A stretch of 64,000 nucleotides of DNA from the IMG/VR virus record IMGVR_UViG_3300046542_000291, positions 51,641 to 115,640 of that record; one strand, written 5' to 3'. The translations under genes were made by a program, and so were the position numbers. This document shows, one piece after another, positions 1-64,000 of the stretch. A model generated the notes under the pieces. It had not been told where the DNA came from, did no database searches, and was given only the letters and a program-made list of their open reading frames with translations. Every line of letters starts with the position of its first letter. Position 1 is the first letter of the stretch. Source of the DNA: a virus.

Positions 1-1
1 T

Positions 2-163
2 TACCGGGGCTTTGATGGATGGAAGAACTTCTTTGACCGTAACTTCATCCTGGAGATGGACCCTTATGAAAATGGGGGTTCAGCAACCGAACGCAATGCG
101 CGTAAGAAATCAGCTAAGTTGTCAATGTCTCGTCAAATGACTAAAGCTGGTATTACAGCGTAA
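2..163 (+). CDS. 3' end of a gene that starts upstream of the window (partial, 53 codons + stop)
   Basis: Open frame from the window edge to TAA at 161-163. It is followed by AAGAGGAA and the next ATG. Confidence 0.35.
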   Translation, partial: YRGFDGWKNFFDRNFILEMDPYENGGSATERNARKKSAKLSMSRQMTKAGITA

Positions 164-176
164 AGAGGAACAACGC

Positions 177-299
177 ATGGAACCGTACATGACCATCCTA
201 GGGATGGGTTTCACAGAACACGAGCTGACGGTTTGGCTGGCTACCTTTGCAGCGTGCTGTATGGTGGGTATGTTTGCAATGATTGCCTTTAACGACTAG
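177..299 (+). CDS. small hydrophobic protein (40 aa)
   Basis: ATG at 177 preceded by AAGAGGAA; single hydrophobic segment; below the ORF-track size cutoff, found by reading. Confidence 0.35.
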   Translation: MEPYMTILGMGFTEHELTVWLATFAACCMVGMFAMIAFND

Positions 300-308
300 G
301 AAAAGAAT

Positions 309-620
309 ATGTCATGTGAAGATCTTCTGTTTCATGGTAAGCGTACAACTCAAGGCGTAAAGATCCTAGAGTATCCAACCTACACCATCGCTAATCTAAC
401 GGGTAACCGTTGGAACGTTCTGTGTCGTATGTACGGTGACTCGGGTTATCAACCCAGTGAAGCGGCCTGTAAGGAGTGGGTGCGTCGCCACATCAATCAT
501 TACGTACGTTTGGAAGAGCTTACCAAACTGCAAGACAAACTGGACCGGATAGAAAAACACATCAAAGGCCTCGGTTATAACTCCATTGAAGAATTTGCGG
601 TTGAGCACACAGGTGACTAG
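309..620 (+). CDS. hypothetical protein (103 aa)
   Basis: ORF-track ORF; AGGAAAAG RBS 5 nt upstream of ATG. Confidence 0.5.
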   Translation: MSCEDLLFHGKRTTQGVKILEYPTYTIANLTGNRWNVLCRMYGDSGYQPSEAACKEWVRRHINHYVRLEELTKLQDKLDRIEKHIKGLGYNSIEEFAVEHTGD

Positions 621-623
621 ACC

Positions 624-746
624 ATGGAAATAGTAATGACCCTGTTTGGCGCACCCATTACTGGCGAGCAGTTAGTTTTCGGTATAGCTGCTCTTTGTAT
701 AGCCACCGCATTTATCTGCGTGGGTTTAATCGTATCTGGAGATTGA
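624..746 (+). CDS. small membrane protein (40 aa)
   Basis: ATG at 624; hydrophobic 40-aa product; stop overlaps start of next ORF (TGATATG). Confidence 0.35.
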   Translation: MEIVMTLFGAPITGEQLVFGIAALCIATAFICVGLIVSGD

Positions 747-747
747 T

Positions 748-1002
748 ATGGTACAGGCATGTTGCGACAGCGTAGGTAAGTACATCAGTGAAGAAGGTGT
801 CCTGGATACCGAGAAGGTACGGGAACGGTTTGGGCTGGACGCGGTAATCGAAGTACGTGAGGATAAAGAATCTGAACTGGCCAAATGGATATTCACCAGG
901 GAAGCACGCTACCCCTCAGAGACATTTGTGATTGTCGGGGAAGTGGAATCGAAACTCTGTGTTTGCCCATGCCACCGAGTTGGTTTGATGGTGATGCATT
1001 AA
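748..1002 (+). CDS. hypothetical protein (84 aa)
   Basis: ORF-track ORF; tight spacing with neighbours. Confidence 0.45.
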   Translation: MVQACCDSVGKYISEEGVLDTEKVRERFGLDAVIEVREDKESELAKWIFTREARYPSETFVIVGEVESKLCVCPCHRVGLMVMH

Positions 1003-1070
1003 TAGGGAGCCTTAGGGCTCCTTTTATGCCCTATCGTTATGTTATTAAATTTACCGTTTACGAGGCAACT

Positions 1071-1793
1071 ATGATCGAGCAAATGCTGAATCCAGGTGTA
1101 TTGCTCCCCGAGGATACCGGCGACGTGATTTTTCTTTACGACCCCGTTACGAATACGGATCTCATCGGCGGCCCTGCGGTGAGTACGTTATCAGGGGGCG
1201 CAATCGCCGACTCAACTATCCTGATCAATAACCAGCCCACACTTAAGTTCCCAACTACAAACGCAAAGCATGTCATCACGTGGCCAACGGATCTAAACTT
1301 GGCTATCGGCAACTGGACATTAGAATGGTCTTTTATCAATGACAGCACACCGGCGGCGTACGGCAACGATCTTGTAATGTATTCCAGGTCAGGTGGTTCG
1401 GGTGTAGGTGTTTATATGCGCTTCGGCAACACGGGTTTTGGTAATCGTTATTTCATGTCCGATCCGAGGGGTGCGGTTGACCAAACTTTAACACAACCTC
1501 TACCGATTGCTAACTCATCACTGACCGGGGTCACCACTAACATAGCCTTGGTGAGTATTCAAGGTGTTATCCGAATCTACGTCAACGGCGTAGCTCAAAT
1601 GATGGCCCTAGGTGTAAGCACTAATACTTACGACAGACCAAGCATGATAGCTCAGGGAATGGATAAGATTTATTCCATTGGTCTGGGGTGGGCTGTTTCT
1701 GCTGTCCCCGCGGTACCAGGTCACCGCGGACGAATTAGGTTGAGTAACTTCGCCAGATACAGACGGAGCTATACGCCAGGACCGTTGGTGTAG
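1071..1793 (+). CDS. hypothetical beta-rich protein (240 aa), possibly jelly-roll/lectin-like
   Basis: ORF-track 885..1793 trimmed to the internal ATG at 1071 (MIEQML...), which has a GAGG RBS. The Gly/Thr/Asn-rich composition is typical of concanavalin-like folds; the fold call is a weak inference. Confidence 0.5.
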   Translation: MIEQMLNPGVLLPEDTGDVIFLYDPVTNTDLIGGPAVSTLSGGAIADSTILINNQPTLKFPTTNAKHVITWPTDLNLAIGNWTLEWSFINDSTPAAYGNDLVMYSRSGGSGVGVYMRFGNTGFGNRYFMSDPRGAVDQTLTQPLPIANSSLTGVTTNIALVSIQGVIRIYVNGVAQMMALGVSTNTYDRPSMIAQGMDKIYSIGLGWAVSAVPAVPGHRGRIRLSNFARYRRSYTPGPLV

Positions 1794-2063
1794 AATAAAA
1801 ATACTGGTCAGGTAATACTATACAGGAGACTGCACTCAAACCTGTCTCTGTTGGAAGGTGCCTAAACTCAACCTAGGCAACGGGCTGCACAGCCAATAGA
1901 GTAGAAGCCCTACGACCACGTCAAGCTGTCTATAGTGAAGCCGTGATCAGGGAAGCCCACCGCCGTACCCTTAGTATATCGAATCCGGGATAGACCCTGG
2001 TGAAGACCCAATAATCACCCGAAGGGCAAAGAAGGTGGACGGTACTACAGCGTATCTGTAGTA

Positions 2064-2137
2064 GCTCTGATCGTCTAACGGTAAGACAGTTGCCGCCCAG
2101 GCAACGTACATGGGTTCGACTCCCGAGATGAGCACCA
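2064..2137 (+). tRNA. tRNA-like element (74 nt), possible pseudo-tRNA: anticodon-loop triplet CCC with G at position 33, acceptor stem only 4/7 paired
   Basis: D-stem GTCT/AGAC, anticodon stem GTTGC/GCAAC with 7-nt loop CGCCCAG, T-arm ATGGG-TTCGACT-CCCGA and 3' ACCA are all in canonical register. The 5' GCTCTGA does not pair with the 3' GATGAGC beyond 4 bp. Confidence 0.35.
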
Positions 2138-2344
2138 TTTATAGATTCAATTGCCCCCGGAGGCATTTGCGTCGAATTTGAAAGATATAGTGGGTATCAC
2201 TGGCCTGACCGTGGTTGGTCCTAATGCTGGTTTCCCTCTTAATGAGAGGTAGGTATCTCTTTCAAATACAGTCGCTCTTCTTACCCAAGATCGGCAACCT
2301 ACGAGAATTAAGTGCACTGCTTATAAAGAGTGCCAGAGTTTGTG

Positions 2345-2430
2345 AGCGGGGTCGTCTAGCGGCCTAGGACACCGGTGGCCACCATAGCACCAAGCCGGAA
2401 ACACAGGTTCGATTCCTGTCCCCAATCCCA
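2345..2430 (+). tRNA. tRNA-like element (86 nt): tRNA-Glu-like D-arm and canonical T-arm, but no foldable anticodon arm and 2 acceptor mismatches
   Basis: T-arm ACAGG-TTCGATT-CCTGT followed by CCCCAAT-C-CCA; D-arm GTCT-AGCGGCCTA-GGAC resembles tRNA-Glu. A 31-nt middle segment containing the palindrome GGTGGCCACC cannot form a standard anticodon arm. Confidence 0.25.
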
Positions 2431-2437
2431 AAGTTTA

Positions 2438-2513
2438 GGATCAGTAGCTCAATTGGCAGAGCAACCGATTCCAAATCGGTAGGTTCCAAGTTCGACTCCT
2501 GGCTGGTCCGCCA
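2438..2513 (+). tRNA. trnW: tRNA-Trp (anticodon CCA), 76 nt with encoded CCA
   Basis: Hand-folded: acceptor GGATCAG/CTGGTCC (one G-U), D-arm GCTC-AATTGGCA-GAGC, anticodon arm ACCGA-TTCCAAA-TCGGT, variable AGGTT, T-arm CCAAG-TTCGACT-CCTGG, discriminator G, CCA. Confidence 0.85.
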
Positions 2514-2670
2514 GTTTTAAGAATCTGCTGCAGCAGATAGTGTGAGACATTCGGTCTGCGATAGTGCCAGCGCCTCGTAAGCGTGAGAAGACCCTAGGCC
2601 TCAGGATGAGGGAAAAGACCCGTAGCCGACGGAGAGCATCACACTAACACCATCCCCATTGGAGTATCCC

Positions 2671-2856
2671 ATGACGTCAGTAGTTACCATCAAAGCACAC
2701 CCGGTTGAAGGCAAGCAGGTCCAAGTGACCGTGAGTGACCCAACCATGAACCAGGAAGTCCTGGAACAGTTCTATCTGCAGAACGGTGAAAGCGCAGAAC
2801 GCGTTGTCTACGAAGACCGTGTGGTATCCGTTCGTGAAGTTTCCAAACCTGCGTAA
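2671..2856 (+). CDS. hypothetical protein (61 aa)
   Basis: ORF-track 2659..2856; first ATG is the 5th codon, preceded by GGAG. Confidence 0.45.
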   Translation: MTSVVTIKAHPVEGKQVQVTVSDPTMNQEVLEQFYLQNGESAERVVYEDRVVSVREVSKPA

Positions 2857-2877
2857 TGCACGCACCAGAGAGTAAAG

Positions 2878-3552
2878 ATGTTCGTCGATATCAGTGCCTA
2901 TTTGATCGCCACTCCTCTTCCAGTCTCCGATGAAAATCCGGTAGCGCTGGAACTCCTCGGCTCGGAAGCCTTGGTAAACTGCAAGGACGTGATCTGTCAA
3001 CTGGAAGACGGCTCCATACAACTCTCCGCTCCCACGTTGGGGGCATCTAGCAAAAGTACACACCGCACTCGGTGTGAATGGAAAGAGCCAGCTTACTGGG
3101 CTCTCGCTAGTGCCGCACATCACTGGTCTCGCCAAGAGATGGCTGTTACTCAGGTCAACTCAGCTCAGAAAGTAGTGATTGCACAAACACATGTGAAAGG
3201 CGCCACTACTCCGCCCCTGAAAGTCTTCTGGAATAAAGGGAAGATTACAGCTGGATTCCGTTCGAGTTTCGTTGATCCCACGATCAACAACTTTACCCTA
3301 CTCGAAGACGTGCCTCTCGGCATACTCTTCAAAGTAAGCCTGCATGTAACAGCGGCGGGTTCTGTTTCCGTCAATGTCCTTTGCGAAGGGCGTAAATCGG
3401 TGTGTCCGGTGTTGAAATTGGACAGCTCGTGGAAAGACCAGACCTTCCAGTTCCATGGGGGTGTTTACAACCAGATCGATTACAGCGATACGACACCGCC
3501 AGAAGATGGTTCTATCTGCATAATCACCGAGTTGTCAACAACGCATTACTAA
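2878..3552 (+). CDS. hypothetical protein (224 aa)
   Basis: ORF-track ORF; GAGAGTAAAG RBS region before ATG. Confidence 0.55.
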   Translation: MFVDISAYLIATPLPVSDENPVALELLGSEALVNCKDVICQLEDGSIQLSAPTLGASSKSTHRTRCEWKEPAYWALASAAHHWSRQEMAVTQVNSAQKVVIAQTHVKGATTPPLKVFWNKGKITAGFRSSFVDPTINNFTLLEDVPLGILFKVSLHVTAAGSVSVNVLCEGRKSVCPVLKLDSSWKDQTFQFHGGVYNQIDYSDTTPPEDGSICIITELSTTHY

Positions 3553-3606
3553 ACGTGATCGGAACCTTCGGGTTCCGTTTATGCCCACCAACAAAGAGTA
3601 ACTAAA

Positions 3607-4185
3607 ATGAAAGAGCCTAAGACGTTCGAGCTAATCGATCATTACGTGAACGGCATGAAAGAATATATCGCCACCAATCGCGAATACTGGCGAAGATCGA
3701 CCGGTGATGATCAAGCAACCTTCCTGAAAGACTTCGCTACCATCGGCGTAACGGTTCCTCGACAATCCGGAGCAACCTTCTGGGTACATACTCGTGCCAT
3801 TGCCGATAAGGACTCAATGGTTATTGTCTTCGGGCAACGCGATAAAGACGCGGCTTACAATAACTTTACCCACGCGGGGGAATACATTCCAATCCACTGC
3901 GGTAGGGAAGTTACAGCGGAAGAATGGCTACGTCGTAATGAGCAACGTGGACTTGGGGCTAAGTTCCTAGGTCGCTTCTTCACCACCGATGACGTGTTCC
4001 AGGAAATGAATAGTTGGTCCGAAGGGTTACAGGGGCACTCTCCATGGATTCGCGGACTGGGTATTAACAAAACGATTTACCTCATGGGGGCAGGTGCTAT
4101 CATGAGTAAGGTGAAACGTAACAAGCTGTATAACTGGCTTGCTAACTTCACTGACCCCGACAGCGTTATCATCACGGTGAACTAA
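3607..4185 (+). CDS. hypothetical protein (192 aa)
   Basis: ORF-track ORF; stop abuts start of next ORF (TAAATG). Confidence 0.55.
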   Translation: MKEPKTFELIDHYVNGMKEYIATNREYWRRSTGDDQATFLKDFATIGVTVPRQSGATFWVHTRAIADKDSMVIVFGQRDKDAAYNNFTHAGEYIPIHCGREVTAEEWLRRNEQRGLGAKFLGRFFTTDDVFQEMNSWSEGLQGHSPWIRGLGINKTIYLMGAGAIMSKVKRNKLYNWLANFTDPDSVIITVN

Positions 4186-4371
4186 ATGAGAGTCAAAGCT
4201 ACAATCGAAGCCGTTGCAAAGAACATCGAATTTCACAAGATCGATCTGGACAAAGACAACCGCATGGTGCGCCTGGGCGTAGGTCGACATGACGGTAAGT
4301 GGTTTGTTCGTGCCGACCTCTGGTTTGCGGGCTTCCGTCTCAACCAACGCGACTATACGTTGTTCGCGTAA
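4186..4371 (+). CDS. hypothetical protein (61 aa)
   Basis: ORF-track ORF directly coupled to the upstream gene; followed by a terminator hairpin. Confidence 0.45.
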   Translation: MRVKATIEAVAKNIEFHKIDLDKDNRMVRLGVGRHDGKWFVRADLWFAGFRLNQRDYTLFA

Positions 4372-4397
4372 CTGGTTGATTTTTCTGTAATAGTATG

Positions 4398-4438
4398 TAG
4401 GTAGTGCCCGAGCCTGGACACTACCTACAGCGTTTTAT
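4398..4438 (+). terminator. intrinsic terminator: 10-bp stem GTAGGTAGTG/CACTACCTAC, then AGCGTTTTAT
   Basis: Perfect inverted repeat with 12-nt loop followed by a T-run, 27 nt after the stop of 4186..4371. Confidence 0.6.
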
Positions 4439-4515
4439 GTCGCTTTGAATAATAAACAAATACTGACAACCACCCCGTATGTGGATGACCCACGCAAAAA
4501 GAAAGGACCTTTATC

Positions 4516-6372
4516 ATGCAACTCACACCAGAAATTTTGGCTGTCATCGATACAGCCCCAGAAGAGCGTAAAGAAAGTCTCACCGAACTCATCAAAAACA
4601 CCATCGCAAGCAACCTGGATAAGGATGCTTTGGCTATTGCGCAACACCTTGTGGCCTTTGGCCACTTCCACGACATGACCCGTTCGATCGTACACCCCGA
4701 TGAATTGTGGGATGCGGTCTCTGCGGTCGAGGAAGAGTTGCCTGAATACTGGCAGAGCACATCGGACGCCATCCAGGTCTGCCGCGGTGGCAACCAGATC
4801 ATCACCGAGAAGCTCGGTATCTGGCAAGCAGCCATGGATAAATACCAATCCACTAAAGAAGGTACCATCGATCCAAAGGTCATCTCCCCACTACCAGAAG
4901 AAGCTCCTGGAGACGCTCTCCTGGCTGAGTGCGACGTAACCCCTACCGTTGAGGTGGATAAACATCCAGACCTCTTCCAAACGCCTATCAGCGACGTACA
5001 CAGCTTCATGAAGCTTCTGGACGAAACGTTGAACCGGTATTTCGGCATTGACAACCTCCCAGTTGGCATGATCAGCGATGAACTCGCTCGCCTGGTCCAC
5101 AACAAGCTCTACGAACACTTCCTGGATCGCTACTGGGTAGAAGGCCATAACTACGCTTGGCCAAAGCGTGACCACGTTGAGCTCCGTCCTCGGAAGGTCG
5201 TTCGTATCTTCCTCGATGAGCATGATCCAGCGCCAGATCAAACACTGGCGTTCATCAAGAAAGAACTGGCCAAGTTGGATAAGGTCACCATCCTCGATTT
5301 ACTGAGTAATGGCACCGTCATCGAATGTGACGTCGACCAACCAATCAATGATGCAATCGATTCGGTTGAGTGTGAAGCCACTGCGCTGCCACACGACCCA
5401 CATTCCGATGAAGACACAGCGAAGATGTTGGAAAGTCTGGAGGACCCGTCCAAGTTGTACATGATGAAAGTCGATGGCGAACCCACCATCCTTTACATGG
5501 ATGGCGATGAAGCGGAACTGGCCAAAGAAGTATCGGCCGGTTTGCATAAGGACATCGAACTGCTGGCTGCCGAAGGCGCTGATGCATTGATGTTTGAACA
5601 CGGCCTGATCAGTAACATCCCGGATGGCTTCCCGAACGCCGAGAAATGGCGGACACTCATTCGTGAGAACTGCAGCCGCGCTTTCCGGAAGATCCTTCTG
5701 GAAAACGGTGAGCATGAAGAACTGGCTAAGCTGGATGCAGAAGCTGGCGAGAAAGTAGTTGGTCATATCGCTGGTGCCGAGATCCTCGCTCCAGAGAAAC
5801 CAAGCGAACAAATCGCTCAAGCTTCCATCGTCCCGAATGAACCGCAGGTAGATCCACTGACCTCGTTGGTGGAACCAAAGTTCTATCGTCCACTCAGCCT
5901 GTACGACATTGATCAATTCGATATCCCGGAAGGGAAAACCGAGTTGTTCGAATCGACCTGGAACATGATTCGTCAACCCGACATGCAAGTTTGGCTGGCT
6001 GGTCGTTACGATGTTCCTGATCTGCCATGCACTCCAGCTGACCTGGTTACCGTACAACGCTTCCTGACTCCTGTTCAGGAACACCCACAGCAGGAAGTCA
6101 TGTTCCGTCGTGTGCTGGAAAAGATCGGTGAAGAAGAACCGGAAATCAAGGAATGGTTGGAAAAGCGTGACGCTGCCCAAACTTCCCTGGAGTTCGATCT
6201 GACCGTCACTCCCGAAGGCCGTGCCCGTCAAAAGGTGATTGTACCGGCTGGTGTATCTGACCCACAGACACTGCTGCGTGAGATGGGGGACTTCCTCCAC
6301 ACTGACGAAGGTGTGTTCATGAGTCGTGATGCTGTCGAAGCCAAGTTCGGCGTGAAGATCATCGACGTTTAA
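4516..6372 (+). CDS. large acidic hypothetical protein (618 aa)
   Basis: Long ORF with AAGAAAGGA RBS; Asp/Glu-rich; no motif recognised; terminated by the bidirectional hairpin. Confidence 0.7.
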   Translation: MQLTPEILAVIDTAPEERKESLTELIKNTIASNLDKDALAIAQHLVAFGHFHDMTRSIVHPDELWDAVSAVEEELPEYWQSTSDAIQVCRGGNQIITEKLGIWQAAMDKYQSTKEGTIDPKVISPLPEEAPGDALLAECDVTPTVEVDKHPDLFQTPISDVHSFMKLLDETLNRYFGIDNLPVGMISDELARLVHNKLYEHFLDRYWVEGHNYAWPKRDHVELRPRKVVRIFLDEHDPAPDQTLAFIKKELAKLDKVTILDLLSNGTVIECDVDQPINDAIDSVECEATALPHDPHSDEDTAKMLESLEDPSKLYMMKVDGEPTILYMDGDEAELAKEVSAGLHKDIELLAAEGADALMFEHGLISNIPDGFPNAEKWRTLIRENCSRAFRKILLENGEHEELAKLDAEAGEKVVGHIAGAEILAPEKPSEQIAQASIVPNEPQVDPLTSLVEPKFYRPLSLYDIDQFDIPEGKTELFESTWNMIRQPDMQVWLAGRYDVPDLPCTPADLVTVQRFLTPVQEHPQQEVMFRRVLEKIGEEEPEIKEWLEKRDAAQTSLEFDLTVTPEGRARQKVIVPAGVSDPQTLLREMGDFLHTDEGVFMSRDAVEAKFGVKIIDV

Positions 6373-6373
6373 G

Positions 6374-6424
6374 CAAAAAAAAAATACGGCATAAGGCCAG
6401 CCCCGTTAAGGGCTGGCTTTTATG
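6374..6424. terminator. bidirectional intrinsic terminator at the strand switch (A10 - GGCCAGCCC-GTTAA-GGGCTGGC - TTTTAT)
   Basis: 8-9 bp GC stem flanked by an A-tract upstream and a T-tract downstream, so it can terminate both convergent transcripts (4516..6372 + and 6429..6665 -). Confidence 0.7.
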
Positions 6425-6428
6425 TCGT

Positions 6429-6665
6429 CTAACGGTACAGGAGAGCAAAGGTACCGTAGAGAGCCATTACCGTCACACCATGCAGAGCATAGGTTTCACT
6501 AGTGGACCAATACAGCAGACGAGCCTGAACGTGAGCGATACGTTCCTGGAACTTAGCCTTCTTGGATTGCTTGGTCCAGTAGTATTGCATCAGGAGACAG
6601 AAGACTGCCACTACGATCAATGCACCGCTGAACCACCAGAACGATTCGTGGATGTTCGCCCTCAT
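6429..6665 (-). CDS. small membrane protein (78 aa)
   Basis: ORF-track ORF; two hydrophobic segments; last gene of the minus-strand block. Confidence 0.5.
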   Translation of the reverse strand: MRANIHESFWWFSGALIVVAVFCLLMQYYWTKQSKKAKFQERIAHVQARLLYWSTSETYALHGVTVMALYGTFALLYR

Positions 6666-7429
6666 TCAATCACTTCCCATACATCGTAGGAGAGGTCAGT
6701 CTCCAGGTTAAAGGTATCCGCCGTCAGGCAGGCGGTGTAACCAACATAGTCGCTCGGCGATTCCGGGTTCAGGACCAGAGCGTACGCATTGTCGCTAGGG
6801 AACATCGTACGGAGGTTGCGAGCGATGGCGATGCCTGTGGTAGGCAAGACTGCGATCATGTCTTTGAAGTCCACCTGAGCGCGTTCCACGAGGTAAGCAC
6901 GCAGATGATCGACAACCATTTCGATCAGTGGGTCACCAAGCATGAGCGACACACCCACACCTTGGTTATCCATGACGTGGAAAGGACCTTGACCATCGGC
7001 CAGTGTCACACGTCCCTTGTCGACCGAATCAACAGCCACCACCGCAGTTGTACCAGTTGCATACGTGATCTGCACCTGGAAGCCAATGCCGAACATTTGC
7101 GATGCCAACATCAGGCGATCGATAGGATGCTCGACTTCCGCCAGCGTCTTGCCGTAGGCCGACTTGGTGGACAGGAAGTTAGCCATCTTGTTGTACTCGT
7201 CGCGATCGGCGTCACTCAGACACCAGACGTTGATGTTGTGCATGCCAGTACCGATGTTCACATCGACTTTGGCTTCAACCTGACCGTTGTCCGTATAGAC
7301 TTGGGCCATGTCGTTGTTGGCGCTCACCAGTCGACCAATCTGGGTAGTACCCATGACGTTGGTCTTGTGGACAAAGATGGTACGTTCGGATTGCCGACGT
7401 GCATCGATGAAGAGTTTAAGCTTGGACAT
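6662..7429 (-). CDS. hypothetical protein (255 aa)
   Basis: ORF-track ORF; AGGAGC RBS before ATG; overlaps downstream gene by 4 nt. Confidence 0.6.
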   Translation of the reverse strand: MSKLKLFIDARRQSERTIFVHKTNVMGTTQIGRLVSANNDMAQVYTDNGQVEAKVDVNIGTGMHNINVWCLSDADRDEYNKMANFLSTKSAYGKTLAEVEHPIDRLMLASQMFGIGFQVQITYATGTTAVVAVDSVDKGRVTLADGQGPFHVMDNQGVGVSLMLGDPLIEMVVDHLRAYLVERAQVDFKDMIAVLPTTGIAIARNLRTMFPSDNAYALVLNPESPSDYVGYTACLTADTFNLETDLSYDVWEVIE

Positions 7430-7442
7430 TTGAAGCTCCTGG

Positions 7443-7619
7443 TTAGAAAGCGGGTTCGACGATGTACATTTCCCATTCCTTCACGGCTTGACCAACGATC
7501 AAGTCGACGTTCGGATACTGCTCTTCGATATCAGAACCGCGGGCAGTGATTTGACGCTGTTCATCGCCAGACAGGTTCTTGACAGTGAGGGTGTACATTT
7601 GGTTTGGTTGCAGGGACAT
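7443..7619 (-). CDS. small hypothetical protein (58 aa)
   Basis: Read manually (below track cutoff): AAGGAA RBS 7 nt before ATG at 7619; fills an otherwise empty 190-nt gap. Confidence 0.4.
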   Translation of the reverse strand: MSLQPNQMYTLTVKNLSGDEQRQITARGSDIEEQYPNVDLIVGQAVKEWEMYIVEPAF

Positions 7620-7630
7620 GGAACGGTTCC

Positions 7631-7912
7631 TTATTTAAAGTGGTTGTAAATATCCAGGCCGGCTTCGATACCGGCAAGGAATAAGCAGAGGGTCGCAGAT
7701 TGAAGCAGGAGACGATCTATGTTCGCCACCCAGGGTTTGCGTAGCCATTGGATCATAAGCAGCTCACCGAGCGCACGGCGCTTCTCAGGGGTATCTATAG
7801 GCTCACCAGCCCACGTTATACGGTGGACAACGTACCAACGCATTACTTTACGCCAGATCATCCAGATGAGTGCGATGACAATGAACGGCTTGATGAAGTA
7901 AGCTTGCTCCAT
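7631..7912 (-). CDS. membrane protein (93 aa)
   Basis: ORF-track ORF; hydrophobic N- and C-terminal segments. Confidence 0.5.
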   Translation of the reverse strand: MEQAYFIKPFIVIALIWMIWRKVMRWYVVHRITWAGEPIDTPEKRRALGELLMIQWLRKPWVANIDRLLLQSATLCLFLAGIEAGLDIYNHFK

Positions 7913-7916
7913 GGAG

Positions 7917-8225
7917 TTAACCTTGAACGTAGGGGTAAATAAGAAAAATCAGGCAAAGACCACTCAGGATGATCAAGGTGTTCAGCGCAAAGCGCGTCGC
8001 GTCATACCAGATCTTGGCTTCGATATAATCAACATGAGCATTGACCATATCCACCAACCACGTTCGGGTATAGCCTTTGTCCTTGTCTTCTTTCAAGCCC
8101 TTCATGAAAGGTCCCCAAAGACGGTATTGTCGAACACAGCAGTAAATCCAAGTGCCCATAGGCAGAGCGATTCTGAGAATCAACCCCACAACGAACAGTA
8201 CTACGTAAACTGCAATGGGTGTCAT
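7917..8225 (-). CDS. membrane protein (102 aa)
   Basis: ORF-track ORF; two or three predicted TM helices. Confidence 0.5.
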   Translation of the reverse strand: MTPIAVYVVLFVVGLILRIALPMGTWIYCCVRQYRLWGPFMKGLKEDKDKGYTRTWLVDMVNAHVDYIEAKIWYDATRFALNTLIILSGLCLIFLIYPYVQG

Positions 8226-8416
8226 GGTGTTCCCCTAGTTACTTGAATAGTAGTTGAAAAAGTACAAACGTAACACAGATAGTCAGTAGTACCCACAAGC
8301 CAATTCGTTGCAGCTTGTCTTTACGCATCTCCCATTGGCGACGCTTAAGTCGCTCTAACAAAACGTTGGTCACAATGTATCTCCAGTTAGTGATACAGGC
8401 TTGAGATTTTTTTGGA

Positions 8417-9088
8417 TTACTTATCAAGTTGCATGTAAGACTTACGGATAGGAGTGGGATCAATGGCCAGCCATTTGGACACACGGGCACAGACTTTCTC
8501 GGCGTAGTCGTCACGAAAGGTGTTACCACCCACAACGTGGCCACTGTCCCGGACATAATAGTCATACTCTTCACTCACGGTGTTAGAGCGACGATTACCT
8601 AAGATGTGATAGTCCAGTGGGGTCATGCGGTAGTCGTCTGGAAGCAACTCCCGGATTTCTTTGAAGTACTCACGCGTACCACCAATGATAACCGGAACAC
8701 CCGTGCCATGACAGATGACATTGAAATTACCACTGTCCGTGTCAACAGAACCATGAAGGGTTTTACCGTCTGCGGTTAAACAAACGAAACTGATTTCCTT
8801 CACTGTTTTCAAGCCGAACCAGTTTTCATATTGGAGCAGGTGCTTTAACGAACCACCCGAATCCAGGAACTGAAGAAACTTCTTTTTGTTAGTGGTAAGT
8901 CCGGCAATGCCAATGGCCAGTAACACGTGCCCGAACGCCTCTACTTCACGTTGGAATAAATGGATCTTGTCTGAATCATTGGTGGTATAACGAACAACAC
9001 CGCCACCATCTTCGTTTTGCAGGGCGTGCGACCACGAGCTATGGCGATCAGCCAACATGACATTTCCGTCACAGTAAATTTGAGTCAT
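8417..9088 (-). CDS. hypothetical protein (223 aa); weak resemblance to HslV/proteasome-beta-type Ntn hydrolases
   Basis: AGGGAAAG RBS. The N-terminus M-T-QIYCDGNVMLAD and later Gly-rich blocks loosely match the HslV pattern; similarity judged by eye only. Confidence 0.6.
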   Translation of the reverse strand: MTQIYCDGNVMLADRHSSWSHALQNEDGGGVVRYTTNDSDKIHLFQREVEAFGHVLLAIGIAGLTTNKKKFLQFLDSGGSLKHLLQYENWFGLKTVKEISFVCLTADGKTLHGSVDTDSGNFNVICHGTGVPVIIGGTREYFKEIRELLPDDYRMTPLDYHILGNRRSNTVSEEYDYYVRDSGHVVGGNTFRDDYAEKVCARVSKWLAIDPTPIRKSYMQLDK

Positions 9089-9097
9089 AATCTTTCC

Positions 9098-9307
9098 CTA
9101 GAAACCGTTAACGTAACGCCAGTGACCTAGATGCAAACAGATAGCTGACATGAACATAGTCAGCAACATGATCGACCCGGACATGGCCACCAGTGGATGA
9201 TTATCTTTCAGCTTGATGCACGACCAGATAAACGTAATGGTCGAGAGCACACAGAGCGTACAGATGAAGATCAGGATGTACAGCTTTTCTGTAGAGAGTC
9301 CCCACAT
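9098..9307 (-). CDS. small membrane protein (69 aa)
   Basis: ORF-track ORF; strongly hydrophobic. Confidence 0.45.
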   Translation of the reverse strand: MWGLSTEKLYILIFICTLCVLSTITFIWSCIKLKDNHPLVAMSGSIMLLTMFMSAICLHLGHWRYVNGF

Positions 9308-9328
9308 ACCGAAGGCCTTTTGTTTGGA

Positions 9329-9667
9329 TTAGACCCGGCGATAAGACCGAGGAGAAAGCGGAACCGATCGTGAACGTATTGGAACTGGCTTCACTCGAAA
9401 GATACGGTCATGCAATGCAACCGCTAAGACAATACCAATCGAACTACCTAATGCCCCAGTCACCATAATCCAACGACCACCTGCAACCGATGTCTGTGCA
9501 GCCAGTACCTCAGATGCCCCGATGATGGCGCCAATGATAGCCATGGGTAGATACTTCCCCGCTACCATGTTCTTTACTTGAAAGCTTTTCATGAACACAA
9601 CAGAAAACGTGATCGAGAAGCTCAACATGAACAACCAAGCTTGATGCATAAAAACTCCAGAGGACAT
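9329..9667 (-). CDS. membrane protein (112 aa)
   Basis: ORF-track 9329..9718 trimmed to ATG at 9667, which has a GGAGGG RBS. The RBS lies in the 3' arm of a UUCG-type hairpin. 3-4 TM helices predicted. Confidence 0.5.
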   Translation of the reverse strand: MSSGVFMHQAWLFMLSFSITFSVVFMKSFQVKNMVAGKYLPMAIIGAIIGASEVLAAQTSVAGGRWIMVTGALGSSIGIVLAVALHDRIFRVKPVPIRSRSVPLSPRSYRRV

Positions 9668-9803
9668 AAAGCCCTCCCGAAGGAGAGCTCTATGCGTTAG
9701 ACGGGGGTCACCAGGCATCCACCTATTCGTGGACGGGGGAGAGAGGTGGAGAGATTGCCCTGGGGCCCCCTAAGCCGATAATCTTACATATAGTACTGTA
9801 AGA

Positions 9804-10307
9804 TTATTGATAGTGAGTTAACCCATCGCTCCCCAACGTCCCGCCTGACAACGAACTGGTGCCTAACAACAGTTCGATAATGCGCTGCTGCACATCGTCG
9901 TACATCGACTCGTTGGCCAGGGCGCTAGTGCCATCTGTAAAGTTCATGAGATACTTTACACCTACCTTCCCACCACCGTATTCCCCAGCCCCTGCTTCAA
10001 AATGGATCAGTGTTTCACCCGCTCCAAATTTAGGAGCGCAGAACCGGGTGAACGGAGCCAGTTGTCCAAAGGCACTCATCACGAAGATGACCTTCTCGTT
10101 TGCTTCAACGAGGTTTCGCATTCTCGCAACATGGGCTTGGTTGCTTTCCCACTTCACCAACCATTCGTCATACATCCGACGAAGTTCTGGACCGGCAGAG
10201 GAAGGTGGTTTATCGAAGACCCGTTGTGAACGCAGGTATTCCTCAACCTCATCGTACTCCTTACGTAAGTCGGTGATGGCTGGGTACTGTAGAATGAAAC
10301 GTTCCAT
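9804..10307 (-). CDS. hypothetical protein (167 aa)
   Basis: ORF-track ORF trimmed to internal ATG with GGGGG RBS; TAATG overlap with upstream gene. Confidence 0.55.
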   Translation of the reverse strand: MERFILQYPAITDLRKEYDEVEEYLRSQRVFDKPPSSAGPELRRMYDEWLVKWESNQAHVARMRNLVEANEKVIFVMSAFGQLAPFTRFCAPKFGAGETLIHFEAGAGEYGGGKVGVKYLMNFTDGTSALANESMYDDVQQRIIELLLGTSSLSGGTLGSDGLTHYQ

Positions 10308-10480
10308 TACTTTACCCCCACTTGCGTAGTAGCAATGGCAATGCATGCCAACATAGCCAGGTTGGTGTAGAAAAGGTACTTACGTGTTTGGCTATCCGAT
10401 GAACCGTTGATCAGGTGGAACACGGTCAACAATCCAATGAACCCCCAAACCGAAAACAGTTGATCAATCACTGCGGGCAT
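10307..10480 (-). CDS. small membrane protein (57 aa)
   Basis: ORF-track 10307..10549 trimmed to ATG with GGGAGG RBS; start overlaps stop of upstream gene. Confidence 0.4.
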   Translation of the reverse strand: MPAVIDQLFSVWGFIGLLTVFHLINGSSDSQTRKYLFYTNLAMLACIAIATTQVGVK

Positions 10481-10776
10481 TGAGCCTCCCAGACATCTTT
10501 CGGAAACCACAGAGTTGCGTAGTTCAGACCGATGGTCATGTGATGCCATCCCGCTTTCTGGAAGCGATCACACACGAGTTCACGCAAGCCTTCATCAGGT
10601 ACCATGCCTTCGGTCAGCGGGATGTGGATGGAACGCCACTCCCCTTCACGCATGATTCCAGGATAGGCTTCGAGGTGGGTGTTAATGTAAGCAACCACTG
10701 CATCGAGGTTGTCGAGCTTGTTGCGTTTCAAGAAGTCCAGAGTGGACATCGGTTGGGTATGTGAATGATCAGCCAC
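10468..10776 (-). CDS. hypothetical protein (102 aa)
   Basis: ORF-track ORF. Confidence 0.55.
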   Translation of the reverse strand: MADHSHTQPMSTLDFLKRNKLDNLDAVVAYINTHLEAYPGIMREGEWRSIHIPLTEGMVPDEGLRELVCDRFQKAGWHHMTIGLNYATLWFPKDVWEAQCPQ

Positions 10777-11041
10777 GGAGCCTCGTTGGAATCATGAACA
10801 TGATTCGGTCAAAGAATTTGAAGGAGATGTTCTTCCAACCGCGAGGCTCGTAGAGCTCGTCGATCAGAGGTTGCATCCAGTCTTCCGTGCTAACATCAAC
10901 ACGGATGTGTTTGCCATAGCCGTTGCATGGATCGTCAACTATACGACCTCTCTTTAAAGCTTCCTCGATCTTTTCGAGTACGGCCTTAAAGTCAGGGTCA
11001 TTCATCACGACCTCTTGAGCACTGGTGCGTTCTATTTGCAT
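10769..11041 (-). CDS. hypothetical protein (90 aa)
   Basis: ORF-track ORF; overlaps neighbours by a few nt. Confidence 0.55.
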   Translation of the reverse strand: MQIERTSAQEVVMNDPDFKAVLEKIEEALKRGRIVDDPCNGYGKHIRVDVSTEDWMQPLIDELYEPRGWKNISFKFFDRIMFMIPTRLRG

Positions 11042-11277
11042 ATTTGATCCTTGAAGCGGAAGAGGTGTTTAGCCCCCACGCCGAAGGCAACACATAGGAC
11101 CAGGCACAGCACTGCCCACCATGGGGACTGGTCATTCATGCTACTGAACATCGAGCCGAAGCTTATACCCGATGCCAGCGCCAGTAGGATGAAAACCAGC
11201 CAGAAGAACACTTCGCGGAGGTACATCCAGATTACTTGTTTGACGGTAACTTCACGGGCCATATTTACGTCTGCCAT
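11032..11277 (-). CDS. membrane protein (81 aa)
   Basis: ORF-track ORF; two TM segments. Confidence 0.5.
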   Translation of the reverse strand: MADVNMAREVTVKQVIWMYLREVFFWLVFILLALASGISFGSMFSSMNDQSPWWAVLCLVLCVAFGVGAKHLFRFKDQICK

Positions 11278-11750
11278 ATTGGAGGTTGAAGATGAGTGAA
11301 CAGGCTCAGCATGTTATCAAGGGTGGCATGGTCCATTTGGTACAGTAGTTTGGCGATACGAACACCAACGTCCCAGTTCTTTTCAACGATCGTGATTCGC
11401 TGATCACCGTCAGAGAGCACAAAACAAAAATTGAACTCTCCGTTCGAAGGTACCATCATGTGTTTTGCTGTGACGTAACTACCCTGACGGTAGAACTCAT
11501 CCAACTGGATAAGTGCAGTCATGTCACCAAACACACGCATCAGGTCACCAATAATCGTATTGAGTTCGATAAAACGACTGAGTTGGTGATGCCGTGGAGA
11601 ATGCGTTTCGATGAACTGCTTACGGGTATCGCCATCCAGAACCATCAACTCATTCTGAAAAGCCTCCGCTTCCTGGGTAAGGTTGTAGACAACGCCATAG
11701 ACTGCGTGGTACTCATTACCGTCAATACCAACATGATCATCATTCCACAT
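11265..11750 (-). CDS. hypothetical protein (161 aa)
   Basis: ORF-track ORF; first gene after the hairpin at 11788. Confidence 0.55.
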   Translation of the reverse strand: MWNDDHVGIDGNEYHAVYGVVYNLTQEAEAFQNELMVLDGDTRKQFIETHSPRHHQLSRFIELNTIIGDLMRVFGDMTALIQLDEFYRQGSYVTAKHMMVPSNGEFNFCFVLSDGDQRITIVEKNWDVGVRIAKLLYQMDHATLDNMLSLFTHLQPPIWQT

Positions 11751-11787
11751 AGATCACCTATTTGCCAAAATTAAAGTGGGACATAAT

Positions 11788-11805
11788 GCCTCCCCGAAGG
11801 GAGGC
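11788..11805 (-). terminator. GC-rich hairpin GCCTCCC-CGAA-GGGAGGC (UUCG loop in minus-sense RNA): putative terminator or RNA-stabilising stem
   Basis: Member of the repeated hairpin family; lies in an intergenic gap between 11960..12382 and 11265..11750. Confidence 0.5.
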
Positions 11806-11959
11806 AAGAAGCGGACCTAGCAACCTAGGACCAGGGGAAGGTCGATTACAATCCCCAAAGTGTACGGACTCGAACCGCACGTGTCACACGCTACATTGTT
11901 AAAGAGCATCGTAAAGGAGCAGAGGTAACCAGGAACCAATAGCTCTATATAATTACACA

Positions 11960-12382
11960 CTAAACGATTGGATCATGGCCAACGGGTTCAACCGTGGTCC
12001 ATGCCAGATCAGTCGGTGTAATGAGTGCCTCACCCAAACGGATGAGAGACTCTGTTCGTAGGTATTGATGATTCACGATATTGAACCGACCACCCACCGC
12101 ATGTTCATATTGCTTGAACAAACGATTGATAGCCAGATCCCGATCCGATTGGACCTCGTCGTCTTTCCGAGGAAGCGGCCGTTCATCTTCAGGCCACAGT
12201 ACAATAAAGCGGTAGTTGTCTACACCGTATTCCACGTGGTATGAATATTGATGCACGTTGAAATGTTCGCACTCCAGTTCGGTGTACGATTCGATAGTTG
12301 TCGTTGACTCACCAGTTAAAGCATTAAACGAGGCAAGCCTACGTCCCTTGGTTGTATCTACGATAACCAGGCTGGCCGACAT
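11960..12382 (-). CDS. hypothetical protein (140 aa)
   Basis: ORF-track ORF. Confidence 0.55.
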   Translation of the reverse strand: MSASLVIVDTTKGRRLASFNALTGESTTTIESYTELECEHFNVHQYSYHVEYGVDNYRFIVLWPEDERPLPRKDDEVQSDRDLAINRLFKQYEHAVGGRFNIVNHQYLRTESLIRLGEALITPTDLAWTTVEPVGHDPIV

Positions 12383-13038
12383 TACGCGGCCACTGCTTGG
12401 CGGTTGTGCTTGTTGCGGGTACGGATCACTTCACGGGTCAGTTGAATCTGCACTTCTTCCGAGAAGATCTCCGGGAATGCCCGACTCAACGCCACCGCAG
12501 CCATTTCTTCAGCTTGCTGGATGTCGATGTAGTTCGTCAGGATGATCCCGCGGTGATAGATGAAACAGTGGTGCCAGCTACCGTTCAGGTACAGGTCACC
12601 TTCGAAACCACCATAGGTGAGGGTTTCGTCGTTAGGACCGTCGCGGTACACATCCAGCTGTACGTTGCGATCCATGTGCATTTGCAGCAGGTCATTGCCC
12701 GTACCACCGAAGATGGTCGGACGCTTACGGCCGGTTACCACGTCCTGGATGGAATCCATCAGGCGAGGCAGTTCAGAAACCAGCTCCTGGAGATCACAAG
12801 CTTTGCTCATGGCATCCATGAATCGTTTGGCCAGGAAGTCGTACTCCGGGCCAGTCCACTGCCGTTGTTCGGCAGCGATGATGTGTACGCCGAACCAAGC
12901 ATAGCCGTTGGCATGCTTTGCCTTCACACAGAGGTGAGGGATGTTGTCTTCACCCGACTGATGATTCGTGGTGTAGTTTTCGATGCGTTTGATGACCAGG
13001 GTAATCAAACCCTTTTCGTCGATAATTTGAGTAGACAT
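12382..13038 (-). CDS. hypothetical protein (218 aa)
   Basis: ORF-track ORF; GGAACC RBS region. Confidence 0.6.
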   Translation of the reverse strand: MSTQIIDEKGLITLVIKRIENYTTNHQSGEDNIPHLCVKAKHANGYAWFGVHIIAAEQRQWTGPEYDFLAKRFMDAMSKACDLQELVSELPRLMDSIQDVVTGRKRPTIFGGTGNDLLQMHMDRNVQLDVYRDGPNDETLTYGGFEGDLYLNGSWHHCFIYHRGIILTNYIDIQQAEEMAAVALSRAFPEIFSEEVQIQLTREVIRTRNKHNRQAVAA

Positions 13039-13132
13039 GGGTGGTTCCTTTTGAACTTAGAATCTCTGGGTGGAGTTGAGGCCTCTTTTATCTCAACAAA
13101 TAATAATCGTACGTAGTTCTTTAAAAGGAAAC

Positions 13133-13801
13133 TCAGTCGCGATTGAGACAGTTGCCGAACTTTTGTTCTGCTTGGTATTGAATCTTCTTGGTGATGCTGT
13201 CCAACGTACTATCGAAGTTGCACACGAAGTCAATGGTGAAGTTGATCCCTTTGAGGATGTCTTCGCTATTGTCCGTGATGAACTGCGCCAGCTTCTTGTT
13301 GGAATGACCTGTATCAGTTGCTGCGTCTTCCTGCATCCGGGTAAGTAAACGTTGGATTACAGTTGAGTCAGCCAGATCGGCAATCCGGGTAGTGGTCAGG
13401 AAGTAATCGTTGGTGCCCTTATGACGGACAACAAACAAACGACCAGCCCCTTTACTCGAATATTCTTTACGATCTAACAGAAGACTTTCATCGATCAGGT
13501 CCCCTTCCAGCTCTGCAGCCGAGAAACGATGTGGTTGAGTAAGCATCCACAGTTCCAGCTCAGCGCCGCGTTCAATATGTTTAGCCAGCTCCCCGCCAAA
13601 CTGTTTTGGATGACGCCCCATCACCCGACGAATAACGGTGGTCCAATTGTTCGTTTCCGACAACCACACATCGCCAGTGTCCTTGACCACGATAGCGTAG
13701 AAGCCACCGGGGATCTTGGTCTTTGGTGCGGTGGTCTGGCCGGTCCAGTTAGCCATGTAACGCTTCAACACACCACGTGCAGTGTTATAACGGTTGAACA
13801 T
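13133..13801 (-). CDS. putative GIY-YIG-type (homing) endonuclease (222 aa)
   Basis: GFYAIVVKDTGDVWLSETNN...RR...H...E pattern resembles the GIY...YIG...R...H...E core. Basic C-terminal half fits a DNA-binding tail. First gene after a promoter-like motif. Confidence 0.45.
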   Translation of the reverse strand: MFNRYNTARGVLKRYMANWTGQTTAPKTKIPGGFYAIVVKDTGDVWLSETNNWTTVIRRVMGRHPKQFGGELAKHIERGAELELWMLTQPHRFSAAELEGDLIDESLLLDRKEYSSKGAGRLFVVRHKGTNDYFLTTTRIADLADSTVIQRLLTRMQEDAATDTGHSNKKLAQFITDNSEDILKGINFTIDFVCNFDSTLDSITKKIQYQAEQKFGNCLNRD

Positions 13802-13867
13802 GTAATACTCCTAGTTCCTATTGTTCTATTGAATGGTGTAGCTGAGTCTTTCTTTATTTACACGATT

Positions 13868-13876
13868 GTAATATAG
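13868..13876 (-). promoter_or_regulatory. conserved promoter-like motif CTATATTAC (minus sense), 67 nt upstream of the 13801 start
   Basis: One of five near-identical copies, each 25-45 nt downstream of a UUCG hairpin. Confidence 0.5.
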
Positions 13877-13897
13877 CTTTTAAATCACGTCCAATAA

Positions 13898-13917
13898 GGC
13901 CTCCCCGAAGGGAGGCG
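13898..13917 (-). terminator. UUCG-loop GC hairpin (GGCCTCCC-CGAA-GGGAGGC), putative terminator
   Basis: Repeated hairpin family; directly after the stop of 13924..14181. Confidence 0.55.
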
Positions 13918-13923
13918 CTTATG

Positions 13924-14181
13924 TCAGTTCTCCTGGCTAGAATCGATCAGGGGTACACAGTCCAGCTTGTAGTCGTCGTTAAACCCAGGGATCTCGTCTT
14001 CTACGAGCCAGCGCTTATCACTGATCCGCTTAACCGAGGGTTCCTTCAGAGTCGAGATGAAAGCATCACGCACAGCGTAACACTTATCCATCGACGACAC
14101 TACCTGTACGGTACGGGAACCGATTTCTGCATTACCCGACCCACCACTGAACACCATCACGAACAACGCTTCAACTAACAT
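13924..14181 (-). CDS. hypothetical protein (85 aa)
   Basis: ORF-track ORF. Confidence 0.5.
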   Translation of the reverse strand: MLVEALFVMVFSGGSGNAEIGSRTVQVVSSMDKCYAVRDAFISTLKEPSVKRISDKRWLVEDEIPGFNDDYKLDCVPLIDSSQEN

Positions 14182-15029
14182 GCTTTTTCCTTACGCTCAT
14201 TGCGAGCAGCCAGATAGAGTTCAACCGCTTCGGCAAACTCTTTCCATTCCTGGACGTATGCTTCACCGAGGACTTGTGGCAAGACACGCCACAGTTCATC
14301 GTTAGATGGGAGACCTGCTTCGGCGCAGGAAATCTTCCAGCTGTTGCGAAGCTTACGCAGACCGGACCCATAACGGGCTTTGTGCAAGATCACCGACCCG
14401 GACATTTCTGCCCCAGCTACCTTACCTAACTTCAAACCACCACCAGGGCCCAGCGAATGCCGAGAAGCATAGTTGATCAGATCACGGGTTAATGGACCCA
14501 GTTCATCAACGAGCTCTTCAAGGGTACGGGTACTGTCGTAGTGAATACCACCTGGGAAGTGACCCATCCAGAAAGGAAACATCTCTTTCAGATAGACCGC
14601 TTGCGCACGACGATGTTCACGGTGCTCTTCTTCACATTGTCGGGTGACGATTTCCTCGAACTCTTTGGTCATGCCATTAAAGAATTGACCAGTGGCGTTC
14701 ACGCTTTGCCACAGAATCGGCTTATACCGATCCGACAAAGCCACCCGGTCGATTACACGACAGACTTCGATCATGTAAGCGGAATGAGGTTCTTCCCATT
14801 CTTCCAGAGTAGCCTGGTATTCTTCGAAGTTCTTTTTGATGGCCGGTTTGACGAAGTTGATCAACGCCGGGAAGTCATGTGGATCTTGCGACCACTGTGC
14901 ACCCAGCTTCATCATCTCCATGGGAATCAGATTCCCTTCGTTGGTGATGGTGTACGTCTTATGGTCATCCGCTCGGCGAACACACCAAATGTAACCGAGC
15001 ATCACACCGCGTTCTTTTTCAACTGCCAT
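14175..15029 (-). CDS. hypothetical protein (284 aa)
   Basis: ORF-track ORF. Confidence 0.6.
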   Translation of the reverse strand: MAVEKERGVMLGYIWCVRRADDHKTYTITNEGNLIPMEMMKLGAQWSQDPHDFPALINFVKPAIKKNFEEYQATLEEWEEPHSAYMIEVCRVIDRVALSDRYKPILWQSVNATGQFFNGMTKEFEEIVTRQCEEEHREHRRAQAVYLKEMFPFWMGHFPGGIHYDSTRTLEELVDELGPLTRDLINYASRHSLGPGGGLKLGKVAGAEMSGSVILHKARYGSGLRKLRNSWKISCAEAGLPSNDELWRVLPQVLGEAYVQEWKEFAEAVELYLAARNERKEKAC

Positions 15030-15038
15030 GAGTCATCC

Positions 15039-15557
15039 TTACTTGAAAGAGTGACGAACCGTTTTATCCCCATGCTCACGCACCAGCTTAACTGGATCAA
15101 TGTGAATAGGTGCCCGGGTGAAGGTGAGGTTCTTACCGACGAGGAACTTCTTGAGGTCAATGCGTTCAACGGTAATGTTGCGCACGGTCTCCTGAGTCTT
15201 CCATTCGGTTTCGATGTTGTTGTGAGGGTTCATGACCTTAACCCAGCCATCATCCCCACGGAATGGGAAGGTGTACAGGTAGATGGTCATGTCGAAGAAC
15301 GCCGACAAGTCGATAGGCTTCCGGCAGTAGATGTAGATGTCGTCGCCAATGGTCGCGTAACGCTCACTGTCGAATGCTTTCTCCGTACCGCTACCGATGC
15401 CGAGACGAATGGCTTCTTCACGCTCAGAAGTCGCATAGAGCCACTGATTGGATTCGGTAACGTCCCACTGAACCAACTTCTTGGTGTGATTGAACCCAGG
15501 TTGGATCTCGTTTTGCTTAAACAGAGATCCGTGATACAGCGTTGTTGGTTGTTCCAT
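15039..15557 (-). CDS. hypothetical protein (172 aa)
   Basis: ORF-track ORF. Confidence 0.55.
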   Translation of the reverse strand: MEQPTTLYHGSLFKQNEIQPGFNHTKKLVQWDVTESNQWLYATSEREEAIRLGIGSGTEKAFDSERYATIGDDIYIYCRKPIDLSAFFDMTIYLYTFPFRGDDGWVKVMNPHNNIETEWKTQETVRNITVERIDLKKFLVGKNLTFTRAPIHIDPVKLVREHGDKTVRHSFK

Positions 15558-15807
15558 GTTGGTTTTCCACGAAGAAGAAGTCAGGGTGTTCGACCGAAGC
15601 AGCCCACCGGCGAATGGTTTTGGTGCTGATGTTTACAGCTGCCGCTGCCCGAGTGAGGTTCGGATAAACCACACCACGGATAGAAACGTGTTTCCGGATG
15701 GTTGCTTCACGAAGCAGAGAGGCAGCACGAATGTTCGCGATCTGTTCTTTGGTACGGACCTGACCTTCGTTCGGGTGTTCTTTCGGAAAGCTGTAGTGCG
15801 TGTTCAA
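15517..15807 (-). CDS. small helix-turn-helix DNA-binding protein (96 aa)
   Basis: Segment AAAAVNISTKTIRRWAAS looks like a typical HTH recognition helix. Confidence 0.5.
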   Translation of the reverse strand: MNTHYSFPKEHPNEGQVRTKEQIANIRAASLLREATIRKHVSIRGVVYPNLTRAAAAVNISTKTIRRWAASVEHPDFFFVENQHGTTNNAVSRISV

Positions 15808-16250
15808 ATCCCTGTTTCCTTGTCACGGTGTGCTTTAATCAATGGCAAAACTTGCTCATTGAGTGAAGGGTTGTAACTCCAGTCCTTTCCTGTCAAAGGC
15901 TGCTTGTCAAACAGTACCCGCTCTAAGCGGTTGAACTGATCGCAATAAGCTTCCAGGTTATGGACCATGTGGGTTTCATTCATGAAGTATTCGATCACTT
16001 GATAAGCAGTCCAATACTCCATCGAAGGGACCTGGTTGTCGTGGTCAAAGTTCAACCCCGCTTCCTCAGCCGCCCGCATCATTGTTTGCGTACGCCGAAC
16101 CAGCAGATCGATTTGCATCGGTTCCACTGGATAGGCCAAGAACCGACCACCTGGCATCCAATGGAGCCAATTCAGGAAGGTGCTATAGAAGTACGTGTGT
16201 TGATTGCGCTTCTGTGCTTCCGCCTTCTTCTGTTCCTTAGACTTTGCCAC
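15804..16250 (-). CDS. hypothetical protein (148 aa)
   Basis: ORF-track ORF. Confidence 0.55.
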   Translation of the reverse strand: MAKSKEQKKAEAQKRNQHTYFYSTFLNWLHWMPGGRFLAYPVEPMQIDLLVRRTQTMMRAAEEAGLNFDHDNQVPSMEYWTAYQVIEYFMNETHMVHNLEAYCDQFNRLERVLFDKQPLTGKDWSYNPSLNEQVLPLIKAHRDKETGI

Positions 16251-16890
16251 CGCGATTCTCCTTGGCGTCTGCGTAGTACTTGGCTTTGGACCCGGTACCT
16301 ACCACGCGATAATGATCGCGGATAGGCTCGATCCCTTCCGACACACCAGACATGGGGCGTGGGATGTGTTCAGATGGATGGGGCATACGGGCGGTGATCT
16401 GAGAGAACTTCATCTCACCCATTTCCGCCCGAAGTTTATCCCAGTCGTAGATGACCGAAGCGTTCGCCAAAGCTGGGCTGTCACTGTAGACATCAACCAA
16501 CTCCTGAGTGTAAGAACTCAGAAGAACGGTTGGACGTTTATCAATGATACCCTGACGGTAACACTCGTTCTCGAAATGGTTGATCAACACCATCCGACGG
16601 ATAGGGCTGGTGATCTTCGATGGAAACGTACCCACCCCGCGAGAACGCAGCCGATCGAGATCGTCTTCAGGCCAAGGTTGACCAGTGATACTCACCTGGG
16701 CTTCAATGGCGGCTTGAGCCAACTGTGCGGACAACTCAATGAAAGCTTCACTGAGAATATCCCCTTGCTCATACGACAGCAGTGCCCACTGCGGGAACAG
16801 GTCAGTCATATAAGCTTTGCGCTTCGCGTTAATATCCCCATCGCGTTTGCGCACTGCTACTGTAATGGTCGGCTTCAACTTCTTTTTCAT
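16237..16890 (-). CDS. hypothetical protein (217 aa)
   Basis: ORF-track ORF. Confidence 0.55.
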   Translation of the reverse strand: MKKKLKPTITVAVRKRDGDINAKRKAYMTDLFPQWALLSYEQGDILSEAFIELSAQLAQAAIEAQVSITGQPWPEDDLDRLRSRGVGTFPSKITSPIRRMVLINHFENECYRQGIIDKRPTVLLSSYTQELVDVYSDSPALANASVIYDWDKLRAEMGEMKFSQITARMPHPSEHIPRPMSGVSEGIEPIRDHYRVVGTGSKAKYYADAKENRGGKV

Positions 16891-16916
16891 GATTGCATCC
16901 AGCTTGTTATTAGTGG

Positions 16917-17360
16917 TTATTCTACAGCGGCATCCAGTTCTTCCAGATAAGGAAGCATATCGGTCAGAACAGCACGGAACTCAATCCACTTTTTCTTACC
17001 GAACTGATCCGGTACTTCAGGTTGCCATGGAAAGAAGGCATGGAACATCTTGTTATTCGCCATGACCTCTTTCCAGTGCTTCCGGTCGTTCCGCATCTTG
17101 CCTGAGTTCAGGTAACGCGCCATCACCTTGGTAGGGGTGGTCAGTCGACGCCCACGCAGGCGATCGAGCAACAAGCTGTTACCGGCAACACGGCAGTTGA
17201 GCAGCATCATCGCCGCTACCAGTTCCTTGGTCTTGGTGTGTACCACCAGAACACGCTCACGCATTGGAATGGTTTCGTCGTAATCGTTACCACCTGGAAA
17301 CAAAGCCATCCAGTCCGGGAACAACTTAGTGATGTACTCGTGATGGGTTACTTCAGACAT
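16917..17360 (-). CDS. hypothetical protein (147 aa)
   Basis: ORF-track ORF. Confidence 0.55.
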   Translation of the reverse strand: MSEVTHHEYITKLFPDWMALFPGGNDYDETIPMRERVLVVHTKTKELVAAMMLLNCRVAGNSLLLDRLRGRRLTTPTKVMARYLNSGKMRNDRKHWKEVMANNKMFHAFFPWQPEVPDQFGKKKWIEFRAVLTDMLPYLEELDAAVE

Positions 17361-17610
17361 CCGTTGCTTCCTTTTGCGAATTTTGGTATTTACTGCGGCC
17401 CATCATGGCGTCCACGAATTCCCGAGGACAGATAGGTACAATGGCGTTGTGCTCGACTCGAATGATATCGTCATGACGATTACCTTTCTTATCGAAGTAA
17501 GCGTAGATGGTCAGCAGGTATTGATTGCCTAACCGATCAACATCGAAAGCTTTGTAAGTCTCGATGTGTTTGTTAGTGGGAGCCTTGAACCAAGGCGCGT
17601 ACTTAGCCAT
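17353..17610 (-). CDS. hypothetical protein (85 aa)
   Basis: ORF-track ORF. Confidence 0.5.
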   Translation of the reverse strand: MAKYAPWFKAPTNKHIETYKAFDVDRLGNQYLLTIYAYFDKKGNRHDDIIRVEHNAIVPICPREFVDAMMGRSKYQNSQKEATDV

Positions 17611-17899
17611 TGGCTTGATCCGGCGTGTAACATGGAGGGCAATGCTTTACCCATTCCTGTTTTTCCCACGTGTCGATCGCCATCTGCCGCATACCCGGTA
17701 GACTGAGAAGGGCCACAGCCTCGTTTACACTAAGCGCGCGCTCACCCCGGATCATGGTGCCACTGATATTCAAGCCAAGTCGGCTTGCCTCAGTTGCCAA
17801 CTCAAGGGTGTACTGCATGTAATCCGGGTGGTCCATACCGACATGGGACCACTCCACGAACAACCCACACCGGTATTTCCAGAAATATTCGTAATCCAT
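17603..17899 (-). CDS. hypothetical protein (98 aa)
   Basis: ORF-track ORF trimmed to ATG with AGGTG RBS. Confidence 0.5.
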   Translation of the reverse strand: MDYEYFWKYRCGLFVEWSHVGMDHPDYMQYTLELATEASRLGLNISGTMIRGERALSVNEAVALLSLPGMRQMAIDTWEKQEWVKHCPPCYTPDQANG

Positions 17900-17906
17900 G
17901 GAGCAC

Positions 17907-18326
17907 CTATTTAAAAATGTAAAGGGTGGTTGCCAGTAGGGCACAGCCAATTACTGTGCCAAGCATTTTATTCATCTGCCGGATAGAGGCTCGACCATGG
18001 TCGATAAAGATGCAGAAGAGCAGATACCCCAGCGTCAAAGTGCCAAAGGTGGCTGACCCAACAAAGCTAAGTGCCGCAATAGCTTCGAGGTTATCGCGAC
18101 CAAAGGTGGCGAGGTAGGTGATGATTACACCGATGCAGCAAACGATAGCTGCCCACCACCAACGATAGCCGTTCTTCACGGCTTTCTTGTTCTCGGGGTC
18201 CCAGAGCAAATAAGCCCCGATGACCAAGAAGAAGATGCCGAATAGGGAGAAGCTGGTGATCAGTGCTTCCGGTATGGTGATCGGGTCGTATGCTGGGCGG
18301 TCACGCATGAGGATCATTACGCTCAT
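17907..18326 (-). CDS. membrane protein (139 aa)
   Basis: ORF-track ORF; 4 predicted TM helices. Confidence 0.55.
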   Translation of the reverse strand: MSVMILMRDRPAYDPITIPEALITSFSLFGIFFLVIGAYLLWDPENKKAVKNGYRWWWAAIVCCIGVIITYLATFGRDNLEAIAALSFVGSATFGTLTLGYLLFCIFIDHGRASIRQMNKMLGTVIGCALLATTLYIFK

Positions 18327-18652
18327 GATTCCACCACAACCAGTGGGTGATAGTCAGGTGAAGTTTCCCACAGGCGAACAACCCCAGTGAGTTTCTCCGC
18401 GATAACATCGGCCACGAAGCCATCACGGTTTTCGTACTTTACGAATTCCGCCAGTTTCTCTTTCGGAATTTCTTTGGCTTTATCCAACTGAAAGCCATCG
18501 GCGTTGTAGTCTTCTACAATCACCAAGTTACCCGATGCCAGAACACTCAGTACAACGAGGTATGGAACCGAAAAGAGTTCGTGCCAATAGTCACCTGGTT
18601 TTGGATCTTCCAGGTGGAGGCGATTTAATGCTTCCTGGTCGGCGTAGTTCAT
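18323..18652 (-). CDS. hypothetical protein (109 aa)
   Basis: ORF-track ORF. Confidence 0.55.
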   Translation of the reverse strand: MNYADQEALNRLHLEDPKPGDYWHELFSVPYLVVLSVLASGNLVIVEDYNADGFQLDKAKEIPKEKLAEFVKYENRDGFVADVIAEKLTGVVRLWETSPDYHPLVVVES

Positions 18653-18674
18653 AGATTCCTCTTTGCGTTATAAG

Positions 18675-18694
18675 GACCGCCCCGAAGGGCGGCC
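18675..18694 (-). terminator. UUCG-loop GC hairpin (CCGCCC-CGAA-GGGCGG)
   Basis: Repeated hairpin family; intergenic. Confidence 0.5.
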
Positions 18695-18700
18695 AGGTTG

Positions 18701-18988
18701 TTAACCTTCGAAGTCAAATGACATTCGAAGTTCTTCGGCCCCACGGGGCATGTTCCACAGAACGAGAGCGTACTGACCTGCAGGCTTTTCCAGCTTGCGG
18801 AGCAGTTTGTACATCCACTCGGGTTCGTTCATGTAGGCATGTGCCGTGTACATGCAGAGATCCCAGTCAGCACTGTGCCAGTGGTCGTTGGTTGGTTTCG
18901 GAGCCTTCCAGAGAAGGATCTTCGACGCCGTACCCTGACACAGTTGACCGATGACCTCGGTACCGTCATACAACCGGATGGAGTGCAC
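18701..18988 (-). CDS. hypothetical protein (95 aa)
   Basis: ORF-track ORF. Confidence 0.5.
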   Translation of the reverse strand: MHSIRLYDGTEVIGQLCQGTASKILLWKAPKPTNDHWHSADWDLCMYTAHAYMNEPEWMYKLLRKLEKPAGQYALVLWNMPRGAEELRMSFDFEG

Positions 18989-18990
18989 GT

Positions 18991-19467
18991 TTATGCGTCC
19001 TTCAGGAACTGAGACGAGAACGAACGGTCGGTTTCGTTGACCCAGTGTGGGTCCATCGTTGCCGACAGCACCGGATCAACACGCAGGTTGAACAACAGTT
19101 GATCGATGACATTGCCTTTACGGTTGTGCACGTTCAGGTCACCATTGACGAACATGTACACCATGGTCGGGGTGATCAGGAAGAAGTCACCGATGGTCAT
19201 CATCGAGAAGTCTTTCAGATCGTCAACGCGCTGCAGCTCACGTTTGACCAGATCACGGTAGACCGCTTCTGCGTGGTGGTTACCCAGGACAGCCAGGCCA
19301 GTCAGCTTTTCACCGTTGAACTCGTAGTCAACCGGACGGTTCAGGTAGTTGTGCTCGGAACACACGCTTTCTTGGAACAGATTCACACCAGTCGGACGAA
19401 CCGACAGGATGTAGTTGTGGGCCGATGGGTTGAACACGTACAGTGCTTGGGTTTTCTCTTGAGGCAT
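18991..19467 (-). CDS. hypothetical protein (158 aa)
   Basis: ORF-track ORF. Confidence 0.55.
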   Translation of the reverse strand: MPQEKTQALYVFNPSAHNYILSVRPTGVNLFQESVCSEHNYLNRPVDYEFNGEKLTGLAVLGNHHAEAVYRDLVKRELQRVDDLKDFSMMTIGDFFLITPTMVYMFVNGDLNVHNRKGNVIDQLLFNLRVDPVLSATMDPHWVNETDRSFSSQFLKDA

Positions 19468-19479
19468 TGAAGATCTCTC

Positions 19480-19803
19480 CTAGTTTGTGAATGGTACCGT
19501 AACCATAAGCTCCTGTTGCCATACGGCGTGGAGCCCGTATAGATAGTTGCCGGCCGGTAGATTTTTAACACAGCCAGATGGTGCACTGGCCAGTTGGATG
19601 AGCGCTTGTCTTGCAACAAAGAAGTTGTTGAAGATTACACGCTCGTGTTGGTCTTCTGGCTTGACCCAGTCAGCCTTGTTGGACCCCTTCAGCCTCGAGT
19701 ACTCGCAGACAAGTCGGCGATCGGGTGAAAGGATAGTAAGGTAGTACTGGGGTTCCGGCTGGTGGATATGCCACGTTTGCCGTGATTCGTCGAACCCCTC
19801 CAT
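19480..19803 (-). CDS. hypothetical protein (107 aa)
   Basis: ORF-track ORF. Confidence 0.5.
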   Translation of the reverse strand: MEGFDESRQTWHIHQPEPQYYLTILSPDRRLVCEYSRLKGSNKADWVKPEDQHERVIFNNFFVARQALIQLASAPSGCVKNLPAGNYLYGLHAVWQQELMVTVPFTN

Positions 19804-19805
19804 GA

Positions 19806-20048
19806 TTACAGCCCCTGCGGTGTTTCCGGGAATGGAATCGTACCGTGTTCAACAAGGTCGCCTTCGGCCACCCAGTTCTTTGCAAAGTTTTCGTTGTCTT
19901 TGCGAACCAGATACGGACTGGATTTCTCGGGGTAGAACGCCATTACCATGACGCTTTCCCCTTTGGCCAACGTTCCGGACGGATTAGCGACCTGAACTTG
20001 TTGCTTGGTGCGCCATGTACGAATTGGATTAACTGCATCAGGGTGCAT
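19806..20048 (-). CDS. hypothetical protein (80 aa)
   Basis: ORF-track ORF. Confidence 0.45.
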   Translation of the reverse strand: MHPDAVNPIRTWRTKQQVQVANPSGTLAKGESVMVMAFYPEKSSPYLVRKDNENFAKNWVAEGDLVEHGTIPFPETPQGL

Positions 20049-20055
20049 AGGGTCC

Positions 20056-20661
20056 TCAGTGGTATTTTGGATTGATGAGGTTACTTGCTTTAATACCTAC
20101 CCCGAAAGGTTCAGTGTCGAACAAGTGTTGCGTGACGCCACATTGGGGATCGTCAGGGAAGCGACCTTGATAGTCGGACAGGATGATCTGGTAGATCTCT
20201 GCCTTCGCCATCGTGTCACGGGTCAGCAACTTACTGGCCATCTTGCCGTAGCCTTCGTAATGACGCTGGGTATCCAGCTTTCGCAAACGCACATACGGAT
20301 GATTGTAAGCGCGTTCTGGGTCATCCTTGCCGTAGTGCAAATGGAGGAAAGTCGCAAAGCGCTCTTTCCCTTCGTCGTCGTCCAGATTAGTGAAGCCATG
20401 GTTGTGCTCGTAAAACTCCAGTACCAACTCAAACAAATCGTTGACACCGCCATTCAGGATGTTCCCACCGAACAGCAAATCCGGAAGACCACGTGTCGCA
20501 AGGCCAGCGGTGAATTGGAATGGTGGGACGGCTGGATCATGACTGTACGTCACCAGGCTGAAGCGATGGTGCGACAACACGCTGTGGAACGAATGGACCA
20601 TTGATTCCAAGTAGTCTTCGACATCGGAACCAGTTGTTGGCCACTGTAGTACGTTGAGCAT
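20056..20661 (-). CDS. hypothetical protein (201 aa)
   Basis: ORF-track ORF. Confidence 0.55.
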   Translation of the reverse strand: MLNVLQWPTTGSDVEDYLESMVHSFHSVLSHHRFSLVTYSHDPAVPPFQFTAGLATRGLPDLLFGGNILNGGVNDLFELVLEFYEHNHGFTNLDDDEGKERFATFLHLHYGKDDPERAYNHPYVRLRKLDTQRHYEGYGKMASKLLTRDTMAKAEIYQIILSDYQGRFPDDPQCGVTQHLFDTEPFGVGIKASNLINPKYH

Positions 20662-20675
20662 GGCTTCCTCTTTTT

Positions 20676-21023
20676 CTAGTTAAGCAAACAATAAGGCGTA
20701 TCGTTTGTCTTGCGGATTTCTTTTTCCAACGCTTTGCTTTCTTTGTCAGAGCTGGTTGGGAACTCCAACATCCGAAGCTCAGGTTCCCAGTCCCACTGAG
20801 CCTGCAGCTTCTTGTTTGGGTGCTTGCCATTAGCGAGCATTGCCAAATGTCGATCTACGTCATTACTGACGACGCGAGAAGTCCCAACAATAAACTTCCC
20901 CGTTGAAATTGTTTCGATCAGGTACACTCCACGCGTCACTGGCGTGGATCGCCCAGACTTCCCACGCTCACGTCCCCAAATGGTCGTGGTCCACGTGTGG
21001 GCCTTTGCTTCTGTTTTAAACAT
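20676..21023 (-). CDS. small GIY-YIG nuclease (115 aa)
   Basis: Clear GIY-YIG core: GVYLIETISTGKFIVGTS...R..H.....N..L, with downstream E and N. Confidence 0.65.
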   Translation of the reverse strand: MFKTEAKAHTWTTTIWGRERGKSGRSTPVTRGVYLIETISTGKFIVGTSRVVSNDVDRHLAMLANGKHPNKKLQAQWDWEPELRMLEFPTSSDKESKALEKEIRKTNDTPYCLLN

Positions 21024-21068
21024 GACAATCTCCTAAACCTATAGATTTAGGTCCATAGTACTACTTCC

Positions 21069-21272
21069 CTAGCCAGGACTGACCTGACTAGAGGAGCAGT
21101 AGAAGTCACACGCTGGATAAGCTTCCGGGTGCACCTTCAGGGATTCAGAACCCCCTTCAACGACCGTCAGACGCTCACCAGCAGACGCCATCAACAAAGG
21201 AGCCTCGTTATCAGGCCCATTGTTGTAGATGGCTTTCTTGGCGATCACAGTGTCCCCTGAGGAATAACTCAT
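21069..21272 (-). CDS. hypothetical protein (67 aa)
   Basis: ORF-track ORF. Confidence 0.4.
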   Translation of the reverse strand: MSYSSGDTVIAKKAIYNNGPDNEAPLLMASAGERLTVVEGGSESLKVHPEAYPACDFYCSSSQVSPG

Positions 21273-21466
21273 TTCTTCACCTCGAACAACGACAGGTCAG
21301 ACCAGTATTGCTTTTTATCGCGATGGGGTTGGAGCAGAACAAGTTGTTTACCCATCCACACATTAAAGCCAACTGCAACCGCCTTAGCATCTTTCTTCAG
21401 AACAGTCTTCTCATTCAGATCGACGTCCTGTTTCGCAACAATTACCATACCTGCATGACAGTACAT
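21269..21466 (-). CDS. hypothetical protein (65 aa)
   Basis: ORF-track ORF; 4-nt overlap with downstream gene. Confidence 0.4.
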   Translation of the reverse strand: MYCHAGMVIVAKQDVDLNEKTVLKKDAKAVAVGFNVWMGKQLVLLQPHRDKKQYWSDLSLFEVKK

Positions 21467-21478
21467 ACGTTCCCTTAC

Positions 21479-21991
21479 TTAGGCTGTGGCCTCCGTTACC
21501 TTCTTGGCATAGGTGGCTAGGTAGAATTCGAAACAATCCAGATCCCTGGAGTAGTTCATCCAATTGGACCGGATATTGATTTCTTTGGCATAACCATTGA
21601 TACCATCCTCCACAACGGTCGTGTGAATTGGCTGCAGGGCTTGTTGGAAAGCTTCAGCAGCCGAGATAGGAGCATCGCCAAACATCTCGATCCACGTAGT
21701 TAAACGATCACCCAACCCAGGGGTAGCGTAACGAGAGAACCACAACGCGGAGATCTCATGACCGTATTCCCGAGCCATTGCTTCCAGATGAAAGTAGGAT
21801 GGGTTTAAAGACAATAGATCTTCATGATTGTCGATCAAGCACGGTTGGATGGACATGGTGAAAGCGTCACGCACTTCAACCTTGACCAGACCTTTATCCC
21901 AGCAGATGAATCGAACACGGTCACCGGCTTTTGCAACGCGGATATCGTTGAGGCGTATCTCACTTCCCAACCGCAACATAATCTTTTTCAA
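21479..21991 (-). CDS. hypothetical protein (170 aa)
   Basis: ORF-track ORF. Confidence 0.55.
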   Translation of the reverse strand: MKKIMLRLGSEIRLNDIRVAKAGDRVRFICWDKGLVKVEVRDAFTMSIQPCLIDNHEDLLSLNPSYFHLEAMAREYGHEISALWFSRYATPGLGDRLTTWIEMFGDAPISAAEAFQQALQPIHTTVVEDGINGYAKEINIRSNWMNYSRDLDCFEFYLATYAKKVTEATA

Positions 21992-22368
21992 TTGGTGTAG
22001 TCCTTGAATGGGTCTTCCAGGTCACCGGCACGTACCGCACCGATCTCACCATGGTTTTCGTTGTTCTTGACTGTGAAGAAATCTTCGCCACGGTGAATGT
22101 CTTCACCCAGCACTTCGATCTGATCACCTTCGTTCGCGTACTTAACTTCCGTGTAACCGTTCTCACGGTCGAACAACAGGATGTAGATGTCGCGCGCAGC
22201 GGTCAGGATCATCCCCTGACCTACTTCGGATCGAGCGAGTTGACCGAGAAGACTCAGACCCCCACTCAGGTTTTGCATCATGTTCATACGGTGTACCTCT
22301 ATGTGGTTTGACAGATCTGTAATGTAGATCTGAGATCGGTTGAGATGAAGCGACATAAGCGGACCCAA
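21988..22368 (-). CDS. hypothetical protein (126 aa)
   Basis: ORF-track ORF. Confidence 0.5.
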   Translation of the reverse strand: MGPLMSLHLNRSQIYITDLSNHIEVHRMNMMQNLSGGLSLLGQLARSEVGQGMILTAARDIYILLFDRENGYTEVKYANEGDQIEVLGEDIHRGEDFFTVKNNENHGEIGAVRAGDLEDPFKDYTN

Positions 22369-22383
22369 ATGGGCCCACTCAGT

Positions 22384-22920
22384 TTATGCAAAGTGCAGCT
22401 TAAGACCGACCACCGGAGACTCTTTGTCCGAGGTGATCTTGCAAAGGCCGGTGTTGATGTTGAACTCCAGATTGAAGCCCCAACGCAAACCGTTCAGCTT
22501 GGTAACGAAACCAGTCTTCACGATGCGTTCATTGCCTACGTTGTAGGCTTTGTCACTCAGTTCGATGACAGCCATCTTGTTGAGGGGGTGAATCTTGAGG
22601 TTGTCGCCGTCATCAACGTAGGCGAGTTCCTTCAAGTACAGCTTGCTCGGGATCTTGCCGAGTTGGCAGATATCGTAGAGCTTTACACCGGCTTCGGACA
22701 GTTTGAGATAACCGGTAAGGGCAATCTCCCCGTTCGATTCCACGCGCTGTGGCATGGACTGGCTATGCTGAACGAACAGCTCGCCATTGGTGTCCCGGTT
22801 AAACACAGGAAACATCCCTGGCATGTGTTTTTCGATCATCAGGATTTTCCTGTAAGGGTTGATAAAGTAGCCGCACCTAATATCAGCATGAGGCCAAGCA
22901 GTAACTGAACTTCGGACCAA
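22384..22920 (-). CDS. hypothetical protein (up to 178 aa; start uncertain)
   Basis: ORF-track ORF with several candidate internal ATGs. Confidence 0.5.
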   Translation of the reverse strand: MVRSSVTAWPHADIRCGYFINPYRKILMIEKHMPGMFPVFNRDTNGELFVQHSQSMPQRVESNGEIALTGYLKLSEAGVKLYDICQLGKIPSKLYLKELAYVDDGDNLKIHPLNKMAVIELSDKAYNVGNERIVKTGFVTKLNGLRWGFNLEFNINTGLCKITSDKESPVVGLKLHFA

Positions 22921-22935
22921 GACTGAAACATAGTG

Positions 22936-23352
22936 TCACTCCTTGATGGCCCGTCTCCAAGTTAACTGGGCATTCAGTCCAGACAGGTTAGTAACGTTCA
23001 CCCGCGTTATCCGCTCGTGCTGTACCCTAACACTGACCTTCAGTAGCACCACGTCTTCAGAACCACGTAATATTGGTTTCAGAAGATACGGATCAGACGT
23101 GTGGTGCCAACTAGCCTTCTGCTTATCGATGATCAAGTAAAACTGGCTGAGACCATTCATCAGTGGAATCAAACCGCTTTCCATTGAAATGGGCCATTTT
23201 GAGGTCAGCCTTTGGTTGGCGTATTCCGTATGAACTGTCAGGTGAATTGGTTGGAACCAGCAAACCGGTTTAGCCAATATCCTGAAAACGACCCAGCCGG
23301 CGAGGCAGAGCAGTACTGCCAGCAGCGAACTGTTTATCGGGTTCATGTACAC
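22936..23352 (-). CDS. membrane protein (138 aa)
   Basis: ORF-track ORF; N-terminal TM segment. Confidence 0.5.
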   Translation of the reverse strand: MYMNPINSSLLAVLLCLAGWVVFRILAKPVCWFQPIHLTVHTEYANQRLTSKWPISMESGLIPLMNGLSQFYLIIDKQKASWHHTSDPYLLKPILRGSEDVVLLKVSVRVQHERITRVNVTNLSGLNAQLTWRRAIKE

Positions 23353-23359
23353 TCCTTAT

Positions 23360-23680
23360 TTACGCAGCCGCTTGTCCCACGGCCATCAGCATTGCGAGCT
23401 GGCTGTTTTTGGGTATTTCCAGCTCAGTCAGTTCTTCACCGGTTTTGCACAGTGTAAGTGTTTCCAGGTTTCCCCGGAGATCACAGGTGAACTCCACTGC
23501 GCCCTCCGGGTGTAACCCGAACGAGCGCCAGTTGCTATTATCGGAGATGTCAAAGGTAAAGAGTCGCTCCTTACCGAGAAATTCCGTTACCCAAGCTTCT
23601 CCGCGTTTAATCAATCTGACGCTTGCCATATTGTTACCCTTCGGCTTTGGTGAGATCCTCCTTTGTAAGAGAGATCCCAA
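23360..23680 (-). CDS. hypothetical protein (106 aa)
   Basis: ORF-track ORF. Confidence 0.5.
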   Translation of the reverse strand: MGSLLQRRISPKPKGNNMASVRLIKRGEAWVTEFLGKERLFTFDISDNSNWRSFGLHPEGAVEFTCDLRGNLETLTLCKTGEELTELEIPKNSQLAMLMAVGQAAA

Positions 23681-24095
23681 TGGTAGTTGAGGTTTCTTTC
23701 TTACCGCCGACGTAATGATCGTGTTCGATCACTTCTTCAGCATTGTTTGCTTCAAACCATTGGTGTGCCCGCTCGATAACTTCGGCGTGAGTACGACCGT
23801 AAACAGCTACAGTCAGCTTACTCTTCACCTTAGTGGTAGCGCCCCAACGTTTGCCATGTTCTGGATTAGGTACCATCTGGAACGTATCGAAATATCCGAC
23901 ACAGATGACGCCGTTAGCGAGGATCTCTTTCCAAAGCTCAGGATCTTCAGAGGCGTTATGAATCGCCCCGAAGGCCATCTTCTGGATACTGGTGATGCGG
24001 TCAAAGGACGAATCGGAATCGCAGTCCTTCACCCACATGTGCATGGTTACCCGAGTAACCCACTTGGTGAGTTGTTTCTCGAGACTGCTCATCAC
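23634..24095 (-). CDS. hypothetical protein (153 aa)
   Basis: ORF-track ORF. Confidence 0.55.
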   Translation of the reverse strand: MMSSLEKQLTKWVTRVTMHMWVKDCDSDSSFDRITSIQKMAFGAIHNASEDPELWKEILANGVICVGYFDTFQMVPNPEHGKRWGATTKVKSKLTVAVYGRTHAEVIERAHQWFEANNAEEVIEHDHYVGGKKETSTTIGISLTKEDLTKAEG

Positions 24096-24832
24096 ACGGC
24101 TTCCATCTCGCCATGCAGACTGCGCGATTCCAACTGGATGTCGCGCAGGATATCTGCTGGCATCAGGTTGAAGGCAACGATCAGGATGGAACGGTTCTCA
24201 CCATTCACCGGGTTGTATTGATGCAGGCAGATGGAGTGCTCATCTTTGTCGATGGCGGTGATCCGAGTGCCTTTGTTCTGCATGGAGTGCGCAATCGTCA
24301 TCATGGTGCTATTGACTTGGATCGCGTCGTCTTCAGGCATGTTGGTAATGTAGTGCCCGACTTCTTTCAGCACTTCACCAATCGAGTAATCCCCAGTGCG
24401 CCCGACACTTACCGGGGCAAAGGAAACCACCGAAGGCATGCCGATAGCTTGATATGCCTTTTCCAATTTGATAGCCTTTTCGAGATCTTTGAGGATCTCT
24501 GTTTCAGTGGGCCATTGGTGCATGACCCAATCCACAGAACCGATTTGTTCACGACTGTCCGGATTGACCGGAATCAAGCTAACCAGGAACCGACGACATT
24601 GATTGAAGTCGGTATCGCAAATAGCCAGAATGGTCAACTCCATGCTGTCGGCAAGTTGATCGAATGCAGCCTTCGCTTTCTCGTACGAGAAAAGCTCACA
24701 GTTGTAACGGTCTGCAAAGTACCACTGACTGAAGTTAGTCATGTTGACTTCGGTTTCCCCATTGCGTGGAGTAACGAAGCCAACTTCCTGACCGTCGGCC
24801 ATAATTTGCAGAACGTAATTTTCGTGAGGCAT
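24092..24832 (-). CDS. hypothetical protein (246 aa)
   Basis: ORF-track 24092..24892 trimmed to ATG with AAGGGA RBS. Confidence 0.55.
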   Translation of the reverse strand: MPHENYVLQIMADGQEVGFVTPRNGETEVNMTNFSQWYFADRYNCELFSYEKAKAAFDQLADSMELTILAICDTDFNQCRRFLVSLIPVNPDSREQIGSVDWVMHQWPTETEILKDLEKAIKLEKAYQAIGMPSVVSFAPVSVGRTGDYSIGEVLKEVGHYITNMPEDDAIQVNSTMMTIAHSMQNKGTRITAIDKDEHSICLHQYNPVNGENRSILIVAFNLMPADILRDIQLESRSLHGEMEAV

Positions 24833-24845
24833 GGGTAAATCCCTT

Positions 24846-25427
24846 TTAGATTGTTTTTGGTGGTGCTGGAGCGATCTTGTAGATATGCTCAAACATCAGT
24901 GAGTCAAGGTGAACATCGCTACGCCGAGTGACGTGGTGGATGCAGTTGGTTTGTTCGGTGAACAGTTGATGAAGGCGATCCCAATGGACCTCCAAGTTAT
25001 TTGCCCAGGCTGGACCCATCTTGCGACGAGCGTCAGTAAGCCAAGCTTCTTTGAAACCCTTGCGGGGGTAAACGACCGTGTAGGCGAGATTCATTTCTCG
25101 AAGACGGTCAAAGCTTTGTTTACCCCATGCTTCAATGGTAACCAGCCGGTCCATGTTGACCCCGCGCCAGATACGCATTTCTTCCGGTGGATGAAAAGCC
25201 CAACGCCCGGTGATCGGCACTTGCCCATATTGTGCAGATCCCAAATCCAACCCAGGCATCATCACTAAGATTCGATCACACTTAGGTCGAACCTCACCGT
25301 CAAAGCTTTCCTTGATGTAACACGCTTTCGAACGGTCTGTACGTTTCAGGATCAAGTCCAGGTACAGATCGTGGTTTCGGCGATCAGGAAACTCTACTTG
25401 TGGAAATGTACTCACAAGATCCCCCAA
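24846..25427 (-). CDS. hypothetical protein (193 aa); C-terminal domain paralogous to the C-terminus of 25412..26353
   Basis: Shared block VVYPRKGFKEAWL...NNLEVHWDRLHQLF...N.IHHV vs VIYPTRELFIEWL...LAVNWEKLQQFF...NCKHIEL. Confidence 0.55.
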   Translation of the reverse strand: MGDLVSTFPQVEFPDRRNHDLYLDLILKRTDRSKACYIKESFDGEVRPKCDRILVMMPGLDLGSAQYGQVPITGRWAFHPPEEMRIWRGVNMDRLVTIEAWGKQSFDRLREMNLAYTVVYPRKGFKEAWLTDARRKMGPAWANNLEVHWDRLHQLFTEQTNCIHHVTRRSDVHLDSLMFEHIYKIAPAPPKTI

Positions 25428-26353
25428 GACTTCAGATCATCCAACGTGATGGAGGCGTCGTGAAGTTCAATGTGTTTGCAGTTGTTGGACCGACGGAAGA
25501 ACTGCTGAAGCTTCTCCCAGTTAACAGCCAGCATACCTTCGTCTACCAGTGAATTGTTTGCCTTGTAGCGTTGCAGCCATTCAATGAAGAGTTCACGGGT
25601 TGGGTAGATAACCGTAAACGGCATCCCCTTTTCGTGAAGGATCGTGGAGACATCGCCAAAGGTTGTATAAACAACCGTTAACTTGTCTCGTTGAACCAAT
25701 TGCATTTTGACAATGAACTCGTCTGTGATGGTGCCGTAGCGCGTCGAGAACTCAGGACTGGTAAGCGCAGTAAAGGTACCCGGGAAACATACGAGAAACT
25801 TTGTCTGCTCCCGTTGGGTATCGAGCATCTTGGCCTTATCCAAGGCGTAGTCAACCCACGAAGTTGGCGTCTTGAGTGCCGGGTCATTCCGCACGTAGGT
25901 ACGCTTGTCCACTACAGTGAATAGTGGTGGCAAGTTATTCAAATCCACCGGTTCATTACGGTCAACTTCGTTCAGGTCTTCCGTAAGGATAGCCCGGTGG
26001 GGTGTTGGTAGACGACCCTTCGTACCGAGCTCCCAAACATTACCGAATTCCTTGTACTCGGTGCATGCTGGATTTACCCCAGTGATACGCCCTGACAGCT
26101 TTTCAGGAACTTTTTCAACGCCGAGGTAGGCGGCCAGTTTGTCCAATGGCAGACCCTTCAACCAGGCCAAGACGCCACACGCTTTCGGCCAGGAAGTGAA
26201 GACGTAAGCCTCACTGATACCTTGGACACAGGCCGCATCCACAAGAGCCTTCAGTCCACGTGAACTGTGGTAGCGATCAGGTTGACCGTACTGTGTGATA
26301 ACTACAACGAAGCCGCCTGCATTACCTGGGTTTGTTTCAGTTGTCATGTGCAT
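25412..26353 (-). CDS. two-domain hypothetical protein (313 aa)
   Basis: ORF-track ORF trimmed to ATG with AGGAAA RBS. N-terminal GGFVVVITQYG Rossmann-like start; C-terminal domain paralogous to 24846..25427. Confidence 0.6.
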   Translation of the reverse strand: MHMTTETNPGNAGGFVVVITQYGQPDRYHSSRGLKALVDAACVQGISEAYVFTSWPKACGVLAWLKGLPLDKLAAYLGVEKVPEKLSGRITGVNPACTEYKEFGNVWELGTKGRLPTPHRAILTEDLNEVDRNEPVDLNNLPPLFTVVDKRTYVRNDPALKTPTSWVDYALDKAKMLDTQREQTKFLVCFPGTFTALTSPEFSTRYGTITDEFIVKMQLVQRDKLTVVYTTFGDVSTILHEKGMPFTVIYPTRELFIEWLQRYKANNSLVDEGMLAVNWEKLQQFFRRSNNCKHIELHDASITLDDLKSWGIL

Positions 26354-26366
26354 TTTATTTTCCTGT

Positions 26367-26669
26367 TTACTTAAAGTAGTAGGTGCGGGAAACCATCTTA
26401 CTGCTGCGGGGGTCATCCCGGTGGAGCGAGTAGCTGAGGAACGCGGGTTTCTTGTCCAACTTCAGAAGCGCCAGCTTAACCAGATCTGGATAGTCAAACA
26501 CGGACGCAAACAATTCACGGGCGCGACTGTAGTCCCGCATACGAAACGCTTTCGCATGATCGGGCGTGGTGGTCAGGATCAGTGAATCCACATCAGGGCG
26601 AGCAACCGCGATGTAGTGGGCACCTTCCTCTCCAGGAACTTTGATAGTGATGAAGAATGGGTAGTTCAT
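26367..26669 (-). CDS. hypothetical protein (100 aa)
   Basis: ORF-track ORF. Confidence 0.5.
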   Translation of the reverse strand: MNYPFFITIKVPGEEGAHYIAVARPDVDSLILTTTPDHAKAFRMRDYSRARELFASVFDYPDLVKLALLKLDKKPAFLSYSLHRDDPRSSKMVSRTYYFK

Positions 26670-26728
26670 GATAATCCTTATTTACACAAAAAGAAAAGGG
26701 TCCTTGGTGGGACCCTACTCAACACGAC

Positions 26729-27052
26729 TTAATCAACTTCCACGCCAACTTCCGAGATGGAAGCGGTGGAGATGATTTCGGTCGTACCGAATATGGCTTG
26801 GTTAAAACGGTTGAACATGTACTCGTGCATTTCCTCAGAGCGGTCATAAACAATTCCATCCGCTTTGCCATCAATGTGGACAAACCGGTAGGTGACCAAC
26901 TCCGGTAGAAGATGATCAATGGTCAGGACGATCTTTTGAAAGCCGCGCATGTCCACCCCATAAAGAGGAGAACCTTGCCCGAGAATGGTAGTGACATTCA
27001 CAACCTTAGCCGTGAGGTCTTTGTTGAACTTACCGGTAGACTGAGATTGCAT
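26729..27052 (-). CDS. hypothetical protein (107 aa), first gene of a promoter-driven unit
   Basis: ORF-track ORF; GGAG RBS; 35 nt downstream of the CTATATTAC motif. Confidence 0.5.
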   Translation of the reverse strand: MQSQSTGKFNKDLTAKVVNVTTILGQGSPLYGVDMRGFQKIVLTIDHLLPELVTYRFVHIDGKADGIVYDRSEEMHEYMFNRFNQAIFGTTEIISTASISEVGVEVD

Positions 27053-27086
27053 ATGTAACTCCTGTTTTCTGGTTTAGATTCACAAA

Positions 27087-27095
27087 AGTAATATA
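27087..27095 (-). promoter_or_regulatory. conserved promoter-like motif CTATATTAC inside a 41-nt block nearly identical to 42685-42725
   Basis: Same motif as the other copies. Flank TTCAAAGCATTTAAAAGCCTATATTACTTTTGTGAATCTAA is near-identical to the copy at 42685-42725. Confidence 0.55.
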
Positions 27096-27134
27096 GGCTT
27101 TTAAATGCTTTGAATGTACAAAAAGAAAATGGCA

Positions 27135-27158
27135 TAAGGCCTCCCCGAAGGGAGGCTT
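27135..27158 (-). terminator. UUCG-loop hairpin CATAAGGCCTCCC-CGAA-GGGAGGCTTTATG (13-bp stem)
   Basis: Repeated hairpin family; follows the stop of the Big_2 protein gene; T-rich on the minus strand afterwards. Confidence 0.6.
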
Positions 27159-27163
27159 TATGT

Positions 27164-27703
27164 TTAAGCGGTAACGGTAACAGTCTTGTCGACGCTGTAC
27201 TTGCCAGCTTCTGCAACAGTGATAACCGAAGTACCAGCAGCAACACCGGTAACCAGACCGCTCGAAGAGACGGTGGCTTTGGCCGGGGTAGCCGAGGTGT
27301 AGGTTGGAGCAGGGGTGTACGCTTCGCCGTTCTTGGTAACGGTCAGGACGAGTTGTACAGTACCAGCAACAGCAACCGACGGAGTAGCCGGAGCCAGAGT
27401 GGCGACGTATACATCAACCTTTGGCTTCACCGAGAAGGCAACGACAACGCGTTTGGCTTCCTGGATGACTTCCACGTCTTTCCAGCCGGCTGCTTCGATG
27501 GCTTCTTTGAGGGAAGCCTGAGCAGCGGTGGTCAGCTGAACGCCATCGGCGATGACGCGCAGGTTCGGGTTGTCGATTTCGGCGTTGGTGACGTAGTCGA
27601 CGGTAGTTTGTTTGGTCAGGTGAGCATTGATTGCCGCTTCGATAGGACCAACGTCCAGGGCGACGCGGGCAGCAATGGCATCAGCTTTGTTCAGTACAGC
27701 CAT
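27164..27703 (-). CDS. Ig-like (Big_2-type) domain protein, possible virion surface/decoration protein (179 aa)
   Basis: C-terminal ATVSSSGLVTGVAAGTSVITVAEAGKYSVDKTVTVTA is a textbook bacterial Ig-like group-2 motif. Ala/Val/Thr-rich. GAGGAG RBS. Confidence 0.6.
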   Translation of the reverse strand: MAVLNKADAIAARVALDVGPIEAAINAHLTKQTTVDYVTNAEIDNPNLRVIADGVQLTTAAQASLKEAIEAAGWKDVEVIQEAKRVVVAFSVKPKVDVYVATLAPATPSVAVAGTVQLVLTVTKNGEAYTPAPTYTSATPAKATVSSSGLVTGVAAGTSVITVAEAGKYSVDKTVTVTA

Positions 27704-27894
27704 GTTGAAACTCCTCAAATGATGCATTCACAACGAATACATAAGATCAGGTAAAAGCCGCTTCAACGTGGTTAACTGACACCGCTAAGACGGGTCACAC
27801 CCATATAAAAAGTCCCGATGGCTAGCATCGAGAGTGGTCCACGGTATTCAAACGCGAGGACCGCTATCTTGTAAAACATGTTTCGTTCGATCAC

Positions 27895-28242
27895 CTACGT
27901 GTTAATGGATTCAGCGAATGCTTTACCCAGACTACATAAGGTGATATCGGTATCGCTGAAGTCAGCGTTGATCATGACTTCACCACGGAGCATTACAATC
28001 TCGCGTGCGTCTATGACATCGAATACCGTTTGAGCACCTTCCTTCAATCCATCTGCATAAGCGGCTTTGGCCTCGTCACTTCCACGATCGGTGGATTCTA
28101 CGGCCGCTTTATCAGTAAGGGAATCGACGACAGCCCCGAGCAACCGGGTTTGCTGTTCAAGGGACTCTTTCTTCTGTTCTTCTTCCAAGTCATTCAAGAT
28201 CTTGATAGCCTCTTGAAGACCGTCTGACATCATGAGTGACAT
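27895..28242 (-). CDS. paralogue family member (115 aa), C-terminus ...SLGKAFAESINT
   Basis: GAAGGA RBS; N-terminus MSLM; shares a ~40-aa core (AYADGLKEGAQTVFDVID...) and the C-terminal tail with 5-6 neighbours. Confidence 0.6.
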   Translation of the reverse strand: MSLMMSDGLQEAIKILNDLEEEQKKESLEQQTRLLGAVVDSLTDKAAVESTDRGSDEAKAAYADGLKEGAQTVFDVIDAREIVMLRGEVMINADFSDTDITLCSLGKAFAESINT

Positions 28243-28259
28243 GATAATACCGTCCTTCT

Positions 28260-28613
28260 TTACGTGTTGATTGATTCAGCGAAAGCCTTCGCCAGGCTAA
28301 TGCGGTGATGATCGTCAGTCGTGTAATCGATGTTGATCAGAGCCTCGCCCTTACCCAGAATGATGTCCTGCTCGTCAATGACTTCCAGAGTTTTGATAAC
28401 CCCTGCACGCAGACCCTCATTATAAGCTATCGCTTCGTATTGGTTAATGAAACCGCCGTTGTCGTGTTTCCCATCGACGAGTACATTTGACAGTGAACCC
28501 AGGAACGTTGTTTTCGCTGCTCCTGCTACAACCATCTGCTCACGCTCTACCCGTTCGAGGATGTCCACGGCACGTTGAAGGTCAGCTTTGTTGATTGGGC
28601 GCATTAGGCTCAT
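28260..28613 (-). CDS. paralogue family member (117 aa), C-terminus ...SLAKAFAESINT
   Basis: ORF-track 28260..28676 trimmed to the MSLM start with GGAG RBS. The frame stays open up to 28676, so the start is uncertain. Confidence 0.55.
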   Translation of the reverse strand: MSLMRPINKADLQRAVDILERVEREQMVVAGAAKTTFLGSLSNVLVDGKHDNGGFINQYEAIAYNEGLRAGVIKTLEVIDEQDIILGKGEALINIDYTTDDHHRISLAKAFAESINT

Positions 28614-28742
28614 GGTGTTCGTCTCCATAGACAGGTAGGCAATACCTACACTTCTTTTTGTCGGAGCACACCCCAATGATTTCCATCAAGGGTGCACTTC
28701 TATTGAGACGGCTGTCGAGTTTATTCGGCAACCACGCCAGAC

Positions 28743-29003
28743 TCAGCTATTGATTGCGTCAGCGAACGCTTTGCTGAGTTTGACGCTCTCGTTGATTACA
28801 CCAGCCGGGGAGACCAGTTGCAGGCCGACGGTGTCGATGACTTCCAGTACATGGTTGACACCGAACAGGCTACCAGCAACAAAAGCCGCTTTGTCGTGGT
28901 CGCCGTTGTTGTCTGCAGCCGATTCAGTTACAACGCCAACAGCGGCGATGAAAGCAGCTTGATCGACAGCCTGGTCTTCGGTAGTGGTGATTACGTCGTT
29001 CAT
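28743..29003 (-). CDS. paralogue family member (86 aa), C-terminus ...LSKAFADAINS
   Basis: AGGAG RBS; shares core and tail. Confidence 0.6.
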   Translation of the reverse strand: MNDVITTTEDQAVDQAAFIAAVGVVTESAADNNGDHDKAAFVAGSLFGVNHVLEVIDTVGLQLVSPAGVINESVKLSKAFADAINS

Positions 29004-29068
29004 GCGGTAAAACTCCTGGGTACTACTGCTAATGGCCTCTCTCGGTAAAATCCGGAGAGTGATTTGTT

Positions 29069-29554
29069 TTACGTATTGATTGCGTCAGCCCAGCATTGGC
29101 CGAGACTGATGAGCGTTTCGTCGTCGTTGTAATCCACGTTGATTGGGGTTTCCCCATCCATCGTAGTTACAATGAGTTTTCGTTTGTCGAGTGCGTTGAA
29201 CACTACACCCGCGCCTTCTTTCAGACCGGCTTTGAAGGCGACGTACGCTTCCGGGTTGCCTTGAAAGAACGTCCCGGTATTGCCTTTTTCTTGAAGATCT
29301 TCGATGACCTGCGTCATCAACCGCGTTCGTTCAACACCTGTGGTTTCGTTGTAAGCTGTTTCAAGATCACGGAGCTTCTGCTCTATGCGCTTATGCTCAT
29401 CCGATTTTTCAACAACAACCGTCATCGTTACCTCCGGCTCTGGTTGTATCACGCCTTGCATGAGTTGAATGTTAGCCCAGGTTGCCCCGAGCAGTTCTGC
29501 GATTGGAAAAGGGGCCGGGGTAGCCGGAACCAAATCCGAACAACTGTAGTTCAT
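29069..29554 (-). CDS. paralogue family member (161 aa), C-terminus ...SLGQCWADAINT
   Basis: ORF-track 29069..29572 trimmed to the ATG that overlaps the upstream stop (ATGA) and has a GGGAGGA RBS. Confidence 0.6.
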   Translation of the reverse strand: MNYSCSDLVPATPAPFPIAELLGATWANIQLMQGVIQPEPEVTMTVVVEKSDEHKRIEQKLRDLETAYNETTGVERTRLMTQVIEDLQEKGNTGTFFQGNPEAYVAFKAGLKEGAGVVFNALDKRKLIVTTMDGETPINVDYNDDETLISLGQCWADAINT

Positions 29555-30042
29555 GTATTGATGTCCTCCCACAGATTACTAATTATCCCCCAAACCGGAT
29601 TATGGTAATCATCGACCAAGTCAAGGTGACCCTGTAGGATTGTTACTGTGTCCGAGATAGATGTCTGAATACTTTCCTCGACCAGTGGCATAACCATGGC
29701 GTGGAGTTCTTTAGGCAACTGATCCTGGACAAATGTCGCTTGTGACTTGAAGAGGTCTTGTAACTCATCCCGTATAGGTCCTAAGACCGGTGACACACTT
29801 TCGTATGCATACCACGGGGCACTGCCGTCGGACGGGGGAGGTTCTACGCCTAGTTTTTCATAGGCCACCCGAATTGCCGGGTCAAGCCACTCATCTGGTT
29901 CGAGGTCCTCATCGGGCTCTACCATTACGTGCTCATCCCACGGCAAATCTTCATCACCAACGTCGTCTTCAAAGTCCCGACGAAAGTCCTCCTCGTCATC
30001 CATGGCATTGCCAAGCATGATCCCATCCAACGACATGTTCAT
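29551..30042 (-). CDS. acidic paralogue family member (163 aa), C-terminus ...IISNLWEDINT
   Basis: Asp/Glu-rich; ATGA overlap with both neighbours; divergent but recognisable tail. Confidence 0.55.
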   Translation of the reverse strand: MNMSLDGIMLGNAMDDEEDFRRDFEDDVGDEDLPWDEHVMVEPDEDLEPDEWLDPAIRVAYEKLGVEPPPSDGSAPWYAYESVSPVLGPIRDELQDLFKSQATFVQDQLPKELHAMVMPLVEESIQTSISDTVTILQGHLDLVDDYHNPVWGIISNLWEDINT

Positions 30043-30344
30043 GAATTAATCGCCTCTACAAACGCGTCTGCGATGTCTTCGAGGAATGGGAAGCAACCCA
30101 TATCCCCAGGCGATATAAACGCCAGCTGACAGCTGGCCTCTATCGTACTGCAGGTTCCGATTACAGCAGAGTGGATGGCGTCTTGTGCACACTCCTTCAC
30201 CCATTTGGTAGCATCATCGTTGATGTCCCAAAGAGCGCAGATGCGGTCATTGTTGATGAACTGTTCCACCGCAGCAGATGCTACGCCTTGCAGTTCACTA
30301 ACCAAGTCTTTCTTGCCTTGGGCGAGAATTTCATTTTCCATCAT
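30039..30344 (-). CDS. paralogue family member (101 aa), C-terminus ...IADAFVEAINS
   Basis: GAGGTG RBS; shares tail. Confidence 0.6.
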   Translation of the reverse strand: MMENEILAQGKKDLVSELQGVASAAVEQFINNDRICALWDINDDATKWVKECAQDAIHSAVIGTCSTIEASCQLAFISPGDMGCFPFLEDIADAFVEAINS

Positions 30345-30378
30345 TCACCTCTAGAGTATCACTCTGATAGGTATTTGT

Positions 30379-30651
30379 TTACAGGGTCAATAGTGGCCCC
30401 TTACCGTTGTGGATAGTAATCCCACCTTCACTGAGTTCTACCCGGTTACGTTCCAACCAATCCAGGGCATGTTGCACGCCCTGCTTGATCCCTTCGGCAA
30501 CATCACCATTGGGATCGGGTACTTTGGGCTGTGGTAAAGCCCGCAGTTCGTTTAGCAACGCTGAACGGCGATTAGATGTTGGTGTCTTTACAGTCACCAA
30601 TCCATGCGCTTCCAGCGTTGCCAGAAATGGATCATCTTCAACATCCTTCAC
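30379..30651 (-). CDS. hypothetical protein (90 aa)
   Basis: ORF-track ORF. Confidence 0.5.
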   Translation of the reverse strand: MKDVEDDPFLATLEAHGLVTVKTPTSNRRSALLNELRALPQPKVPDPNGDVAEGIKQGVQHALDWLERNRVELSEGGITIHNGKGPLLTL

Positions 30652-30985
30652 GGAGCGCTACTCCCGTCACGACTTGAATGAACATCTCCTTGCGTTCCCG
30701 TTCGTCCGTTAAAGGACCAACGTAAAACACCAAGTGAGGTTGTCCGGTAAAGTCAGGCTGCATGTATTCAGTGTACGCAATCCCTGCAGCCACTAAGTGA
30801 TGCCGACGACGATTGGCTGTGCGGTTAGGGCACATGTCTTCATCGGCCAGCATATAGAAGCTGTGCTCTCCATAAGAGAACTTCCCTTCCCCCTCACAGG
30901 GTTCGGTTGGAGGCAATCGCCACCAATCCTGTTTAACAGAGCCGTCGTTAACGACCCCCATGTATCCGACTGAGTTCAATGGCAT
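30638..30985 (-). CDS. hypothetical protein (115 aa)
   Basis: ORF-track ORF. Confidence 0.5.
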   Translation of the reverse strand: MPLNSVGYMGVVNDGSVKQDWWRLPPTEPCEGEGKFSYGEHSFYMLADEDMCPNRTANRRRHHLVAAGIAYTEYMQPDFTGQPHLVFYVGPLTDERERKEMFIQVVTGVALREGC

Positions 30986-31505
30986 TGGCCCGTGTTTCCT
31001 TTTTCAGCATGTGGTTACTTGAAACCCGCAGATGGTAATGCAACCCACCGTTAACCCAGGAAGAGATCTTGTCGTCAAACCCAAACGAGTTCAGGACTTG
31101 CTCCGCCAATTCGGCATCCACGTAGAACCACACCTGGGCTATCCCTTGTGGAGTCGACCAGATAATCGAGTTCTCACCGTCGATGACTGTATAACCCGCC
31201 ACGTGATTACCAGCTACGTAATCTTGACACCACTGGGCAATCAACATTGGTAACTTCGATGGTGGGTGGTTTGGATGACGGGGAATGTCACAGGCAGGAC
31301 CCATGTACGTGTAGTACGTACCATCCGTCAATTGACCATTGGCTTGGTCAAAAATACCACGACCTTTCAGTTCACGGATCTTACGGAGACCATCCTCTTT
31401 AGTTCGGTAGAGGTATACCGTTCCAGTCATCGGTGACGAGTCGGTAACAGTGACTTGGGTCAACTGCTCTACTTCGTTCCGAATAGCGATCGCCTGTAGG
31501 ATCAC
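30948..31505 (-). CDS. hypothetical protein (185 aa)
   Basis: ORF-track ORF. Confidence 0.55.
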   Translation of the reverse strand: MILQAIAIRNEVEQLTQVTVTDSSPMTGTVYLYRTKEDGLRKIRELKGRGIFDQANGQLTDGTYYTYMGPACDIPRHPNHPPSKLPMLIAQWCQDYVAGNHVAGYTVIDGENSIIWSTPQGIAQVWFYVDAELAEQVLNSFGFDDKISSWVNGGLHYHLRVSSNHMLKKETRANAIELSRIHGGR

Positions 31506-31536
31506 AGTAGCTTCCTTTTATAGTAGACGGCATAGA

Positions 31537-31556
31537 GCTACTCCCGAAGGAGCAGC
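31537..31556 (-). terminator. UUCG-loop hairpin (GCTACTCC-CGAA-GGAGCAGC, one mismatch)
   Basis: Hairpin family; directly after the SPFH gene. Confidence 0.45.
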
Positions 31557-31568
31557 ACTACACGTGGA

Positions 31569-32429
31569 TCAGTTGCCGCCGTTGAAGACTTTGTTGCTCA
31601 TGCCGGGGGTACCGAACGCTTGGTACGGTGCGAACACCACGTTCTTGTTCTCCGCCATCAGAGCTTGAACTTTCAGCGCTTCGTACGCCAGCAGATTCGG
31701 GCTGATACCCGCCGCCGTGATTTCGTTTTGATCGCGCAGAGTGCGAGCAACAGTCAGATCGATTTCACGTTGTGCTTGAGCCAGCTTCAGCGAGTTTTCA
31801 CGCTTGACCATTTCAATGGCCTGCTGGTTTTCTTCGGTCTTGATCGCCAGTTCACGTTCGGACTGTTTCTCGATCGCCTGCGTGATCACGTCCGGATACT
31901 TCAGATTGGCCAGGGTAACGTTGGAGACTTCCAGAGGAGAGTTCGCCATCGCTTCTTTCAGCTTGATCTGAAGATCTTTGTTGATCTGATCGAAGTTGGT
32001 ACCGACGTCTTCGGTGCGATATTTTCCAACGACAGAGCGAGCCACGGTTTGAACCATGTCACGGCCGTAGACACCGTACACCTGTTGCAGCGATACCAGG
32101 TTGTCTTGCACCTTGATGTCGTTGAACATGGAGTTGATGGTCTTGTCACCACCGCCGATACGAGTACGGAAACGGATCTCGAACTGGAGATCCATCCGAT
32201 CGAGCATCTTCACCCGCATCGTTTCCGAAACGGTTTGCGTCGACGTATCGAGCAGAACCAGTTCTTCACGCATGCCGATGGTGTACTTGCCGGTTTGCTT
32301 CACTTCGGTCGAGTAGCCATCAGGCGACAGGATTTTGCCGAGGTGTGCAGGGGGAACGGTCACGCGGTTGCAACCAGCGACTGCCAGCAGGCACAGCGAA
32401 ACGATCAGCGCTTTGATTCCGTACTTCAT
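31569..32429 (-). CDS. SPFH/band-7 (prohibitin/HflK-like) domain lipoprotein (286 aa)
   Basis: Signal peptide with lipobox LAVAG-C. Characteristic SPFH region (...VTLANLKYPDVITQAIEKQSERELAIKTEENQQAIEMVKRENSLKLAQAQ...) with coiled-coil tail. Confidence 0.75.
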   Translation of the reverse strand: MKYGIKALIVSLCLLAVAGCNRVTVPPAHLGKILSPDGYSTEVKQTGKYTIGMREELVLLDTSTQTVSETMRVKMLDRMDLQFEIRFRTRIGGGDKTINSMFNDIKVQDNLVSLQQVYGVYGRDMVQTVARSVVGKYRTEDVGTNFDQINKDLQIKLKEAMANSPLEVSNVTLANLKYPDVITQAIEKQSERELAIKTEENQQAIEMVKRENSLKLAQAQREIDLTVARTLRDQNEITAAGISPNLLAYEALKVQALMAENKNVVFAPYQAFGTPGMSNKVFNGGN

Positions 32430-32770
32430 TTAGCATTTTCCTTAACAGCGTTTTCGAGGGTTTTCTTGAAGCTTTCTTCCGCAGAAGCTTTGTTGGTACC
32501 GGTGGTAGCAGACGCCTTTGGTTCAGGCACTGTGTAATCCGGAGCATCAAAGCTTGCCCGAGGCAGAGAACTTTGCTTGTGACCGATGTTGACGTTCCAG
32601 GCAACCAGTACGGCCAGCGCAATCACCGAAATCCATACCCGCTGAGGCTTACCCAGCTGGACGATTTTGTTCTTGGTGAAGATGAGCCAACCACTGACCG
32701 CCAGGGTAAGTACCAGGTCAATAACGAACTTAACCGGGCTACCGGAGAAGTACATTGCGAAGAGATCCAT
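32426..32770 (-). CDS. small two-TM membrane protein (114 aa), possible NfeD-like partner of the SPFH protein
   Basis: Two hydrophobic helices then a soluble Lys/Ala-rich tail; 4-nt overlap with the SPFH gene start. The partner role is inferred from the usual SPFH-NfeD operon architecture. Confidence 0.5.
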   Translation of the reverse strand: MDLFAMYFSGSPVKFVIDLVLTLAVSGWLIFTKNKIVQLGKPQRVWISVIALAVLVAWNVNIGHKQSSLPRASFDAPDYTVPEPKASATTGTNKASAEESFKKTLENAVKENAK

Positions 32771-32833
32771 GGGATTCCTTAGAGTGTGATGTCAGAGGGC
32801 TAGTAACACAGTATGACTAAGCCCAGTATTTTG

Positions 32834-33055
32834 TTACCGTAAAGCTTTTGCCGTAATGAACCTTACATTTTTGGTCCTGGCCATGAAACCTTTTACCCGG
32901 TCAGCCATAGCCCGTATTTCTTCCTTGGAGGGCTCACATGCTCTCTTTGGCAGAAAGGCGCTGTCAGGGTAGTCCACAATCACAAAACCGTTCACAATGC
33001 TTACAGGGCAGTTACCGAGCAACATAGGCCACCTATGAGTTAATGGAAGCAGCAA
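32834..33055 (-). CDS. hypothetical protein (73 aa)
   Basis: ORF-track ORF. Confidence 0.4.
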   Translation of the reverse strand: MLLPLTHRWPMLLGNCPVSIVNGFVIVDYPDSAFLPKRACEPSKEEIRAMADRVKGFMARTKNVRFITAKALR

Positions 33056-33302
33056 ACGCTTCCGAGATCAGGCCGCCATCACGAATGATGCCTTCGTTAG
33101 CCAGGGTATCCACGGCAGTCCACATGGCCAGACCGATGACGTTGGTCACGATGTTCTCCACCCGCTTTTGTACTTCTGGATCATCGAAGCGGAAATGGCA
33201 CCGGCTGTCTGTGGCGTAGTTCTTAACCAGGTGATCTTTTGCCTTGGTCAATTGCTCAACCATTTTAGCACTGTCGTCAACTGGTTCATCGTTGTCGTGC
33301 AT
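33033..33302 (-). CDS. paralogue family member (89 aa), C-terminus ...ISEAFAASINS
   Basis: ORF-track 33033..33434 trimmed to ATG with AGGGGAA RBS located just after the stop of the upstream gene. Confidence 0.55.
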   Translation of the reverse strand: MHDNDEPVDDSAKMVEQLTKAKDHLVKNYATDSRCHFRFDDPEVQKRVENIVTNVIGLAMWTAVDTLANEGIIRDGGLISEAFAASINS

Positions 33303-33312
33303 GTCGTTCCCC

Positions 33313-33672
33313 TTAGGAATTAACCATTCGGAAGTGTTCGCACAGATTGCCCGCGATACTGGCGTTCTCTTCAACGAACGGGAGCCAGTTACCACCAGCT
33401 TCGATCGCTTCCTGTTTTTCAGTTTCGCCCACATCGGGCATCATGTTGAAGCCTGGGCAATTGGGATGATCGCCATCCAGGATCATGAAGATCCGGTCGC
33501 ACATGCCCGTAGCTACCGCCAGTGCCAGCTCCGCCGAATCATCGATGGCCTGAATGGCCGGAGAAGCCAACAGGTCGTCGCGTTCTGCTTTCACCGTATC
33601 AATGAACAGTTCGGTGACTTCACTGAAAGCAGCTTCACGGGATTGACCATTACCTTCGAAGTACACAGTCAT
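33313..33672 (-). CDS. hypothetical protein (119 aa); C-terminus ...CEHFRMVNS, possibly a distant family member
   Basis: Trimmed to the ATG that overlaps the upstream stop (ATGA). Confidence 0.5.
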   Translation of the reverse strand: MTVYFEGNGQSREAAFSEVTELFIDTVKAERDDLLASPAIQAIDDSAELALAVATGMCDRIFMILDGDHPNCPGFNMMPDVGETEKQEAIEAGGNWLPFVEENASIAGNLCEHFRMVNS

Positions 33673-34007
33673 GGTTTTGCTCCTTCGGTCCACTGTTTGA
33701 AGTAGTCCGAGTTATTGCCTTGGACATCCCGGAGTTTACCGAGAAGGCGTAAATCGCTAATGCCACCCAGCGAGTTACGGCAGGAAGCATGGTGCTGTTC
33801 TTGTAACACCGCTTTCCGCTCCAAGGTAACGTAGGTAATGGTTACCTTACCGTTGGTGCCAGTGCGGTTAAGCCCATAAGCCACGTAACCTTCTGCTTCA
33901 AGCGCTTTGTTAATAAGTGCATTGAACTCGGTGGTTGCATCGGACATGGTTACATGGTAGTAACCATCCTCCACCGGGAATTCTTTGTACGAGTCGATGT
34001 TAAGCAT
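33669..34007 (-). CDS. hypothetical protein (112 aa)
   Basis: ORF-track ORF. Confidence 0.5.
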   Translation of the reverse strand: MLNIDSYKEFPVEDGYYHVTMSDATTEFNALINKALEAEGYVAYGLNRTGTNGKVTITYVTLERKAVLQEQHHASCRNSLGGISDLRLLGKLRDVQGNNSDYFKQWTEGAKP

Positions 34008-34009
34008 CG

Positions 34010-34333
34010 TTATTGCCCCTGTTCTTCTTGCTCTTCCACAAAGCGCTGGTCATCCAGAGCAATAGTCAACGTGTGGCGGCCACTGTCTTCATCACGCGTC
34101 CAGACGTAGTTCCAACCGGCACTCTCCAACAGCAGATTAACCCGATCACGCAGTTTCTGACGCATTGGAAAGGTCAGATCGAAACGCCAGGTGGGTTCAA
34201 CGCGGGCATCGACCCTGTCGTCAGCTACCGTCTCTTTGCAGATACGTGCGATTAACGCTTGATACTTCAGTTCATCCACGTGTTTTTGGATGTACTCTTT
34301 GGTGGGAATCGGGAATGCTACAGCATCGGACAT
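34010..34333 (-). CDS. hypothetical protein (107 aa)
   Basis: ORF-track ORF. Confidence 0.5.
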   Translation of the reverse strand: MSDAVAFPIPTKEYIQKHVDELKYQALIARICKETVADDRVDARVEPTWRFDLTFPMRQKLRDRVNLLLESAGWNYVWTRDEDSGRHTLTIALDDQRFVEEQEEQGQ

Positions 34334-34345
34334 TACATACTCCTG

Positions 34346-34864
34346 TTATGACTGTTGAGGGCCAGGTTTAATAGTTTTGAGTTTCTTGATGAGGTCCTGT
34401 TCAATGCCTTCTTCGGCATCGTCCATTAACTCGTCAAGCGTATAAGCGAACATTGACTTGTCGTAGGTGCCTTCCGGCACACGGACGGTATTGGGTACGA
34501 ACAACATCACATCAAACAAATCGTGCTCATCTCGGAACTCGCCTAGATTATGAGCGGTCAGAGTAGAAGAGTGCATCTCACCGTATTTCAGTTCAAAGGT
34601 CGGGCCATCCTTATTGAAGTCTAAGCTCCAATCCTGAAAGGCGAAACCGTAACGATCTGGATCAGCGCGTGCTGTCGTAACGTCAGCATCAGATACGTTC
34701 TTGTAGCTGGCGTATCGATCGAAGAATTCTTTACTGAATGCTGAGACGTAGGCTAATTTTCCATCACCTCCGAAAACATACATCTCTGGGTACACACGTA
34801 ACTCAAGCGGACCGTCGTTGGTTGCCCATACTCCTTTTATGACGACAAGCTTTTGGTAGCTCAT
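34346..34864 (-). CDS. hypothetical protein (172 aa), first gene after a promoter motif
   Basis: ORF-track ORF; AGGAAG RBS; 28 nt downstream of CTATATTAC. Confidence 0.55.
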   Translation of the reverse strand: MSYQKLVVIKGVWATNDGPLELRVYPEMYVFGGDGKLAYVSAFSKEFFDRYASYKNVSDADVTTARADPDRYGFAFQDWSLDFNKDGPTFELKYGEMHSSTLTAHNLGEFRDEHDLFDVMLFVPNTVRVPEGTYDKSMFAYTLDELMDDAEEGIEQDLIKKLKTIKPGPQQS

Positions 34865-34891
34865 AGGAAGTTCCTTTTTGGTTGCCTGGTA

Positions 34892-34900
34892 GTAATATAG
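34892..34900 (-). promoter_or_regulatory. conserved promoter-like motif CTATATTAC
   Basis: Flank CATTTTATTTCAGATCTATATTACTAC is shared with the copy at 52949. Confidence 0.5.
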
Positions 34901-34935
34901 ATCTGAAATAAAATGGAGTAAAAAAGAAAAAAGTA

Positions 34936-34957
34936 AAGGCCTCCCCGAAGGGAGGCT
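34936..34957 (-). terminator. UUCG-loop hairpin GGCCTCCC-CGAA-GGGAGGC(TTTATG)
   Basis: Hairpin family; directly after the stop of 34966..35418. Confidence 0.55.
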
Positions 34958-34965
34958 TTATGTGG

Positions 34966-35418
34966 TTATGGGGCTTTAGCAAAGTTACGTTTCATTGCCT
35001 TAGCGGGTTTACCCACCATACCGGCACAGCCAATCTTAGTTGCCCTGTTAACAGCATCGGGGTAAGACACGCCAGCCTGAACTTGTTTAGCGATGACTGG
35101 GTTACCGAGCATGGAAACAATGTTGGCATCAAAACGCATTGCCATGTTAGTAGCTGCCCATCGGTCATCGTTGGCCGCTTCCGCCGCGGTGAGGTCAACC
35201 AACGCGGTAGTTCTTTCGTCAGCGTTTTTACCGTCCATGTACCATCGAGTGATTAATGTAGTCAACTCGGTGTAACGCTTGCAGGTTAGTGGGGTGATAG
35301 TGAGGTCGACGTCAACTTCAGTATCGAGACTTTGTACGACCCGTGGAGTGTCGTTAGCCGAAGCCAGACCCGTGAGGAACAACAGTCCTACGATCATGAG
35401 TGTAATTACGTTTTTCAT
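34966..35418 (-). CDS. secreted/periplasmic protein (150 aa)
   Basis: N-terminal signal peptide (MKNVITLMIVGLLFLTGLASA); paralogous to 35456..35890. Confidence 0.55.
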   Translation of the reverse strand: MKNVITLMIVGLLFLTGLASANDTPRVVQSLDTEVDVDLTITPLTCKRYTELTTLITRWYMDGKNADERTTALVDLTAAEAANDDRWAATNMAMRFDANIVSMLGNPVIAKQVQAGVSYPDAVNRATKIGCAGMVGKPAKAMKRNFAKAP

Positions 35419-35455
35419 GTCTTGCCTTTTGGTTTGTATTGAAAGGGGCGTAGTT

Positions 35456-35890
35456 TTATTCGCTAACGCGTAAAGGTACAGCGTACTTCGAGTTTTCGTT
35501 GAGAGCGCAGCGATTCTGCATTTCCAGGCCGAAAGCTTCTGGGGTTTTGTAACCAGCCTTCACCCGTTCCTTGACATTCTTATCAGTCAGAATCGTGTAG
35601 AAGTTATCGACCGCTGCAACCAACATGGCGTGTGCCAGGTATTGTGGATCGTCGTTCAGTACTTCGACCGAGTTGGTGGCTGTTTGCAGTTGCTCACTGA
35701 TTGACTCCAGTGGAACTTCTTCCACCAGTTGCCCACCGATAGTAACCGCCATGTCACGTACGACCGCACAGACTGGAGCCGTTACCAGCATCTCCGTTCT
35801 TTCGGTCGGTGAGATACCCGTGTAGATCTTTACTTCAGCGTGCGCAGGTTGCATGGTAAGTGCAGCTGCCATTACGAGACTAAGCATCAT
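35456..35890 (-). CDS. secreted/periplasmic protein (about 144 aa), paralogue of 34966..35418
   Basis: ORF-track ORF trimmed to MMLSLVMAAALTMQPAHA signal peptide; start overlaps upstream stop. Confidence 0.5.
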   Translation of the reverse strand: MMLSLVMAAALTMQPAHAEVKIYTGISPTERTEMLVTAPVCAVVRDMAVTIGGQLVEEVPLESISEQLQTATNSVEVLNDDPQYLAHAMLVAAVDNFYTILTDKNVKERVKAGYKTPEAFGLEMQNRCALNENSKYAVPLRVSE

Positions 35891-36338
35891 GTTCAGTACT
35901 CTCTTCTTTGGGGACGTACACGAAGGCATCCAGGTTAAAGCAGATAGCTTGGATGTCCATTCTTTTGGCCTCAATCTGGCGAGCTTCATGCTCAATCTGA
36001 GACCGGTTGGGGTTTCCCTTGAACAGGGTCATTTCAATGTGCCACCCCATTTGTTTCAGGCGGAACACCAGATGACGTGGCCCGTTGTACGGATCGATCT
36101 TTTGTGGCTGACCTGTTTCCAGTTCAATCACCTTCAGGTAGTGCTCGTAATGGGCACGAACCAGATCCTGACCACCAACTTCGTGACCATTGATGATTAC
36201 CCACAGGCAAGGCTTGCAGTTGTTGAACGGTGTTTCTGCTTTCACACACAGCGAACGTGTAAACAGATCCGTTGAACTGAGGAACTTGTCGCCGTACAGC
36301 TCGCCCAAGATCTTTGGGGTATTGATGAAGTTCTTCAT
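35880..36338 (-). CDS. hypothetical protein (152 aa)
   Basis: ORF-track ORF. Confidence 0.55.
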   Translation of the reverse strand: MKNFINTPKILGELYGDKFLSSTDLFTRSLCVKAETPFNNCKPCLWVIINGHEVGGQDLVRAHYEHYLKVIELETGQPQKIDPYNGPRHLVFRLKQMGWHIEMTLFKGNPNRSQIEHEARQIEAKRMDIQAICFNLDAFVYVPKEESTEHDA

Positions 36339-36643
36339 TGTACTTCCTTCTTTGCGGATATCAATACTTCGTTTTTCACTTGAAGCTCTTTGTTCTCGGT
36401 GACCAGCATCGCCACAAAGAAAAGAACCGTGAGTGCTGCAACAGGCTTAAGTACGGTCATCCCCACCCGGACGAATGACATTGACTTCTTAATGGGACGT
36501 TCAGCCTCCAGCCCATCGAAGTTGTACTTGAAAAGCTTATGTCGTAAAATCACAGCGTCAATGAGCAAGCCCGCCACAAAGATCAGGGTGATCAAACCGA
36601 AGCTGATAAAGAACACTTGTGCATACGGGATTTGGTCACTCAT
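36335..36643 (-). CDS. membrane protein (102 aa)
   Basis: ORF-track ORF; TM helices. Confidence 0.5.
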   Translation of the reverse strand: MSDQIPYAQVFFISFGLITLIFVAGLLIDAVILRHKLFKYNFDGLEAERPIKKSMSFVRVGMTVLKPVAALTVLFFVAMLVTENKELQVKNEVLISAKKEVQ

Positions 36644-36999
36644 TTTGGGCAGATATCCTTGAGGTTAATAGCAGCTGGCTTTTCCACACCCACCAGTTGG
36701 GAGGTCAGGAGCTGGTTACTTTCGAGCAGACGTTCGTTTTTCTCGATAAGCCCCCGAACATACAGCATGTTGAAAGTCACCAATCCGAAGAACAACATGA
36801 ACGAGGCGGCAATCGTACAAGTGCGGCCCAAGTCAATCATGGACTGCCAACGTTCTTCAAGAAGGTTGAATGTGTAATTAACCTTCTTACCCTGCGATCT
36901 GGTGTGGGATAGCTGGAGCTTAGCGTAGAACCACATCACCCCACCGAAGAAAAAGATAAGGCATGCAACGGTAAAAGCAATTGCAAACAAAAGAGGCAT
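36640..36999 (-). CDS. membrane protein (119 aa)
   Basis: ORF-track ORF; TM helices. Confidence 0.5.
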   Translation of the reverse strand: MPLLFAIAFTVACLIFFFGGVMWFYAKLQLSHTRSQGKKVNYTFNLLEERWQSMIDLGRTCTIAASFMLFFGLVTFNMLYVRGLIEKNERLLESNQLLTSQLVGVEKPAAINLKDICPK

Positions 37000-37025
37000 A
37001 ACGCATTCCTATTAGACGGTTAGAA

Positions 37026-37046
37026 AGGGTTCCCCGAAGGGAACCC
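37026..37046 (-). terminator. UUCG-loop hairpin GGGTTCCC-CGAA-GGGAACCC
   Basis: Hairpin family; after the stop of the 37055..38431 gene. Confidence 0.5.
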
Positions 37047-37054
37047 AGTATAGA

Positions 37055-38431
37055 TCAATCGATTGGGGTACCTTCGTCATCGTTGTCAGGTTCACCAGCA
37101 ACGACGTAGTCCAGATGGATGGCCACCTTAGACCCGTACGGTGATTGACGGCACAGTTCCCAAGCCCCATTACAGGTGGGTTTGTCACTGACAAACTTGA
37201 AACCCAGATCGTAGAGGTACTTCACAACCGGATCTTCCAGTTGCTTCTCGTGGATAGGTTTCAGGTTAATCCACCACGTGCGGTTGTTACGCCCTTCCGG
37301 CAAACGGAACTCCAAAAGAGTGTGGGCCAATGGAGCAGTGATCTCAATCACTTCGCCATTCCGCAGGGTAGTGCCTTGACGCTTCACGTGATCAGCCAGC
37401 CCGGTAGGAACAACGTTGCGGGTCATCAGGTAACCCTGAGTGATCGATGCAATGTCATTGGCTACGTAGCTGTGGAACTCCTCCGATTGGAACATGTCGC
37501 AGATACTGAGACGAACCATATCGGTGGACAGACGTTCGAAGTCAGAGTCGTAGTTCATGCGAATCTCATTAAGACGATTCTCCATGTACTCGATTTCGAC
37601 GTCGGTTTGACTTTCTTCGTGAAGCTTCCGCAACCAGTTAGGCATTTCACCGTAGCGGCGAGAGATGAGGTGTGTCAACAAACGTAACGGACCGATATGA
37701 GAGACGCCGCCGGTCGACTTGTGGATCACGCGCAACATGCTCAGCAACTTGTCTTCAGTGATACCGAGATGATCGGCTACGCAGTTGAAACGCACCGAGA
37801 CACTGAACGCAGCGCGCTCAACCAGGTAGTTGTGCAGTTGCATGAACAAGTTCTGGTTCCGTGACATGGCTTCAGCATGAGCCATGGTGTCGACTTCGAT
37901 GATCGGATCTTCAACACGATCCCAGCCATCACCAGGAATGTCATCAAGCGAAGTACCAAAACTGTCATCCTCTGGAGGAGCGTCAGTCAGTTGTGGCGTA
38001 CCGCCACTGGCGAGTACGTGACGAACATCCCAGAGAGGCTGGTGAAGCATGTCGTGGAGATCCTTTGGGTCAGGAATAGCCATTGCCTGAACTTGAAGGA
38101 TCTTTAGCGAGTTGATGAGTTGGGTGTAGAAGCCCCCGTCAGTCAAGCTTTCTGGCAAGAGACGGGCTACCCAACCAGGGCGCTGGTCAGTACCGGTACG
38201 GTAACCGATGAGCGCCAAAGCGGCGCATGTACTGGTGAAACGACTTGCACTGAAGTATTGGAACATTTCCTGCACTGTCGTTTCGACTGTGAGGATAGAC
38301 AAATCAACCTGGTTGGCAAGCTCATCCATGGTGATTGGTGACAATGTCTTGACCCGGGGTGCCAGGATGGTGATAATGGCGATAGCGGTTTGTGTAAGCT
38401 TGCCAAGGTGTTCATTAGACAGCATGTGCAT
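37055..38431 (-). CDS. large hypothetical protein (458 aa)
   Basis: ORF-track 37055..38503 trimmed to ATG with AGGAG RBS; no motif recognised. Confidence 0.6.
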   Translation of the reverse strand: MHMLSNEHLGKLTQTAIAIITILAPRVKTLSPITMDELANQVDLSILTVETTVQEMFQYFSASRFTSTCAALALIGYRTGTDQRPGWVARLLPESLTDGGFYTQLINSLKILQVQAMAIPDPKDLHDMLHQPLWDVRHVLASGGTPQLTDAPPEDDSFGTSLDDIPGDGWDRVEDPIIEVDTMAHAEAMSRNQNLFMQLHNYLVERAAFSVSVRFNCVADHLGITEDKLLSMLRVIHKSTGGVSHIGPLRLLTHLISRRYGEMPNWLRKLHEESQTDVEIEYMENRLNEIRMNYDSDFERLSTDMVRLSICDMFQSEEFHSYVANDIASITQGYLMTRNVVPTGLADHVKRQGTTLRNGEVIEITAPLAHTLLEFRLPEGRNNRTWWINLKPIHEKQLEDPVVKYLYDLGFKFVSDKPTCNGAWELCRQSPYGSKVAIHLDYVVAGEPDNDDEGTPID

Positions 38432-38535
38432 TTGAAACTCCTGCCCGTTGGGGCTCAGGGTATAAAAGAAAAGCAGTTGTGCCTTTCTTTGAAATGTAGC
38501 CAAGCTGTTGAGCTATGGCTACAGTATTACGGATC

Positions 38536-38979
38536 TCAGTAGAATTTACCTATGGTAATGCGATTGAGGATGTTTTCAAATAACTCCTCTTTGATGTCCA
38601 GTAACCAGACAGCCCGGTATCGGAAACCTGGGCGAGGTTCCAACTCGATCTTGATGAAATCAATATCAAGCACTTCAGGTGGAACACGGCAATGATGCCG
38701 GACAACCGAGAGAGGTGGCAAGTCTTCGTTGGTGTAGAAGAGACGCCACGTTCCATCCGTTGCCATGGTTTGCGACAGCGTTGTAGATAACTGCCCTTTC
38801 TTCCAACCTGGAATCTGACAGTTCATTGTTTTGTAACCATCCCCTGTTGAAAGAGGATGTATCCGACGAATGGTAGCGATTGCAGCTATCGCTTCGTTCT
38901 GGAAGTGGTACTCTACAGCCTTAGCCCCGAGTAGCATCTTCTTCAACCAATCCTCGGTTCGCTTATCGAGATGGTCCAT
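38536..38979 (-). CDS. hypothetical protein (about 147 aa; start uncertain)
   Basis: ORF-track 38536..39132. An upstream small membrane ORF overlaps the long N-terminal extension, so an internal start was chosen. Confidence 0.45.
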   Translation of the reverse strand: MDHLDKRTEDWLKKMLLGAKAVEYHFQNEAIAAIATIRRIHPLSTGDGYKTMNCQIPGWKKGQLSTTLSQTMATDGTWRLFYTNEDLPPLSVVRHHCRVPPEVLDIDFIKIELEPRPGFRYRAVWLLDIKEELFENILNRITIGKFY

Positions 38980-38995
38980 GTGTGTAGCCCTAGTT

Positions 38996-39199
38996 TCAAG
39001 AAAAGAAAGAACACGGTACAGTACCCAGCCGGTATGAAACGATTTGTGTAACAACCCACGAACCCAAGATTGCCCAGCTTGCATTCTTGTAGTTTTCTTT
39101 CGATGGGTTTTTGCTGAACAGGTAGCAAACAAAGAACAGCACGAGCATCGACCACACCCAAAGGATGAGACCGATATCAGACAACAGTGTAGGGTTCAA
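38996..39199 (-). CDS. small membrane protein (67 aa)
   Basis: ORF-track ORF; two TM helices. Confidence 0.45.
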   Translation of the reverse strand: MNPTLLSDIGLILWVWSMLVLFFVCYLFSKNPSKENYKNASWAILGSWVVTQIVSYRLGTVPCSFFS

Positions 39200-39228
39200 T
39201 TTAGATTGGACCTATAAAGGGTGAGGGT

Positions 39229-39651
39229 TTATGCAGCGGTCCAGCGTTTATACGTGCTGACTGGGTAAGCATCGCCAGCCCAGGTCATGTCGCTTTGCAT
39301 CTTTTCAACCAGCGCACAGATACGCGTGGCCACCATACGCTTGCTGATTGGACGGATACGATCTGGATTGTCCAGAACTTCCATCCCAGTAACAGTAGTG
39401 CGGGCCATTACGTGGAAACGGAAAGTCTCCAGCTCAGCACTTGCCGTGCTTTTAATGGTGATGTCGACGTGCTTCAAGTTATCGGTGTCTTTGAACACCG
39501 ACTGAACCACAAACGTCAATACCGTTTTGTTGATGGTGAAGGTTGTGTTGAACAGCTGATGTTTCTCCAACGCTGCGGAATAGCCTTCACGCAGCAGCGC
39601 CTCTAAAGCAGTCATTGCAATGGAGGTGAACATCTTGTTAGTAAACGACAT
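39229..39651 (-). CDS. hypothetical protein (140 aa), paralogue of 42182..42667
   Basis: Shared blocks TALEALLREGYSAALEKHQLFNT / DTDNLKHVDITIKSTAS with 42182..42667. Confidence 0.55.
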   Translation of the reverse strand: MSFTNKMFTSIAMTALEALLREGYSAALEKHQLFNTTFTINKTVLTFVVQSVFKDTDNLKHVDITIKSTASAELETFRFHVMARTTVTGMEVLDNPDRIRPISKRMVATRICALVEKMQSDMTWAGDAYPVSTYKRWTAA

Positions 39652-39681
39652 AACTCTTTTCCTTGGATTGTGGGTAGTGCT

Positions 39682-40182
39682 TTACAGCGGTAGGTTTCGT
39701 ACAACAAGTTCAGTTGGAACCGTCTTGCCGGGTTTGAGTGAACCGTCAGTTTCATAACGGTCCATGATTTCCATCATGTAGTACTGGAACGCCAGTTGGG
39801 TAGACATCATCCAACCTGCACCTTTGTCGCCAAACCAGGCCGATTCGGCATGCTGGACAATGAAGTTAGCATCGACTTGAAAGCGAACAGTGTGACTGAG
39901 CTTGCTACCTCGACGACCGGTACGGGTGAAGTCAAAGAAGTGTCCGTGCTCATTACTGAACGCCACGCTGAAACGGAACGACTCAGCTGACTCCGAGGTT
40001 TCACGATCCAACACAGGCATCAACCCACCCAGCATGACCAGGTAACCATGCTGGAGAACAATGTCCAACGTAGCCCTCATGTTTGCCAGGACCATGTTTT
40101 GTACCGGGTTGGAAGCGAGCATTTCTTTGTACTCGAGTTCCGTTCCTTTGAAGCCACAGGCTACCGCTTTTACATAGTCCAT
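39682..40182 (-). CDS. hypothetical protein (166 aa), possibly distantly related to 39229/42182
   Basis: ORF-track ORF; weak similarity over the first ~60 aa. Confidence 0.5.
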   Translation of the reverse strand: MDYVKAVACGFKGTELEYKEMLASNPVQNMVLANMRATLDIVLQHGYLVMLGGLMPVLDRETSESAESFRFSVAFSNEHGHFFDFTRTGRRGSKLSHTVRFQVDANFIVQHAESAWFGDKGAGWMMSTQLAFQYYMMEIMDRYETDGSLKPGKTVPTELVVRNLPL

Positions 40183-40394
40183 GTCAACCCCTTTTCTGCA
40201 ATGATTTCTTTGAAGTACGACATCATTTTTTCGTCGTACACGTCGAATCGGTCGGCGATGTGCAGTGCAGCCATCGTAACGCTCATGCCGTCATTCTTGA
40301 CGTACTTGCGGATGAGGTCGTATTTGAAGATTTGGCACGCGGCATTCCATGGTATCTCGATACCTTTCTCGGGAACAACTTTGTTATTGCTCAT
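40170..40394 (-). CDS. hypothetical protein (74 aa)
   Basis: ORF-track ORF. Confidence 0.45.
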   Translation of the reverse strand: MSNNKVVPEKGIEIPWNAACQIFKYDLIRKYVKNDGMSVTMAALHIADRFDVYDEKMMSYFKEIIAEKGLTWTM

Positions 40395-40395
40395 A

Positions 40396-40788
40396 TCAAC
40401 CTTCTGCTGGGTAGATTATTTCAGTAACGTAGTCGGCGAAGAGTTCAGGGATAAACTTCAGGAAGTCCCAGTCTTCATCAGCCACTTCGTCAACTTCTTT
40501 GAAATCATGGAACTTGACGTTACGGCATTGGTTGTTACCCACCACGTCGAAGTCAAACGAGAAGCCGTGACCGGTTTCATCATCCAGTACAATTACCTTG
40601 ATGATGCGGCGAATCAAACGACCCACGCCATTGATGGCGCTGATCGAGATGTGGTAACCGTCGGTGTGTTCGAAGATTGGGGTATCGTTGATTGCGTCGG
40701 TGTTCTTGTCACCCAGACGAGCACCGATTGCAGCAATGGAATCTTTGATCAGCATGAAGCGAGTACGGCGATGAGAATTCAGGTCCAT
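40396..40788 (-). CDS. hypothetical protein (130 aa)
   Basis: ORF-track ORF. Confidence 0.5.
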   Translation of the reverse strand: MDLNSHRRTRFMLIKDSIAAIGARLGDKNTDAINDTPIFEHTDGYHISISAINGVGRLIRRIIKVIVLDDETGHGFSFDFDVVGNNQCRNVKFHDFKEVDEVADEDWDFLKFIPELFADYVTEIIYPAEG

Positions 40789-40831
40789 GGTGTTGCTCCT
40801 TGTTTATGAATTAAGTATAACAGCTTTTCAG

Positions 40832-41149
40832 TTAGATAGCACTATCTACTGCGCCGTTTGTGTTGAAGTCCAGAATGAACTGCATGTCAGGCATTACGTG
40901 GGTGAAAGCCCAATCGGGTTCGGTGCCTTCTGGGAAGCGGCTGAAGGTAAACGTCCCAGCCTCTTTATTCGGCTCGACCAGTTCGCCGGTAACCAACCAG
41001 AGGCGATCTTTCTTGTCGTCACCCTGAACAGTGTACGCGTGTGCGAAGATAGGTTCAAGCCAGTTCACAGCAATTTCAGTGATGTTGTTACCCAACACCA
41101 AGGATACGAATTTGAGATGCTCAGCAAGGATTTCGGGATCTTTGTTCAT
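40832..41149 (-). CDS. hypothetical protein (105 aa)
   Basis: ORF-track 40832..41245 trimmed to the ATG downstream of the hairpin at 41167. Confidence 0.45.
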   Translation of the reverse strand: MNKDPEILAEHLKFVSLVLGNNITEIAVNWLEPIFAHAYTVQGDDKKDRLWLVTGELVEPNKEAGTFTFSRFPEGTEPDWAFTHVMPDMQFILDFNTNGAVDSAI

Positions 41150-41166
41150 GTTGTTCTCAAAGAAAA

Positions 41167-41182
41167 GGGCCCCGAAGGGCCC
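41167..41182 (-). terminator. UUCG-loop hairpin GGGCC-CCGAA-GGGCCC
   Basis: Hairpin family; between 41188..41556 and the next gene. Confidence 0.45.
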
Positions 41183-41187
41183 GTAGA

Positions 41188-41556
41188 TTAATCGTCGCAG
41201 AGAATGCCGATGGAATCGTAGAAGCAAGCGGATGCAGAGCTCCACGATGTACCGTAGAAGCTCTCCAGATCCTCTTCAGAGGCGTTCTTTGTCAGCTCGG
41301 CATACATTGCCTTACCCAGACCAGTACGGCGCGCCTCTGGGCTTACGTAAGACATTACCCAGTAACGGCAGTGAAGCATTACAGCTACCGGTTTGCCATC
41401 CTTCATGGCCAACACGCTGTCTGTCGAAGGGATGTGAAAGTCGTCAGCTAATACCCGGCGAAGAATGAAGCTACGACCCGGGGTGTCTTTGCAGTGCAAG
41501 CCAGCTTCCAGTGCCAGCTGAAGTTTCTCTTCATGAGAGCCTTGATGAAATTCCAT
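41188..41556 (-). CDS. small GNAT-family acetyltransferase-like protein (122 aa)
   Basis: Segment VSPEARRTGLGKAMYAEL matches the GNAT acetyl-CoA-binding motif A (R-x-x-G-x-G/A). Confidence 0.5.
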   Translation of the reverse strand: MEFHQGSHEEKLQLALEAGLHCKDTPGRSFILRRVLADDFHIPSTDSVLAMKDGKPVAVMLHCRYWVMSYVSPEARRTGLGKAMYAELTKNASEEDLESFYGTSWSSASACFYDSIGILCDD

Positions 41557-41635
41557 GTTGATTTCCTAGTTGCGTTTTGATGTGGTGATTATACGGGTGT
41601 AACAAACAGTCGTCAAGCTTTTTATTGCTCCAAGA

Positions 41636-41658
41636 AAAGCCCCCTTTCGGAGGCCTTC
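41636..41658 (-). terminator. GAAA-loop hairpin (GCCTCC-GAAA-GGGGGC in minus sense) followed by T-run: intrinsic terminator
   Basis: 6-bp stem with one G-U, GNRA loop, TTTTCTT after it on the minus strand; directly after the stop of 41664..41864. Confidence 0.5.
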
Positions 41659-41663
41659 CTTAG

Positions 41664-41864
41664 TTACGCACTACGAAGAAGAGCTTCTTCCCGGAGAGCG
41701 TCCCGTTCCTTATCGGAGAGGCTAAATGCAGCCAGTACACGATCAACGGTTTCTTCGGCGGTGTCCTCGGATTCCCCGACTTCACCAACAGCCGCGCTGA
41801 CGATGGAGACCAGATACGAAACACGTACCTGAGTGGACTTGAACAGCAGCTCTTCGTATTTCAT
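41664..41864 (-). CDS. hypothetical acidic protein (66 aa)
   Basis: ORF-track ORF. Confidence 0.45.
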   Translation of the reverse strand: MKYEELLFKSTQVRVSYLVSIVSAAVGEVGESEDTAEETVDRVLAAFSLSDKERDALREEALLRSA

Positions 41865-41945
41865 TTACTTCTTCCTGTTTGCTTGTTTGGAGATTAGATT
41901 TTAAGGCATAGCTCAAGGGGAGTCAACCCTTTTCTTCAACTATTT

Positions 41946-42185
41946 TTATTCCTTACTGATAATGACGCATGAAGTTTCACGGCGGAGACGACCGTCTTCA
42001 GATACGCTCCGATTGCCAATGAGCTTCGTAGGCAAGCCTGCGTGTTGACCACGAGCGTAGTCTTGACACATAGGCAAGGCATCAGGTCCTTCGAACTGCA
42101 AGGTACCTGTCGCTACCATTCCCGGCGGGGGACTGGCCATGTTTCCGATTGTGGTGAGAACGGTGAAGAATGCAACCTTGATCAT
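41946..42185 (-). CDS. small secreted protein (79 aa)
   Basis: N-terminal signal-peptide-like segment. Confidence 0.45.
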   Translation of the reverse strand: MIKVAFFTVLTTIGNMASPPPGMVATGTLQFEGPDALPMCQDYARGQHAGLPTKLIGNRSVSEDGRLRRETSCVIISKE

Positions 42186-42667
42186 CGTCTGGTTCCTTTA
42201 CGGCTGACATTCCCACGGTCAGTGAGAATCTGGGTTAGAATGGATGAGGAGTAATACTGTATCTCTGTGTTGCGTGGTTCACCGTCGACGGTAAAGTCCT
42301 CGTAGATTTTGATGACCAGGTGAGTGAGTACCCGACTGATACGGGCGTAGTTGACCGGGTATGGCTTGAAGGAATCCTGTTGGATCGACAAGACAAACAC
42401 GTTATTGCTTTCTTGTGGGAAGTCCAGCTTTACAATTTCACTCCAACCACTGGTGTGTGCCAGTTGAATGGTAAGGAAGCGAAGGTTGTCTGTGTCATCG
42501 GCCTTTGCATCAGCCAGGATGGTGATCGAATAGTTAGCCTTGCCATCAGGCACGATAGTGTTGAACTTACCATGACGCAGGAACATATCTGCGTAGCCAG
42601 CCAACAGGATCTTTTGCAGAGCAAATTGTAGTTGCCCTAAGTGAATTTCTTTGCTAAACTCTTTCAT
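42182..42667 (-). CDS. hypothetical protein (161 aa), paralogue of 39229..39651; first gene after a promoter motif
   Basis: ORF-track ORF; 33 nt downstream of CTATATTAC. Confidence 0.55.
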   Translation of the reverse strand: MKEFSKEIHLGQLQFALQKILLAGYADMFLRHGKFNTIVPDGKANYSITILADAKADDTDNLRFLTIQLAHTSGWSEIVKLDFPQESNNVFVLSIQQDSFKPYPVNYARISRVLTHLVIKIYEDFTVDGEPRNTEIQYYSSSILTQILTDRGNVSRKGTRR

Positions 42668-42699
42668 ACTGCTTTATTTCCTGGGTTAGATTCACGAAA

Positions 42700-42708
42700 G
42701 TAATATAG
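42700..42708 (-). promoter_or_regulatory. conserved promoter-like motif CTATATTAC inside the duplicated 41-nt block
   Basis: Near-identical to 27071-27111. Confidence 0.55.
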
Positions 42709-42750
42709 GCTTTTAAAACGTTTGAATAGACAAAAAGAAAACGGCATACA

Positions 42751-42768
42751 CCAGCCCCGAAGGGCTGG
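42751..42768 (-). terminator. UUCG-loop hairpin CCAGCCC-CGAA-GGGCTGG(CTTATG)
   Basis: Hairpin family; after the stop of 42780..43124. Confidence 0.55.
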
Positions 42769-42779
42769 CTTATGTGAGC

Positions 42780-43124
42780 TTAACCTTCGACTGTTTCAAC
42801 ATCCAGGAAAAGCTTGACAGCATCACCGACTACGGGTAACATCTTGTCACTCACCAGAATGATGACATCGCCCGGGTAGAGCAAAGTGGTGTACTGGTGG
42901 TTGTCGCCATGGGTCAACTGCCAGACGACGTAGTCAACAGCGGCATCAGCCCGGAAGAAGACTTTATCCCGCGTCAGGACACGTTGAAAGTTTTCGAGAT
43001 CCAGACCAACTGTTGGGTAGAACTGTTGCCCGTCGGTCTCCCCATCCCCGCACACTTCGGCATGGCCGACTTGAAGACCAGAGTGGGTAGTACCGAATTT
43101 GTCTTTGATGATTACTTTAGTCAC
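42780..43124 (-). CDS. hypothetical protein (114 aa)
   Basis: ORF-track ORF. Confidence 0.5.
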   Translation of the reverse strand: MTKVIIKDKFGTTHSGLQVGHAEVCGDGETDGQQFYPTVGLDLENFQRVLTRDKVFFRADAAVDYVVWQLTHGDNHQYTTLLYPGDVIILVSDKMLPVVGDAVKLFLDVETVEG

Positions 43125-43136
43125 GACAACACTTCC

Positions 43137-43562
43137 TTACATTACGCGGAATTCACCGCTAGCCAGTTCAACGATCTTGATTTGCTCACCGCCACGGATC
43201 TGATGGTCCGCTGAAGCCGTTAGCATTTGGGTACTGCCATTGAAGCTGACCAGCAGGTTACACCCCCAGGTTTCTTTGCCCATGGAGTTACCAACCGCAC
43301 CGCCAGCCAAACCACCTGCGATACCACCCAGCAGGCCACCAGCACCTTTGCCGAATAACATCTTGCCAACGATAGCGCCACCCACAGCACCAACACCACC
43401 ACCCACTACCGTTTTGCCAGTAGTGTCTTCTTTGTTTACCAGTTGACACGATGCCGTATCAACGGTAGCATGAGTTACCGATTTGACGCCTTCTGCTTTG
43501 GCGCAGGCAGACAGCAACATTGCAGCAGTGGCTACCGCAACCAGCAGTACACGATTTTTCAT
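43137..43562 (-). CDS. glycine-zipper outer-membrane lipoprotein (SlyB/17-kDa-antigen-like), 141 aa
   Basis: Lipobox LLSA-C. Long Gly-x-x-x-Gly zipper (GGGVGAVGGAIVGKMLFGKGAGGLLGGIAGGLAGGAVG). Confidence 0.65.
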   Translation of the reverse strand: MKNRVLLVAVATAAMLLSACAKAEGVKSVTHATVDTASCQLVNKEDTTGKTVVGGGVGAVGGAIVGKMLFGKGAGGLLGGIAGGLAGGAVGNSMGKETWGCNLLVSFNGSTQMLTASADHQIRGGEQIKIVELASGEFRVM

Positions 43563-43571
43563 TTCAGTTCC

Positions 43572-43841
43572 TTAGTAGAGGATGAGTTTGACTTTTACAG
43601 CGTTGTAGGTGAACGTCCAGACTTCCCCTTCCGTTGTCCAGTGAGGACGCATGGTGATATCGACAGGTTGGTTAGGACGGGTAACGTTTCGGATATGCCG
43701 AAGCATTTCCTTCACGGAGGAATCGAAGAACAGATTCTCGTTTTCCACCGTACACTTCCAGTGCTTGGTACGGGTGAACGGAATTTTGATTGCATGACAC
43801 AACCAGATCCAGAAGATGTAAGGAATCGCCCAGAGACTCAT
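43572..43841 (-). CDS. membrane protein (89 aa)
   Basis: ORF-track ORF; N-terminal TM helix. Confidence 0.45.
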   Translation of the reverse strand: MSLWAIPYIFWIWLCHAIKIPFTRTKHWKCTVENENLFFDSSVKEMLRHIRNVTRPNQPVDITMRPHWTTEGEVWTFTYNAVKVKLILY

Positions 43842-44554
43842 TAGCGTTCCCCGGCAGCGTCACACACATCGAAACGTTCAACACCCGTTTCATCGGGTAG
43901 TTCTTCACGCACAACCACCGGTTTTAGTGGTGGTAGTTCGGGAGCTTTACCGAAACCTTCGATGGCAGCTGCTTTGAGCGCAGCGCTCTCCATCTCCGAT
44001 TCACCCTGGAAGTTGCTGAAGGTGATGGTCTTCGTTACTTCATTGTTACGGAAGACGAAATCTTTCATGCCCAGACCTGGATGCCCACCAGTGGCATGAG
44101 CCAACAAGCAATGCATAGCCTGGACGCGGGACAACTTGTCAGGGGTGGCCTCGAACTTATAGATGAGGGGTTCCCCGTAGAATTCTCCACGGTCATTCTG
44201 GGAGTGTAGATGAACCACACCAGTAGCGACGCCATTGATCATCAAGATCTCAGCGAAGGTGTGGCGCCAGAAGTCACCACCTGGCCAGTGGTAGTGGGGC
44301 CAGCTGTTATCACCGAACAGCGAGTTGAACGCACCCGTCAAAGTGTCACGGGTTCCGTAATGACCACTGCCACGACCGAAGACGGTTTCACGAGCATGGG
44401 CCAGAATGCCGATGTTGATCCCGTGAACATCACCTGTAGGGCCGACGATGTGAATATCAGGTTGAAGGTGCCCGGCATCATTGACCAACTGATCAATTAC
44501 GAGGGCAAGTTTCTCACGCGATTCACCTTTAATATCCGCTGTGTTGCGTTGCAT
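43841..44554 (-). CDS. hypothetical protein (237 aa) with a GDVHG motif; possible phosphoesterase
   Basis: VGPTGDVHG resembles metallophosphoesterase motif I, but motifs II/III are not canonical. Sits immediately downstream of the ligase and RtcB genes. Confidence 0.55.
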   Translation of the reverse strand: MQRNTADIKGESREKLALVIDQLVNDAGHLQPDIHIVGPTGDVHGINIGILAHARETVFGRGSGHYGTRDTLTGAFNSLFGDNSWPHYHWPGGDFWRHTFAEILMINGVATGVVHLHSQNDRGEFYGEPLIYKFEATPDKLSRVQAMHCLLAHATGGHPGLGMKDFVFRNNEVTKTITFSNFQGESEMESAALKAAAIEGFGKAPELPPLKPVVVREELPDETGVERFDVCDAAGER

Positions 44555-44577
44555 GTTATTCTACCTGTTGTCAAAAG

Positions 44578-44594
44578 CAGGCCCCGAAGGGCCC
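44578..44594 (-). terminator. UUCG-loop hairpin GGCCC-CGAA-GGGCC
   Basis: Hairpin family; after the ligase gene stop. Confidence 0.45.
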
Positions 44595-44600
44595 ACTTGA

Positions 44601-46001
44601 TTATTCTTCGTCGTCTTTCTTCTTTTCCAAATACTGAGTACTTACAGCTTTAAAGCTGAACACTCGGTCGGTGCACTTGAACACCAGTCCTTCGCGGTAA
44701 GTTTTCTTCGGTTGTTTCGGATCGACATTGAACGCACGCGGACCTTCAGCCATCAGGAGAATATCCTGAATAGTAGTGCCCACCGGAATAACAAACTTCT
44801 CATGCATGACCGGGACGTAAGGAAGGCCGATGGCAGCACATACACCACGAGCTTCTTCCGGCAACAACTCCTGGCTACCATTGCGGTATACGCTGTAGAC
44901 ATGGTATTCAACATCTTCCACGCCTTCGAAGCCAGACTGGATATCTGGACCGATCAGCTCGCCTTGAACAGTGATGTATTCACCTGTCTCTTCCTGGTAC
45001 GCCTTCAGCTTCTCAACCACCTTGTTCTTGGTGACGTAGCGGGTGAAGTTCCGGGAGGTGCTGTCGCCAATACCGGTGTTGGCTTTCCATTCAGGGACGT
45101 GAAGGTTGTTCATACGGAACGCCCATTTGCCATCTTCGTCCTTGAAGAACCACGACTTCGGTTTTAGGAAGTTGCGGTTGCGCGCCAGGAGGGTACCGAT
45201 CCAGTAACGGATCTGATCTGGTTTGGACCATTCCTCGTCACCGATAACCAACTCGTAGTTACGCGAGCAAACGCCAGTACGAACACCACCATCATCCAGG
45301 CAGAATACCGTCATGGAGCTACCGTCGAGTTTCCAGGTAACTTCGAATTCAGTGCCTTCCGCCTTTGCCGCTTCGAACGCGACTGTCTTGTTCTGGATAC
45401 GATCCTGATCAGACTTGAGCAGTTGCTTCGGCCATGGCAGGAGAGCATTACCCACGTTACCGAGGATCTTACGTACCAGACGCATGTACCAGCCAGAACC
45501 AGCTGCAGCCTGTTGCGCCGGCGACATGAGTGGCTTGGCTGCAAACTTCAGGATGCCCAGCTCCAACGTCATGTTGGTTTCAGCTGGAAGGTCTTTGTAT
45601 TTCTCTGGGAGTGGTACAACCAACCCCTGGGCCAGCTCCTTACGAAGACGGAGCGTGCGCAAACGGTGATAAGCCTTACCGTTGATCAGGCGGTTATCGG
45701 AACGGCGTGCCTCGAGGAACCCGAACAGTGGGTTATCGATTGGCAACAGCGAGTCGATCTCGCAGTACACCACACGGTCACCCTTCTTGTATTCGTCCAG
45801 CTTGACCACGCACTGCCAGCCGCCGATGATTGCCAGAGACAAGGCATCAGCATTTGGATGTTTGATCACGTCGTCAAGTACGACGATACGCGCCAGTTTG
45901 CGGTCGGTTTCAACCACCCCGTTCCCCTCACGGATTGGTTTGAGTTCAGCAGCTACATCGGGGGTAGCGGTTGCGACTTCGATCTTTTCTACGACAGACA
46001 T
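44601..46001 (-). CDS. ATP-dependent polynucleotide (RNA/DNA) ligase with an N-terminal OB domain resembling tRNA-binding (Myf/EMAP-like) domains, 466 aa
   Basis: Nucleotidyltransferase motif I WKLDGSS (KxDG) and motif IV EGLVFK. N-terminus (ARIVVLDDVIKHPNADALSLAIIGGWQCVV...KKGDRVVY) follows the HP.AD.L pattern of tRNA-binding OB domains. Confidence 0.75.
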   Translation of the reverse strand: MSVVEKIEVATATPDVAAELKPIREGNGVVETDRKLARIVVLDDVIKHPNADALSLAIIGGWQCVVKLDEYKKGDRVVYCEIDSLLPIDNPLFGFLEARRSDNRLINGKAYHRLRTLRLRKELAQGLVVPLPEKYKDLPAETNMTLELGILKFAAKPLMSPAQQAAAGSGWYMRLVRKILGNVGNALLPWPKQLLKSDQDRIQNKTVAFEAAKAEGTEFEVTWKLDGSSMTVFCLDDGGVRTGVCSRNYELVIGDEEWSKPDQIRYWIGTLLARNRNFLKPKSWFFKDEDGKWAFRMNNLHVPEWKANTGIGDSTSRNFTRYVTKNKVVEKLKAYQEETGEYITVQGELIGPDIQSGFEGVEDVEYHVYSVYRNGSQELLPEEARGVCAAIGLPYVPVMHEKFVIPVGTTIQDILLMAEGPRAFNVDPKQPKKTYREGLVFKCTDRVFSFKAVSTQYLEKKKDDEE

Positions 46002-46017
46002 GTTTCTTCCTTAGGTC

Positions 46018-46266
46018 TTATTGCAAAGGTTTGCAGGTTACAGTGATTTTTGCCATACGGCTCGACAGTGCGCCACCATCGACTCTCGATTCAACGTAGT
46101 CTTTGGTTTCTTTGACGAGGTAAGGCTTCATGCCGTATGTCTCTACGACTTGTTCAATTGCGGCTGGACACGTGTTGGCATCTGACAGTTCTGTGACTGT
46201 TGGTGCACCACCAGGTCCTGCGCCTGTATTGAACGCAAATGCGATAACAAGTAACGCTTTCATCAT
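46018..46266 (-). CDS. small secreted protein (82 aa)
   Basis: Signal peptide MMKALLVIAFAFNTGAG; two Cys. Confidence 0.5.
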   Translation of the reverse strand: MMKALLVIAFAFNTGAGPGGAPTVTELSDANTCPAAIEQVVETYGMKPYLVKETKDYVESRVDGGALSSRMAKITVTCKPLQ

Positions 46267-47546
46267 TACCCCTTAACGCAGAGAACCTGCTTCAGCGTGT
46301 GGACGATCTCGACGAGTTCAGCCTGAGCTGCCATCACGTCTTCGATGTTCTTGTACGCCTTCGGGGTCTCATCGAGCACACCTTCATCTTTACGGCATTC
46401 AACACCAGCCGTATCGCGGATGTGATCTTCGATGGTGAAGTTACGGTTAGCCGCTTTACGCGACATCACACGACCAGCACCATGCGAACAGGAGCAGAAC
46501 GACTCACGGTTGCCCTTACCACGAACGATGAACGACTTCGCACCCATCGACCCTGGGATAATACCCAGAGTACCTTCCTCGGCGTTTACGGCACCTTTAC
46601 GGGTAACCAGAACGTTCTCACCGAAGTGACGTTCCTGGGACACGTAGTTGTGGTGGCAATTGATTGCCGCCATGTCGGTGTCGATTGGCAGGTTCAGGGT
46701 TTTGTGGATCGCCCCCAGAACAGCCTTCATCATGAGCGTACGATTCAGTGCTGCGAAACGCTGTGCCCACGATACCGCCTGCAGGTAGTCGTCGTAGTAC
46801 TTGGTACCGTGTGGCAGGTAAGCCAGATCTTGGTCTGGTAGATGGATAAAGAAACGACCCATCTCTTCCTTTGCCTTGTTGATGAAGTACTGACCGATCG
46901 CATTCCCGATACCACGGGAACCAGAGTGCAGCATTACCCACACACGCTGTTCCTCGTCCAAGCACAGCTCAACGAAGTGGTTACCGGTACCGAGAGTACC
47001 CACATGGTTCCACGCCCGTTGTGCAGCCTTGGTGAGCTTCGGGTGTTTCTCAACGATTTGGTTCAGTTGCGTTCGCAACTTCTCCGCTTCAGCAGCGATC
47101 ATGATGTCCTTGTTATCGAACACAGTCACCTTACCGAAAGCACCACGGTCGTTTGGACCACCGTTGTCAGTACGGCCATGTGGTACTACCGCTTCGATAG
47201 CTGCCCGCAGATGGCCGAGGCTATCTGGCAGTTGGTCTGCACCGAACGTCAAGCGACGAGCGGCCATTCCGCACCCGATATCGACCCCCACCGCAGCGGG
47301 AATGATTGCACCTTTAGTAGCAATGACGCTACCGACAGTGGCACCCAACCCGAAGTGTACGTCCGGCATTACTGCAACGTGCGAATGGATGAACGGCAAC
47401 GACGCCAGGTTCTTCAACTGCTTGACTGCGGTCTCTTCGACTGGAACCCCCACGGTCCAGCCTTTAATCGGCTTCGAACCCGGTTCAGGTTCGCCACCAA
47501 TGATTTCGAAAGACTTATCTTGCTGCTGGGATTTCTTTTGTTTCAT
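46266..47546 (-). CDS. rtcB: RtcB-family RNA ligase (3'-phosphate/5'-OH ligase), 426 aa
   Basis: Blocks HFGLGATVGSVIA, DIGCGMAA, GTLGTGNHFVEL and HSGSRGIGN match conserved RtcB metal/GTP-binding motifs. Confidence 0.9.
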   Translation of the reverse strand: MKQKKSQQQDKSFEIIGGEPEPGSKPIKGWTVGVPVEETAVKQLKNLASLPFIHSHVAVMPDVHFGLGATVGSVIATKGAIIPAAVGVDIGCGMAARRLTFGADQLPDSLGHLRAAIEAVVPHGRTDNGGPNDRGAFGKVTVFDNKDIMIAAEAEKLRTQLNQIVEKHPKLTKAAQRAWNHVGTLGTGNHFVELCLDEEQRVWVMLHSGSRGIGNAIGQYFINKAKEEMGRFFIHLPDQDLAYLPHGTKYYDDYLQAVSWAQRFAALNRTLMMKAVLGAIHKTLNLPIDTDMAAINCHHNYVSQERHFGENVLVTRKGAVNAEEGTLGIIPGSMGAKSFIVRGKGNRESFCSCSHGAGRVMSRKAANRNFTIEDHIRDTAGVECRKDEGVLDETPKAYKNIEDVMAAQAELVEIVHTLKQVLCVKG

Positions 47547-47578
47547 AACTACCTCACGCGGATGGAAAGAGGGTGTAG

Positions 47579-47830
47579 CTAAACGTTGTTTATTTCTTTG
47601 ATGTAAGCAAAGGCCTCATCACGGTAGAAGACATGACCATTATGGTTACCCATGTCCGCTACCGCTTCATTGAGTTCCCTTTCGAACCACCAGTACCACT
47701 CCGGCCCCTTTGGTTGATAACGGGCACACCACTTAGCGTATTCCAGCAAGTTGCATGCACAGTTACCACGAGGGACCTGGGGCTCTTTAGGTGGAGTCTT
47801 ACCAAAGACTCGGCGTAACCATTCGACCAT
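47579..47830 (-). CDS. hypothetical Cys/Trp-rich protein (83 aa)
   Basis: ORF-track ORF. Confidence 0.45.
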   Translation of the reverse strand: MVEWLRRVFGKTPPKEPQVPRGNCACNLLEYAKWCARYQPKGPEWYWWFERELNEAVADMGNHNGHVFYRDEAFAYIKEINNV

Positions 47831-48210
47831 TACGCCACTGCCGCCTCACCAAACGTCAGCTCTTTGTAAAGCTGCGGTTTCGGAGGCATCAGGGTGATAC
47901 CACTGCAAGCACTGAAATGGGCCTGAATGGTTTCGTTGCGTTCCTGGCGGATGTAATCGTAGTTGAACAGGAACCCGTCCAACTCAACTTGATTAATCGC
48001 CTTGGTCGGATCGATGTAACTGGTTTCCCACGGACCAACCTCATGGTTAACCGAATGGAACAGCACACCGGCTGTTTTCTCAGCCAGGGATTGCATCCCG
48101 GTCATGACCTTGGAATAGAAGCGTTCGATCAACAAGCGTTGCTGCTTAGGAGAACTGGCACTCCAGATAGCCGAGCCATAATGTTCTACAACCTGTTCTG
48201 TACGTTCCAT
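47830..48210 (-). CDS. hypothetical protein (126 aa)
   Basis: ORF-track ORF. Confidence 0.5.
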   Translation of the reverse strand: MERTEQVVEHYGSAIWSASSPKQQRLLIERFYSKVMTGMQSLAEKTAGVLFHSVNHEVGPWETSYIDPTKAINQVELDGFLFNYDYIRQERNETIQAHFSACSGITLMPPKPQLYKELTFGEAAVA

Positions 48211-48225
48211 CGGATACCTCTTGAG

Positions 48226-49542
48226 TTATGCCGCTTTGAGAAGGGGCAATGTGGGGATGGATGCAATAAAGGCATCCGGGTCACGGCGATGTTCAAGGAA
48301 CAACGCTTGCAGGTCACAGCCCGCTATGTCCTCGAAACACCCACTGAATTCGTAGGTATGCTCCGGGAACACAACATGGATGTACTCGCGTACTTCTACA
48401 TCGGTCAAGTAACCGATTTCCATCAGGTGGTCCACTCGACCTTTACGAACTACCGCATCATCGATCTTGTCGATGTGGTTGGTAGTCATGAAGATCACCG
48501 TGCCGTTCAGCGAAACCACCCCGTCCAACACGTTGAGCACTTTGCTCAGGGTCAACCGGGAGAACTCTTCGTTCAGGGCTTCGAAGATGTTTGCTTCCGC
48601 AACTTTCTTCTTGGCTGGCGCCGCCGGTAAAGCACCGAGTGTTTCCACCGGTTCAACCTTTGGCTTCTTCGGTGTACGCGCCTTGAAGGCAGCCGAACTG
48701 TCGAAGTCTTCGATCAACACCACCGAGTTCGGGGGCAGGTGACTGAGGGCTTTCTCGAATGACGTATCGTCCATCGAGTTGATGTTGATGGTGCAGATGT
48801 TCTTGCCGAAGTGGGCAGCCAGTGCCTTGATGATACTGGTCTTGCCTGTACCTGGCTTACCGTGGATAACAAACGTCGACTTGTAAGCCATGCCACGTTC
48901 GTTGTACCACTCTTCACTTTCGTAGAACTGTTCCAGCTCGAAGATCAACTTATCCTTCGTAGCTTTGTTCATCGCTACCGTCTTGAGAGGACGCTTCTTG
49001 ATCTCACACAGGTACTGCCAGCCTTGATCACCGGTGTACGTATAGATGCGGGACTTCAGTGAGTTCTCTTTCGGCATGAACGAACTGACCAGGTCCTTCA
49101 ACACTTGTTGATTACGACCCCAGGTGAAAATCGTGACGCGTTCTTTCTCGTTGGTTGACCCTTGACTGTTCAATGCTTCTTTCTTGAACCAGTACAGGCG
49201 TCTCTTATAAACGAAGAAGTGTGTGCCGAAACCAGGGCCTATAATTGTCCGGCTGTTGGGTGACTCCAAGCTGATGTTCCGCGAGTAGCGTGACCAGGGT
49301 TGTTCACAGAACCACTGCATGAAGGACGTGAAGTGAACACGGTCTTCTGACCAAGCGGTGGCGTTGTTGAACGTCAGGCTGGTCATGCATTGTTTCAGTG
49401 TGGCCGAGTACACCGTTTTGGGCACCTGCCGCAGTATCGCGTACAGGAACCCCATTAGGCCAGCAAGGACGATGCCTGCTGCCCAGGGGGAAACCTTGTT
49501 GAATGTCAGGTATTGCTGCTGAAGCCAATCAATAAATTCCAT
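48226..49542 (-). CDS. membrane-anchored AAA+ ATPase, BCS1-like (438 aa)
   Basis: N-terminal TM helix plus a BCS1-N-like region. Walker A IHGKPGTGKTSII, Walker B VVLIEDFD, arginine-finger region. Confidence 0.75.
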   Translation of the reverse strand: MEFIDWLQQQYLTFNKVSPWAAGIVLAGLMGFLYAILRQVPKTVYSATLKQCMTSLTFNNATAWSEDRVHFTSFMQWFCEQPWSRYSRNISLESPNSRTIIGPGFGTHFFVYKRRLYWFKKEALNSQGSTNEKERVTIFTWGRNQQVLKDLVSSFMPKENSLKSRIYTYTGDQGWQYLCEIKKRPLKTVAMNKATKDKLIFELEQFYESEEWYNERGMAYKSTFVIHGKPGTGKTSIIKALAAHFGKNICTININSMDDTSFEKALSHLPPNSVVLIEDFDSSAAFKARTPKKPKVEPVETLGALPAAPAKKKVAEANIFEALNEEFSRLTLSKVLNVLDGVVSLNGTVIFMTTNHIDKIDDAVVRKGRVDHLMEIGYLTDVEVREYIHVVFPEHTYEFSGCFEDIAGCDLQALFLEHRRDPDAFIASIPTLPLLKAA

Positions 49543-49610
49543 GTCACATAGCTCTCTGTGTTAAACCGGCATAGATCGCCCCTTCCCTGGAGCGGTTCTA
49601 TGTTGGGGTG

Positions 49611-51392
49611 TTATGCAGCTTCGCGCAGGGTTGCACGAACTTCTTCGAAGGTCACTTCGTTCGGGAACGTGCCGTCTTTGTAGATCGGACGCAGTTCACC
49701 CGAGTGAGTGTCGAGGTCAGCGATTTCGAACTTCTGCTCTTGGAGCAGCTCAAAGTCACCGGCTTCGTTCTTCACAACCTTCAGGAAGCCCTTGGCCGAC
49801 TTCTTGTTGGTTTCGCCTTCGGTCTTCGGCGCCTTGAACAGCTCAACGAACACGTCGTCCACTTGAACGGCGGTAGCCTTGATGGCGTAGCCGAAGGTGT
49901 CACGAGTGTTGTGCTGATAGGTGTACGAACCGATACCCAGAACCCAGTTGCACGAAGCGAAGCCTTTCTTCATCAGGCGACGCATGATTTCCTGGGTACG
50001 TTCCACAGTGATCGAATCACCGTAGATCAGGCCAACACGTTCGTGCAGCACTTTGAAGCCCTTGTCGGTCATGGTGCCACCGAAAGTGTTCCACAGGCAT
50101 TCCACCGCACCGATCTGTTCGGCGTTCAGTTCTACCGGAGCCCACAGGTAGCCCAGAGCCGTGTAGTACTTCTCGGCGTCTTCAGCACTGATCGGATTTT
50201 CGTAGCGGGTTGCTTTGTACGTCATGCCGTTCAACAGAACGTACTCGACGTCTTTCGCTTTGCCGTTGTTGACCAGTTCGCTGAATTCCAGCGAGTTGTG
50301 AACTTCCACACCGCAGATGACTTCAACAGGATCACCGGAATCCGGACGGAACACCACTTTGGCCAGGCCGTTGGCGTCTGGTTGACGAGCCAGGATTTCT
50401 TCCTTCAGGGAAGGGGCAACAATGGTCAGGACACCCCAGAAGTCGAAGCTGTCGCAGACCAGGCTGATGATGCCAGTAGGACACTTGACGGTAATGGCAT
50501 CCAGGATGAACTGACGCTCGGCCAGCAGTTGCGCTTTGCCGTATGCATCGGGATCGAGGTCACCACCAGTCAGGCCTTTTTCCAGCAGCCACTTGGTCAT
50601 GTTGTACAGGATGTTCGAAGTAGCAACGGCGTGTTCGGTAGCACGCACCGATACAGCCAGGAACTCGACGTCGCTGTTGGCGAAGTACATGTCTTCGGCG
50701 TAGTCGATGGCCGGCAGGGTATCGGTACCCACGAAGCTGGTCAGGTGACCGGCGCCAGTACGAGCAGCATCTTCAGGACCGGACAGGCCACGGAAGGCGA
50801 AGTCATGCCCTTGCAACGCAACGAAGTCACGAGGCGAACCAGTCAGGTCAGCGAAGTGTTCCAGGATGCGACGGTATTCGTAAGCGATGGTGGCGTTGCA
50901 GACCATTTTCCAGATCAGCGACGACATCAGGGTTTCCAGGTAGTTCACTACCCAGAAGAATTCCGGTACGGTGTTGTAGATCACGTAGCCCGGAACGTTC
51001 ATGTTCAGGCGAGAGCCTTCCGGTACCGACAGGATGGTAACCGGTAAGTAACCCAGGTCATGCAGTGCTGCCATGGCTTCGATGTCAACCATACCTTCAC
51101 CGAGGTAGTTCTTCATGCGGCGAGCGTAGCGACGGATCACTTGCTCTTTCGGCTTGCTGAAGAACGAATCGTGCCACAGGCCGTGAACTTCACGCATCAC
51201 GCCTTGGATACCGAACCAGACGACTTTGCTATCCCAGAGGTAGGACTGGGACTTGCTGCCCTTGAACAGACGGTCTGCACGTGGAGTGCCGTTACCGTAG
51301 GCGAAGTTGGTGCCGTTCGGGTACAGAGGGCCGTGACCCATTTTGTAACCGTCTGCTGCAGTCGGGCCAAACAGTTTGAAAGAAGTGCTCAT
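49611..51392 (-). CDS. nadV: nicotinamide phosphoribosyltransferase-family enzyme (NadV/Nampt-like; could be a Namat-type variant), 593 aa
   Basis: Conserved Nampt blocks including VFRPDSGDP and the GS...DSFD region. ORF-track 49611..51443 trimmed to ATG with AAGGAAA RBS. Confidence 0.85.
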   Translation of the reverse strand: MSTSFKLFGPTAADGYKMGHGPLYPNGTNFAYGNGTPRADRLFKGSKSQSYLWDSKVVWFGIQGVMREVHGLWHDSFFSKPKEQVIRRYARRMKNYLGEGMVDIEAMAALHDLGYLPVTILSVPEGSRLNMNVPGYVIYNTVPEFFWVVNYLETLMSSLIWKMVCNATIAYEYRRILEHFADLTGSPRDFVALQGHDFAFRGLSGPEDAARTGAGHLTSFVGTDTLPAIDYAEDMYFANSDVEFLAVSVRATEHAVATSNILYNMTKWLLEKGLTGGDLDPDAYGKAQLLAERQFILDAITVKCPTGIISLVCDSFDFWGVLTIVAPSLKEEILARQPDANGLAKVVFRPDSGDPVEVICGVEVHNSLEFSELVNNGKAKDVEYVLLNGMTYKATRYENPISAEDAEKYYTALGYLWAPVELNAEQIGAVECLWNTFGGTMTDKGFKVLHERVGLIYGDSITVERTQEIMRRLMKKGFASCNWVLGIGSYTYQHNTRDTFGYAIKATAVQVDDVFVELFKAPKTEGETNKKSAKGFLKVVKNEAGDFELLQEQKFEIADLDTHSGELRPIYKDGTFPNEVTFEEVRATLREAA

Positions 51393-51405
51393 TACTTTGT
51401 TTTCC

Positions 51406-52281
51406 TTACGCATTGATCCAGGTGAGTTTGTTATCGACAACACCGTCTGGGCGAGTACTGCCCTGTGCTGTCGGATGGAACGAGTTGGTGGTGTAGACGT
51501 GGTCGTACTTTTCAGTAACCAGGTCGAAACCGTACGAGAAGATCCCGTGCGTTACCAACAGTTCCAATCGTGCTGGATTATGCTTGCGGATTTCTTCAGC
51601 CAGTTGGATGAAGGTCCGTCCACCATCACAGATGTCGTCACAGACCAGCAGTCGTTTGCCAGTTACATCGGCATCGAACTTGGTCTTGGTGATTTCCATC
51701 GTTTCCAGGTCACGCTCTTTAGTAGCCGTGATGTAACCAGCGCAGCCCAGGTGAGCAGCCAACGCTTTCACTTTCTTGACAGCCCCTGCATCAGGAGCCA
51801 CCAGCCAGGTATCGTGCAGTTCGTTTGCCGTAGCATCCAACATGTGCACGATGTCAGCCTGGGTCTTGACGATCACGCGGTTGATCAACGCCGGCGTAGT
51901 GTCGCTGTGCGGGTCCAAAATGGTCACACTGACGAACTCACAGAGGTTGATCAACTTCGCTGCTACCGCAATACCCAACGACTCCCCGGGGTTACACACG
52001 CGGTCCTGCCGGGCGTAAGGGACATAAGGGATATATGCGCTTACCGGTACGTCGGGACGAATGCGACGGATCGCATCGGTAACGTGCAGTAAAGCGAGGA
52101 AGTCAGTTGGGGTACGGAGGTTGGCCATGACTTGAATGTCCATGCAACCGCGGATTTTGTTGTGGAACTCTTTCGGAATAAGTGGGTTAACTTCCCCACC
52201 TTTGAACGTGCTCACGTCAACGATAGTCTGCGCCACTCCCCAGTGGTCGCCATTGCCGCGTCGGATACTTAAACGAATCAT
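51406..52281 (-). CDS. prs: ribose-phosphate pyrophosphokinase-family enzyme (PRPP synthetase, or ADPR-pyrophosphokinase-type homologue), 291 aa
   Basis: YARQDR motif and PRPP-binding loop LLVCDDICDGGRTF; immediately upstream of the nadV-like gene. Confidence 0.85.
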   Translation of the reverse strand: MIRLSIRRGNGDHWGVAQTIVDVSTFKGGEVNPLIPKEFHNKIRGCMDIQVMANLRTPTDFLALLHVTDAIRRIRPDVPVSAYIPYVPYARQDRVCNPGESLGIAVAAKLINLCEFVSVTILDPHSDTTPALINRVIVKTQADIVHMLDATANELHDTWLVAPDAGAVKKVKALAAHLGCAGYITATKERDLETMEITKTKFDADVTGKRLLVCDDICDGGRTFIQLAEEIRKHNPARLELLVTHGIFSYGFDLVTEKYDHVYTTNSFHPTAQGSTRPDGVVDNKLTWINA

Positions 52282-52332
52282 TACGGTAGCCTTTTGCTAT
52301 GGTCTTGTATTATTCGGGACGCAGGTATTCCT

Positions 52333-52563
52333 TTACGCTGCGACCTGTAACAATGCTGGGTTCCATGGAATACGGCCTTCGAACATCTGTTCACGTTCAG
52401 AGAGTTCGGCCACAGGTTTACGGCCTTCCAGCTTACGCCAGGCCTTATCAAGGTCAGCCATGTGCTTGTCCAGTTCTTTGGTTTTCTTGAGTGTTGCCAA
52501 CTCATAACCACCCGAACCAGGCATCATCATGGTGCCGTCTTTATAGCGGATTGGCTTAGCCAT
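52333..52563 (-). CDS. hypothetical protein (76 aa)
   Basis: ORF-track ORF. Confidence 0.45.
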   Translation of the reverse strand: MAKPIRYKDGTMMMPGSGGYELATLKKTKELDKHMADLDKAWRKLEGRKPVAELSEREQMFEGRIPWNPALLQVAA

Positions 52564-52916
52564 CAGTAACCCACCGAGCGTTGGATGAAGGCGATGAATG
52601 CCGGGAAGTTCTCTTCCATTACTTTAACGATAGTATCGGGATCAGTTTCAATCCCCATGTCGTTATCGTAAAGGGAAGGATCTTTGTAGGTGAAGTGACT
52701 ACCGGAATTGTCAATCCGGAACTCCAGGGTAAGCTTACCCTTCTTCAATGTGTAGGCGGCATAAGCGGTAGATTGACTACCATAATCCAAACGACGGCAT
52801 TGGATGGTTACACCCGAATGCATTTGTGGTTCGGATTGGATCTTGTCCGCTTCTTCCCGGTGGTGAATGATAGCCGCTTTGTAGAGAGCAGCCCACAATC
52901 TGAGTTTATAGTGCAT
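52563..52916 (-). CDS. hypothetical protein (117 aa), first gene after a promoter motif
   Basis: ORF-track ORF; 33 nt downstream of CTATATTAC. Confidence 0.5.
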   Translation of the reverse strand: MHYKLRLWAALYKAAIIHHREEADKIQSEPQMHSGVTIQCRRLDYGSQSTAYAAYTLKKGKLTLEFRIDNSGSHFTYKDPSLYDNDMGIETDPDTIVKVMEENFPAFIAFIQRSVGY

Positions 52917-52948
52917 TACATTTTCCTCTTGGTTTTAGACACAAAGTA

Positions 52949-52957
52949 GTAATATAG
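52949..52957 (-). promoter_or_regulatory. conserved promoter-like motif CTATATTAC
   Basis: Flank shared with the copy at 34892. Confidence 0.5.
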
Positions 52958-52995
52958 ATTTCAAATAAAATGGAGTAAAAAAGAAACGGAATAAA

Positions 52996-53015
52996 GCCTC
53001 TCCCGAAGGAGAGGC
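52996..53015 (-). terminator. UUCG-loop hairpin GCCTCTCC-CGAA-GGAGAGGC
   Basis: Hairpin family; after the stop of 53046..53387. Confidence 0.55.
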
Positions 53016-53045
53016 AATATCTTTAGATGTCAGGACGAACGTCCA

Positions 53046-53387
53046 TCACACCCAATCTTCTTCGCGACCAGCACCGGTGCCAATATCTTGACTACCGATC
53101 TCTTCGCAGCCGATACCTTCACCGACTCCATGATCCATCTCTTTCATGTTACACTCCCATGCCTCATCGGCTTTTAATTCAGCAACAGTAATCAAACCCC
53201 ATTGCCGTCGTGGATTCCCCCACAACCGACACCGAAAGCAACTGCAGTTAAAGGCATTACGTTTCCGTAAGCGCCCAGGCACTGCAACGACCTCCCCAAC
53301 ACGGGCTTTGTAAATCTGCATGTGTTTATGCACAACCCGATCATTGTGGTGTTGGCGCAGTTGTGCGAGAGATTTGTTACTTGACAT
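53046..53387 (-). CDS. Cys-rich hypothetical protein (113 aa)
   Basis: CSCFRC...C..W pattern suggests a small zinc-binding module. Confidence 0.5.
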   Translation of the reverse strand: MSSNKSLAQLRQHHNDRVVHKHMQIYKARVGEVVAVPGRLRKRNAFNCSCFRCRLWGNPRRQWGLITVAELKADEAWECNMKEMDHGVGEGIGCEEIGSQDIGTGAGREEDWV

Positions 53388-53435
53388 GCTTGTTCCTCAA
53401 CACGAGCCTACAGCACAACGCTGTAGGCTATCGTA

Positions 53436-53903
53436 TCAAGAAGCTTTGCCCCATTGCGAGATGTTCCATACTGCGAGCTCCTCGGCGGTCATGTCGATGG
53501 TTTCATAAGGTTTGTCAACCATCTCCGTCCAAAGGGTTGGGTTCAGCCAAATCCCCCGGTCTTCGAAGACGTTGTTCCCTTTATCGGCCCAGTTCTGAAG
53601 AAGCCGTTTGCGGTATTGCCACGGCATCAACTTGTACCAGACCTTGTTGAACCATTCCACAGTAATAGGCCATTCATCAAGGCGATCCCGTGGAATAGCT
53701 AACATCACCTGGGTGTGCCAACTCAAGTTGATACTCGCGCGAACTGGCCCGGGTTGTGCCCCAATCAACTTACGGCACATTCTCTGGACAACGTACATGA
53801 ACTTGTTCAACCGCACTTCATCGAGGAAGATGAAATTGGAGAGATCCCCGACACCACGTTCCCGTACGATTGCTGTCAACCTTTCCCGTTCGGTCAGTTG
53901 CAT
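53436..53903 (-). CDS. hypothetical Trp-rich protein (155 aa)
   Basis: ORF-track ORF. Confidence 0.55.
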   Translation of the reverse strand: MQLTERERLTAIVRERGVGDLSNFIFLDEVRLNKFMYVVQRMCRKLIGAQPGPVRASINLSWHTQVMLAIPRDRLDEWPITVEWFNKVWYKLMPWQYRKRLLQNWADKGNNVFEDRGIWLNPTLWTEMVDKPYETIDMTAEELAVWNISQWGKAS

Positions 53904-54036
53904 CTTAGACCTTTCCTTTATTCAGCTTTGTGGTTTTGAACAACCACGTTATTGAGGGTGACCCCAATACCCGCTGTGACGAACGTACCTACCACCAGAG
54001 CGACGGTAAAGAATGCAGCGCGAACTACTTTCCGGT

Positions 54037-54357
54037 TCATACGTAAATCACCTCGAGCTTGTTGCCACCCCATTTAGCACGAAAGACATGCCGTCCGTAC
54101 TTCCACGGGTGTGGGTAGTTCTCGATCGTGATGGAGATAGTTGGTTCATCTTCCACCAGTTCTTGAACTTTCTGCAACACCTCACCGATTGCTCGGTGAG
54201 GATACACAGGTACGTAATTGCTCAGGTCTTCCTTGTGACGAATCACGACGGTGTTTTTGCCCAGGTAAAGGTGGTACGGAAACATCAGTCCCCATACCAA
54301 ACTACCCAAGGTCATTGCCGCCACTTCTTCCCACAGTGGTCTTTTAGGGCGATGCAT
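54037..54357 (-). CDS. hypothetical protein (106 aa)
   Basis: ORF-track ORF; N-terminal hydrophobic segment. Confidence 0.5.
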   Translation of the reverse strand: MHRPKRPLWEEVAAMTLGSLVWGLMFPYHLYLGKNTVVIRHKEDLSNYVPVYPHRAIGEVLQKVQELVEDEPTISITIENYPHPWKYGRHVFRAKWGGNKLEVIYV

Positions 54358-54360
54358 GGT

Positions 54361-55704
54361 TTAGATCCCGTTGGCACCACACGACTTCAGTACGGACTGA
54401 AGGGTGGCATTGGTGGTTGACCCGCGTTCAAAGATTGCAATGCGGAAGTGTTTGCTCAGCTCGGTGAGTACATCATCCAGCTTGGTAGCCGGATAGAGAT
54501 TGTTGCCACCGTCTGGGAGTTGCTGCATGAACACGGCGTCCTCTTTGATCCCCACGCCGCCGACCAGATAATTACAGATCTGTTGCACGAGGGCCGTTTT
54601 ACCGGAGTGAGGAGCCGCGACGATTGCGATGTTGGTGACGCCATGTGCGAGGTCGCGGACGGGGGCTGGATAGACGCGCATGGCTTCGTCCAAAGGGAGT
54701 GGGCGTGCCGGATCTACCGAGAATCGCTGAACGATACGGTGCTCACTCACAATGTACTCTTTGGTGGGAACATAGTTCTTCACCGATTCCATCAGAGCAT
54801 CACGACCCATCAAGCCAATGTCAGCTTGCAGATCCTGGGCCACTACTTCAAAACCAGCGTCGCTCAGCATGTGTGCCAGCTTCGCCGACAAAGCCGTTTT
54901 ACCCGAACCCGTTTCACCGGTGATGATGATAGCCACTTGTTGCTTTTCTTTTGGCTTCTCTTCAACCACACGTCGCGCCACTGGAGCAGCCAACGCACGG
55001 ATTTGCATCCGACTGACCTGAACAAGGCCAGCCGACATGACGAACGGATCGCTACCACTGTAGAGCAGGATCAAATCACCCGCTTCCATCTTGCGCCCAC
55101 GGGGCTCACCACCTGGATGACTCGCCGGTGGATGCCCACCATTGAAGTACCACACACCTTCCCATTGTGTCAACGTTTTCGAATCGACCCAGTTGGTAAA
55201 TGTAGCCACAGCGTTGGTAGTAACACCAATACCCACATGGCCTTCTTCGTCGTTGAAGTAGACACCTTCATAGGAATGCTCCAGTGCGTCAGTGATTTTG
55301 ATAGCCGTGTGATTAGCACGCTTGTCTTCTGGCGAAGTGATCGAGAACTTGGCGTTAGCCCTTGAACGACTGTAGTGTTCTGGATCACCGTCGGGCTCAC
55401 TGAGGATCAACACATCCCCAACATAAACCTGGATGTTTCGGGTGGACCCCTGACTGTTGATGAGGCGGGCGTATACGCTGAACTCACGCCCGCCATGGAG
55501 GGCAAAGAACTCCAGACGATAGACTTTCTGCAACACAGCAAACAGCGCTTCAGCCGCAGCGCTGGTGTATGCCAGTTCCACCACCGCTTTACCCTCAAAC
55601 ACCGAGACGGCTTTGATGAGTGCCCCTTCCATCGTTACAGCTTTGGCGTCAGATGGACGATGCTGTTCGATGCGGATACACGGAAACTTAATTGGGTTTT
55701 GCAT
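54361..55704 (-). CDS. P-loop NTPase-domain protein with two Walker-A motifs (447 aa)
   Basis: GETGSGKTAL and APHSGKTAL in the C-terminal half; beta-rich N-terminal half; no specific family recognised. Confidence 0.6.
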   Translation of the reverse strand: MQNPIKFPCIRIEQHRPSDAKAVTMEGALIKAVSVFEGKAVVELAYTSAAAEALFAVLQKVYRLEFFALHGGREFSVYARLINSQGSTRNIQVYVGDVLILSEPDGDPEHYSRSRANAKFSITSPEDKRANHTAIKITDALEHSYEGVYFNDEEGHVGIGVTTNAVATFTNWVDSKTLTQWEGVWYFNGGHPPASHPGGEPRGRKMEAGDLILLYSGSDPFVMSAGLVQVSRMQIRALAAPVARRVVEEKPKEKQQVAIIITGETGSGKTALSAKLAHMLSDAGFEVVAQDLQADIGLMGRDALMESVKNYVPTKEYIVSEHRIVQRFSVDPARPLPLDEAMRVYPAPVRDLAHGVTNIAIVAAPHSGKTALVQQICNYLVGGVGIKEDAVFMQQLPDGGNNLYPATKLDDVLTELSKHFRIAIFERGSTTNATLQSVLKSCGANGI

Positions 55705-55730
55705 GGATCACCTTGTTAAGGAATGAATGG

Positions 55731-56534
55731 TTACTCGGCAGCTTTCAATTCACTACCAGGTTCGATTATGAGCCATCCGAACGTGTCCGTGCGGAGATCT
55801 TCTGTGTCGCGTCTTGCGCCATTGAATGGATTGTAGAACCAGGCAACCGTAGGGAATGTGCACCGGAAGATATCTACGGTCCAGCCACTGTCCATCTTCG
55901 ATCCAGTGTGTGGATGAAAGGCAAGCTTAGCCCCATGGATATCGCGCTTCTCCGGATAGATCTTACCGCCGTTGGCAACGATTTCCTCACGCTTGCATTT
56001 CTTCATGAGGTCGTTGAAAGGCATGCCCGAGTCGGCGGCGCAGATACGTACGTCGACAACAATACCGCGTTCCACCAGGCGTTGAATTTGATCAACCACA
56101 CGCACTTCGGTGTAGTCGATATTCAAATCATCGTCAAGTGAAGTAATGATGATGCGTGCTGGATCAACGTCGAGTTTCATCAACTCCAGCTTAACGTACT
56201 CCATAAGAGTACTCTTGCCAGTATTTGGTAATCCGATCGAGAAGAGACTCATCTGACTGCGAACTGACGGCTGCAACACCACCGATGGACGGATACGGTG
56301 ATCCGGTTTGTCAACGTCAGCCTGGAACAGCCCCATCGACAAACCATGTTCGCTGAACCGGAAGTTCATCCCGCGCAAACGACCCATGTCAGCGATGTTC
56401 TCATCCCCGATCGCAGTTACGCCGAAATTGACGGTCAAACCTGCTTCACGCAGCTTCTTGGTGATCCAGGCAGCGAAGTGACCTTTACCATGGCCAACAT
56501 GTGCGCTAATGATCAACGTTACTTTATTTTCCAT
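55731..56534 (-). CDS. P-loop protein with tandem nucleotide-binding motifs, possible nucleoside/nucleotide kinase (267 aa)
   Basis: ISAHVGHGKGH and GLPNTGKSTL (Walker A) about 100 aa apart. A kinase role in the nucleotide/NAD context is inference only. Confidence 0.6.
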   Translation of the reverse strand: MENKVTLIISAHVGHGKGHFAAWITKKLREAGLTVNFGVTAIGDENIADMGRLRGMNFRFSEHGLSMGLFQADVDKPDHRIRPSVVLQPSVRSQMSLFSIGLPNTGKSTLMEYVKLELMKLDVDPARIIITSLDDDLNIDYTEVRVVDQIQRLVERGIVVDVRICAADSGMPFNDLMKKCKREEIVANGGKIYPEKRDIHGAKLAFHPHTGSKMDSGWTVDIFRCTFPTVAWFYNPFNGARRDTEDLRTDTFGWLIIEPGSELKAAE

Positions 56535-56552
56535 TTTGTATCTCCGACATAA

Positions 56553-56572
56553 GGCCTCCCCGAAGGGAGGCG
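56553..56572 (-). terminator. UUCG-loop hairpin GCCTCCC-CGAA-GGGAGGC between thyA-like gene and the next gene (terminator or attenuator/processing site)
   Basis: Hairpin family. Only 18 nt before the RBS of 55731..56534, so read-through is probably needed for the downstream gene. Confidence 0.45.
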
Positions 56573-56578
56573 GTACGT

Positions 56579-57952
56579 TTAAACTGCCACTGGAGCAGGG
56601 ATATGGGGATGGCTATCGTAACCGACCAATTTAAAGTCGTTGATATCCATGTCCAGAACATCACGCTTATTCGGATTTATCCAAATAGTGCACGGCTGTT
56701 TTGGTGTACGGGTTTGTTGCAGAGCCACCTGGTCCATGTGGTCCAGATAGATGTGGGCATCACCAACTTGATGAATCAGTTCTTCAGCCCAGTAGTTGCA
56801 CTCATGAGCCAACAGGTGAGTGAGAATCGAGTACTGGGTGAGATTGAAGGGCGCGCCCAAAAAGATGTCATTGGAACGCATCCAGAACAAACACTTCAAT
56901 GCACGACGTGGAACCTTCATGCTGTCGAGGTCGAGGTGTTGTTCCTCTTCGGTGCGGTCAGGAAAGCGGAGCATCTTGCTGAGGTTCATGTACATACCGT
57001 ACAGAGGCTCCTCAGGATGGTCTGCTGCCTGTTTGTAGATCTCGGCCTGGTGACGATCATGGATCTTGTCGTAGATCGCCCAGCGCTCTTCCAGGGACAG
57101 CACACGGGTCCAGAACTGAACCATGGCATGGCATGGCGGCAGGGCTTGTTGATCCACGTAAGCCGGATTCCAGAAACACAGAATGTGACGTCGGGAGTCA
57201 GGGCTGTTCTTCAGCGAGTGCTGCAGATCTTTAAACTGGTCGATGGTTCGGGTAATGATGAACTTACCCTTGTTCCGGCAAAGCTTCTTGTAACCCAGCT
57301 TCTGCATCTCCGGCCATTCTTTTGGCGAGATAACGCGGGTGTCTTCCAGGTTACGGATCATCTTGCCGTAAACGTGACCCAGAGGACCTTCAGTCACTTC
57401 CTGGTCGGAAATACCAATGTGGCGGAAGAAGTCCTTCCACAACGGATGTTCCTTGTCATCGTGCATTGCCTGGGCATTGTCCGTCGACGTCTCGATCAAA
57501 TAGTTCGGGATCATCTTGTCGCTACCAGGCACTTCAGTGTAGTTGACGTAAGAATGAAACTTCTCGCCAACATTACCAAAGTGAATACCCGCAGGATAAC
57601 CCTTCAGTTCGATCTCACCCCAACCGAAGTGCTTGCGCTTGTATTGCTTGCGCATTTCAGCCGCAGTACGAGGACGGTACTTGGCCCCTTCTGGCTTGAC
57701 CCAGTCATCCCAGATGCCACAGTTGTTGTCTTTCAGGTACTTGACGTTGGTGTCGCCGGAGAGCACCCACTTGAGTTCGACCTTGTTGTCGTTCTCAGGT
57801 ACGAACTTTGTCGTTGGTCTGGCTACGGTCCAGTCGGAGATGTCGTAGCGATGCATGGCGCCGAAGCTGGAGATCGTTCCTGTATTGGTCCGGTCCCCCT
57901 TGGCCACGCCGTGCTTCAAAGTGTTTTCCTGGTACTGAAGGTATTGATGCAT
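56579..57952 (-). CDS. thyA: thymidylate synthase-family enzyme with two large insertions (ThyA or dUMP/dCMP hydroxymethylase-type), 457 aa
   Basis: GDRTNTGT N-terminal motif, catalytic LPPCH, DIFLGAPFN...YSILTHLLAHEC block, and C-terminal HPHIPAPVAV. About 90-aa and 85-aa insertions relative to 264-aa E. coli ThyA. Confidence 0.85.
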   Translation of the reverse strand: MHQYLQYQENTLKHGVAKGDRTNTGTISSFGAMHRYDISDWTVARPTTKFVPENDNKVELKWVLSGDTNVKYLKDNNCGIWDDWVKPEGAKYRPRTAAEMRKQYKRKHFGWGEIELKGYPAGIHFGNVGEKFHSYVNYTEVPGSDKMIPNYLIETSTDNAQAMHDDKEHPLWKDFFRHIGISDQEVTEGPLGHVYGKMIRNLEDTRVISPKEWPEMQKLGYKKLCRNKGKFIITRTIDQFKDLQHSLKNSPDSRRHILCFWNPAYVDQQALPPCHAMVQFWTRVLSLEERWAIYDKIHDRHQAEIYKQAADHPEEPLYGMYMNLSKMLRFPDRTEEEQHLDLDSMKVPRRALKCLFWMRSNDIFLGAPFNLTQYSILTHLLAHECNYWAEELIHQVGDAHIYLDHMDQVALQQTRTPKQPCTIWINPNKRDVLDMDINDFKLVGYDSHPHIPAPVAV

Positions 57953-58245
57953 CGTATTTCCCTAGTAGTTCTGTAACAGCAAAATTGGAATTGCGGAGGC
58001 TATACGAATTGATGAGTGCACCCAAGGCAGCAGCCATCGACACTTGATCCGGTAGCCCAATGAAACCTTTTGGTGCCTCCATCAACCAAGGCCTGACGCG
58101 CCTGAAAGGAGGCATGCAATAAAAGCCATCGATGTCTGTGTAAGGCTTAGGGGCCTCAAGGCAACGATAACTGATAAGGTACTTCTTTACAGGACCAGGT
58201 AAGGCCCACGGGGTTTGTCGCCGTTCATAGCACATCGCGGCACCT

Positions 58246-58818
58246 TTAAACGAAGCCACCTACCTGCAGGACGGCGTAGGGGATGATGATTGCTTCTGGG
58301 TCCATACCCGAACGCTCGAAGTACAACAGCGCTGGGAAGTCATGGTCCTTCGGAATCGTAGCCAAACTACCCGGCAGATTAGCGTCGTCAAACGCTTGGT
58401 CCAGACCAATACGGTCATTGACCCGATAAGTCCATGGAGCCATCTTGATGAAGTGGACTTTCTTTGGAGTTTCCACTTCCAGGTCCATCGCCAGGGTTGC
58501 CCCTTTTGGCAGTGGCCGAAGCTTGGTCAGCAACCAGGTACCCAGATGAAGATCCAGGGTCAGGTAAGCTGCCATCTGATCACCGTCAGCGAAACGCTGG
58601 AAGATGGTCACAGTAAAGCGTCCGTCGGCGCTTGTAGTGCCACCACGGACGTAATAGTCATTGGAGGCCAGTGGCATGCCACGAAGATAAACGCCAGCCT
58701 CTGAGAGCTTCACAGACTTGTCACGGATACCATCAACACCAGCGGACGCATCCAGTGGCATAGAAACTTGTAAAGTGCGCGCTTTGGTAGTGGCGTCGCA
58801 TTCAGTGCAGCAAGCCAT
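58246..58818 (-). CDS. hypothetical protein (190 aa)
   Basis: ORF-track 58246..58872 trimmed to ATG with AAGGAGG RBS. Confidence 0.55.
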   Translation of the reverse strand: MACCTECDATTKARTLQVSMPLDASAGVDGIRDKSVKLSEAGVYLRGMPLASNDYYVRGGTTSADGRFTVTIFQRFADGDQMAAYLTLDLHLGTWLLTKLRPLPKGATLAMDLEVETPKKVHFIKMAPWTYRVNDRIGLDQAFDDANLPGSLATIPKDHDFPALLYFERSGMDPEAIIIPYAVLQVGGFV

Positions 58819-58872
58819 TGGGGCCTCCTTGCTAAAAGAAAAGGATGAAAGGGGGAGCCAGGCTCCCCGCAT

Positions 58873-59613
58873 TCAATATTTGCCGTGGATGTGGAAGATC
58901 AAGCTGATGTTCTCATCGTGACGCAGAGCGATCAGGCCGTGTTCCAGTTCGTAGGTTTGCTTGTCCATGTCGAATGTGATGAACGTGTGGTCCATCGCAG
59001 CGTCGATACGGAAGCGCGCTTTACGTGCATCATCGCTGGCAACCGGAACAACCTGGATGTCATTGATCAGCGTGGTGCCTTCAAAGACACCTGTCGCCGT
59101 AACACGTTCGATAGTAGCTTGCTCATGGGGCTCGATGAAACGAGTTTCCCCCACCAGCACACTGCCGTCGATGGTGAGCTGCCGACGCAGTTCGTCATTG
59201 CCGCGATTCTCTGGCAACCGCATGGGTTCCAGGATGAGGTTGACCTGTGCGGTCTTTGGTCCGTTGTGCATTTGGTTGATGTTCTCGCTTGGTTCCACTT
59301 CTACCAACTTTTCCGGGAAGCATGCGCTAACACTAATGCACATCTCGACACCATGTATATTGAATACATAGTTGTCTTTTGCAAACCAGGCACTCTCCGA
59401 CTTATGAATCACATCGGGGTAAATTGGATCGTCGAACATGTTCAGGAAGGTGACTCCCGAAAGGCCGGTAATGATCCAGCCCTCGGGAATGTTACTGGTG
59501 TTGACAACGGCACCGTCACGGGTAATGTCTACCGGGTAGGTGACCAACTGAGCCAGCAGGTTGGTGTGTGGGTGATACACAACATCAAGACGGTGGTTCT
59601 CGGGCTCTTGCAT
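58873..59613 (-). CDS. hypothetical protein (246 aa)
   Basis: ORF-track ORF. Confidence 0.6.
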   Translation of the reverse strand: MQEPENHRLDVVYHPHTNLLAQLVTYPVDITRDGAVVNTSNIPEGWIITGLSGVTFLNMFDDPIYPDVIHKSESAWFAKDNYVFNIHGVEMCISVSACFPEKLVEVEPSENINQMHNGPKTAQVNLILEPMRLPENRGNDELRRQLTIDGSVLVGETRFIEPHEQATIERVTATGVFEGTTLINDIQVVPVASDDARKARFRIDAAMDHTFITFDMDKQTYELEHGLIALRHDENISLIFHIHGKY

Positions 59614-60323
59614 CAGTCGAGTCTCGGTTTGAGGAAGATGGCTTTCGCCGCCCCCACGGCTTGAATGTGATCGAACAGAGCGCTGTTGCCAACGTTCTGC
59701 AAGACCTGCAGTTGTTCTTCGTTGATGGGTGAACCATTCCAGTTGAACCCAGCACGATCCTTGATGTCCCAGAAGGTTTCCAGGAGACGGTTAGGGATCA
59801 AATGCACACAGTGAATAGTAAGCACTTTCTCCGTGGTCGGAAAACGACGAAGGTAGTTGGTATCCTGCGCATGGAGCGTAGTCCCCACAACAATGGTTTC
59901 TACGTTCTCTTCCAACACATTAAGAGGAGTCTCGTAAAACTCCCCACCGCGTGTTTCGTACCGACAGCGATAACTGGCCAAAACGTCTTTGTTAACGTAA
60001 CGGATGTAGTCCTGGATCGGGGTTCCCGTTCCGTCATCCATGGTGCTCTTGGCCTGGATTTCTTCGGTCGTGTTCAGCGCCATGCGCAGCACGTCGAATG
60101 TGTCTTGGCCGGTCATGGTGATAGCCGTGAAGGCGAACTGAATTTTGACGAGTTCCTTGGAATCTTTGAACGCATCTTCCGGCGCATACAGAATGTGCTG
60201 GGCGAAGGTGTCTTGGATTTCGTAGATTTCGCTATCGTTCATCGACACCTCCTTCGTCAGGCGTGCCAAGTTCAGGAATTCACCAACAGGATTATTGCGA
60301 ATCCCAGCGAAGAGTTCAATCAT
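59613..60323 (-). CDS. hypothetical protein (236 aa)
   Basis: ORF-track ORF. Confidence 0.6.
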   Translation of the reverse strand: MIELFAGIRNNPVGEFLNLARLTKEVSMNDSEIYEIQDTFAQHILYAPEDAFKDSKELVKIQFAFTAITMTGQDTFDVLRMALNTTEEIQAKSTMDDGTGTPIQDYIRYVNKDVLASYRCRYETRGGEFYETPLNVLEENVETIVVGTTLHAQDTNYLRRFPTTEKVLTIHCVHLIPNRLLETFWDIKDRAGFNWNGSPINEEQLQVLQNVGNSALFDHIQAVGAAKAIFLKPRLD

Positions 60324-61087
60324 TGTTTACCGCCTTGAAGGAGGGTGAGTTTAGGGGGACCCTTATAACGCGAAGGGCCTTTGAATACAGGGGTGGTTGG
60401 AAGATCACCGAAGTCCAGCAATGGGCTTGGCATTTCCAGAGCCGCGGAGAGGAAGTCTTCTTCCGTCCCAGTGAAGCCTTTTGCACGGGCCAGGTCGTAA
60501 GCCGACATGTGGTCACCCTTCGAGGCAACCTGCGTAGTGCGTTCTTCGAGCGATGGACGCTTCATCAACGCATCCCGCACCTGACCAGCCTTTTCACGGA
60601 AAGTCGCAGTGAACTTTTTCGGATAAACGTCGTTCGCTGCACCCGGTCCCATGAACGGTGGGTTACCAATGTCGTCTTTCTGCTCCGGGGTGAATACCGG
60701 AAACAGGTCCAGCGGAATACCACCGTTGTTAGCCATCATCTCCAGTTCCGCTTCCACCCCAGGGAACGGCGCCAGAGTTGTGTGCATTTCGTCCAGTGGA
60801 ACTTGAACGGCCAGCAGAGAATGCCAAGGGGCTTCCACCTGTTGTACGACACCACCAGATTTGCAGCTGAAACTGAAACCTTCGTCGGTGTACTTCAGGT
60901 CACGAATGGCCTGCATCGACATGTTGATTACAGAAACCCCGGTGTCATCACAGACGGAGTTCAGGTATGCGTTGTCGGAATCCCAGGCACGAATCACTAC
61001 GTTCATGCGCCCGAAACCGTTCTCACCAAACCACTCGTAAAAAGCGTTCAGGATGACGTGGTTCAGCGAGGTCAAAGGCTTGCTCAT
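60320..61087 (-). CDS. SspB-like ClpXP adaptor homologue (255 aa)
   Basis: N-terminal 110 aa align to stringent-starvation-protein-B substrate-binding domain: LNAFYEWFGENG, VINMSMQAIRDL, FSCKSGG, VPLDEM vs E. coli LRAFYEWLLDN, VLNIAPRAVGNL, FNARFGG. Followed by a long flexible acidic/Pro-rich tail. Confidence 0.6.
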   Translation of the reverse strand: MSKPLTSLNHVILNAFYEWFGENGFGRMNVVIRAWDSDNAYLNSVCDDTGVSVINMSMQAIRDLKYTDEGFSFSCKSGGVVQQVEAPWHSLLAVQVPLDEMHTTLAPFPGVEAELEMMANNGGIPLDLFPVFTPEQKDDIGNPPFMGPGAANDVYPKKFTATFREKAGQVRDALMKRPSLEERTTQVASKGDHMSAYDLARAKGFTGTEEDFLSAALEMPSPLLDFGDLPTTPVFKGPSRYKGPPKLTLLQGGKQ

Positions 61088-61099
61088 GTTTACTCCTAG

Positions 61100-61348
61100 T
61101 TAGTTATGTTCTTCAACTGTAGGCTCAAGAATCCACTTGAAGGGAATACCGAGTCTATCGACGTACCCCAAAAGGGTTTCCAAACGTACAGCCCCGTCTT
61201 CGCGGTTTACTTTGAGGCGGCTATAAGTCTCCCTGCTAATGCAGAGAAGACTGGCCATTTGCTTGCCGTACAGGCGGTGCTTCTTTTGGTAACTAAACAC
61301 GGCATCGATCAGCATCTGCTTCACTGCCGGGATTTGGTCACTCAACAT
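61100..61348 (-). CDS. small HTH (XRE/Cro-like) transcriptional regulator (82 aa)
   Basis: MASLLCISRETYSRLK matches a helix-turn-helix. Confidence 0.5.
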   Translation of the reverse strand: MLSDQIPAVKQMLIDAVFSYQKKHRLYGKQMASLLCISRETYSRLKVNREDGAVRLETLLGYVDRLGIPFKWILEPTVEEHN

Positions 61349-61388
61349 ATTTGGAACCCCAGTATATTTACGAGATTGTATTCAACGT

Positions 61389-61397
61389 TGTAATGTA
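61389..61397 (-). promoter_or_regulatory. variant of the promoter-like motif (CTACATTAC), 41 nt upstream of the HTH gene
   Basis: One mismatch to CTATATTAC; not preceded by a UUCG hairpin. Confidence 0.3.
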
Positions 61398-61621
61398 GAC
61401 TTGAAACTTTTTGCGTTAATTCTTGCGGAACAGGCCCAACATACCGGCGACAGCGCCGAGCATAATGAGGCTACCGATAGCCATCAGACCGTATTGAAAG
61501 AAGTCGTGCATTGTTCACCCGATTGGATAATGGAAGAGGCCGAAGATACCGGCCAAGGTTAGGACAACCCCGAGAACGTAAACGTCACCGCCGGGGTATT
61601 TGTATGGGTTAAAGCAGCCAT

Positions 61622-61870
61622 TCAGGACGACACACAGTACACCCGCAAAGAAGCAGACCAATGAAAGCTGGAACATTCGATATTCACCAAGTAGCCCGAG
61701 ATAGCGAAGAGGGCAACAGCCGCCCCCATCAAGTAATAAGAGAACGTTCGTAATTCTTTTAGTTCGTTACGCCCATCATCTCCGTGAGAAGTTACTACCC
61801 AGAAGACCATCCCGAAACACAGGCAGATTACCCCGGTGGAAAACATTAGAGCTGTCCAGTTAATATCCAT
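61622..61870 (-). CDS. small membrane protein (82 aa; frame near the 3' end uncertain)
   Basis: ORF-track ORF. An alternative overlapping frame also encodes a hydrophobic peptide, so there is a possible frameshift or two small genes. Confidence 0.4.
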   Translation of the reverse strand: MDINWTALMFSTGVICLCFGMVFWVVTSHGDDGRNELKELRTFSYYLMGAAVALFAISGYLVNIECSSFHWSASLRVYCVSS

Positions 61871-61886
61871 GTTTAGTCTCTAATAA

Positions 61887-61911
61887 GCGACATAACGCCT
61901 CCCCGGAGGGA
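61887..61911 (-). terminator. hairpin GCCTCCC-CGGA-GGGAGGC (UCCG loop in minus sense)
   Basis: Hairpin family variant; after the stop of 61922..62329. Confidence 0.5.
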
Positions 61912-61921
61912 GGCTTATGTT

Positions 61922-62290
61922 TCAGTATGTCAAAACCACAGCCTTGCCGTAGTCGTTCATCATGCAGGAATTGTACGACGCCATGTAGGTGTCCATTGGG
62001 GAAAGTTTGTTATTCCACACTGGATCGACGTCTTGGATTACTTTAGGAAGAACACTGTAAAGAACGTTATCTTTATTCTTCACAACGTAGCCCTTGAGAG
62101 CCTGGAGATTTTTACGCCAAGACTCTTCAGTCTCGCCGCGCTGCTTTGCTTCCGTGGTAGCCTTGGTCATTAGCGCCAAGCCTTCACAGTAGTTCAGATC
62201 AGCCATCACCGCTGTAGCCATTGCTTGCATTGGAACTGAGAACAGAACCAGTACAACCAAAAGCCGCATTACGTGTGTTAAACATTGCAT
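61922..62290 (-). CDS. secreted protein (about 122 aa)
   Basis: ORF-track 61922..62329 trimmed to signal-peptide start MQCLTHVMRLLVVLVLFSVPMQAMA. Confidence 0.5.
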   Translation of the reverse strand: MQCLTHVMRLLVVLVLFSVPMQAMATAVMADLNYCEGLALMTKATTEAKQRGETEESWRKNLQALKGYVVKNKDNVLYSVLPKVIQDVDPVWNNKLSPMDTYMASYNSCMMNDYGKAVVLTY

Positions 62291-62328
62291 CACGTTGTAC
62301 CTTGGTTGAGGGATCAGAATATAGGACA

Positions 62329-62829
62329 CTACTCGGAGTCTTCACCGGACATATAGAAGAGAGCATTGTTGTGATTAAACCCATCGGTAGCGACACGGAA
62401 GATGTAACTCAACCGACTTATTCCGTCACCAATGTAGTCGTATGCGCTGATGCCACAATAGAGCCGGTTAGGGTTCTTGGCATCCAATGTACTCACCAAC
62501 GAGTCGATGTACTCCATGGCGGGCACAAAGCCAAACGTTTTCTCGTCCTGTCTCCAAGAGTCATTCGTTAGGCTGGTAATGTACCGTTCCGTGACGTCAT
62601 CGCTTTGATCTTGACAGAAGCCTGCAACCGCAGACAAGATGTATAGATCGGGATCGAGGTCCATGTGTGCATACGTTTCATTAAACGCGTACAACCACTC
62701 ACCTTTCTCAGCAATGATCTTTTCTAACCACCCGTGTTCAGCCGTACCATTAACGACAACGTCTGTAAAGAGCTCAGGGCAAGCTGCCGCAAGATACTCT
62801 TTACGAATAATGCGAAACCGTTGAGCCAT
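62329..62829 (-). CDS. hypothetical protein (166 aa)
   Basis: ORF-track ORF. Confidence 0.55.
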   Translation of the reverse strand: MAQRFRIIRKEYLAAACPELFTDVVVNGTAEHGWLEKIIAEKGEWLYAFNETYAHMDLDPDLYILSAVAGFCQDQSDDVTERYITSLTNDSWRQDEKTFGFVPAMEYIDSLVSTLDAKNPNRLYCGISAYDYIGDGISRLSYIFRVATDGFNHNNALFYMSGEDSE

Positions 62830-62831
62830 TA

Positions 62832-62990
62832 TTATTGTCCCAGTGAACAGAGTTGTTTACACTCCGACACTTGTTTAGCCAGCTTCTGCAAAAGATCAGC
62901 CTGGTTGTTCGTGAGTTCCTTAAGTTCAAGGACCTCTTCTTCCAACTTGGCAATACGCTCTTCTTTCTTTGCTTTCTCTGGACAGCCCAT
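62832..62990 (-). CDS. small coiled-coil protein (52 aa)
   Basis: Read manually: GGAG 8 nt before ATG; heptad-like KLEEEVLELKELT; fills the gap between two genes. Confidence 0.35.
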   Translation of the reverse strand: MGCPEKAKKEERIAKLEEEVLELKELTNNQADLLQKLAKQVSECKQLCSLGQ

Positions 62991-63003
62991 AGGGATTCTC
63001 CGA

Positions 63004-63420
63004 CTAGATATTTAACCGATAATTCCAGTCCCCGTGATGGGTACCGTTATTAAAGGCTTCGATCTGATGCGGCTCCATACCTGTCGCGTGCAGGTGGAAC
63101 GTCATGTTCAAGCGACGGGTCATGTACCGCTCCGACAACTCTACCGCATAAGTGTCGTCATTGCAGTTAATGGTTACCTTCGCCACGTGGATGGGTTTCA
63201 TCTTGCACGACTTATCCCAGATGTCAAAAACCTTAATGTCCTCGTACCGATCCAACTTGGGAACAATACGAAAAGCAAAAATGGGAACTTCGTTCACACC
63301 ACTCACTCGGTCTGGTGTAATCCAAACCGGATGGCCAATGTGCTTCTGACAGAATCCACGGATACTGTCATTGAGGTCTCCCTTCACCCCACTGTACAAG
63401 GGAAGATGAACGACGATCAT
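63004..63420 (-). CDS. hypothetical protein (138 aa)
   Basis: ORF-track ORF. Confidence 0.55.
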   Translation of the reverse strand: MIVVHLPLYSGVKGDLNDSIRGFCQKHIGHPVWITPDRVSGVNEVPIFAFRIVPKLDRYEDIKVFDIWDKSCKMKPIHVAKVTINCNDDTYAVELSERYMTRRLNMTFHLHATGMEPHQIEAFNNGTHHGDWNYRLNI

Positions 63421-63812
63421 ACAGCGATACTCCCTTGATACTGTTGCTTACCGAGTTCTTGAGTAATCTCCAAGACAGCGGTAAATGGGCGGGTCTTCTG
63501 GTTAGCCTTGGGTTTAACCCACCAATACTTTTTCTTCTGCATGTCGAACTCGAGTTCAACCACAGGGGCATTGTCTTCCTCGTCGAAGAAGGTGAACACT
63601 GTACGGGCGGGTCGTTCAATAGGGACTTCCCGGTACCACTGAACCTTACTGACTTGTTGCATGTCAGGTGGGTAAGCGGTAGCCAGGATGTCTACGGATT
63701 CAAAACTGGATAGCTTGTCCCCGTAATGGGCGAGGCTGATCGGGTACCCGGACTTGGAGAAGTCCAAGAGGTAGTTCAACGTCACCAGCGTTTTGAGAAT
63801 CTTCGGTTCCAT
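63417..63812 (-). CDS. hypothetical protein (131 aa)
   Basis: ORF-track ORF. Confidence 0.5.
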   Translation of the reverse strand: MEPKILKTLVTLNYLLDFSKSGYPISLAHYGDKLSSFESVDILATAYPPDMQQVSKVQWYREVPIERPARTVFTFFDEEDNAPVVELEFDMQKKKYWWVKPKANQKTRPFTAVLEITQELGKQQYQGSIAV

Positions 63813-64000
63813 CTGGCAGTTTCTCTCGAATGAAGAACATCATATCGATAGGCCAGGTTTCACTTGGATCAGTCCAGGTCAGGACAATACGCTTGTTGAT
63901 ACGGCTGGTACGAACAAACGCCACTTCCCGTCCTTCACGAACAACGGAGATGAGTTCAGACTTCTCACCTTCACCACGTGTAATGGTGAATGTAAAGCCC
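63700..64000 (-). CDS. 3' part of a gene starting beyond the window (frame open to 64000); true 3' end unclear
   Basis: ORF-track 63700..63924 stays open upstream to the window edge. It overlaps 63417..63812 by about 110 nt, so one of the two C-termini is probably wrong. Confidence 0.35.
   Translation of the reverse strand, partial: GFTFTITRGEGEKSELISVVREGREVAFVRTSRINKRIVLTWTDPSETWPIDMMFFIREKLPDGTEDSQNAGDVELPLGLLQVRVPDQPRPLRGQAIQF

Follow-up and report, generated by a model that had tools for sequence, protein, structure and literature searches.

In the T4 Pnkp/Rnl1 system, a phage-encoded ATP-dependent RNA ligase is presumed to undo damage caused by host RNases; Rnl1 seals anticodon loops and carries a C-terminal tRNA-specificity domain. 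RtcB, the tRNA-splicing ligase of archaea and animals, also serves in bacterial repair, as in the E. coli RtcBA operon and in ribosome repair by RtcB2-PrfH. Characterised Rnl5-type ligases are sealers of duplex nicks with only slight activity on single-stranded RNA (PMC4408790), and no physiological substrate is established for these enzymes, cellular organisms included (PMC4408790; PMC5397189). Where jumbo phages combine RtcB with an ATP-dependent RNA ligase, the enzymes have been interpreted as a non-redundant set that repairs different products of RNases (Iyer et al. 2021, PMC7824862). We found no experimental study of a phage RtcB or a phage Rnl5 enzyme in the literature. Here we analysed a 64-kb stretch of DNA (the window) from the roughly 310-kb genome of a phiKZ-like (Chimalliviridae-related), nucleus-forming jumbo phage, in which both ligase genes lie together (Table 1).

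Table 1. Features of the ligase locus and its surroundings (window coordinates)
Feature	Coordinates	Strand	Evidence
237-aa protein, small uncharacterised family	43841..44554	-	four homologues; GDVHG at residues 41-45
Terminator-like hairpin, 10-bp stem, UUCG loop, U-run	44573..44598	-	directly 3' of ligase stop codon
Rnl5-family (DraRnl/NgrRnl-type) ATP-dependent RNA ligase, 466 aa	44601..46001	-	PF21189 E 6e-24; PF09414 E 3e-19; phrog_968 E 5e-101
Ligase insertion of ~75 aa (residues ~252-325), nucleotidyltransferase domain, between motifs Ia and III	45027..45248	-	alignment gap vs NgrRnl
Ligase N-terminal OB domain, residues 31-158	45528..45911	-	OB fold; PF21189
82-aa ORFan, hydrophobic N-terminus, between both ligase genes	46018..46266	-	start overlaps RtcB stop (ATGA)
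RtcB RNA ligase, 426 aa	46266..47546	-	Pfam PF01139 E 2e-128; phrog_1075 E 6e-150
Two small ORFs between AAA ATPase and RtcB	47579..48210	-	126 aa, 47830-48210; 83 aa, 47579-47830
BCS1-like AAA+ ATPase (context gene)	48226..49542	-	PF08740 BCS1_N E 8e-16; PF00004 E 4e-16; phrog_7485 E 4e-133
NARP1-like NAD+ reconstitution pair (context)	49611..52281	-	Adps-like + Namat-like
Namat-like NAMPT homologue	49611-51392	-	nearest structures phage Namat 9W5W/9W5X
Adps-like PRPP-synthetase homologue	51406-52281	-	TIGR01251 118.6 bits

Two RNA ligases with different end chemistries

The four ORFs of the module were verified on the minus strand, with coordinates as in an earlier sequence-only reading of this DNA. 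That reading had named an RtcB and an ATP-dependent KxDG ligase, two enzymes of different end chemistries, and both identifications were confirmed (Table 1). The KxDG motif of the second enzyme is K224-L-D-G, and its alignment with NgrRnl (5cot; phmmer E 6e-41) spanned both domains. Like NgrRnl, it has an N-terminal OB domain and a C-terminal nucleotidyltransferase domain without a C-terminal appendage. All nine residues through which NgrRnl contacts ATP or metal are kept: R34, D83, K152, R201 and K224 correspond to NgrRnl R4, D53, K121, R149 and K170, and D226, E348, E437 and K451 to D172, E227, E312 and K326. Across 24 homologues, eight of the nine were invariant, the exception being D226. 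The ligase is longer than NgrRnl (339 aa), the surplus consisting of a 30-aa N-terminal extension and the insertion, which appears in their alignment as a gap from query 251 to 324 (alignment columns about 340-440); this insertion is common to the jumbo-phage clade and missing in NgrRnl and the short phage forms. The score against NCBIfam TIGR02306 was 104.9 bits, under the cut-off of 151 bits. The protein, which matches the OB (PF21189) and RNA_ligase (PF09414) families, is an RNA ligase and not a replicative DNA ligase. Replication should not need it, because the relative Psa21 encodes a separate NAD-dependent LigA.

The N-terminus had been likened to a tRNA-binding OB fold, and the nearest solved relatives of this domain after NgrRnl are indeed the Trbp111/EMAPII tRNA-binding domains, a likeness that is a trait of the whole ligase family and not peculiar to this protein. 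A tRNA-binding function is not supported, since the only documented role of the domain is to orient ATP for lysine adenylylation, as shown in NgrRnl (PMC7261155).

Judged from its sequence, RtcB is intact, with a full set of catalytic residues: D62, H64, D89, C92 and N189 align with P. horikoshii RtcB D65, H67, D95, C98 and N202, and H190, H207, H299 and H355 with H203, H234, H329 and H404. It is 82% identical to the RtcB proteins of phages D6, Psa21 and RVTF4, and its best NCBIfam match is an intein-containing RtcB relative, to whose extein parts it aligns. Catalytic core and chemistry are those of bacterial RtcB repair, but this locus has no RtcA, RtcR, PrfH or archease nearby.

Gene array and related phages

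Both ligase genes close a tightly packed, co-directional array, directly downstream of the NARP1 (Adps/Namat) pair that rebuilds NAD+. The Prs-like and NAMPT-like genes of this pair are 13 nt apart; the NAMPT-like protein matched 9W5W/9W5X, identified as phage Namat (PMC12774641), at E 3e-110 and true NAMPTs at about 1e-38. Because it contains this pair, the stretch is probably an accessory counter-defence region. The gaps between genes are 32 nt (83-aa ORF/RtcB), -1 nt (RtcB/82-aa ORF) and 16 nt (82-aa ORF/ligase), and the sole strong hairpin of the array lies 3' of the ligase gene; co-expression of RtcB, the 82-aa ORF and the ligase is therefore plausible. The 126-aa and 83-aa ORFs had no Pfam or PHROG match, and tblastn of 166 related loci was also empty. 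The 82-aa ORF had been described as a small secreted protein. Its N-terminus is hydrophobic (maximum Kyte-Doolittle hydropathy 2.3, residues 2-12), but secretion remains only plausible because the protein is an ORFan, matching itself alone among 5.8e9 proteins and nothing in Pfam, PHROG or NCBIfam; no evidence links it to a repair function.

Apart from RtcB, the window is collinear with the Chimalliviridae phage Psa21 (294-235 kb). The ligases of Psa21, D6 and RVTF4 are 59-62% identical to this one and share its AAA / Prs-like / NAMPT-like / ThyA / Rnl5 neighbourhood, whereas their RtcB gene lies 36-37 kb away beside a tRNA cluster; here it has been relocated to a position immediately upstream of the ligase gene, and ThyA and the AAA gene have changed position as well. 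BCS1-like AAA homologues adjoin the Prs/NAMPT-like pair in D6, Psa21 and contigs L005-L007 and L011.

We compared roughly 300-kb genomes that carry both ligase genes. The two are directly adjacent in Erwinia pEa_SNUABM_37/48 and the IMG/VR contig L089, and lie 3.4 kb apart in the Pseudomonas group of PA1C, HPP-Temi, phiHQ, BRkr and PS119XW, 3.9 kb apart in RP12 and 8.5 kb apart in Viktualia. As here, they share a strand within 0-4 kb in pEa_SNUABM_37/48, RP12/RP31 (Ralstonia), PA1C/HPP-Temi/PS119XW, L089 and L010. Gene order varies, being ligase then RtcB in pEa_SNUABM_37 and L089 and RtcB-Prs-NAMPT-x-ligase in RP12; the Prs-like/NAMPT-like pair sits between the ligase genes in RP12, HPP-Temi and L010, and an intervening 82-aa ORF occurs only here. 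Adjacency is rare (3/80 Rnl5 loci, 2-3/80 RtcB loci and none of the closest relatives), and the genomes with nearby ligase genes are related and thus not independent observations. The arrangement, described earlier as built differently from the T4 system, is not novel, as both genes are already annotated in Psa21, D6, RP12 and PA1C-like phages and are adjacent in pEa_SNUABM_37.

The hairpin, the 237-aa protein and tRNA genes

The hairpin reported between the ligase gene and the 237-aa ORF was recovered (GC-rich, MFE -17.6 kcal/mol, z -2.17), and is absent from the list of a simple terminator scan. A GC-rich hairpin 3' of the ligase gene is kept in four phages (this one, L169, L171 and Psa21).

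The 237-aa protein had been proposed as a possible end-healing enzyme with a phosphoesterase-like GDVHG motif. The motif is present, but it is not kept in the four homologues (28-40% identity; full HMMER search of 1.8e9 representatives), in which neither the Asp nor the His is conserved; the invariant residues of the family are N47, F80, G127, M147, L151, H153 and G162. GDVHG aside, the protein has no metallophosphoesterase motif. It had no Pfam match even at E 10, and neither it nor its family profile matched Pfam or PDB entries. In hhalign against 99 Rnl5-neighbouring families including Metallophos, the probability was below 2% (0.7% for the Rnl5-neighbouring metallophosphoesterases), and a single-sequence AF2 model was unusable (pLDDT 37). 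The protein is therefore not recognisable as a phosphoesterase; with the motif unconserved and the gene behind a conserved terminator, neither an end-healing role nor membership in the module is supported. Homologues sit just 3' of the Rnl5 gene in L169 and L171, whose ligases are 36-39% identical to this one, and among structural genes in L168; the family is missing from the closer relatives Psa21, D6 and L005-L007.

No kinase or phosphoesterase was found within the window, which covers 64 kb of the roughly 310-kb genome, or in 300 of the 305 kb of Psa21. As for the phage's own tRNA genes, which had been invoked in support of repair, the window holds one, a tRNA-Trp at 2438-2513 (ARAGORN), but this is 42 kb from the module; Tyr, Asp and Asn tRNAs lie 1-2.4 kb beyond the window start in the same assembly. 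The tRNA-Trp is uninterrupted and of standard type, scoring 63.6 bits over the full Rfam model, and tRNA was the only Rfam family found within the window.

Proposed repair of RNase damage and its alternatives

The explanation towards which we lean, with some reserve, is that two stand-alone RNA ligases acting on complementary ends repair RNA cut by host defence RNases. RtcB, with GTP and Mn2+, would join 2',3'-cyclic-phosphate or 3'-phosphate ends straight to 5'-OH ends, the kind left by metal-independent RNases (anticodon nucleases, HEPN toxins, Cas13, colicin-type tRNases/rRNases). The Rnl5 ligase would be adenylylated by ATP at Lys224, with the ATP gamma-phosphate held by the OB domain, and would then seal 3'-OH/5'-phosphate breaks of the kind produced by hydrolytic, metal-dependent nucleases, preferring nicks in duplex RNA or RNA:DNA. 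The target would be host or phage RNA (tRNA, rRNA, possibly mRNA) during infection. As the two ligases would divide the breaks between them, one class each, no phage end-healing enzyme would be required.

A healing step is central to a T4-like pathway, in which the 237-aa protein would remove 2',3'-cyclic or 3'-phosphates, something else would phosphorylate the 5' end, and the ligase would reseal cleaved tRNA recruited by its OB domain. The structural class of that domain agrees with this, as does the recurrence of 237-aa homologues behind two such distant ligases; on other viral contigs a true metallophosphoesterase gene comes immediately after the Rnl5 gene, as in L036 and L037, or an AAA_33 kinase is encoded close by, so Rnl5-based heal-and-seal cassettes do exist. 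At this locus the idea is very improbable, given the unconserved lone motif and the failed profile matches, the lack of a kinase in the window, the conserved hairpin that parts the two genes in four phages, the scattered occurrence of the 237-aa family, and the feeble activity of Rnl5 enzymes on single-stranded RNA (PMC4408790). Unlike T4, the locus has no detected Pnkp-like kinase/phosphatase, and RtcB needs no healing step. The proposed analogy to T4 Rnl1 on anticodon loops is also weak, since the Rnl5 ligase, with its N-terminal OB domain, is of a type that seals duplex nicks (PMC4408790).

The two ligases could also be unrelated in function and adjacent through local rearrangement, RtcB repairing tRNA/rRNA while Rnl5 acts in DNA replication or repair in the phage nucleus, sealing nicks with terminal ribonucleotides on the 3'-OH strand, for example at RNA-patched gaps or incompletely removed primers. 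Rnl5 enzymes seal 3'-OH RNA/5'-P DNA nicks in vitro (PMC7261155; PMC4408790), and Deinococcus becomes more sensitive to ionising radiation when DraRnl is lost (PMC5397189). The distance between the genes in Psa21, D6 and RVTF4 points the same way, and viral Rnl5 genes have neighbours from replication and nucleotide metabolism (ATP-dependent DNA ligase at 15 loci, primase-helicase at 14; also ThyA/ThyX, PhoH and thymidine kinase) as often as RNA-type ones. Yet the latter include T4 Rnl1-type ligase (15 loci), metallophosphoesterase (11), Rv2179c-type exoribonuclease (9) and AAA_33 kinase (8), five further sequenced lineages have the two ligase genes no more than 10 kb apart, in differing orders, and Psa21 owns an NAD-dependent DNA ligase; we regard functional independence as unlikely, though a serious competitor. 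Lower still we place a role in processing the phage's own RNA, by maturation of tRNAs or transcripts after programmed cleavage or by circularisation. RtcB's splicing role, the tRNA genes within 10 kb of 34 of 80 viral RtcB loci and the tRNA cluster beside RtcB in Psa21 and D6 would suit it, but the window's tRNA is continuous, no further Rfam family was found there, and RtcB has here moved away from the tRNA genes.

RtcB and Rnl5 together are an already known type of phage RNA-repair equipment. The analysis establishes what the two enzymes are, that their active sites are intact, the fold of the OB domain, the order of the genes and the synteny with related phages. Counter-defence through RNA repair, as the sequence-only reading proposed, is the accepted view of such jumbo-phage genes (PMC7824862); we infer it here, together with the substrates and any cooperation of both ligases, which in this phage may mend RNA cut by the host during infection.

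The RtcB and Rnl5 genes in a co-directional array

On the minus strand of this phiKZ-like jumbo phage genome, a tightly packed, co-directional array runs from a Prs-like gene to an ORF for a 237-aa protein, and the coordinates that the sequence-only reading had assigned to the ORFs of the module proved exact. The array contains two intact ligases of known families, RtcB and an Rnl5 ligase, with a terminator-like hairpin behind the second, and the two genes are packed closely enough for co-transcription. The 82-aa protein (p82) encoded between them is hydrophobic at its N-terminus and contains two cysteines; a protein database search returned no homologue of it anywhere, and only gene position ties it to RNA repair.

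Features of the array, other window features and counterparts in relatives (L-numbers, loci on viral contigs; gap, distance to the next gene)
Feature	Sequence	Position	Strand	Details
Prs-like (Adps-like) gene	window	51406-52281	-	gap 13 nt
NAMPT-like (Namat-like) gene	window	49611-51392	-	gap 68 nt
BCS1-like AAA ATPase	window	48226-49542	-	gap 15 nt
126-aa ORF	window	47830-48210	-	gap -1 nt
83-aa ORF	window	47579-47830	-	gap 32 nt
RtcB	window	46266-47546	-	gap -1 nt (ATGA overlap)
82-aa ORF (p82)	window	46018-46266	-	gap 16 nt
Rnl5 ligase	window	44601-46001	-	gap 46 nt, hairpin inside
Rnl5 clade insertion	window	45027-45248	-	residues ~252-325, nucleotidyltransferase domain
Terminator-like hairpin	window	44573-44598	-	10-bp stem, UUCG loop, U-run; -17.6 kcal/mol, z -2.2 vs shuffles
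237-aa ORF	window	43841-44554	-	lies beyond the hairpin
Thymidylate synthase	window	56579-57952	-	457 aa
Glycine-zipper lipoprotein-like protein	window	43137-43562	-	phrog_15869
Lipoprotein	window	31569-32429	-	phrog_200
618-aa ORF	window	4516-6372		no homologues
Alginate/polysaccharide lyase family 7 homologue	window	2878-3552	+	
tRNA Trp-CCA	window	2438-2513		
tRNAs Tyr-GUA, Asp-GUC, Asn-GUU	L085	3114-4500		1-2.4 kb upstream of window start
Hairpin after Rnl5	L169	5735-5765		
Hairpin after Rnl5	L171	about 7685-7705		
Hairpin after Rnl5	Psa21	about 248520-248545		
BCS1-like AAA+ homologue	Psa21	238744-240108		
BCS1-like AAA+ homologue	D6	68021-69400		
BCS1-like AAA+ homologues	L005-L007	about 1.8-3.1 kb		

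In the window, in the cultured relative Psa21 and on two phage contigs (L169 and L171), the Rnl5 gene is followed by a GC-rich hairpin whose tail is rich in U; the ligases of these four phages are just 36-59% identical, and three of the four hairpins carry a UUCG-type tetraloop. The hairpin looks like a conserved transcription-unit boundary, and the gene beyond it is probably part of the next unit. A scan of 42.5-53 kb for sigma-70 promoters and terminators gave counts no better than those of shuffled sequence and missed the hairpin; its promoter part is uninformative because phages of this kind transcribe with RNA polymerases of their own. Rfam revealed no non-coding RNA other than the single tRNA in the window.

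RtcB (426 aa) matched Pfam PF01139 from end to end (profile positions 1-426; E 2e-128, 429.6 bits against a cut-off of 27) and phrog_1075 (E 6e-150). Alignment to Pyrococcus horikoshii RtcB showed that D62, H64, D89, C92, N189, H190, H207, H299 and H355 are kept, corresponding in that order to D65, H67, D95, C98, N202, H203, H234, H329 and H404. Established RtcB literature assigns metal binding and the covalent attachment of GMP to a histidine to these nine P. horikoshii positions; because the metal-binding and guanylylated-histidine residues are all kept, RtcB is predicted to be enzymatically active. Enzymes of this family join 3'-phosphate or 2',3'-cyclic-phosphate ends to 5'-OH ends in a GTP- and Mn2+-dependent reaction. 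The closest RtcB in IMG/VR is 81% identical. The top NCBIfam hit, an "intein-containing RtcB family protein," was matched in its extein parts, and the RtcB match in phage PS119XW (239589-241760, hit H76) falls in two pieces over 2.2 kb, so relatives seem to carry an intein or intron; the copy in the window is uninterrupted.

The second ligase (466 aa) matched phrog_968 ("RNA ligase") and consists of an OB-fold domain (PF21189, PHA02142; residues 42-131) followed by an RNA_ligase domain (PF09414; residues 218-453). It has no C-terminal domain, and the motif V lysine, K451, lies only 15 residues from the C-terminus. Its sole solved relatives are the structures of the Naegleria gruberi RNA ligase NgrRnl (E 6e-41, both domains), which with Deinococcus DraRnl defines the ATP-dependent Rnl5 family. 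Members of this family seal 3'-OH/5'-PO4 nicks in duplexes with RNA as the 3'-OH strand and act only weakly on single-stranded RNA (PMC4408790). The Michaelis complex of NgrRnl has K170 as its nucleophile; the catalytic metal is bound by D172, E227 and E312, the ATP phosphates by K326 and R149, and the gamma-phosphate and a second metal by R4, K121 and D53 of the OB domain (PMC7261155). The window ligase has counterparts of all of them (K224, D226, E348, E437, K451, R201, R34, K152 and D83, respectively), and these nine residues, except for D226, are invariant in 24 diverse homologues. The enzyme is predicted from its sequence to be an ATP-dependent sealer of 3'-OH(RNA)/5'-PO4 duplex nicks.

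Compared with NgrRnl, the window ligase has a 30-aa N-terminal extension and a ~75-aa insertion between motifs Ia and III, both common to the jumbo-phage clade. The insertion, which carries a conserved W..Q.R.W...L.RNR stretch, is missing from NgrRnl and from the short phage forms (about 340-370 aa). Because it splits the match into two stretches, the score against the NCBIfam equivalog TIGR02306 (RNA_lig_DRB0094) was 104.9 bits against a cut-off of 151.15, which is a naming threshold rather than a biochemical definition. JGI annotations of some homologues bear the TIGR02306 name.

We modelled residues 31-158 of the ligase from a 66-sequence alignment (pLDDT 93) and searched the model against solved structures. 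Foldseek and the structure search concurred on an OB fold of the tRNA-binding class, bearing out the tRNA-binding-like fold that the sequence-only reading had seen at the N-terminus; that reading had named absence of the fold from a predicted structure as evidence against itself, and the fold is present. The resemblance to tRNA-binding domains is a property of the entire Rnl5 family, in which the sole demonstrated role of the OB domain is in the adenylylation step (PMC7261155). The explicit, model-based demonstration that the domain falls in the tRNA-binding OB class is new here.

The 237-aa protein and enzymes of end healing

The 237-aa protein had been proposed as a possible end-healing enzyme on the strength of its sole phosphoesterase-like motif, GDVHG at residues 41-45; a motif scan found none of GDxxDRG, GNH[DE] and GHxH. 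There was no match in Pfam even at E 10, none in PHROG, NCBIfam or the PDB, and none by tblastn in 50,697 phage records, and the single-sequence AlphaFold (AF2) model was unusable (pLDDT 37). A word-indexed search returned only the protein itself. HMMER, run exhaustively over 1.8 billion representatives, recovered four homologues with 28-40% identity, which overturned its standing as a strict ORFan.

In the family alignment, the Asp and His of the pentapeptide (D42 and H44) are unconserved. The invariant positions are N47, F80, G127, M147, L151, H153 and G162, which, judged from the alignment, match no known phosphoesterase or kinase signature. The family profile found nothing in the PDB, no member matched Pfam up to E 1, and hhalign gave probabilities below 2% against each of 99 families that neighbour viral Rnl5 genes and 0.7% against the phage Metallophos neighbours of Rnl5. 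With motif, profile, PDB, tblastn and hhalign results all negative and the model unusable, we rejected the protein as a phosphoesterase or kinase, and specifically as a calcineurin-like metallophosphoesterase (PF00149), since the ordered motif set DxH...GDxxDRG...GNH[DE]...H...GHxH is absent and no profile matched. In our judgement, a pentapeptide that occurs by chance is all that underlies the phosphoesterase reading.

One homologue (P0124, in L169) is encoded immediately 3' of an Rnl5 gene and another (P0126, in L171) one small gene further on. The third (P0123, in L168) lies amid phiKZ-type structural genes with no ligase within 8 kb, and the fourth (P0125, in L170) lies at a contig end, an uninformative context. 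Psa21 and D6, which are closer relatives, lack the family, as do L005-L007. It sits just 3' of Rnl5 in three of four informative contexts, although the ligases are only 36-39% identical. A functional link to the ligase is possible but weakly supported, given the absence from closer relatives and the hairpin in front of the gene. This recurrence of a small uncharacterised family downstream of Rnl5 is new here.

T4 has a kinase, a phosphatase and the ligase Rnl1 in its Pnkp/Rnl1 system, whereas none of the three was found in the window. The AAA_33 profile from Rnl5 neighbours, representing polynucleotide 5'-kinases, was empty for all window ORFs of at least 40 aa at E up to 10. The Metallophos profile, for a 3'-phosphatase or 2',3'-cyclic phosphodiesterase, and the Rnl1 profile (PF09511) were likewise empty in the window, whose ligase matches PF09414/PF21189 instead. 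A DNA-ligase profile from Rnl5 neighbours found nothing in window ORFs, and Pfam found no HAD or 2H enzyme among the ten genes around the module. The kinase, phosphoesterase, Rnl1 and DNA-ligase profiles also found nothing in 300 of the 305 kb of Psa21. A T4-like heal-and-seal system with its own healing enzyme, as first envisaged for this locus, is therefore not what the window encodes as judged by these searches.

We also examined the neighbours of Rnl5 in viral loci. These included T4 Rnl1-type ligases and ATP-dependent DNA ligases (15 loci each), primase-helicase (14), ThyA, ThyX and a metallophosphoesterase that is often directly downstream (11 each), an Rv2179c-type 3'-5' exoribonuclease and PhoH (9 each), and an AAA_33 (P-loop) kinase (8). 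From the loci with metallophosphoesterase, kinase or Rnl1 neighbours, Rnl5-based heal-and-seal cassettes apparently occur in other phages but are lacking in the window. The metallophosphoesterase often found directly 3' of Rnl5 on other viral contigs is calcineurin-like (e.g. L036 3616-5227 and L037 1742-3353), and further apparent cassettes in IMG/VR are at L028 7621-8148 and L021 6587-7675.

RtcB relocation and the NARP1 pair

The window (1-64000) is collinear, in inverted orientation, with ~294 to 235 kb of Pseudomonas phage Psa21 (NC_062581.1), a member of the Chimalliviridae with genes for a nuclear shell protein, the tubulin PhuZ and split subunits of RNA polymerase. The window's own proteins are listed on a JGI contig of 310 kb and on Logan contigs (SRR26076635, contigs 114230 and 120759). 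The gene order in Psa21 is AAA, Prs-like, NAMPT-like, ThyA, five small genes and Rnl5, and D6 shares this order. In Psa21, D6 and RVTF4, RtcB and Rnl5 are 36-37 kb apart, and RtcB adjoins the tRNA cluster in the first two. In the window, RtcB is absent from the collinear position and lies instead immediately upstream of the Rnl5 ligase; the window also differs from Psa21 in the placement of ThyA and the AAA gene. This relocation of RtcB beside Rnl5 in the window lineage is new here.

Several side observations concern other genes of the window. The 618-aa ORF fills the approximate old RtcB position. The thymidylate synthase is unusually long, and a large insertion divides the Pfam match of its L005 and L010 homologues into two parts. 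The glycine-zipper lipoprotein-like protein, the lipoprotein and the lyase homologue belong to this accessory region too. The remaining tested ORFs mostly had no family match.

Adjacency of RtcB and Rnl5 is uncommon across viral loci: RtcB was within 10 kb in 3 of 80 Rnl5 loci, and Rnl5 within 10 kb in 2-3 of 80 RtcB loci. The two are 9 nt apart in Erwinia phages pEa_SNUABM_37/48 (order Rnl5, RtcB, thymidine kinase), 3.4 kb in the PA1C, HPP-Temi, phiHQ, BRkr and PS119XW group, 3.9 kb in RP12 and RP31, and 8.5 kb in Viktualia; among metagenome contigs they are adjacent in L089 and close in L010, L054 and L043/L154. All-against-all comparison of seven loci with both genes revealed no conserved third component, with just RtcB, Rnl5, Prs-like and NAMPT-like proteins in at least three loci, and Pfam named only ThyA, thymidine kinase and a ClpP-like protease among the larger neighbours.

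The NAMPT-like protein matched the phage Namat structures 9W5W/9W5X (PMC12774641) at E 3e-110, compared with about 1e-38 for true NAMPTs. By sequence, it and the Prs-like gene 13 nt upstream (together 49611-52281, minus strand) are identified as a NARP1 (Adps/Namat) pair. The NARP1 system regenerates NAD+, using ADP-ribose and nicotinamide, and overcomes defences that deplete NAD+ (bioRxiv 10.1101/2024.02.11.579819). RtcB and Rnl5 therefore close an array that opens with a proven class of counter-defence genes. Among the 80 viral Rnl5 loci, 12 have a NAMPT-like gene, 10 a Prs-like gene and 9 both, and in RP12, HPP-Temi and L010 the two genes stand either between RtcB and Rnl5 or next to them. 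The BCS1-like AAA+ ATPase (BCS1_N + AAA; phrog_7485), which annotations of relatives call "cell division protein FtsH," is conserved next to the pair across this phage lineage.

tRNA genes were found within 10 kb of RtcB in 34 of 80 loci (179 tRNAs altogether). The phage's own tRNA genes, on which the sequence-only reading had drawn, number four on the assembly, of which just Trp-CCA is inside the window; out of a 310-kb genome, the sequence covered is the window plus about 5.5 kb before its start and 3.9 kb past its end. Tyr, Asp and Asn tRNAs are three of the four GUN-anticodon tRNAs cut by colicin E5-type anticodon nucleases, and the phage set could hint at the type of host nuclease met.

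Proposed roles of the two ligases

The best explanation of the locus is a pair of ligases with complementary end chemistry that would act without healing. From what is known of the two families, RtcB would directly rejoin the cyclic-phosphate/5'-OH breaks left by transesterifying RNases, and Rnl5 would seal the 3'-OH/5'-phosphate nicks made by hydrolytic nucleases, chiefly in base-paired RNA. Jointly they would cover both classes of break, and a healing enzyme would be unneeded. Phage DNA is presumably shell-enclosed while phage RNA is translated in the cytoplasm, which would make RNA repair a sensible investment.

The chief alternative gives Rnl5 a part in DNA replication or repair and treats its adjacency to RtcB as incidental. 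The neighbours of Rnl5 in viral loci are DNA-directed as well as RNA-directed, so far as observed, and RtcB is seldom among them; Psa21 has a NAD-dependent LigA for its DNA, which makes Rnl5 dispensable as a replicative ligase. We consider this rival less likely than the repair reading, if worth keeping in view. A more elaborate proposal is that the 237-aa family is an accessory factor of Rnl5 in phiKZ-like phages, a new end-processing or substrate-recruiting protein, and that the move of RtcB created a co-regulated counter-defence island of RtcB, Rnl5 and NARP1 protecting the cytoplasmic RNA of a nucleus-forming phage. The recurrence of the family 3' of Rnl5 is consistent with this proposal, and the hairpin looks like a boundary in front of the 237-aa gene; we regard the proposal as a long shot.

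Neither the gene pair, nor its annotation in the cultured relatives, nor the idea of counter-defence is new to the literature and databases, and literature searches turned up no experimental test of any phage RtcB or phage Rnl5. The locus is one more example and reveals neither a new enzyme class nor a new repair logic. It does put the Rnl5 ligase in a defined genomic setting beside RtcB and NARP1, and the adjacency here, compared with 36 kb of separation in Psa21, D6 and RVTF4, provides a clean comparative case that could guide experiments in cultured relatives. Because nucleus-forming jumbo phages shield their DNA yet translate in the cytoplasm, RNA is their exposed target, and RNA ligases of phage origin could plausibly counter defences that cut RNA.

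Follow-up and report, generated by a model that had tools for sequence, protein, structure and literature searches.

RNA ligases of the Rnl5 family are defined by an N-terminal OB domain followed by a C-terminal nucleotidyltransferase (NTase) domain (PMC1807946, PMC4408790, PMC7261155), and the N-terminal module was proposed in 2007 to be a putative homologue of the B2 OB fold of PheRS (PMC1807946). In the characterised enzymes DraRnl and NgrRnl, adenylylation of the catalytic lysine requires the OB domain, which contacts the ATP gamma-phosphate via R4, K121 and D53, but the sealing of a pre-adenylylated nick proceeds without it and is even hindered by it (PMC4408790, PMC7261155). The NgrRnl active site comprises R4, D53, K121, R149, K170, D172, E227, E312 and K326 (PMC7261155). 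[quoted passage not shown] The physiological role of the family has been called "uncharted", with DraRnl tied to post-irradiation DNA repair, not RNA repair (PMC5397189). In phage RNA repair, RtcB and ATP-dependent ligases are viewed as non-redundant (PMC7824862). Here we describe a ligase gene located next to an rtcB gene in a 64,000-nucleotide stretch of DNA (the window), which belongs to a jumbo phage of ~310 kb that is kin to PhiPA3, 201phi2-1 and D6.

A complete Rnl5-type ligase

The gene (Table 1) is an ORF on the minus strand with an ATG start, encoding 466 aa followed by a stop codon, and its limits are exactly those given in the first-pass annotation. A Shine-Dalgarno-like AAGGAAG lies 4-6 nt from the ATG on its upstream side, and the preceding ORF terminates at a stop codon 16 nt upstream of the ATG. 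This is a real gene with two parts, an OB domain and a nucleotidyltransferase core.

Assignment of the product to the Rnl5 family, alongside DraRnl and NgrRnl, is virtually certain. Pfam searches matched PF21189 at aa 42-131 (E 5.5e-24) and PF09414 (RNA_ligase) at aa 218-453 (E 2.5e-19), and PHROG 968, annotated "RNA ligase", covered aa 30-463 (E 4.5e-101). The sequence of the NgrRnl crystal structure 5COT was retrieved by phmmer at E 5.8e-41 and by a profile of 69 homologues at E 1.4e-105. An AlphaFold2 model of the full-length protein (pLDDT 89.4) superimposed on NgrRnl over both domains in Foldseek (TMt 0.86-0.87, E 1e-29), with T4 Rnl2 and Rnl3 enzymes ranking far behind. The equivalog model TIGR02306 (RNA_lig_DRB0094) matched in two stretches with 104.9 bits (E 4e-30), below its cut-off of 151.15. 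That cut-off is a curated NCBIfam annotation threshold rather than a biological boundary, and the low score would fit with the two insertions described below. A DNA ligase was considered and rejected, the best matches being RNA ligases and DNA ligases appearing in Foldseek only at E > 1e-4 with TM about 0.25.

The first-pass annotation had called the nucleotidyltransferase core complete, with motifs I and IV. Both are present (K224-LDGSS and RE437GLVFK) and, judged by its motifs, the core is indeed complete. Alignment to 5COT recovered counterparts of all nine NgrRnl active-site residues: R34, D83, K152, R201, K224, D226, E348, E437 and K451. K224 is the predicted AMP-accepting lysine, corresponding to K170 of NgrRnl, D226 corresponds to D172, and R201 aligns with R149. 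Seven of the nine residues are invariant or at least 90% conserved among the 69 homologues, D226 falling in neither class; K224, N248, E348, E437 and K451 are invariant in this alignment. The ATP contacts of the OB domain are also kept, R34 (R4) being invariant and D83 (D53) and K152 (K121) at least 90% conserved. The protein ends 15 aa past the motif V lysine and has no C-terminal appendage.

Table 1. Features of the ligase locus; coordinates refer to the window and aa numbers to the ligase.
Feature	Coordinates	Strand	Basis or remark
RtcB 3'-phosphate/5'-OH RNA ligase gene	46266..47546	-	Pfam PF01139 E 2.1e-128; PHROG 1075 E 5.9e-150
Shine-Dalgarno-like AAGGAAG, ribosome-binding site	46006..46012	-	Sequence inspection; ATG at 46001
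Complete ORF, Rnl5-family ATP-dependent RNA ligase	44601..46001	-	ORF list; Pfam PF21189 and PF09414; NgrRnl PDB 5COT; PHROG 968
N-terminal extension, aa 1-33	45903..46001	-	Missing in short Rnl5 enzymes; conservation poor; predicted disordered
OB-fold N domain, aa 34-156, PF21189	45534..45902	-	Carries R34, D83, K152
Insertion 1, OB-NTase linker, aa 157-186	45444..45533	-	Common to homologues of at least 400 aa
Nucleotidyltransferase (adenylyltransferase) domain, aa 187-466, PF09414	44604..45443	-	Pfam; Foldseek to NgrRnl
Motif I, K224-L-D226-G-S-S	45315..45332	-	5COT alignment; K224, G227, S229 invariant
Motif Ia region, CSRN, aa 245-248			N248 invariant
Insertion 2, aa 252-316	45054..45248	-	Common to homologues of at least 400 aa; directly after motif Ia (CSRN 245-248)
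Motif III, Q346-G-E348-L-I-G	44949..44966	-	E348 = NgrRnl E227; Q346, G347, E348 invariant
Motif IV, R436-E437-G-L-V-F-K442	44676..44696	-	E437 = NgrRnl E312; R436, E437, G438, V440 invariant
Motif V, V-F-S-F-K451-A-V-S	44640..44663	-	K451 = NgrRnl K326; K451 invariant

Three segments depart from the characterised enzymes. The N-terminal extension is occupied at 0.3-0.7 among long homologues but at 0-0.17 among short ones, is modelled at pLDDT 52-68 across aa 1-20, and on its own gave no Pfam match at E <= 10. Insertion 1 is predicted to form two short helices (161-167 and 171-180), and aa 161-180 are occupied at 0.94-0.97 in homologues of at least 400 aa, as opposed to 0-0.09 in those below 400 aa. 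Insertion 2, around which the NgrRnl alignment is split (query residues 34-251 and 324-463), has a high content of aromatic (10) and basic (10) residues and is modelled at pLDDT 73-92, with a long helix at 260-274, a beta hairpin at 285-295 and further short helices; aa 261-310 are occupied at 0.62-0.97 in long homologues and 0-0.11 in short ones. Searched alone against Pfam at E <= 10, it yielded just a meaningless ZapC_C match (E 0.24). Both insertions are shared by relatives of at least 400 aa, a group that takes in the named jumbo phages and nearly all of the closest relatives, and they define a jumbo-phage Rnl5 subclade with two conserved insertions near the nucleic-acid-contacting motif Ia. 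These segments (aa 157-186 and 252-316) could alter substrate preference, the second directly following that motif. The same large insertions and N-terminal extension, together with the sub-threshold TIGR02306 score, might instead mark an inactive derivative that has kept the fold for some other role; this is very improbable, given that every NgrRnl catalytic residue is present, neither insertion interrupts a motif and the model has high confidence.

The gene is widespread, with 992 homologues and occurrence in 337 phage records. Its closest named homologues are the annotated RNA ligases of jumbo phages D6, Psa21, PhiPA3, Phabio and 201phi2-1, which are 38-66% identical over at least 93% of the length, the values varying with the alignment used. 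The sequence itself is new: its nearest relative shares 65% identity with it, and among GenBank phages the closest reaches about 62%.

Proposed kinship of the OB domain with tRNA-binding folds

The first-pass annotation read the first ~85 aa, quoting the peptide RKLARIVVLDDVIKHPNADALSLAIIGGWQCVVKLDEYKKGDRVVYCEIDS (aa 34-84), as a putative tRNA-binding OB domain in fusion with a polynucleotide ligase, an architecture it had not seen described. Both parts of the fusion are there, yet the OB fold is larger, spanning about aa 34-156, and an N-terminal OB domain joined to an NTase domain is the very hallmark of Rnl5 (PMC1807946, PMC4408790, PMC7261155). By profile, the N-terminus belongs to the ordinary N-domain of a known Rnl family, although one related to tRNA-binding OB folds. 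The ligase is an ordinary member of a described family whose architecture and OB resemblance were published between 2007 and 2015.

The phage domain does look like tRNA-binding domains. With the OB domains grouped in PF01588 (tRNA_bind: Trbp111, CsaA, YgjH, EMAP II, Arc1p, the C-terminal domain of MetRS and B2 of PheRS beta) it has in common an HPNAD-like motif and a K/R-L-R-x-x-x-S-x-G-hydrophobic motif. The predicted model places it cleanly within the tRNA_bind fold subtype, with a similarity above that of generic OB folds, which confirms the subtype structurally for the Rnl5 OB domain. To these shared elements the phage domain adds the Rnl5 catalytic residues: R34 precedes the first strand, K152 sits beyond the aligned core in a C-terminal extension, and D83 aligns to a Thr in YgjH. 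Unlike the tRNA_bind domains, the Rnl5 OB domain is fused to a ligase and is used in the family for positioning ATP and pyrophosphate.

Profile-to-sequence searches did not recover this kinship. The isolated N-domain failed to match PF01588 in Pfam at E <= 10, its sole match being PF21189; E. coli YgjH, run as the positive control, matched PF01588 at 1.8e-33. Likewise, the 69-homologue family profile run against PDB sequences at E <= 10 retrieved NgrRnl and other RNA and DNA ligases and no tRNA-binding chain. The sensitivity of HMM-to-sequence comparison is insufficient for detecting OB kinship of this kind. Comparison of the N-domain with the YgjH family by hhalign gave a P value of 3.1e-4 and a probability of 39% over 74 columns at 19% identity, an underpowered comparison because the YgjH-seeded tRNA_bind alignment consisted of the best 120 matches, all at least 84% identical (Neff 1.4). 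Modest value lies in the structural support for placing the Rnl5 OB domain within the tRNA_bind fold subtype, in the insertion-bearing jumbo-phage subclade and in the adjacency of the RtcB and Rnl5 genes. Discovery value is otherwise small, since the architecture is textbook Rnl5, the OB kinship was published in 2007 and the jumbo-phage orthologues are already annotated as RNA ligases.

Genomic neighbourhood and proposed role

The rtcB gene lies directly upstream of the ligase on the same strand, the sole intervening ORF (46018-46266) encoding 82 aa. This arrangement is found in none of the five closest relatives examined: in D6 the RtcB and Rnl5 genes are about 38 kb apart, not adjacent, and in four other close relatives RtcB is absent within 5-6 kb of the ligase. 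On these distances a conserved RtcB-Rnl5 operon was rejected, and since adjacency is not kept in these relatives it is weak evidence of a functional pair. A block containing PRPP synthetase, Nampt and thymidylate synthase genes around the ligase is conserved in the four closest relatives showing the region, and partly in a fifth; genes for the same three enzymes are also located near the ligase in the window. End-healing enzymes (Pnkp polynucleotide kinase/phosphatase, 2H phosphoesterase, KptA and RlaP) were not found by Pfam searches of 31 window ORFs and PHROG searches of 10 of these 31, a scan that lay beside many further small ORFs and so leaves their absence unproven.

We consider it likely that the protein is an ATP-dependent RNA ligase of the Rnl5 type that seals nicks in three steps and serves RNA repair in a jumbo phage. 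From its family membership, fold and conserved catalytic residues we infer its activity, substrate and biological role as follows, taking NgrRnl and DraRnl as guides. Lys224 would attack the ATP alpha-phosphate to form ligase-AMP, assisted by two metal ions held by D226, E348 and E437, with R201 and K451 of the NTase domain and R34, K152 and D83 of the OB domain gripping the gamma-phosphate and second metal and orienting the pyrophosphate leaving group. AMP would then be transferred onto the 5'-phosphate at the break, and attack by the 3'-OH of the RNA strand would seal the nick. The OB domain may be viewed as a derivative of the Trbp111/PheRS-B2-type tRNA-binding fold that was recruited as a catalytic cofactor for the first step. 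As predicted from the sequence, the reaction would be an ATP- and Mn2+-dependent sealing of 3'-OH(RNA)/5'-PO4 duplex nicks via ligase-AMP, the likely substrate being a 3'-OH/5'-phosphate nick in duplex RNA, or in an RNA strand whose partner is RNA or DNA. In the phage, the most probable use would be the repair of RNA broken during infection, where the ligase would complement the adjacent RtcB, which joins ends of the opposite chemistry (3'-phosphate or 2',3'-cyclic phosphate with 5'-OH). That no end-healing enzyme was found among the 31 ORFs counts against this reading, as cleavage by the usual metal-independent anticodon nucleases would not obviously yield 5'-phosphate/3'-OH ends.

The conserved nucleotide-metabolism block could point in another direction, towards DNA metabolism. 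As the phage genome is replicated or repaired, the enzyme would seal nicks with a ribonucleotide-ended 3'-OH side, for example at junctions that are RNA-primed or contain ribonucleotides. DraRnl would be a precedent, as its requirement for RNA is confined to the 3'-OH side, the 5'-PO4 and template strands can be DNA, and its deletion slows genome reassembly after irradiation (PMC5397189). We regard such a role as unlikely: no phage offers direct evidence for it, the nucleotide-metabolism genes are only loosely grouped with the ligase, several small unknown ORFs separating them, and the immediate neighbour here is RtcB, an RNA ligase.

A dedicated tRNA sealer, as the first-pass annotation proposed, would use the OB domain, perhaps with the insertions, to dock tRNA and would act with RtcB against host anticodon nucleases, preferentially resealing broken tRNAs as T4 Rnl1 does via its C-terminal domain. 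Phage ligases are generally thought to mend cleaved tRNAs (PMC7824862), and the motif-level alignment with E. coli YgjH, the RtcB gene directly upstream and, in a relative with 43% identity (L008), a CCA-adding-type enzyme encoded 2.6 kb upstream of its ligase all fit such a function. It finds no support, however, in the characterised enzymes, which need a nicked duplex and use the OB domain for adenylylation and not for joining (PMC1807946, PMC4408790, PMC7261155). Because the ATP-contact residues are conserved in the phage protein, the OB face toward the active site is occupied by catalysis, and tRNA binding is reported for no Rnl5 enzyme in studies of the family (PMC1807946, PMC4408790, PMC5397189, PMC7261155). 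The failure to match PF01588, the modest hhalign probability and the missing RtcB adjacency in relatives also speak against it, as does the presence of a single tRNA gene within the 64-kb window, 42 kb from the ligase. Both the docking of tRNA by the OB domain and the preferential resealing of tRNAs are therefore improbable. That the jumbo-phage Rnl5 clade has retained or regained tRNA binding in its OB domain with help from the insertions, so that a tRNA-specific sealer and RtcB together cover both end chemistries, is a long shot; if true, this would be the first physiological substrate defined for the Rnl5 family. A phage with adjacent RtcB and Rnl5 genes could be a convenient system in which to study Rnl5 function in vivo.

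Comparison with described ligases

NgrRnl of Naegleria gruberi (PDB 5COT/5COU/6VT0-6VTG) shares with the phage enzyme the order of OB and NTase domains and the lack of a C-terminal appendage, at 28-29% identity. It is a eukaryal protein of 339 aa, whereas the viral one, at 466 aa, adds the 33-aa N-terminal extension, the ~30-aa linker insertion and the ~65-aa insertion after motif Ia. DraRnl (DR_B0094 of Deinococcus radiodurans), the founding Rnl5 member and namesake of TIGR02306, has the same architecture, motifs and Pfam families, but is encoded in a radiation-induced bacterial operon rather than beside RtcB in a phage genome, and the clade-specific insertions belong to the phage ligase. The "RNA ligase" genes of D6, Psa21, PhiPA3, Phabio and 201phi2-1 are direct orthologues, with the same insertions and the same PHROG 968 assignment. 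[quoted passage not shown] The fold match is weak, however (Foldseek E 3e-4, TM about 0.25-0.30). The specificity domain of Rnl1 is an unrelated, all-helical C-terminal one, and the enzyme acts on single-stranded breaks in the anticodon loop, whereas Rnl5 enzymes act on nicks in duplexes.

Assignment of the ligase to the Rnl5 family

The ligase ORF lies exactly where the first-pass annotation placed it. Its ATG is preceded by an AAGGAAG ribosome-binding site, and the stop codon of an 82-aa ORF is found 16 nt upstream. The OB domain and ligase core seen there are likewise borne out, since Pfam matches to PF21189 ('PHA02142 OB-fold domain'; aa 42–131, E 5.5e-24) and PF09414 ('RNA ligase'; aa 218–453, E 2.5e-19) show both parts to be real, far beyond chance. 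The peptide first taken to indicate tRNA binding corresponds to aa 34–84.

A sequence search of PDB entries matched the ligase to the Naegleria gruberi RNA ligase NgrRnl (5COT and its mutants, E 5.8e-41), with HMMER aligning 5COT in two blocks, aa 34–251 and 324–463; with a profile of 69 homologues the match rose to E 1.4e-105. PHROG 968 ('RNA ligase') covers aa 30–463 (E 4.5e-101), and the NCBIfam model TIGR02306 (RNA_lig_DRB0094, the family of the Deinococcus radiodurans ligase DraRnl) matches at E 4e-30 with a score of 104.9 bits, under its equivalog cut-off of 151.15. The full-length AlphaFold2 model (mean pLDDT 89.4, pTM 0.83) superimposes on NgrRnl with a target-normalised TM of 0.82–0.87 and E ~1e-29 in all 13 NgrRnl matches listed; T4 Rnl2, archaeal Rnl3 and T4 Rnl1 follow at E 5e-7 or worse and TM ~0.3. 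The Rnl5 family is defined by NgrRnl and DraRnl, its signature being an N-terminal OB module and a C-terminal nucleotidyltransferase (NTase) domain with no C-terminal appendage (PMC1807946, PMC4408790, PMC7261155). Matching both this family and its published signature, the 466-aa protein is therefore an Rnl5 ligase, and the suggestion that its architecture was undescribed fails.

Catalytic residues were mapped by counting through the HMMER alignment to 5COT, in which the PDB chain number is the native number plus one. NgrRnl R4, D53 and K121 of the OB domain correspond to R34, D83 and K152 of the ligase, and R149 of the NTase domain to R201; K170 (the AMP acceptor) and D172 of motif I correspond to K224 and D226, E227 of motif III to E348, E312 of motif IV to E437, and K326 of motif V to K451. 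Across the 69-sequence alignment R34, R201, K224, E348, E437 and K451 are invariant, and conservation of D83 and K152 is 90% or more; D226 is present in the ligase itself but falls in neither group. There is no sign of an inactive derivative, the NgrRnl catalytic residues all being present.

Role of the OB domain

By analogy with characterised Rnl5 members, Lys224 would react with ATP to form ligase-AMP, the AMP would be moved from the ligase to a 5'-phosphate, and attack by the RNA 3'-OH would seal the break. Without their OB domain, NgrRnl and DraRnl are severely impaired in overall nick sealing and in lysine adenylylation, and the truncated enzymes still seal a pre-adenylylated nick equally well or better (PMC1807946, PMC4408790). 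Crystal structures place R4 and K121 at the gamma-phosphate of ATP and D53 at the complex of the second metal, contacts that orient the pyrophosphate leaving group (PMC7261155). The simplest reading of the conserved R34, D83 and K152 is that the ligase OB domain would, as in these enzymes, serve catalysis as a cofactor module, one derived by exaptation from an ancestor that bound tRNA.

The first-pass annotation had instead proposed a dedicated tRNA sealer carrying its own tRNA-recognition module. The fold kinship behind this proposal stands: ranks 2–17 in the OB-domain comparison are taken up entirely by tRNA_bind-type OB domains, a relationship already known. At the sequence level the link is weak. 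PF01588 did not match the isolated N-domain even at E <= 10, while the positive control, E. coli YgjH, matched it at 1.8e-33. Aligned by hhalign to the YgjH family, the N-domain gave P 3.1e-4 and a probability of 39%, against an alignment of low diversity (Neff 1.4) because it was built from the best 120 matches listed, all close relatives. This alignment pairs HPNAD with HENAD and RLRTLRLRKELAQGLVV with NLQKAKMRGETSECMLL; R34 falls ahead of its core, K152 beyond the core in a C-terminal extension, and D83 stands opposite a threonine. The ATP-contacting residues are, in this alignment, specific to Rnl5. The nicks that Rnl5 enzymes are known to seal have 3'-OH/5'-PO4 ends and lie in duplexes with RNA as the 3'-OH strand, and nothing in the biochemistry of the family favours a tRNA sealer; the Rnl5 papers cited report neither an Rnl5–nucleic acid complex nor an assay of tRNA binding. 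With the ATP-contacting residues of the OB domain conserved, this domain is probably not a tRNA-recognition device, and dedicated tRNA sealing is quite unlikely.

Genomic neighbourhood

Features of the window around and beyond the ligase gene
Feature	Position	Strand	Remarks
tRNA-Trp (CCA)	2438–2513	+	only tRNA gene in window
Alginate lyase	2878–3552	+	PF08787, E 2e-37; after tRNA-Trp
SPFH/Band 7 protein	31569–32429	-	
Glycine-zipper protein, 141 aa	43137–43562	-	downstream of ligase; lipoprotein-like N-terminus
ORF, 237 aa	43841–44554	-	directly downstream of ligase; no match in Pfam, PHROG or NCBIfam
Ligase, 466 codons	44601–46001	-	
ORF, 82 aa	46018–46266	-	sole ORF between RtcB and ligase; hydrophobic, signal-peptide-like N-terminus (MMKALLVIAFAFNTGAG)
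RtcB ligase	46266–47546	-	directly upstream of ligase; PF01139 E 2.1e-128, PHROG 1075 E 5.9e-150
BCS1-like AAA ATPase	48226–49542	-	BCS1_N + AAA; PHROG 7485, unknown function; between Nampt and RtcB
Nicotinamide phosphoribosyltransferase (Nampt), 610 aa	49611–51443	-	upstream of ligase
PRPP synthetase	51406–52281	-	overlaps Nampt by 38 nt
P-loop NTPase, 447 aa	54361–55704	-	weak nSTAND3/AAA matches near aa 255–290
Thymidylate synthase (ThyA), long, 457 aa	56579–57952	-	Pfam model of 266 positions

RtcB joins a 3'-phosphate or 2',3'-cyclic phosphate to a 5'-OH, and Rnl5 enzymes join a 3'-OH to a 5'-phosphate. These chemistries being opposite, the pair would cover both, in line with the view of phage RNA ligases as non-redundant (PMC7824862). 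This pairing is not a conserved one, and none of the five closest relatives checked has it: jumbo phage D6 carries RtcB at ~21.5 kb and its RNA ligase at ~59.5 kb, and in four others there is no RtcB within 5–6 kb of the ligase. Among 31 window ORFs scanned with Pfam there was no polynucleotide kinase/phosphatase or 2H phosphoesterase. In a more distant relative (L008, 43% identity) the ligase gene has a PolyA_pol plus HD enzyme of the CCA-adding type 2.6 kb upstream (1103–2380, + strand of that locus); in that lineage the two may be associated in tRNA repair.

In relatives whose loci extend far enough, PRPP synthetase is followed in turn by Nampt, an unknown ORF, ThyA, several small ORFs and the ligase; the BCS1-like gene has no counterpart in the corresponding region. 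PRPP synthetase and Nampt form an NAD-salvage pair. Nampt aa 211–554 match profile positions 2–222, with an apparent insertion; the ThyA match is split into two stretches, implying a large internal insertion, and ThyA is similarly long (466–486 aa) in relatives L002, L004, L005, L006 and L007. The 141-aa protein matches Gly-zipper_YMGG and Rick_17kDa_Anti, both under cut-off. The P-loop NTPase and SPFH/Band 7 protein are unusual cargo for a phage, and the alginate lyase suggests an alginate-producing host, consistent with Pseudomonas-like hosts.

Comparison with known Rnl5 enzymes

Compared with Rnl5 enzymes of ~340 aa, the ligase has an additional 33-aa disordered N-terminal extension, a helical insertion of ~30 aa between the two domains, in their linker (aa 157–186), and a ~65-aa insertion right after motif Ia (aa 252–316). 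The last, which includes a long helix and a beta hairpin and is rich in aromatic and basic residues, has no Pfam match. Both insertions occur in nearly all homologues of at least 400 aa and are lacking in shorter ones. The long homologues take in nearly all the closest relatives, as well as the annotated RNA ligases of the Pseudomonas jumbo phages D6, Psa21, PhiPA3, Phabio and 201phi2-1. In the protein collection an identical sequence is found a single time, on a metagenomic contig of 310,396 bp, and the nearest relative is 65% identical; 337 GenBank phage records hold a homologue, mostly annotated as RNA ligase. The ligase is thus a new sequence in a known family with characterised structures and biochemistry, from a jumbo-phage subclade already annotated in GenBank.
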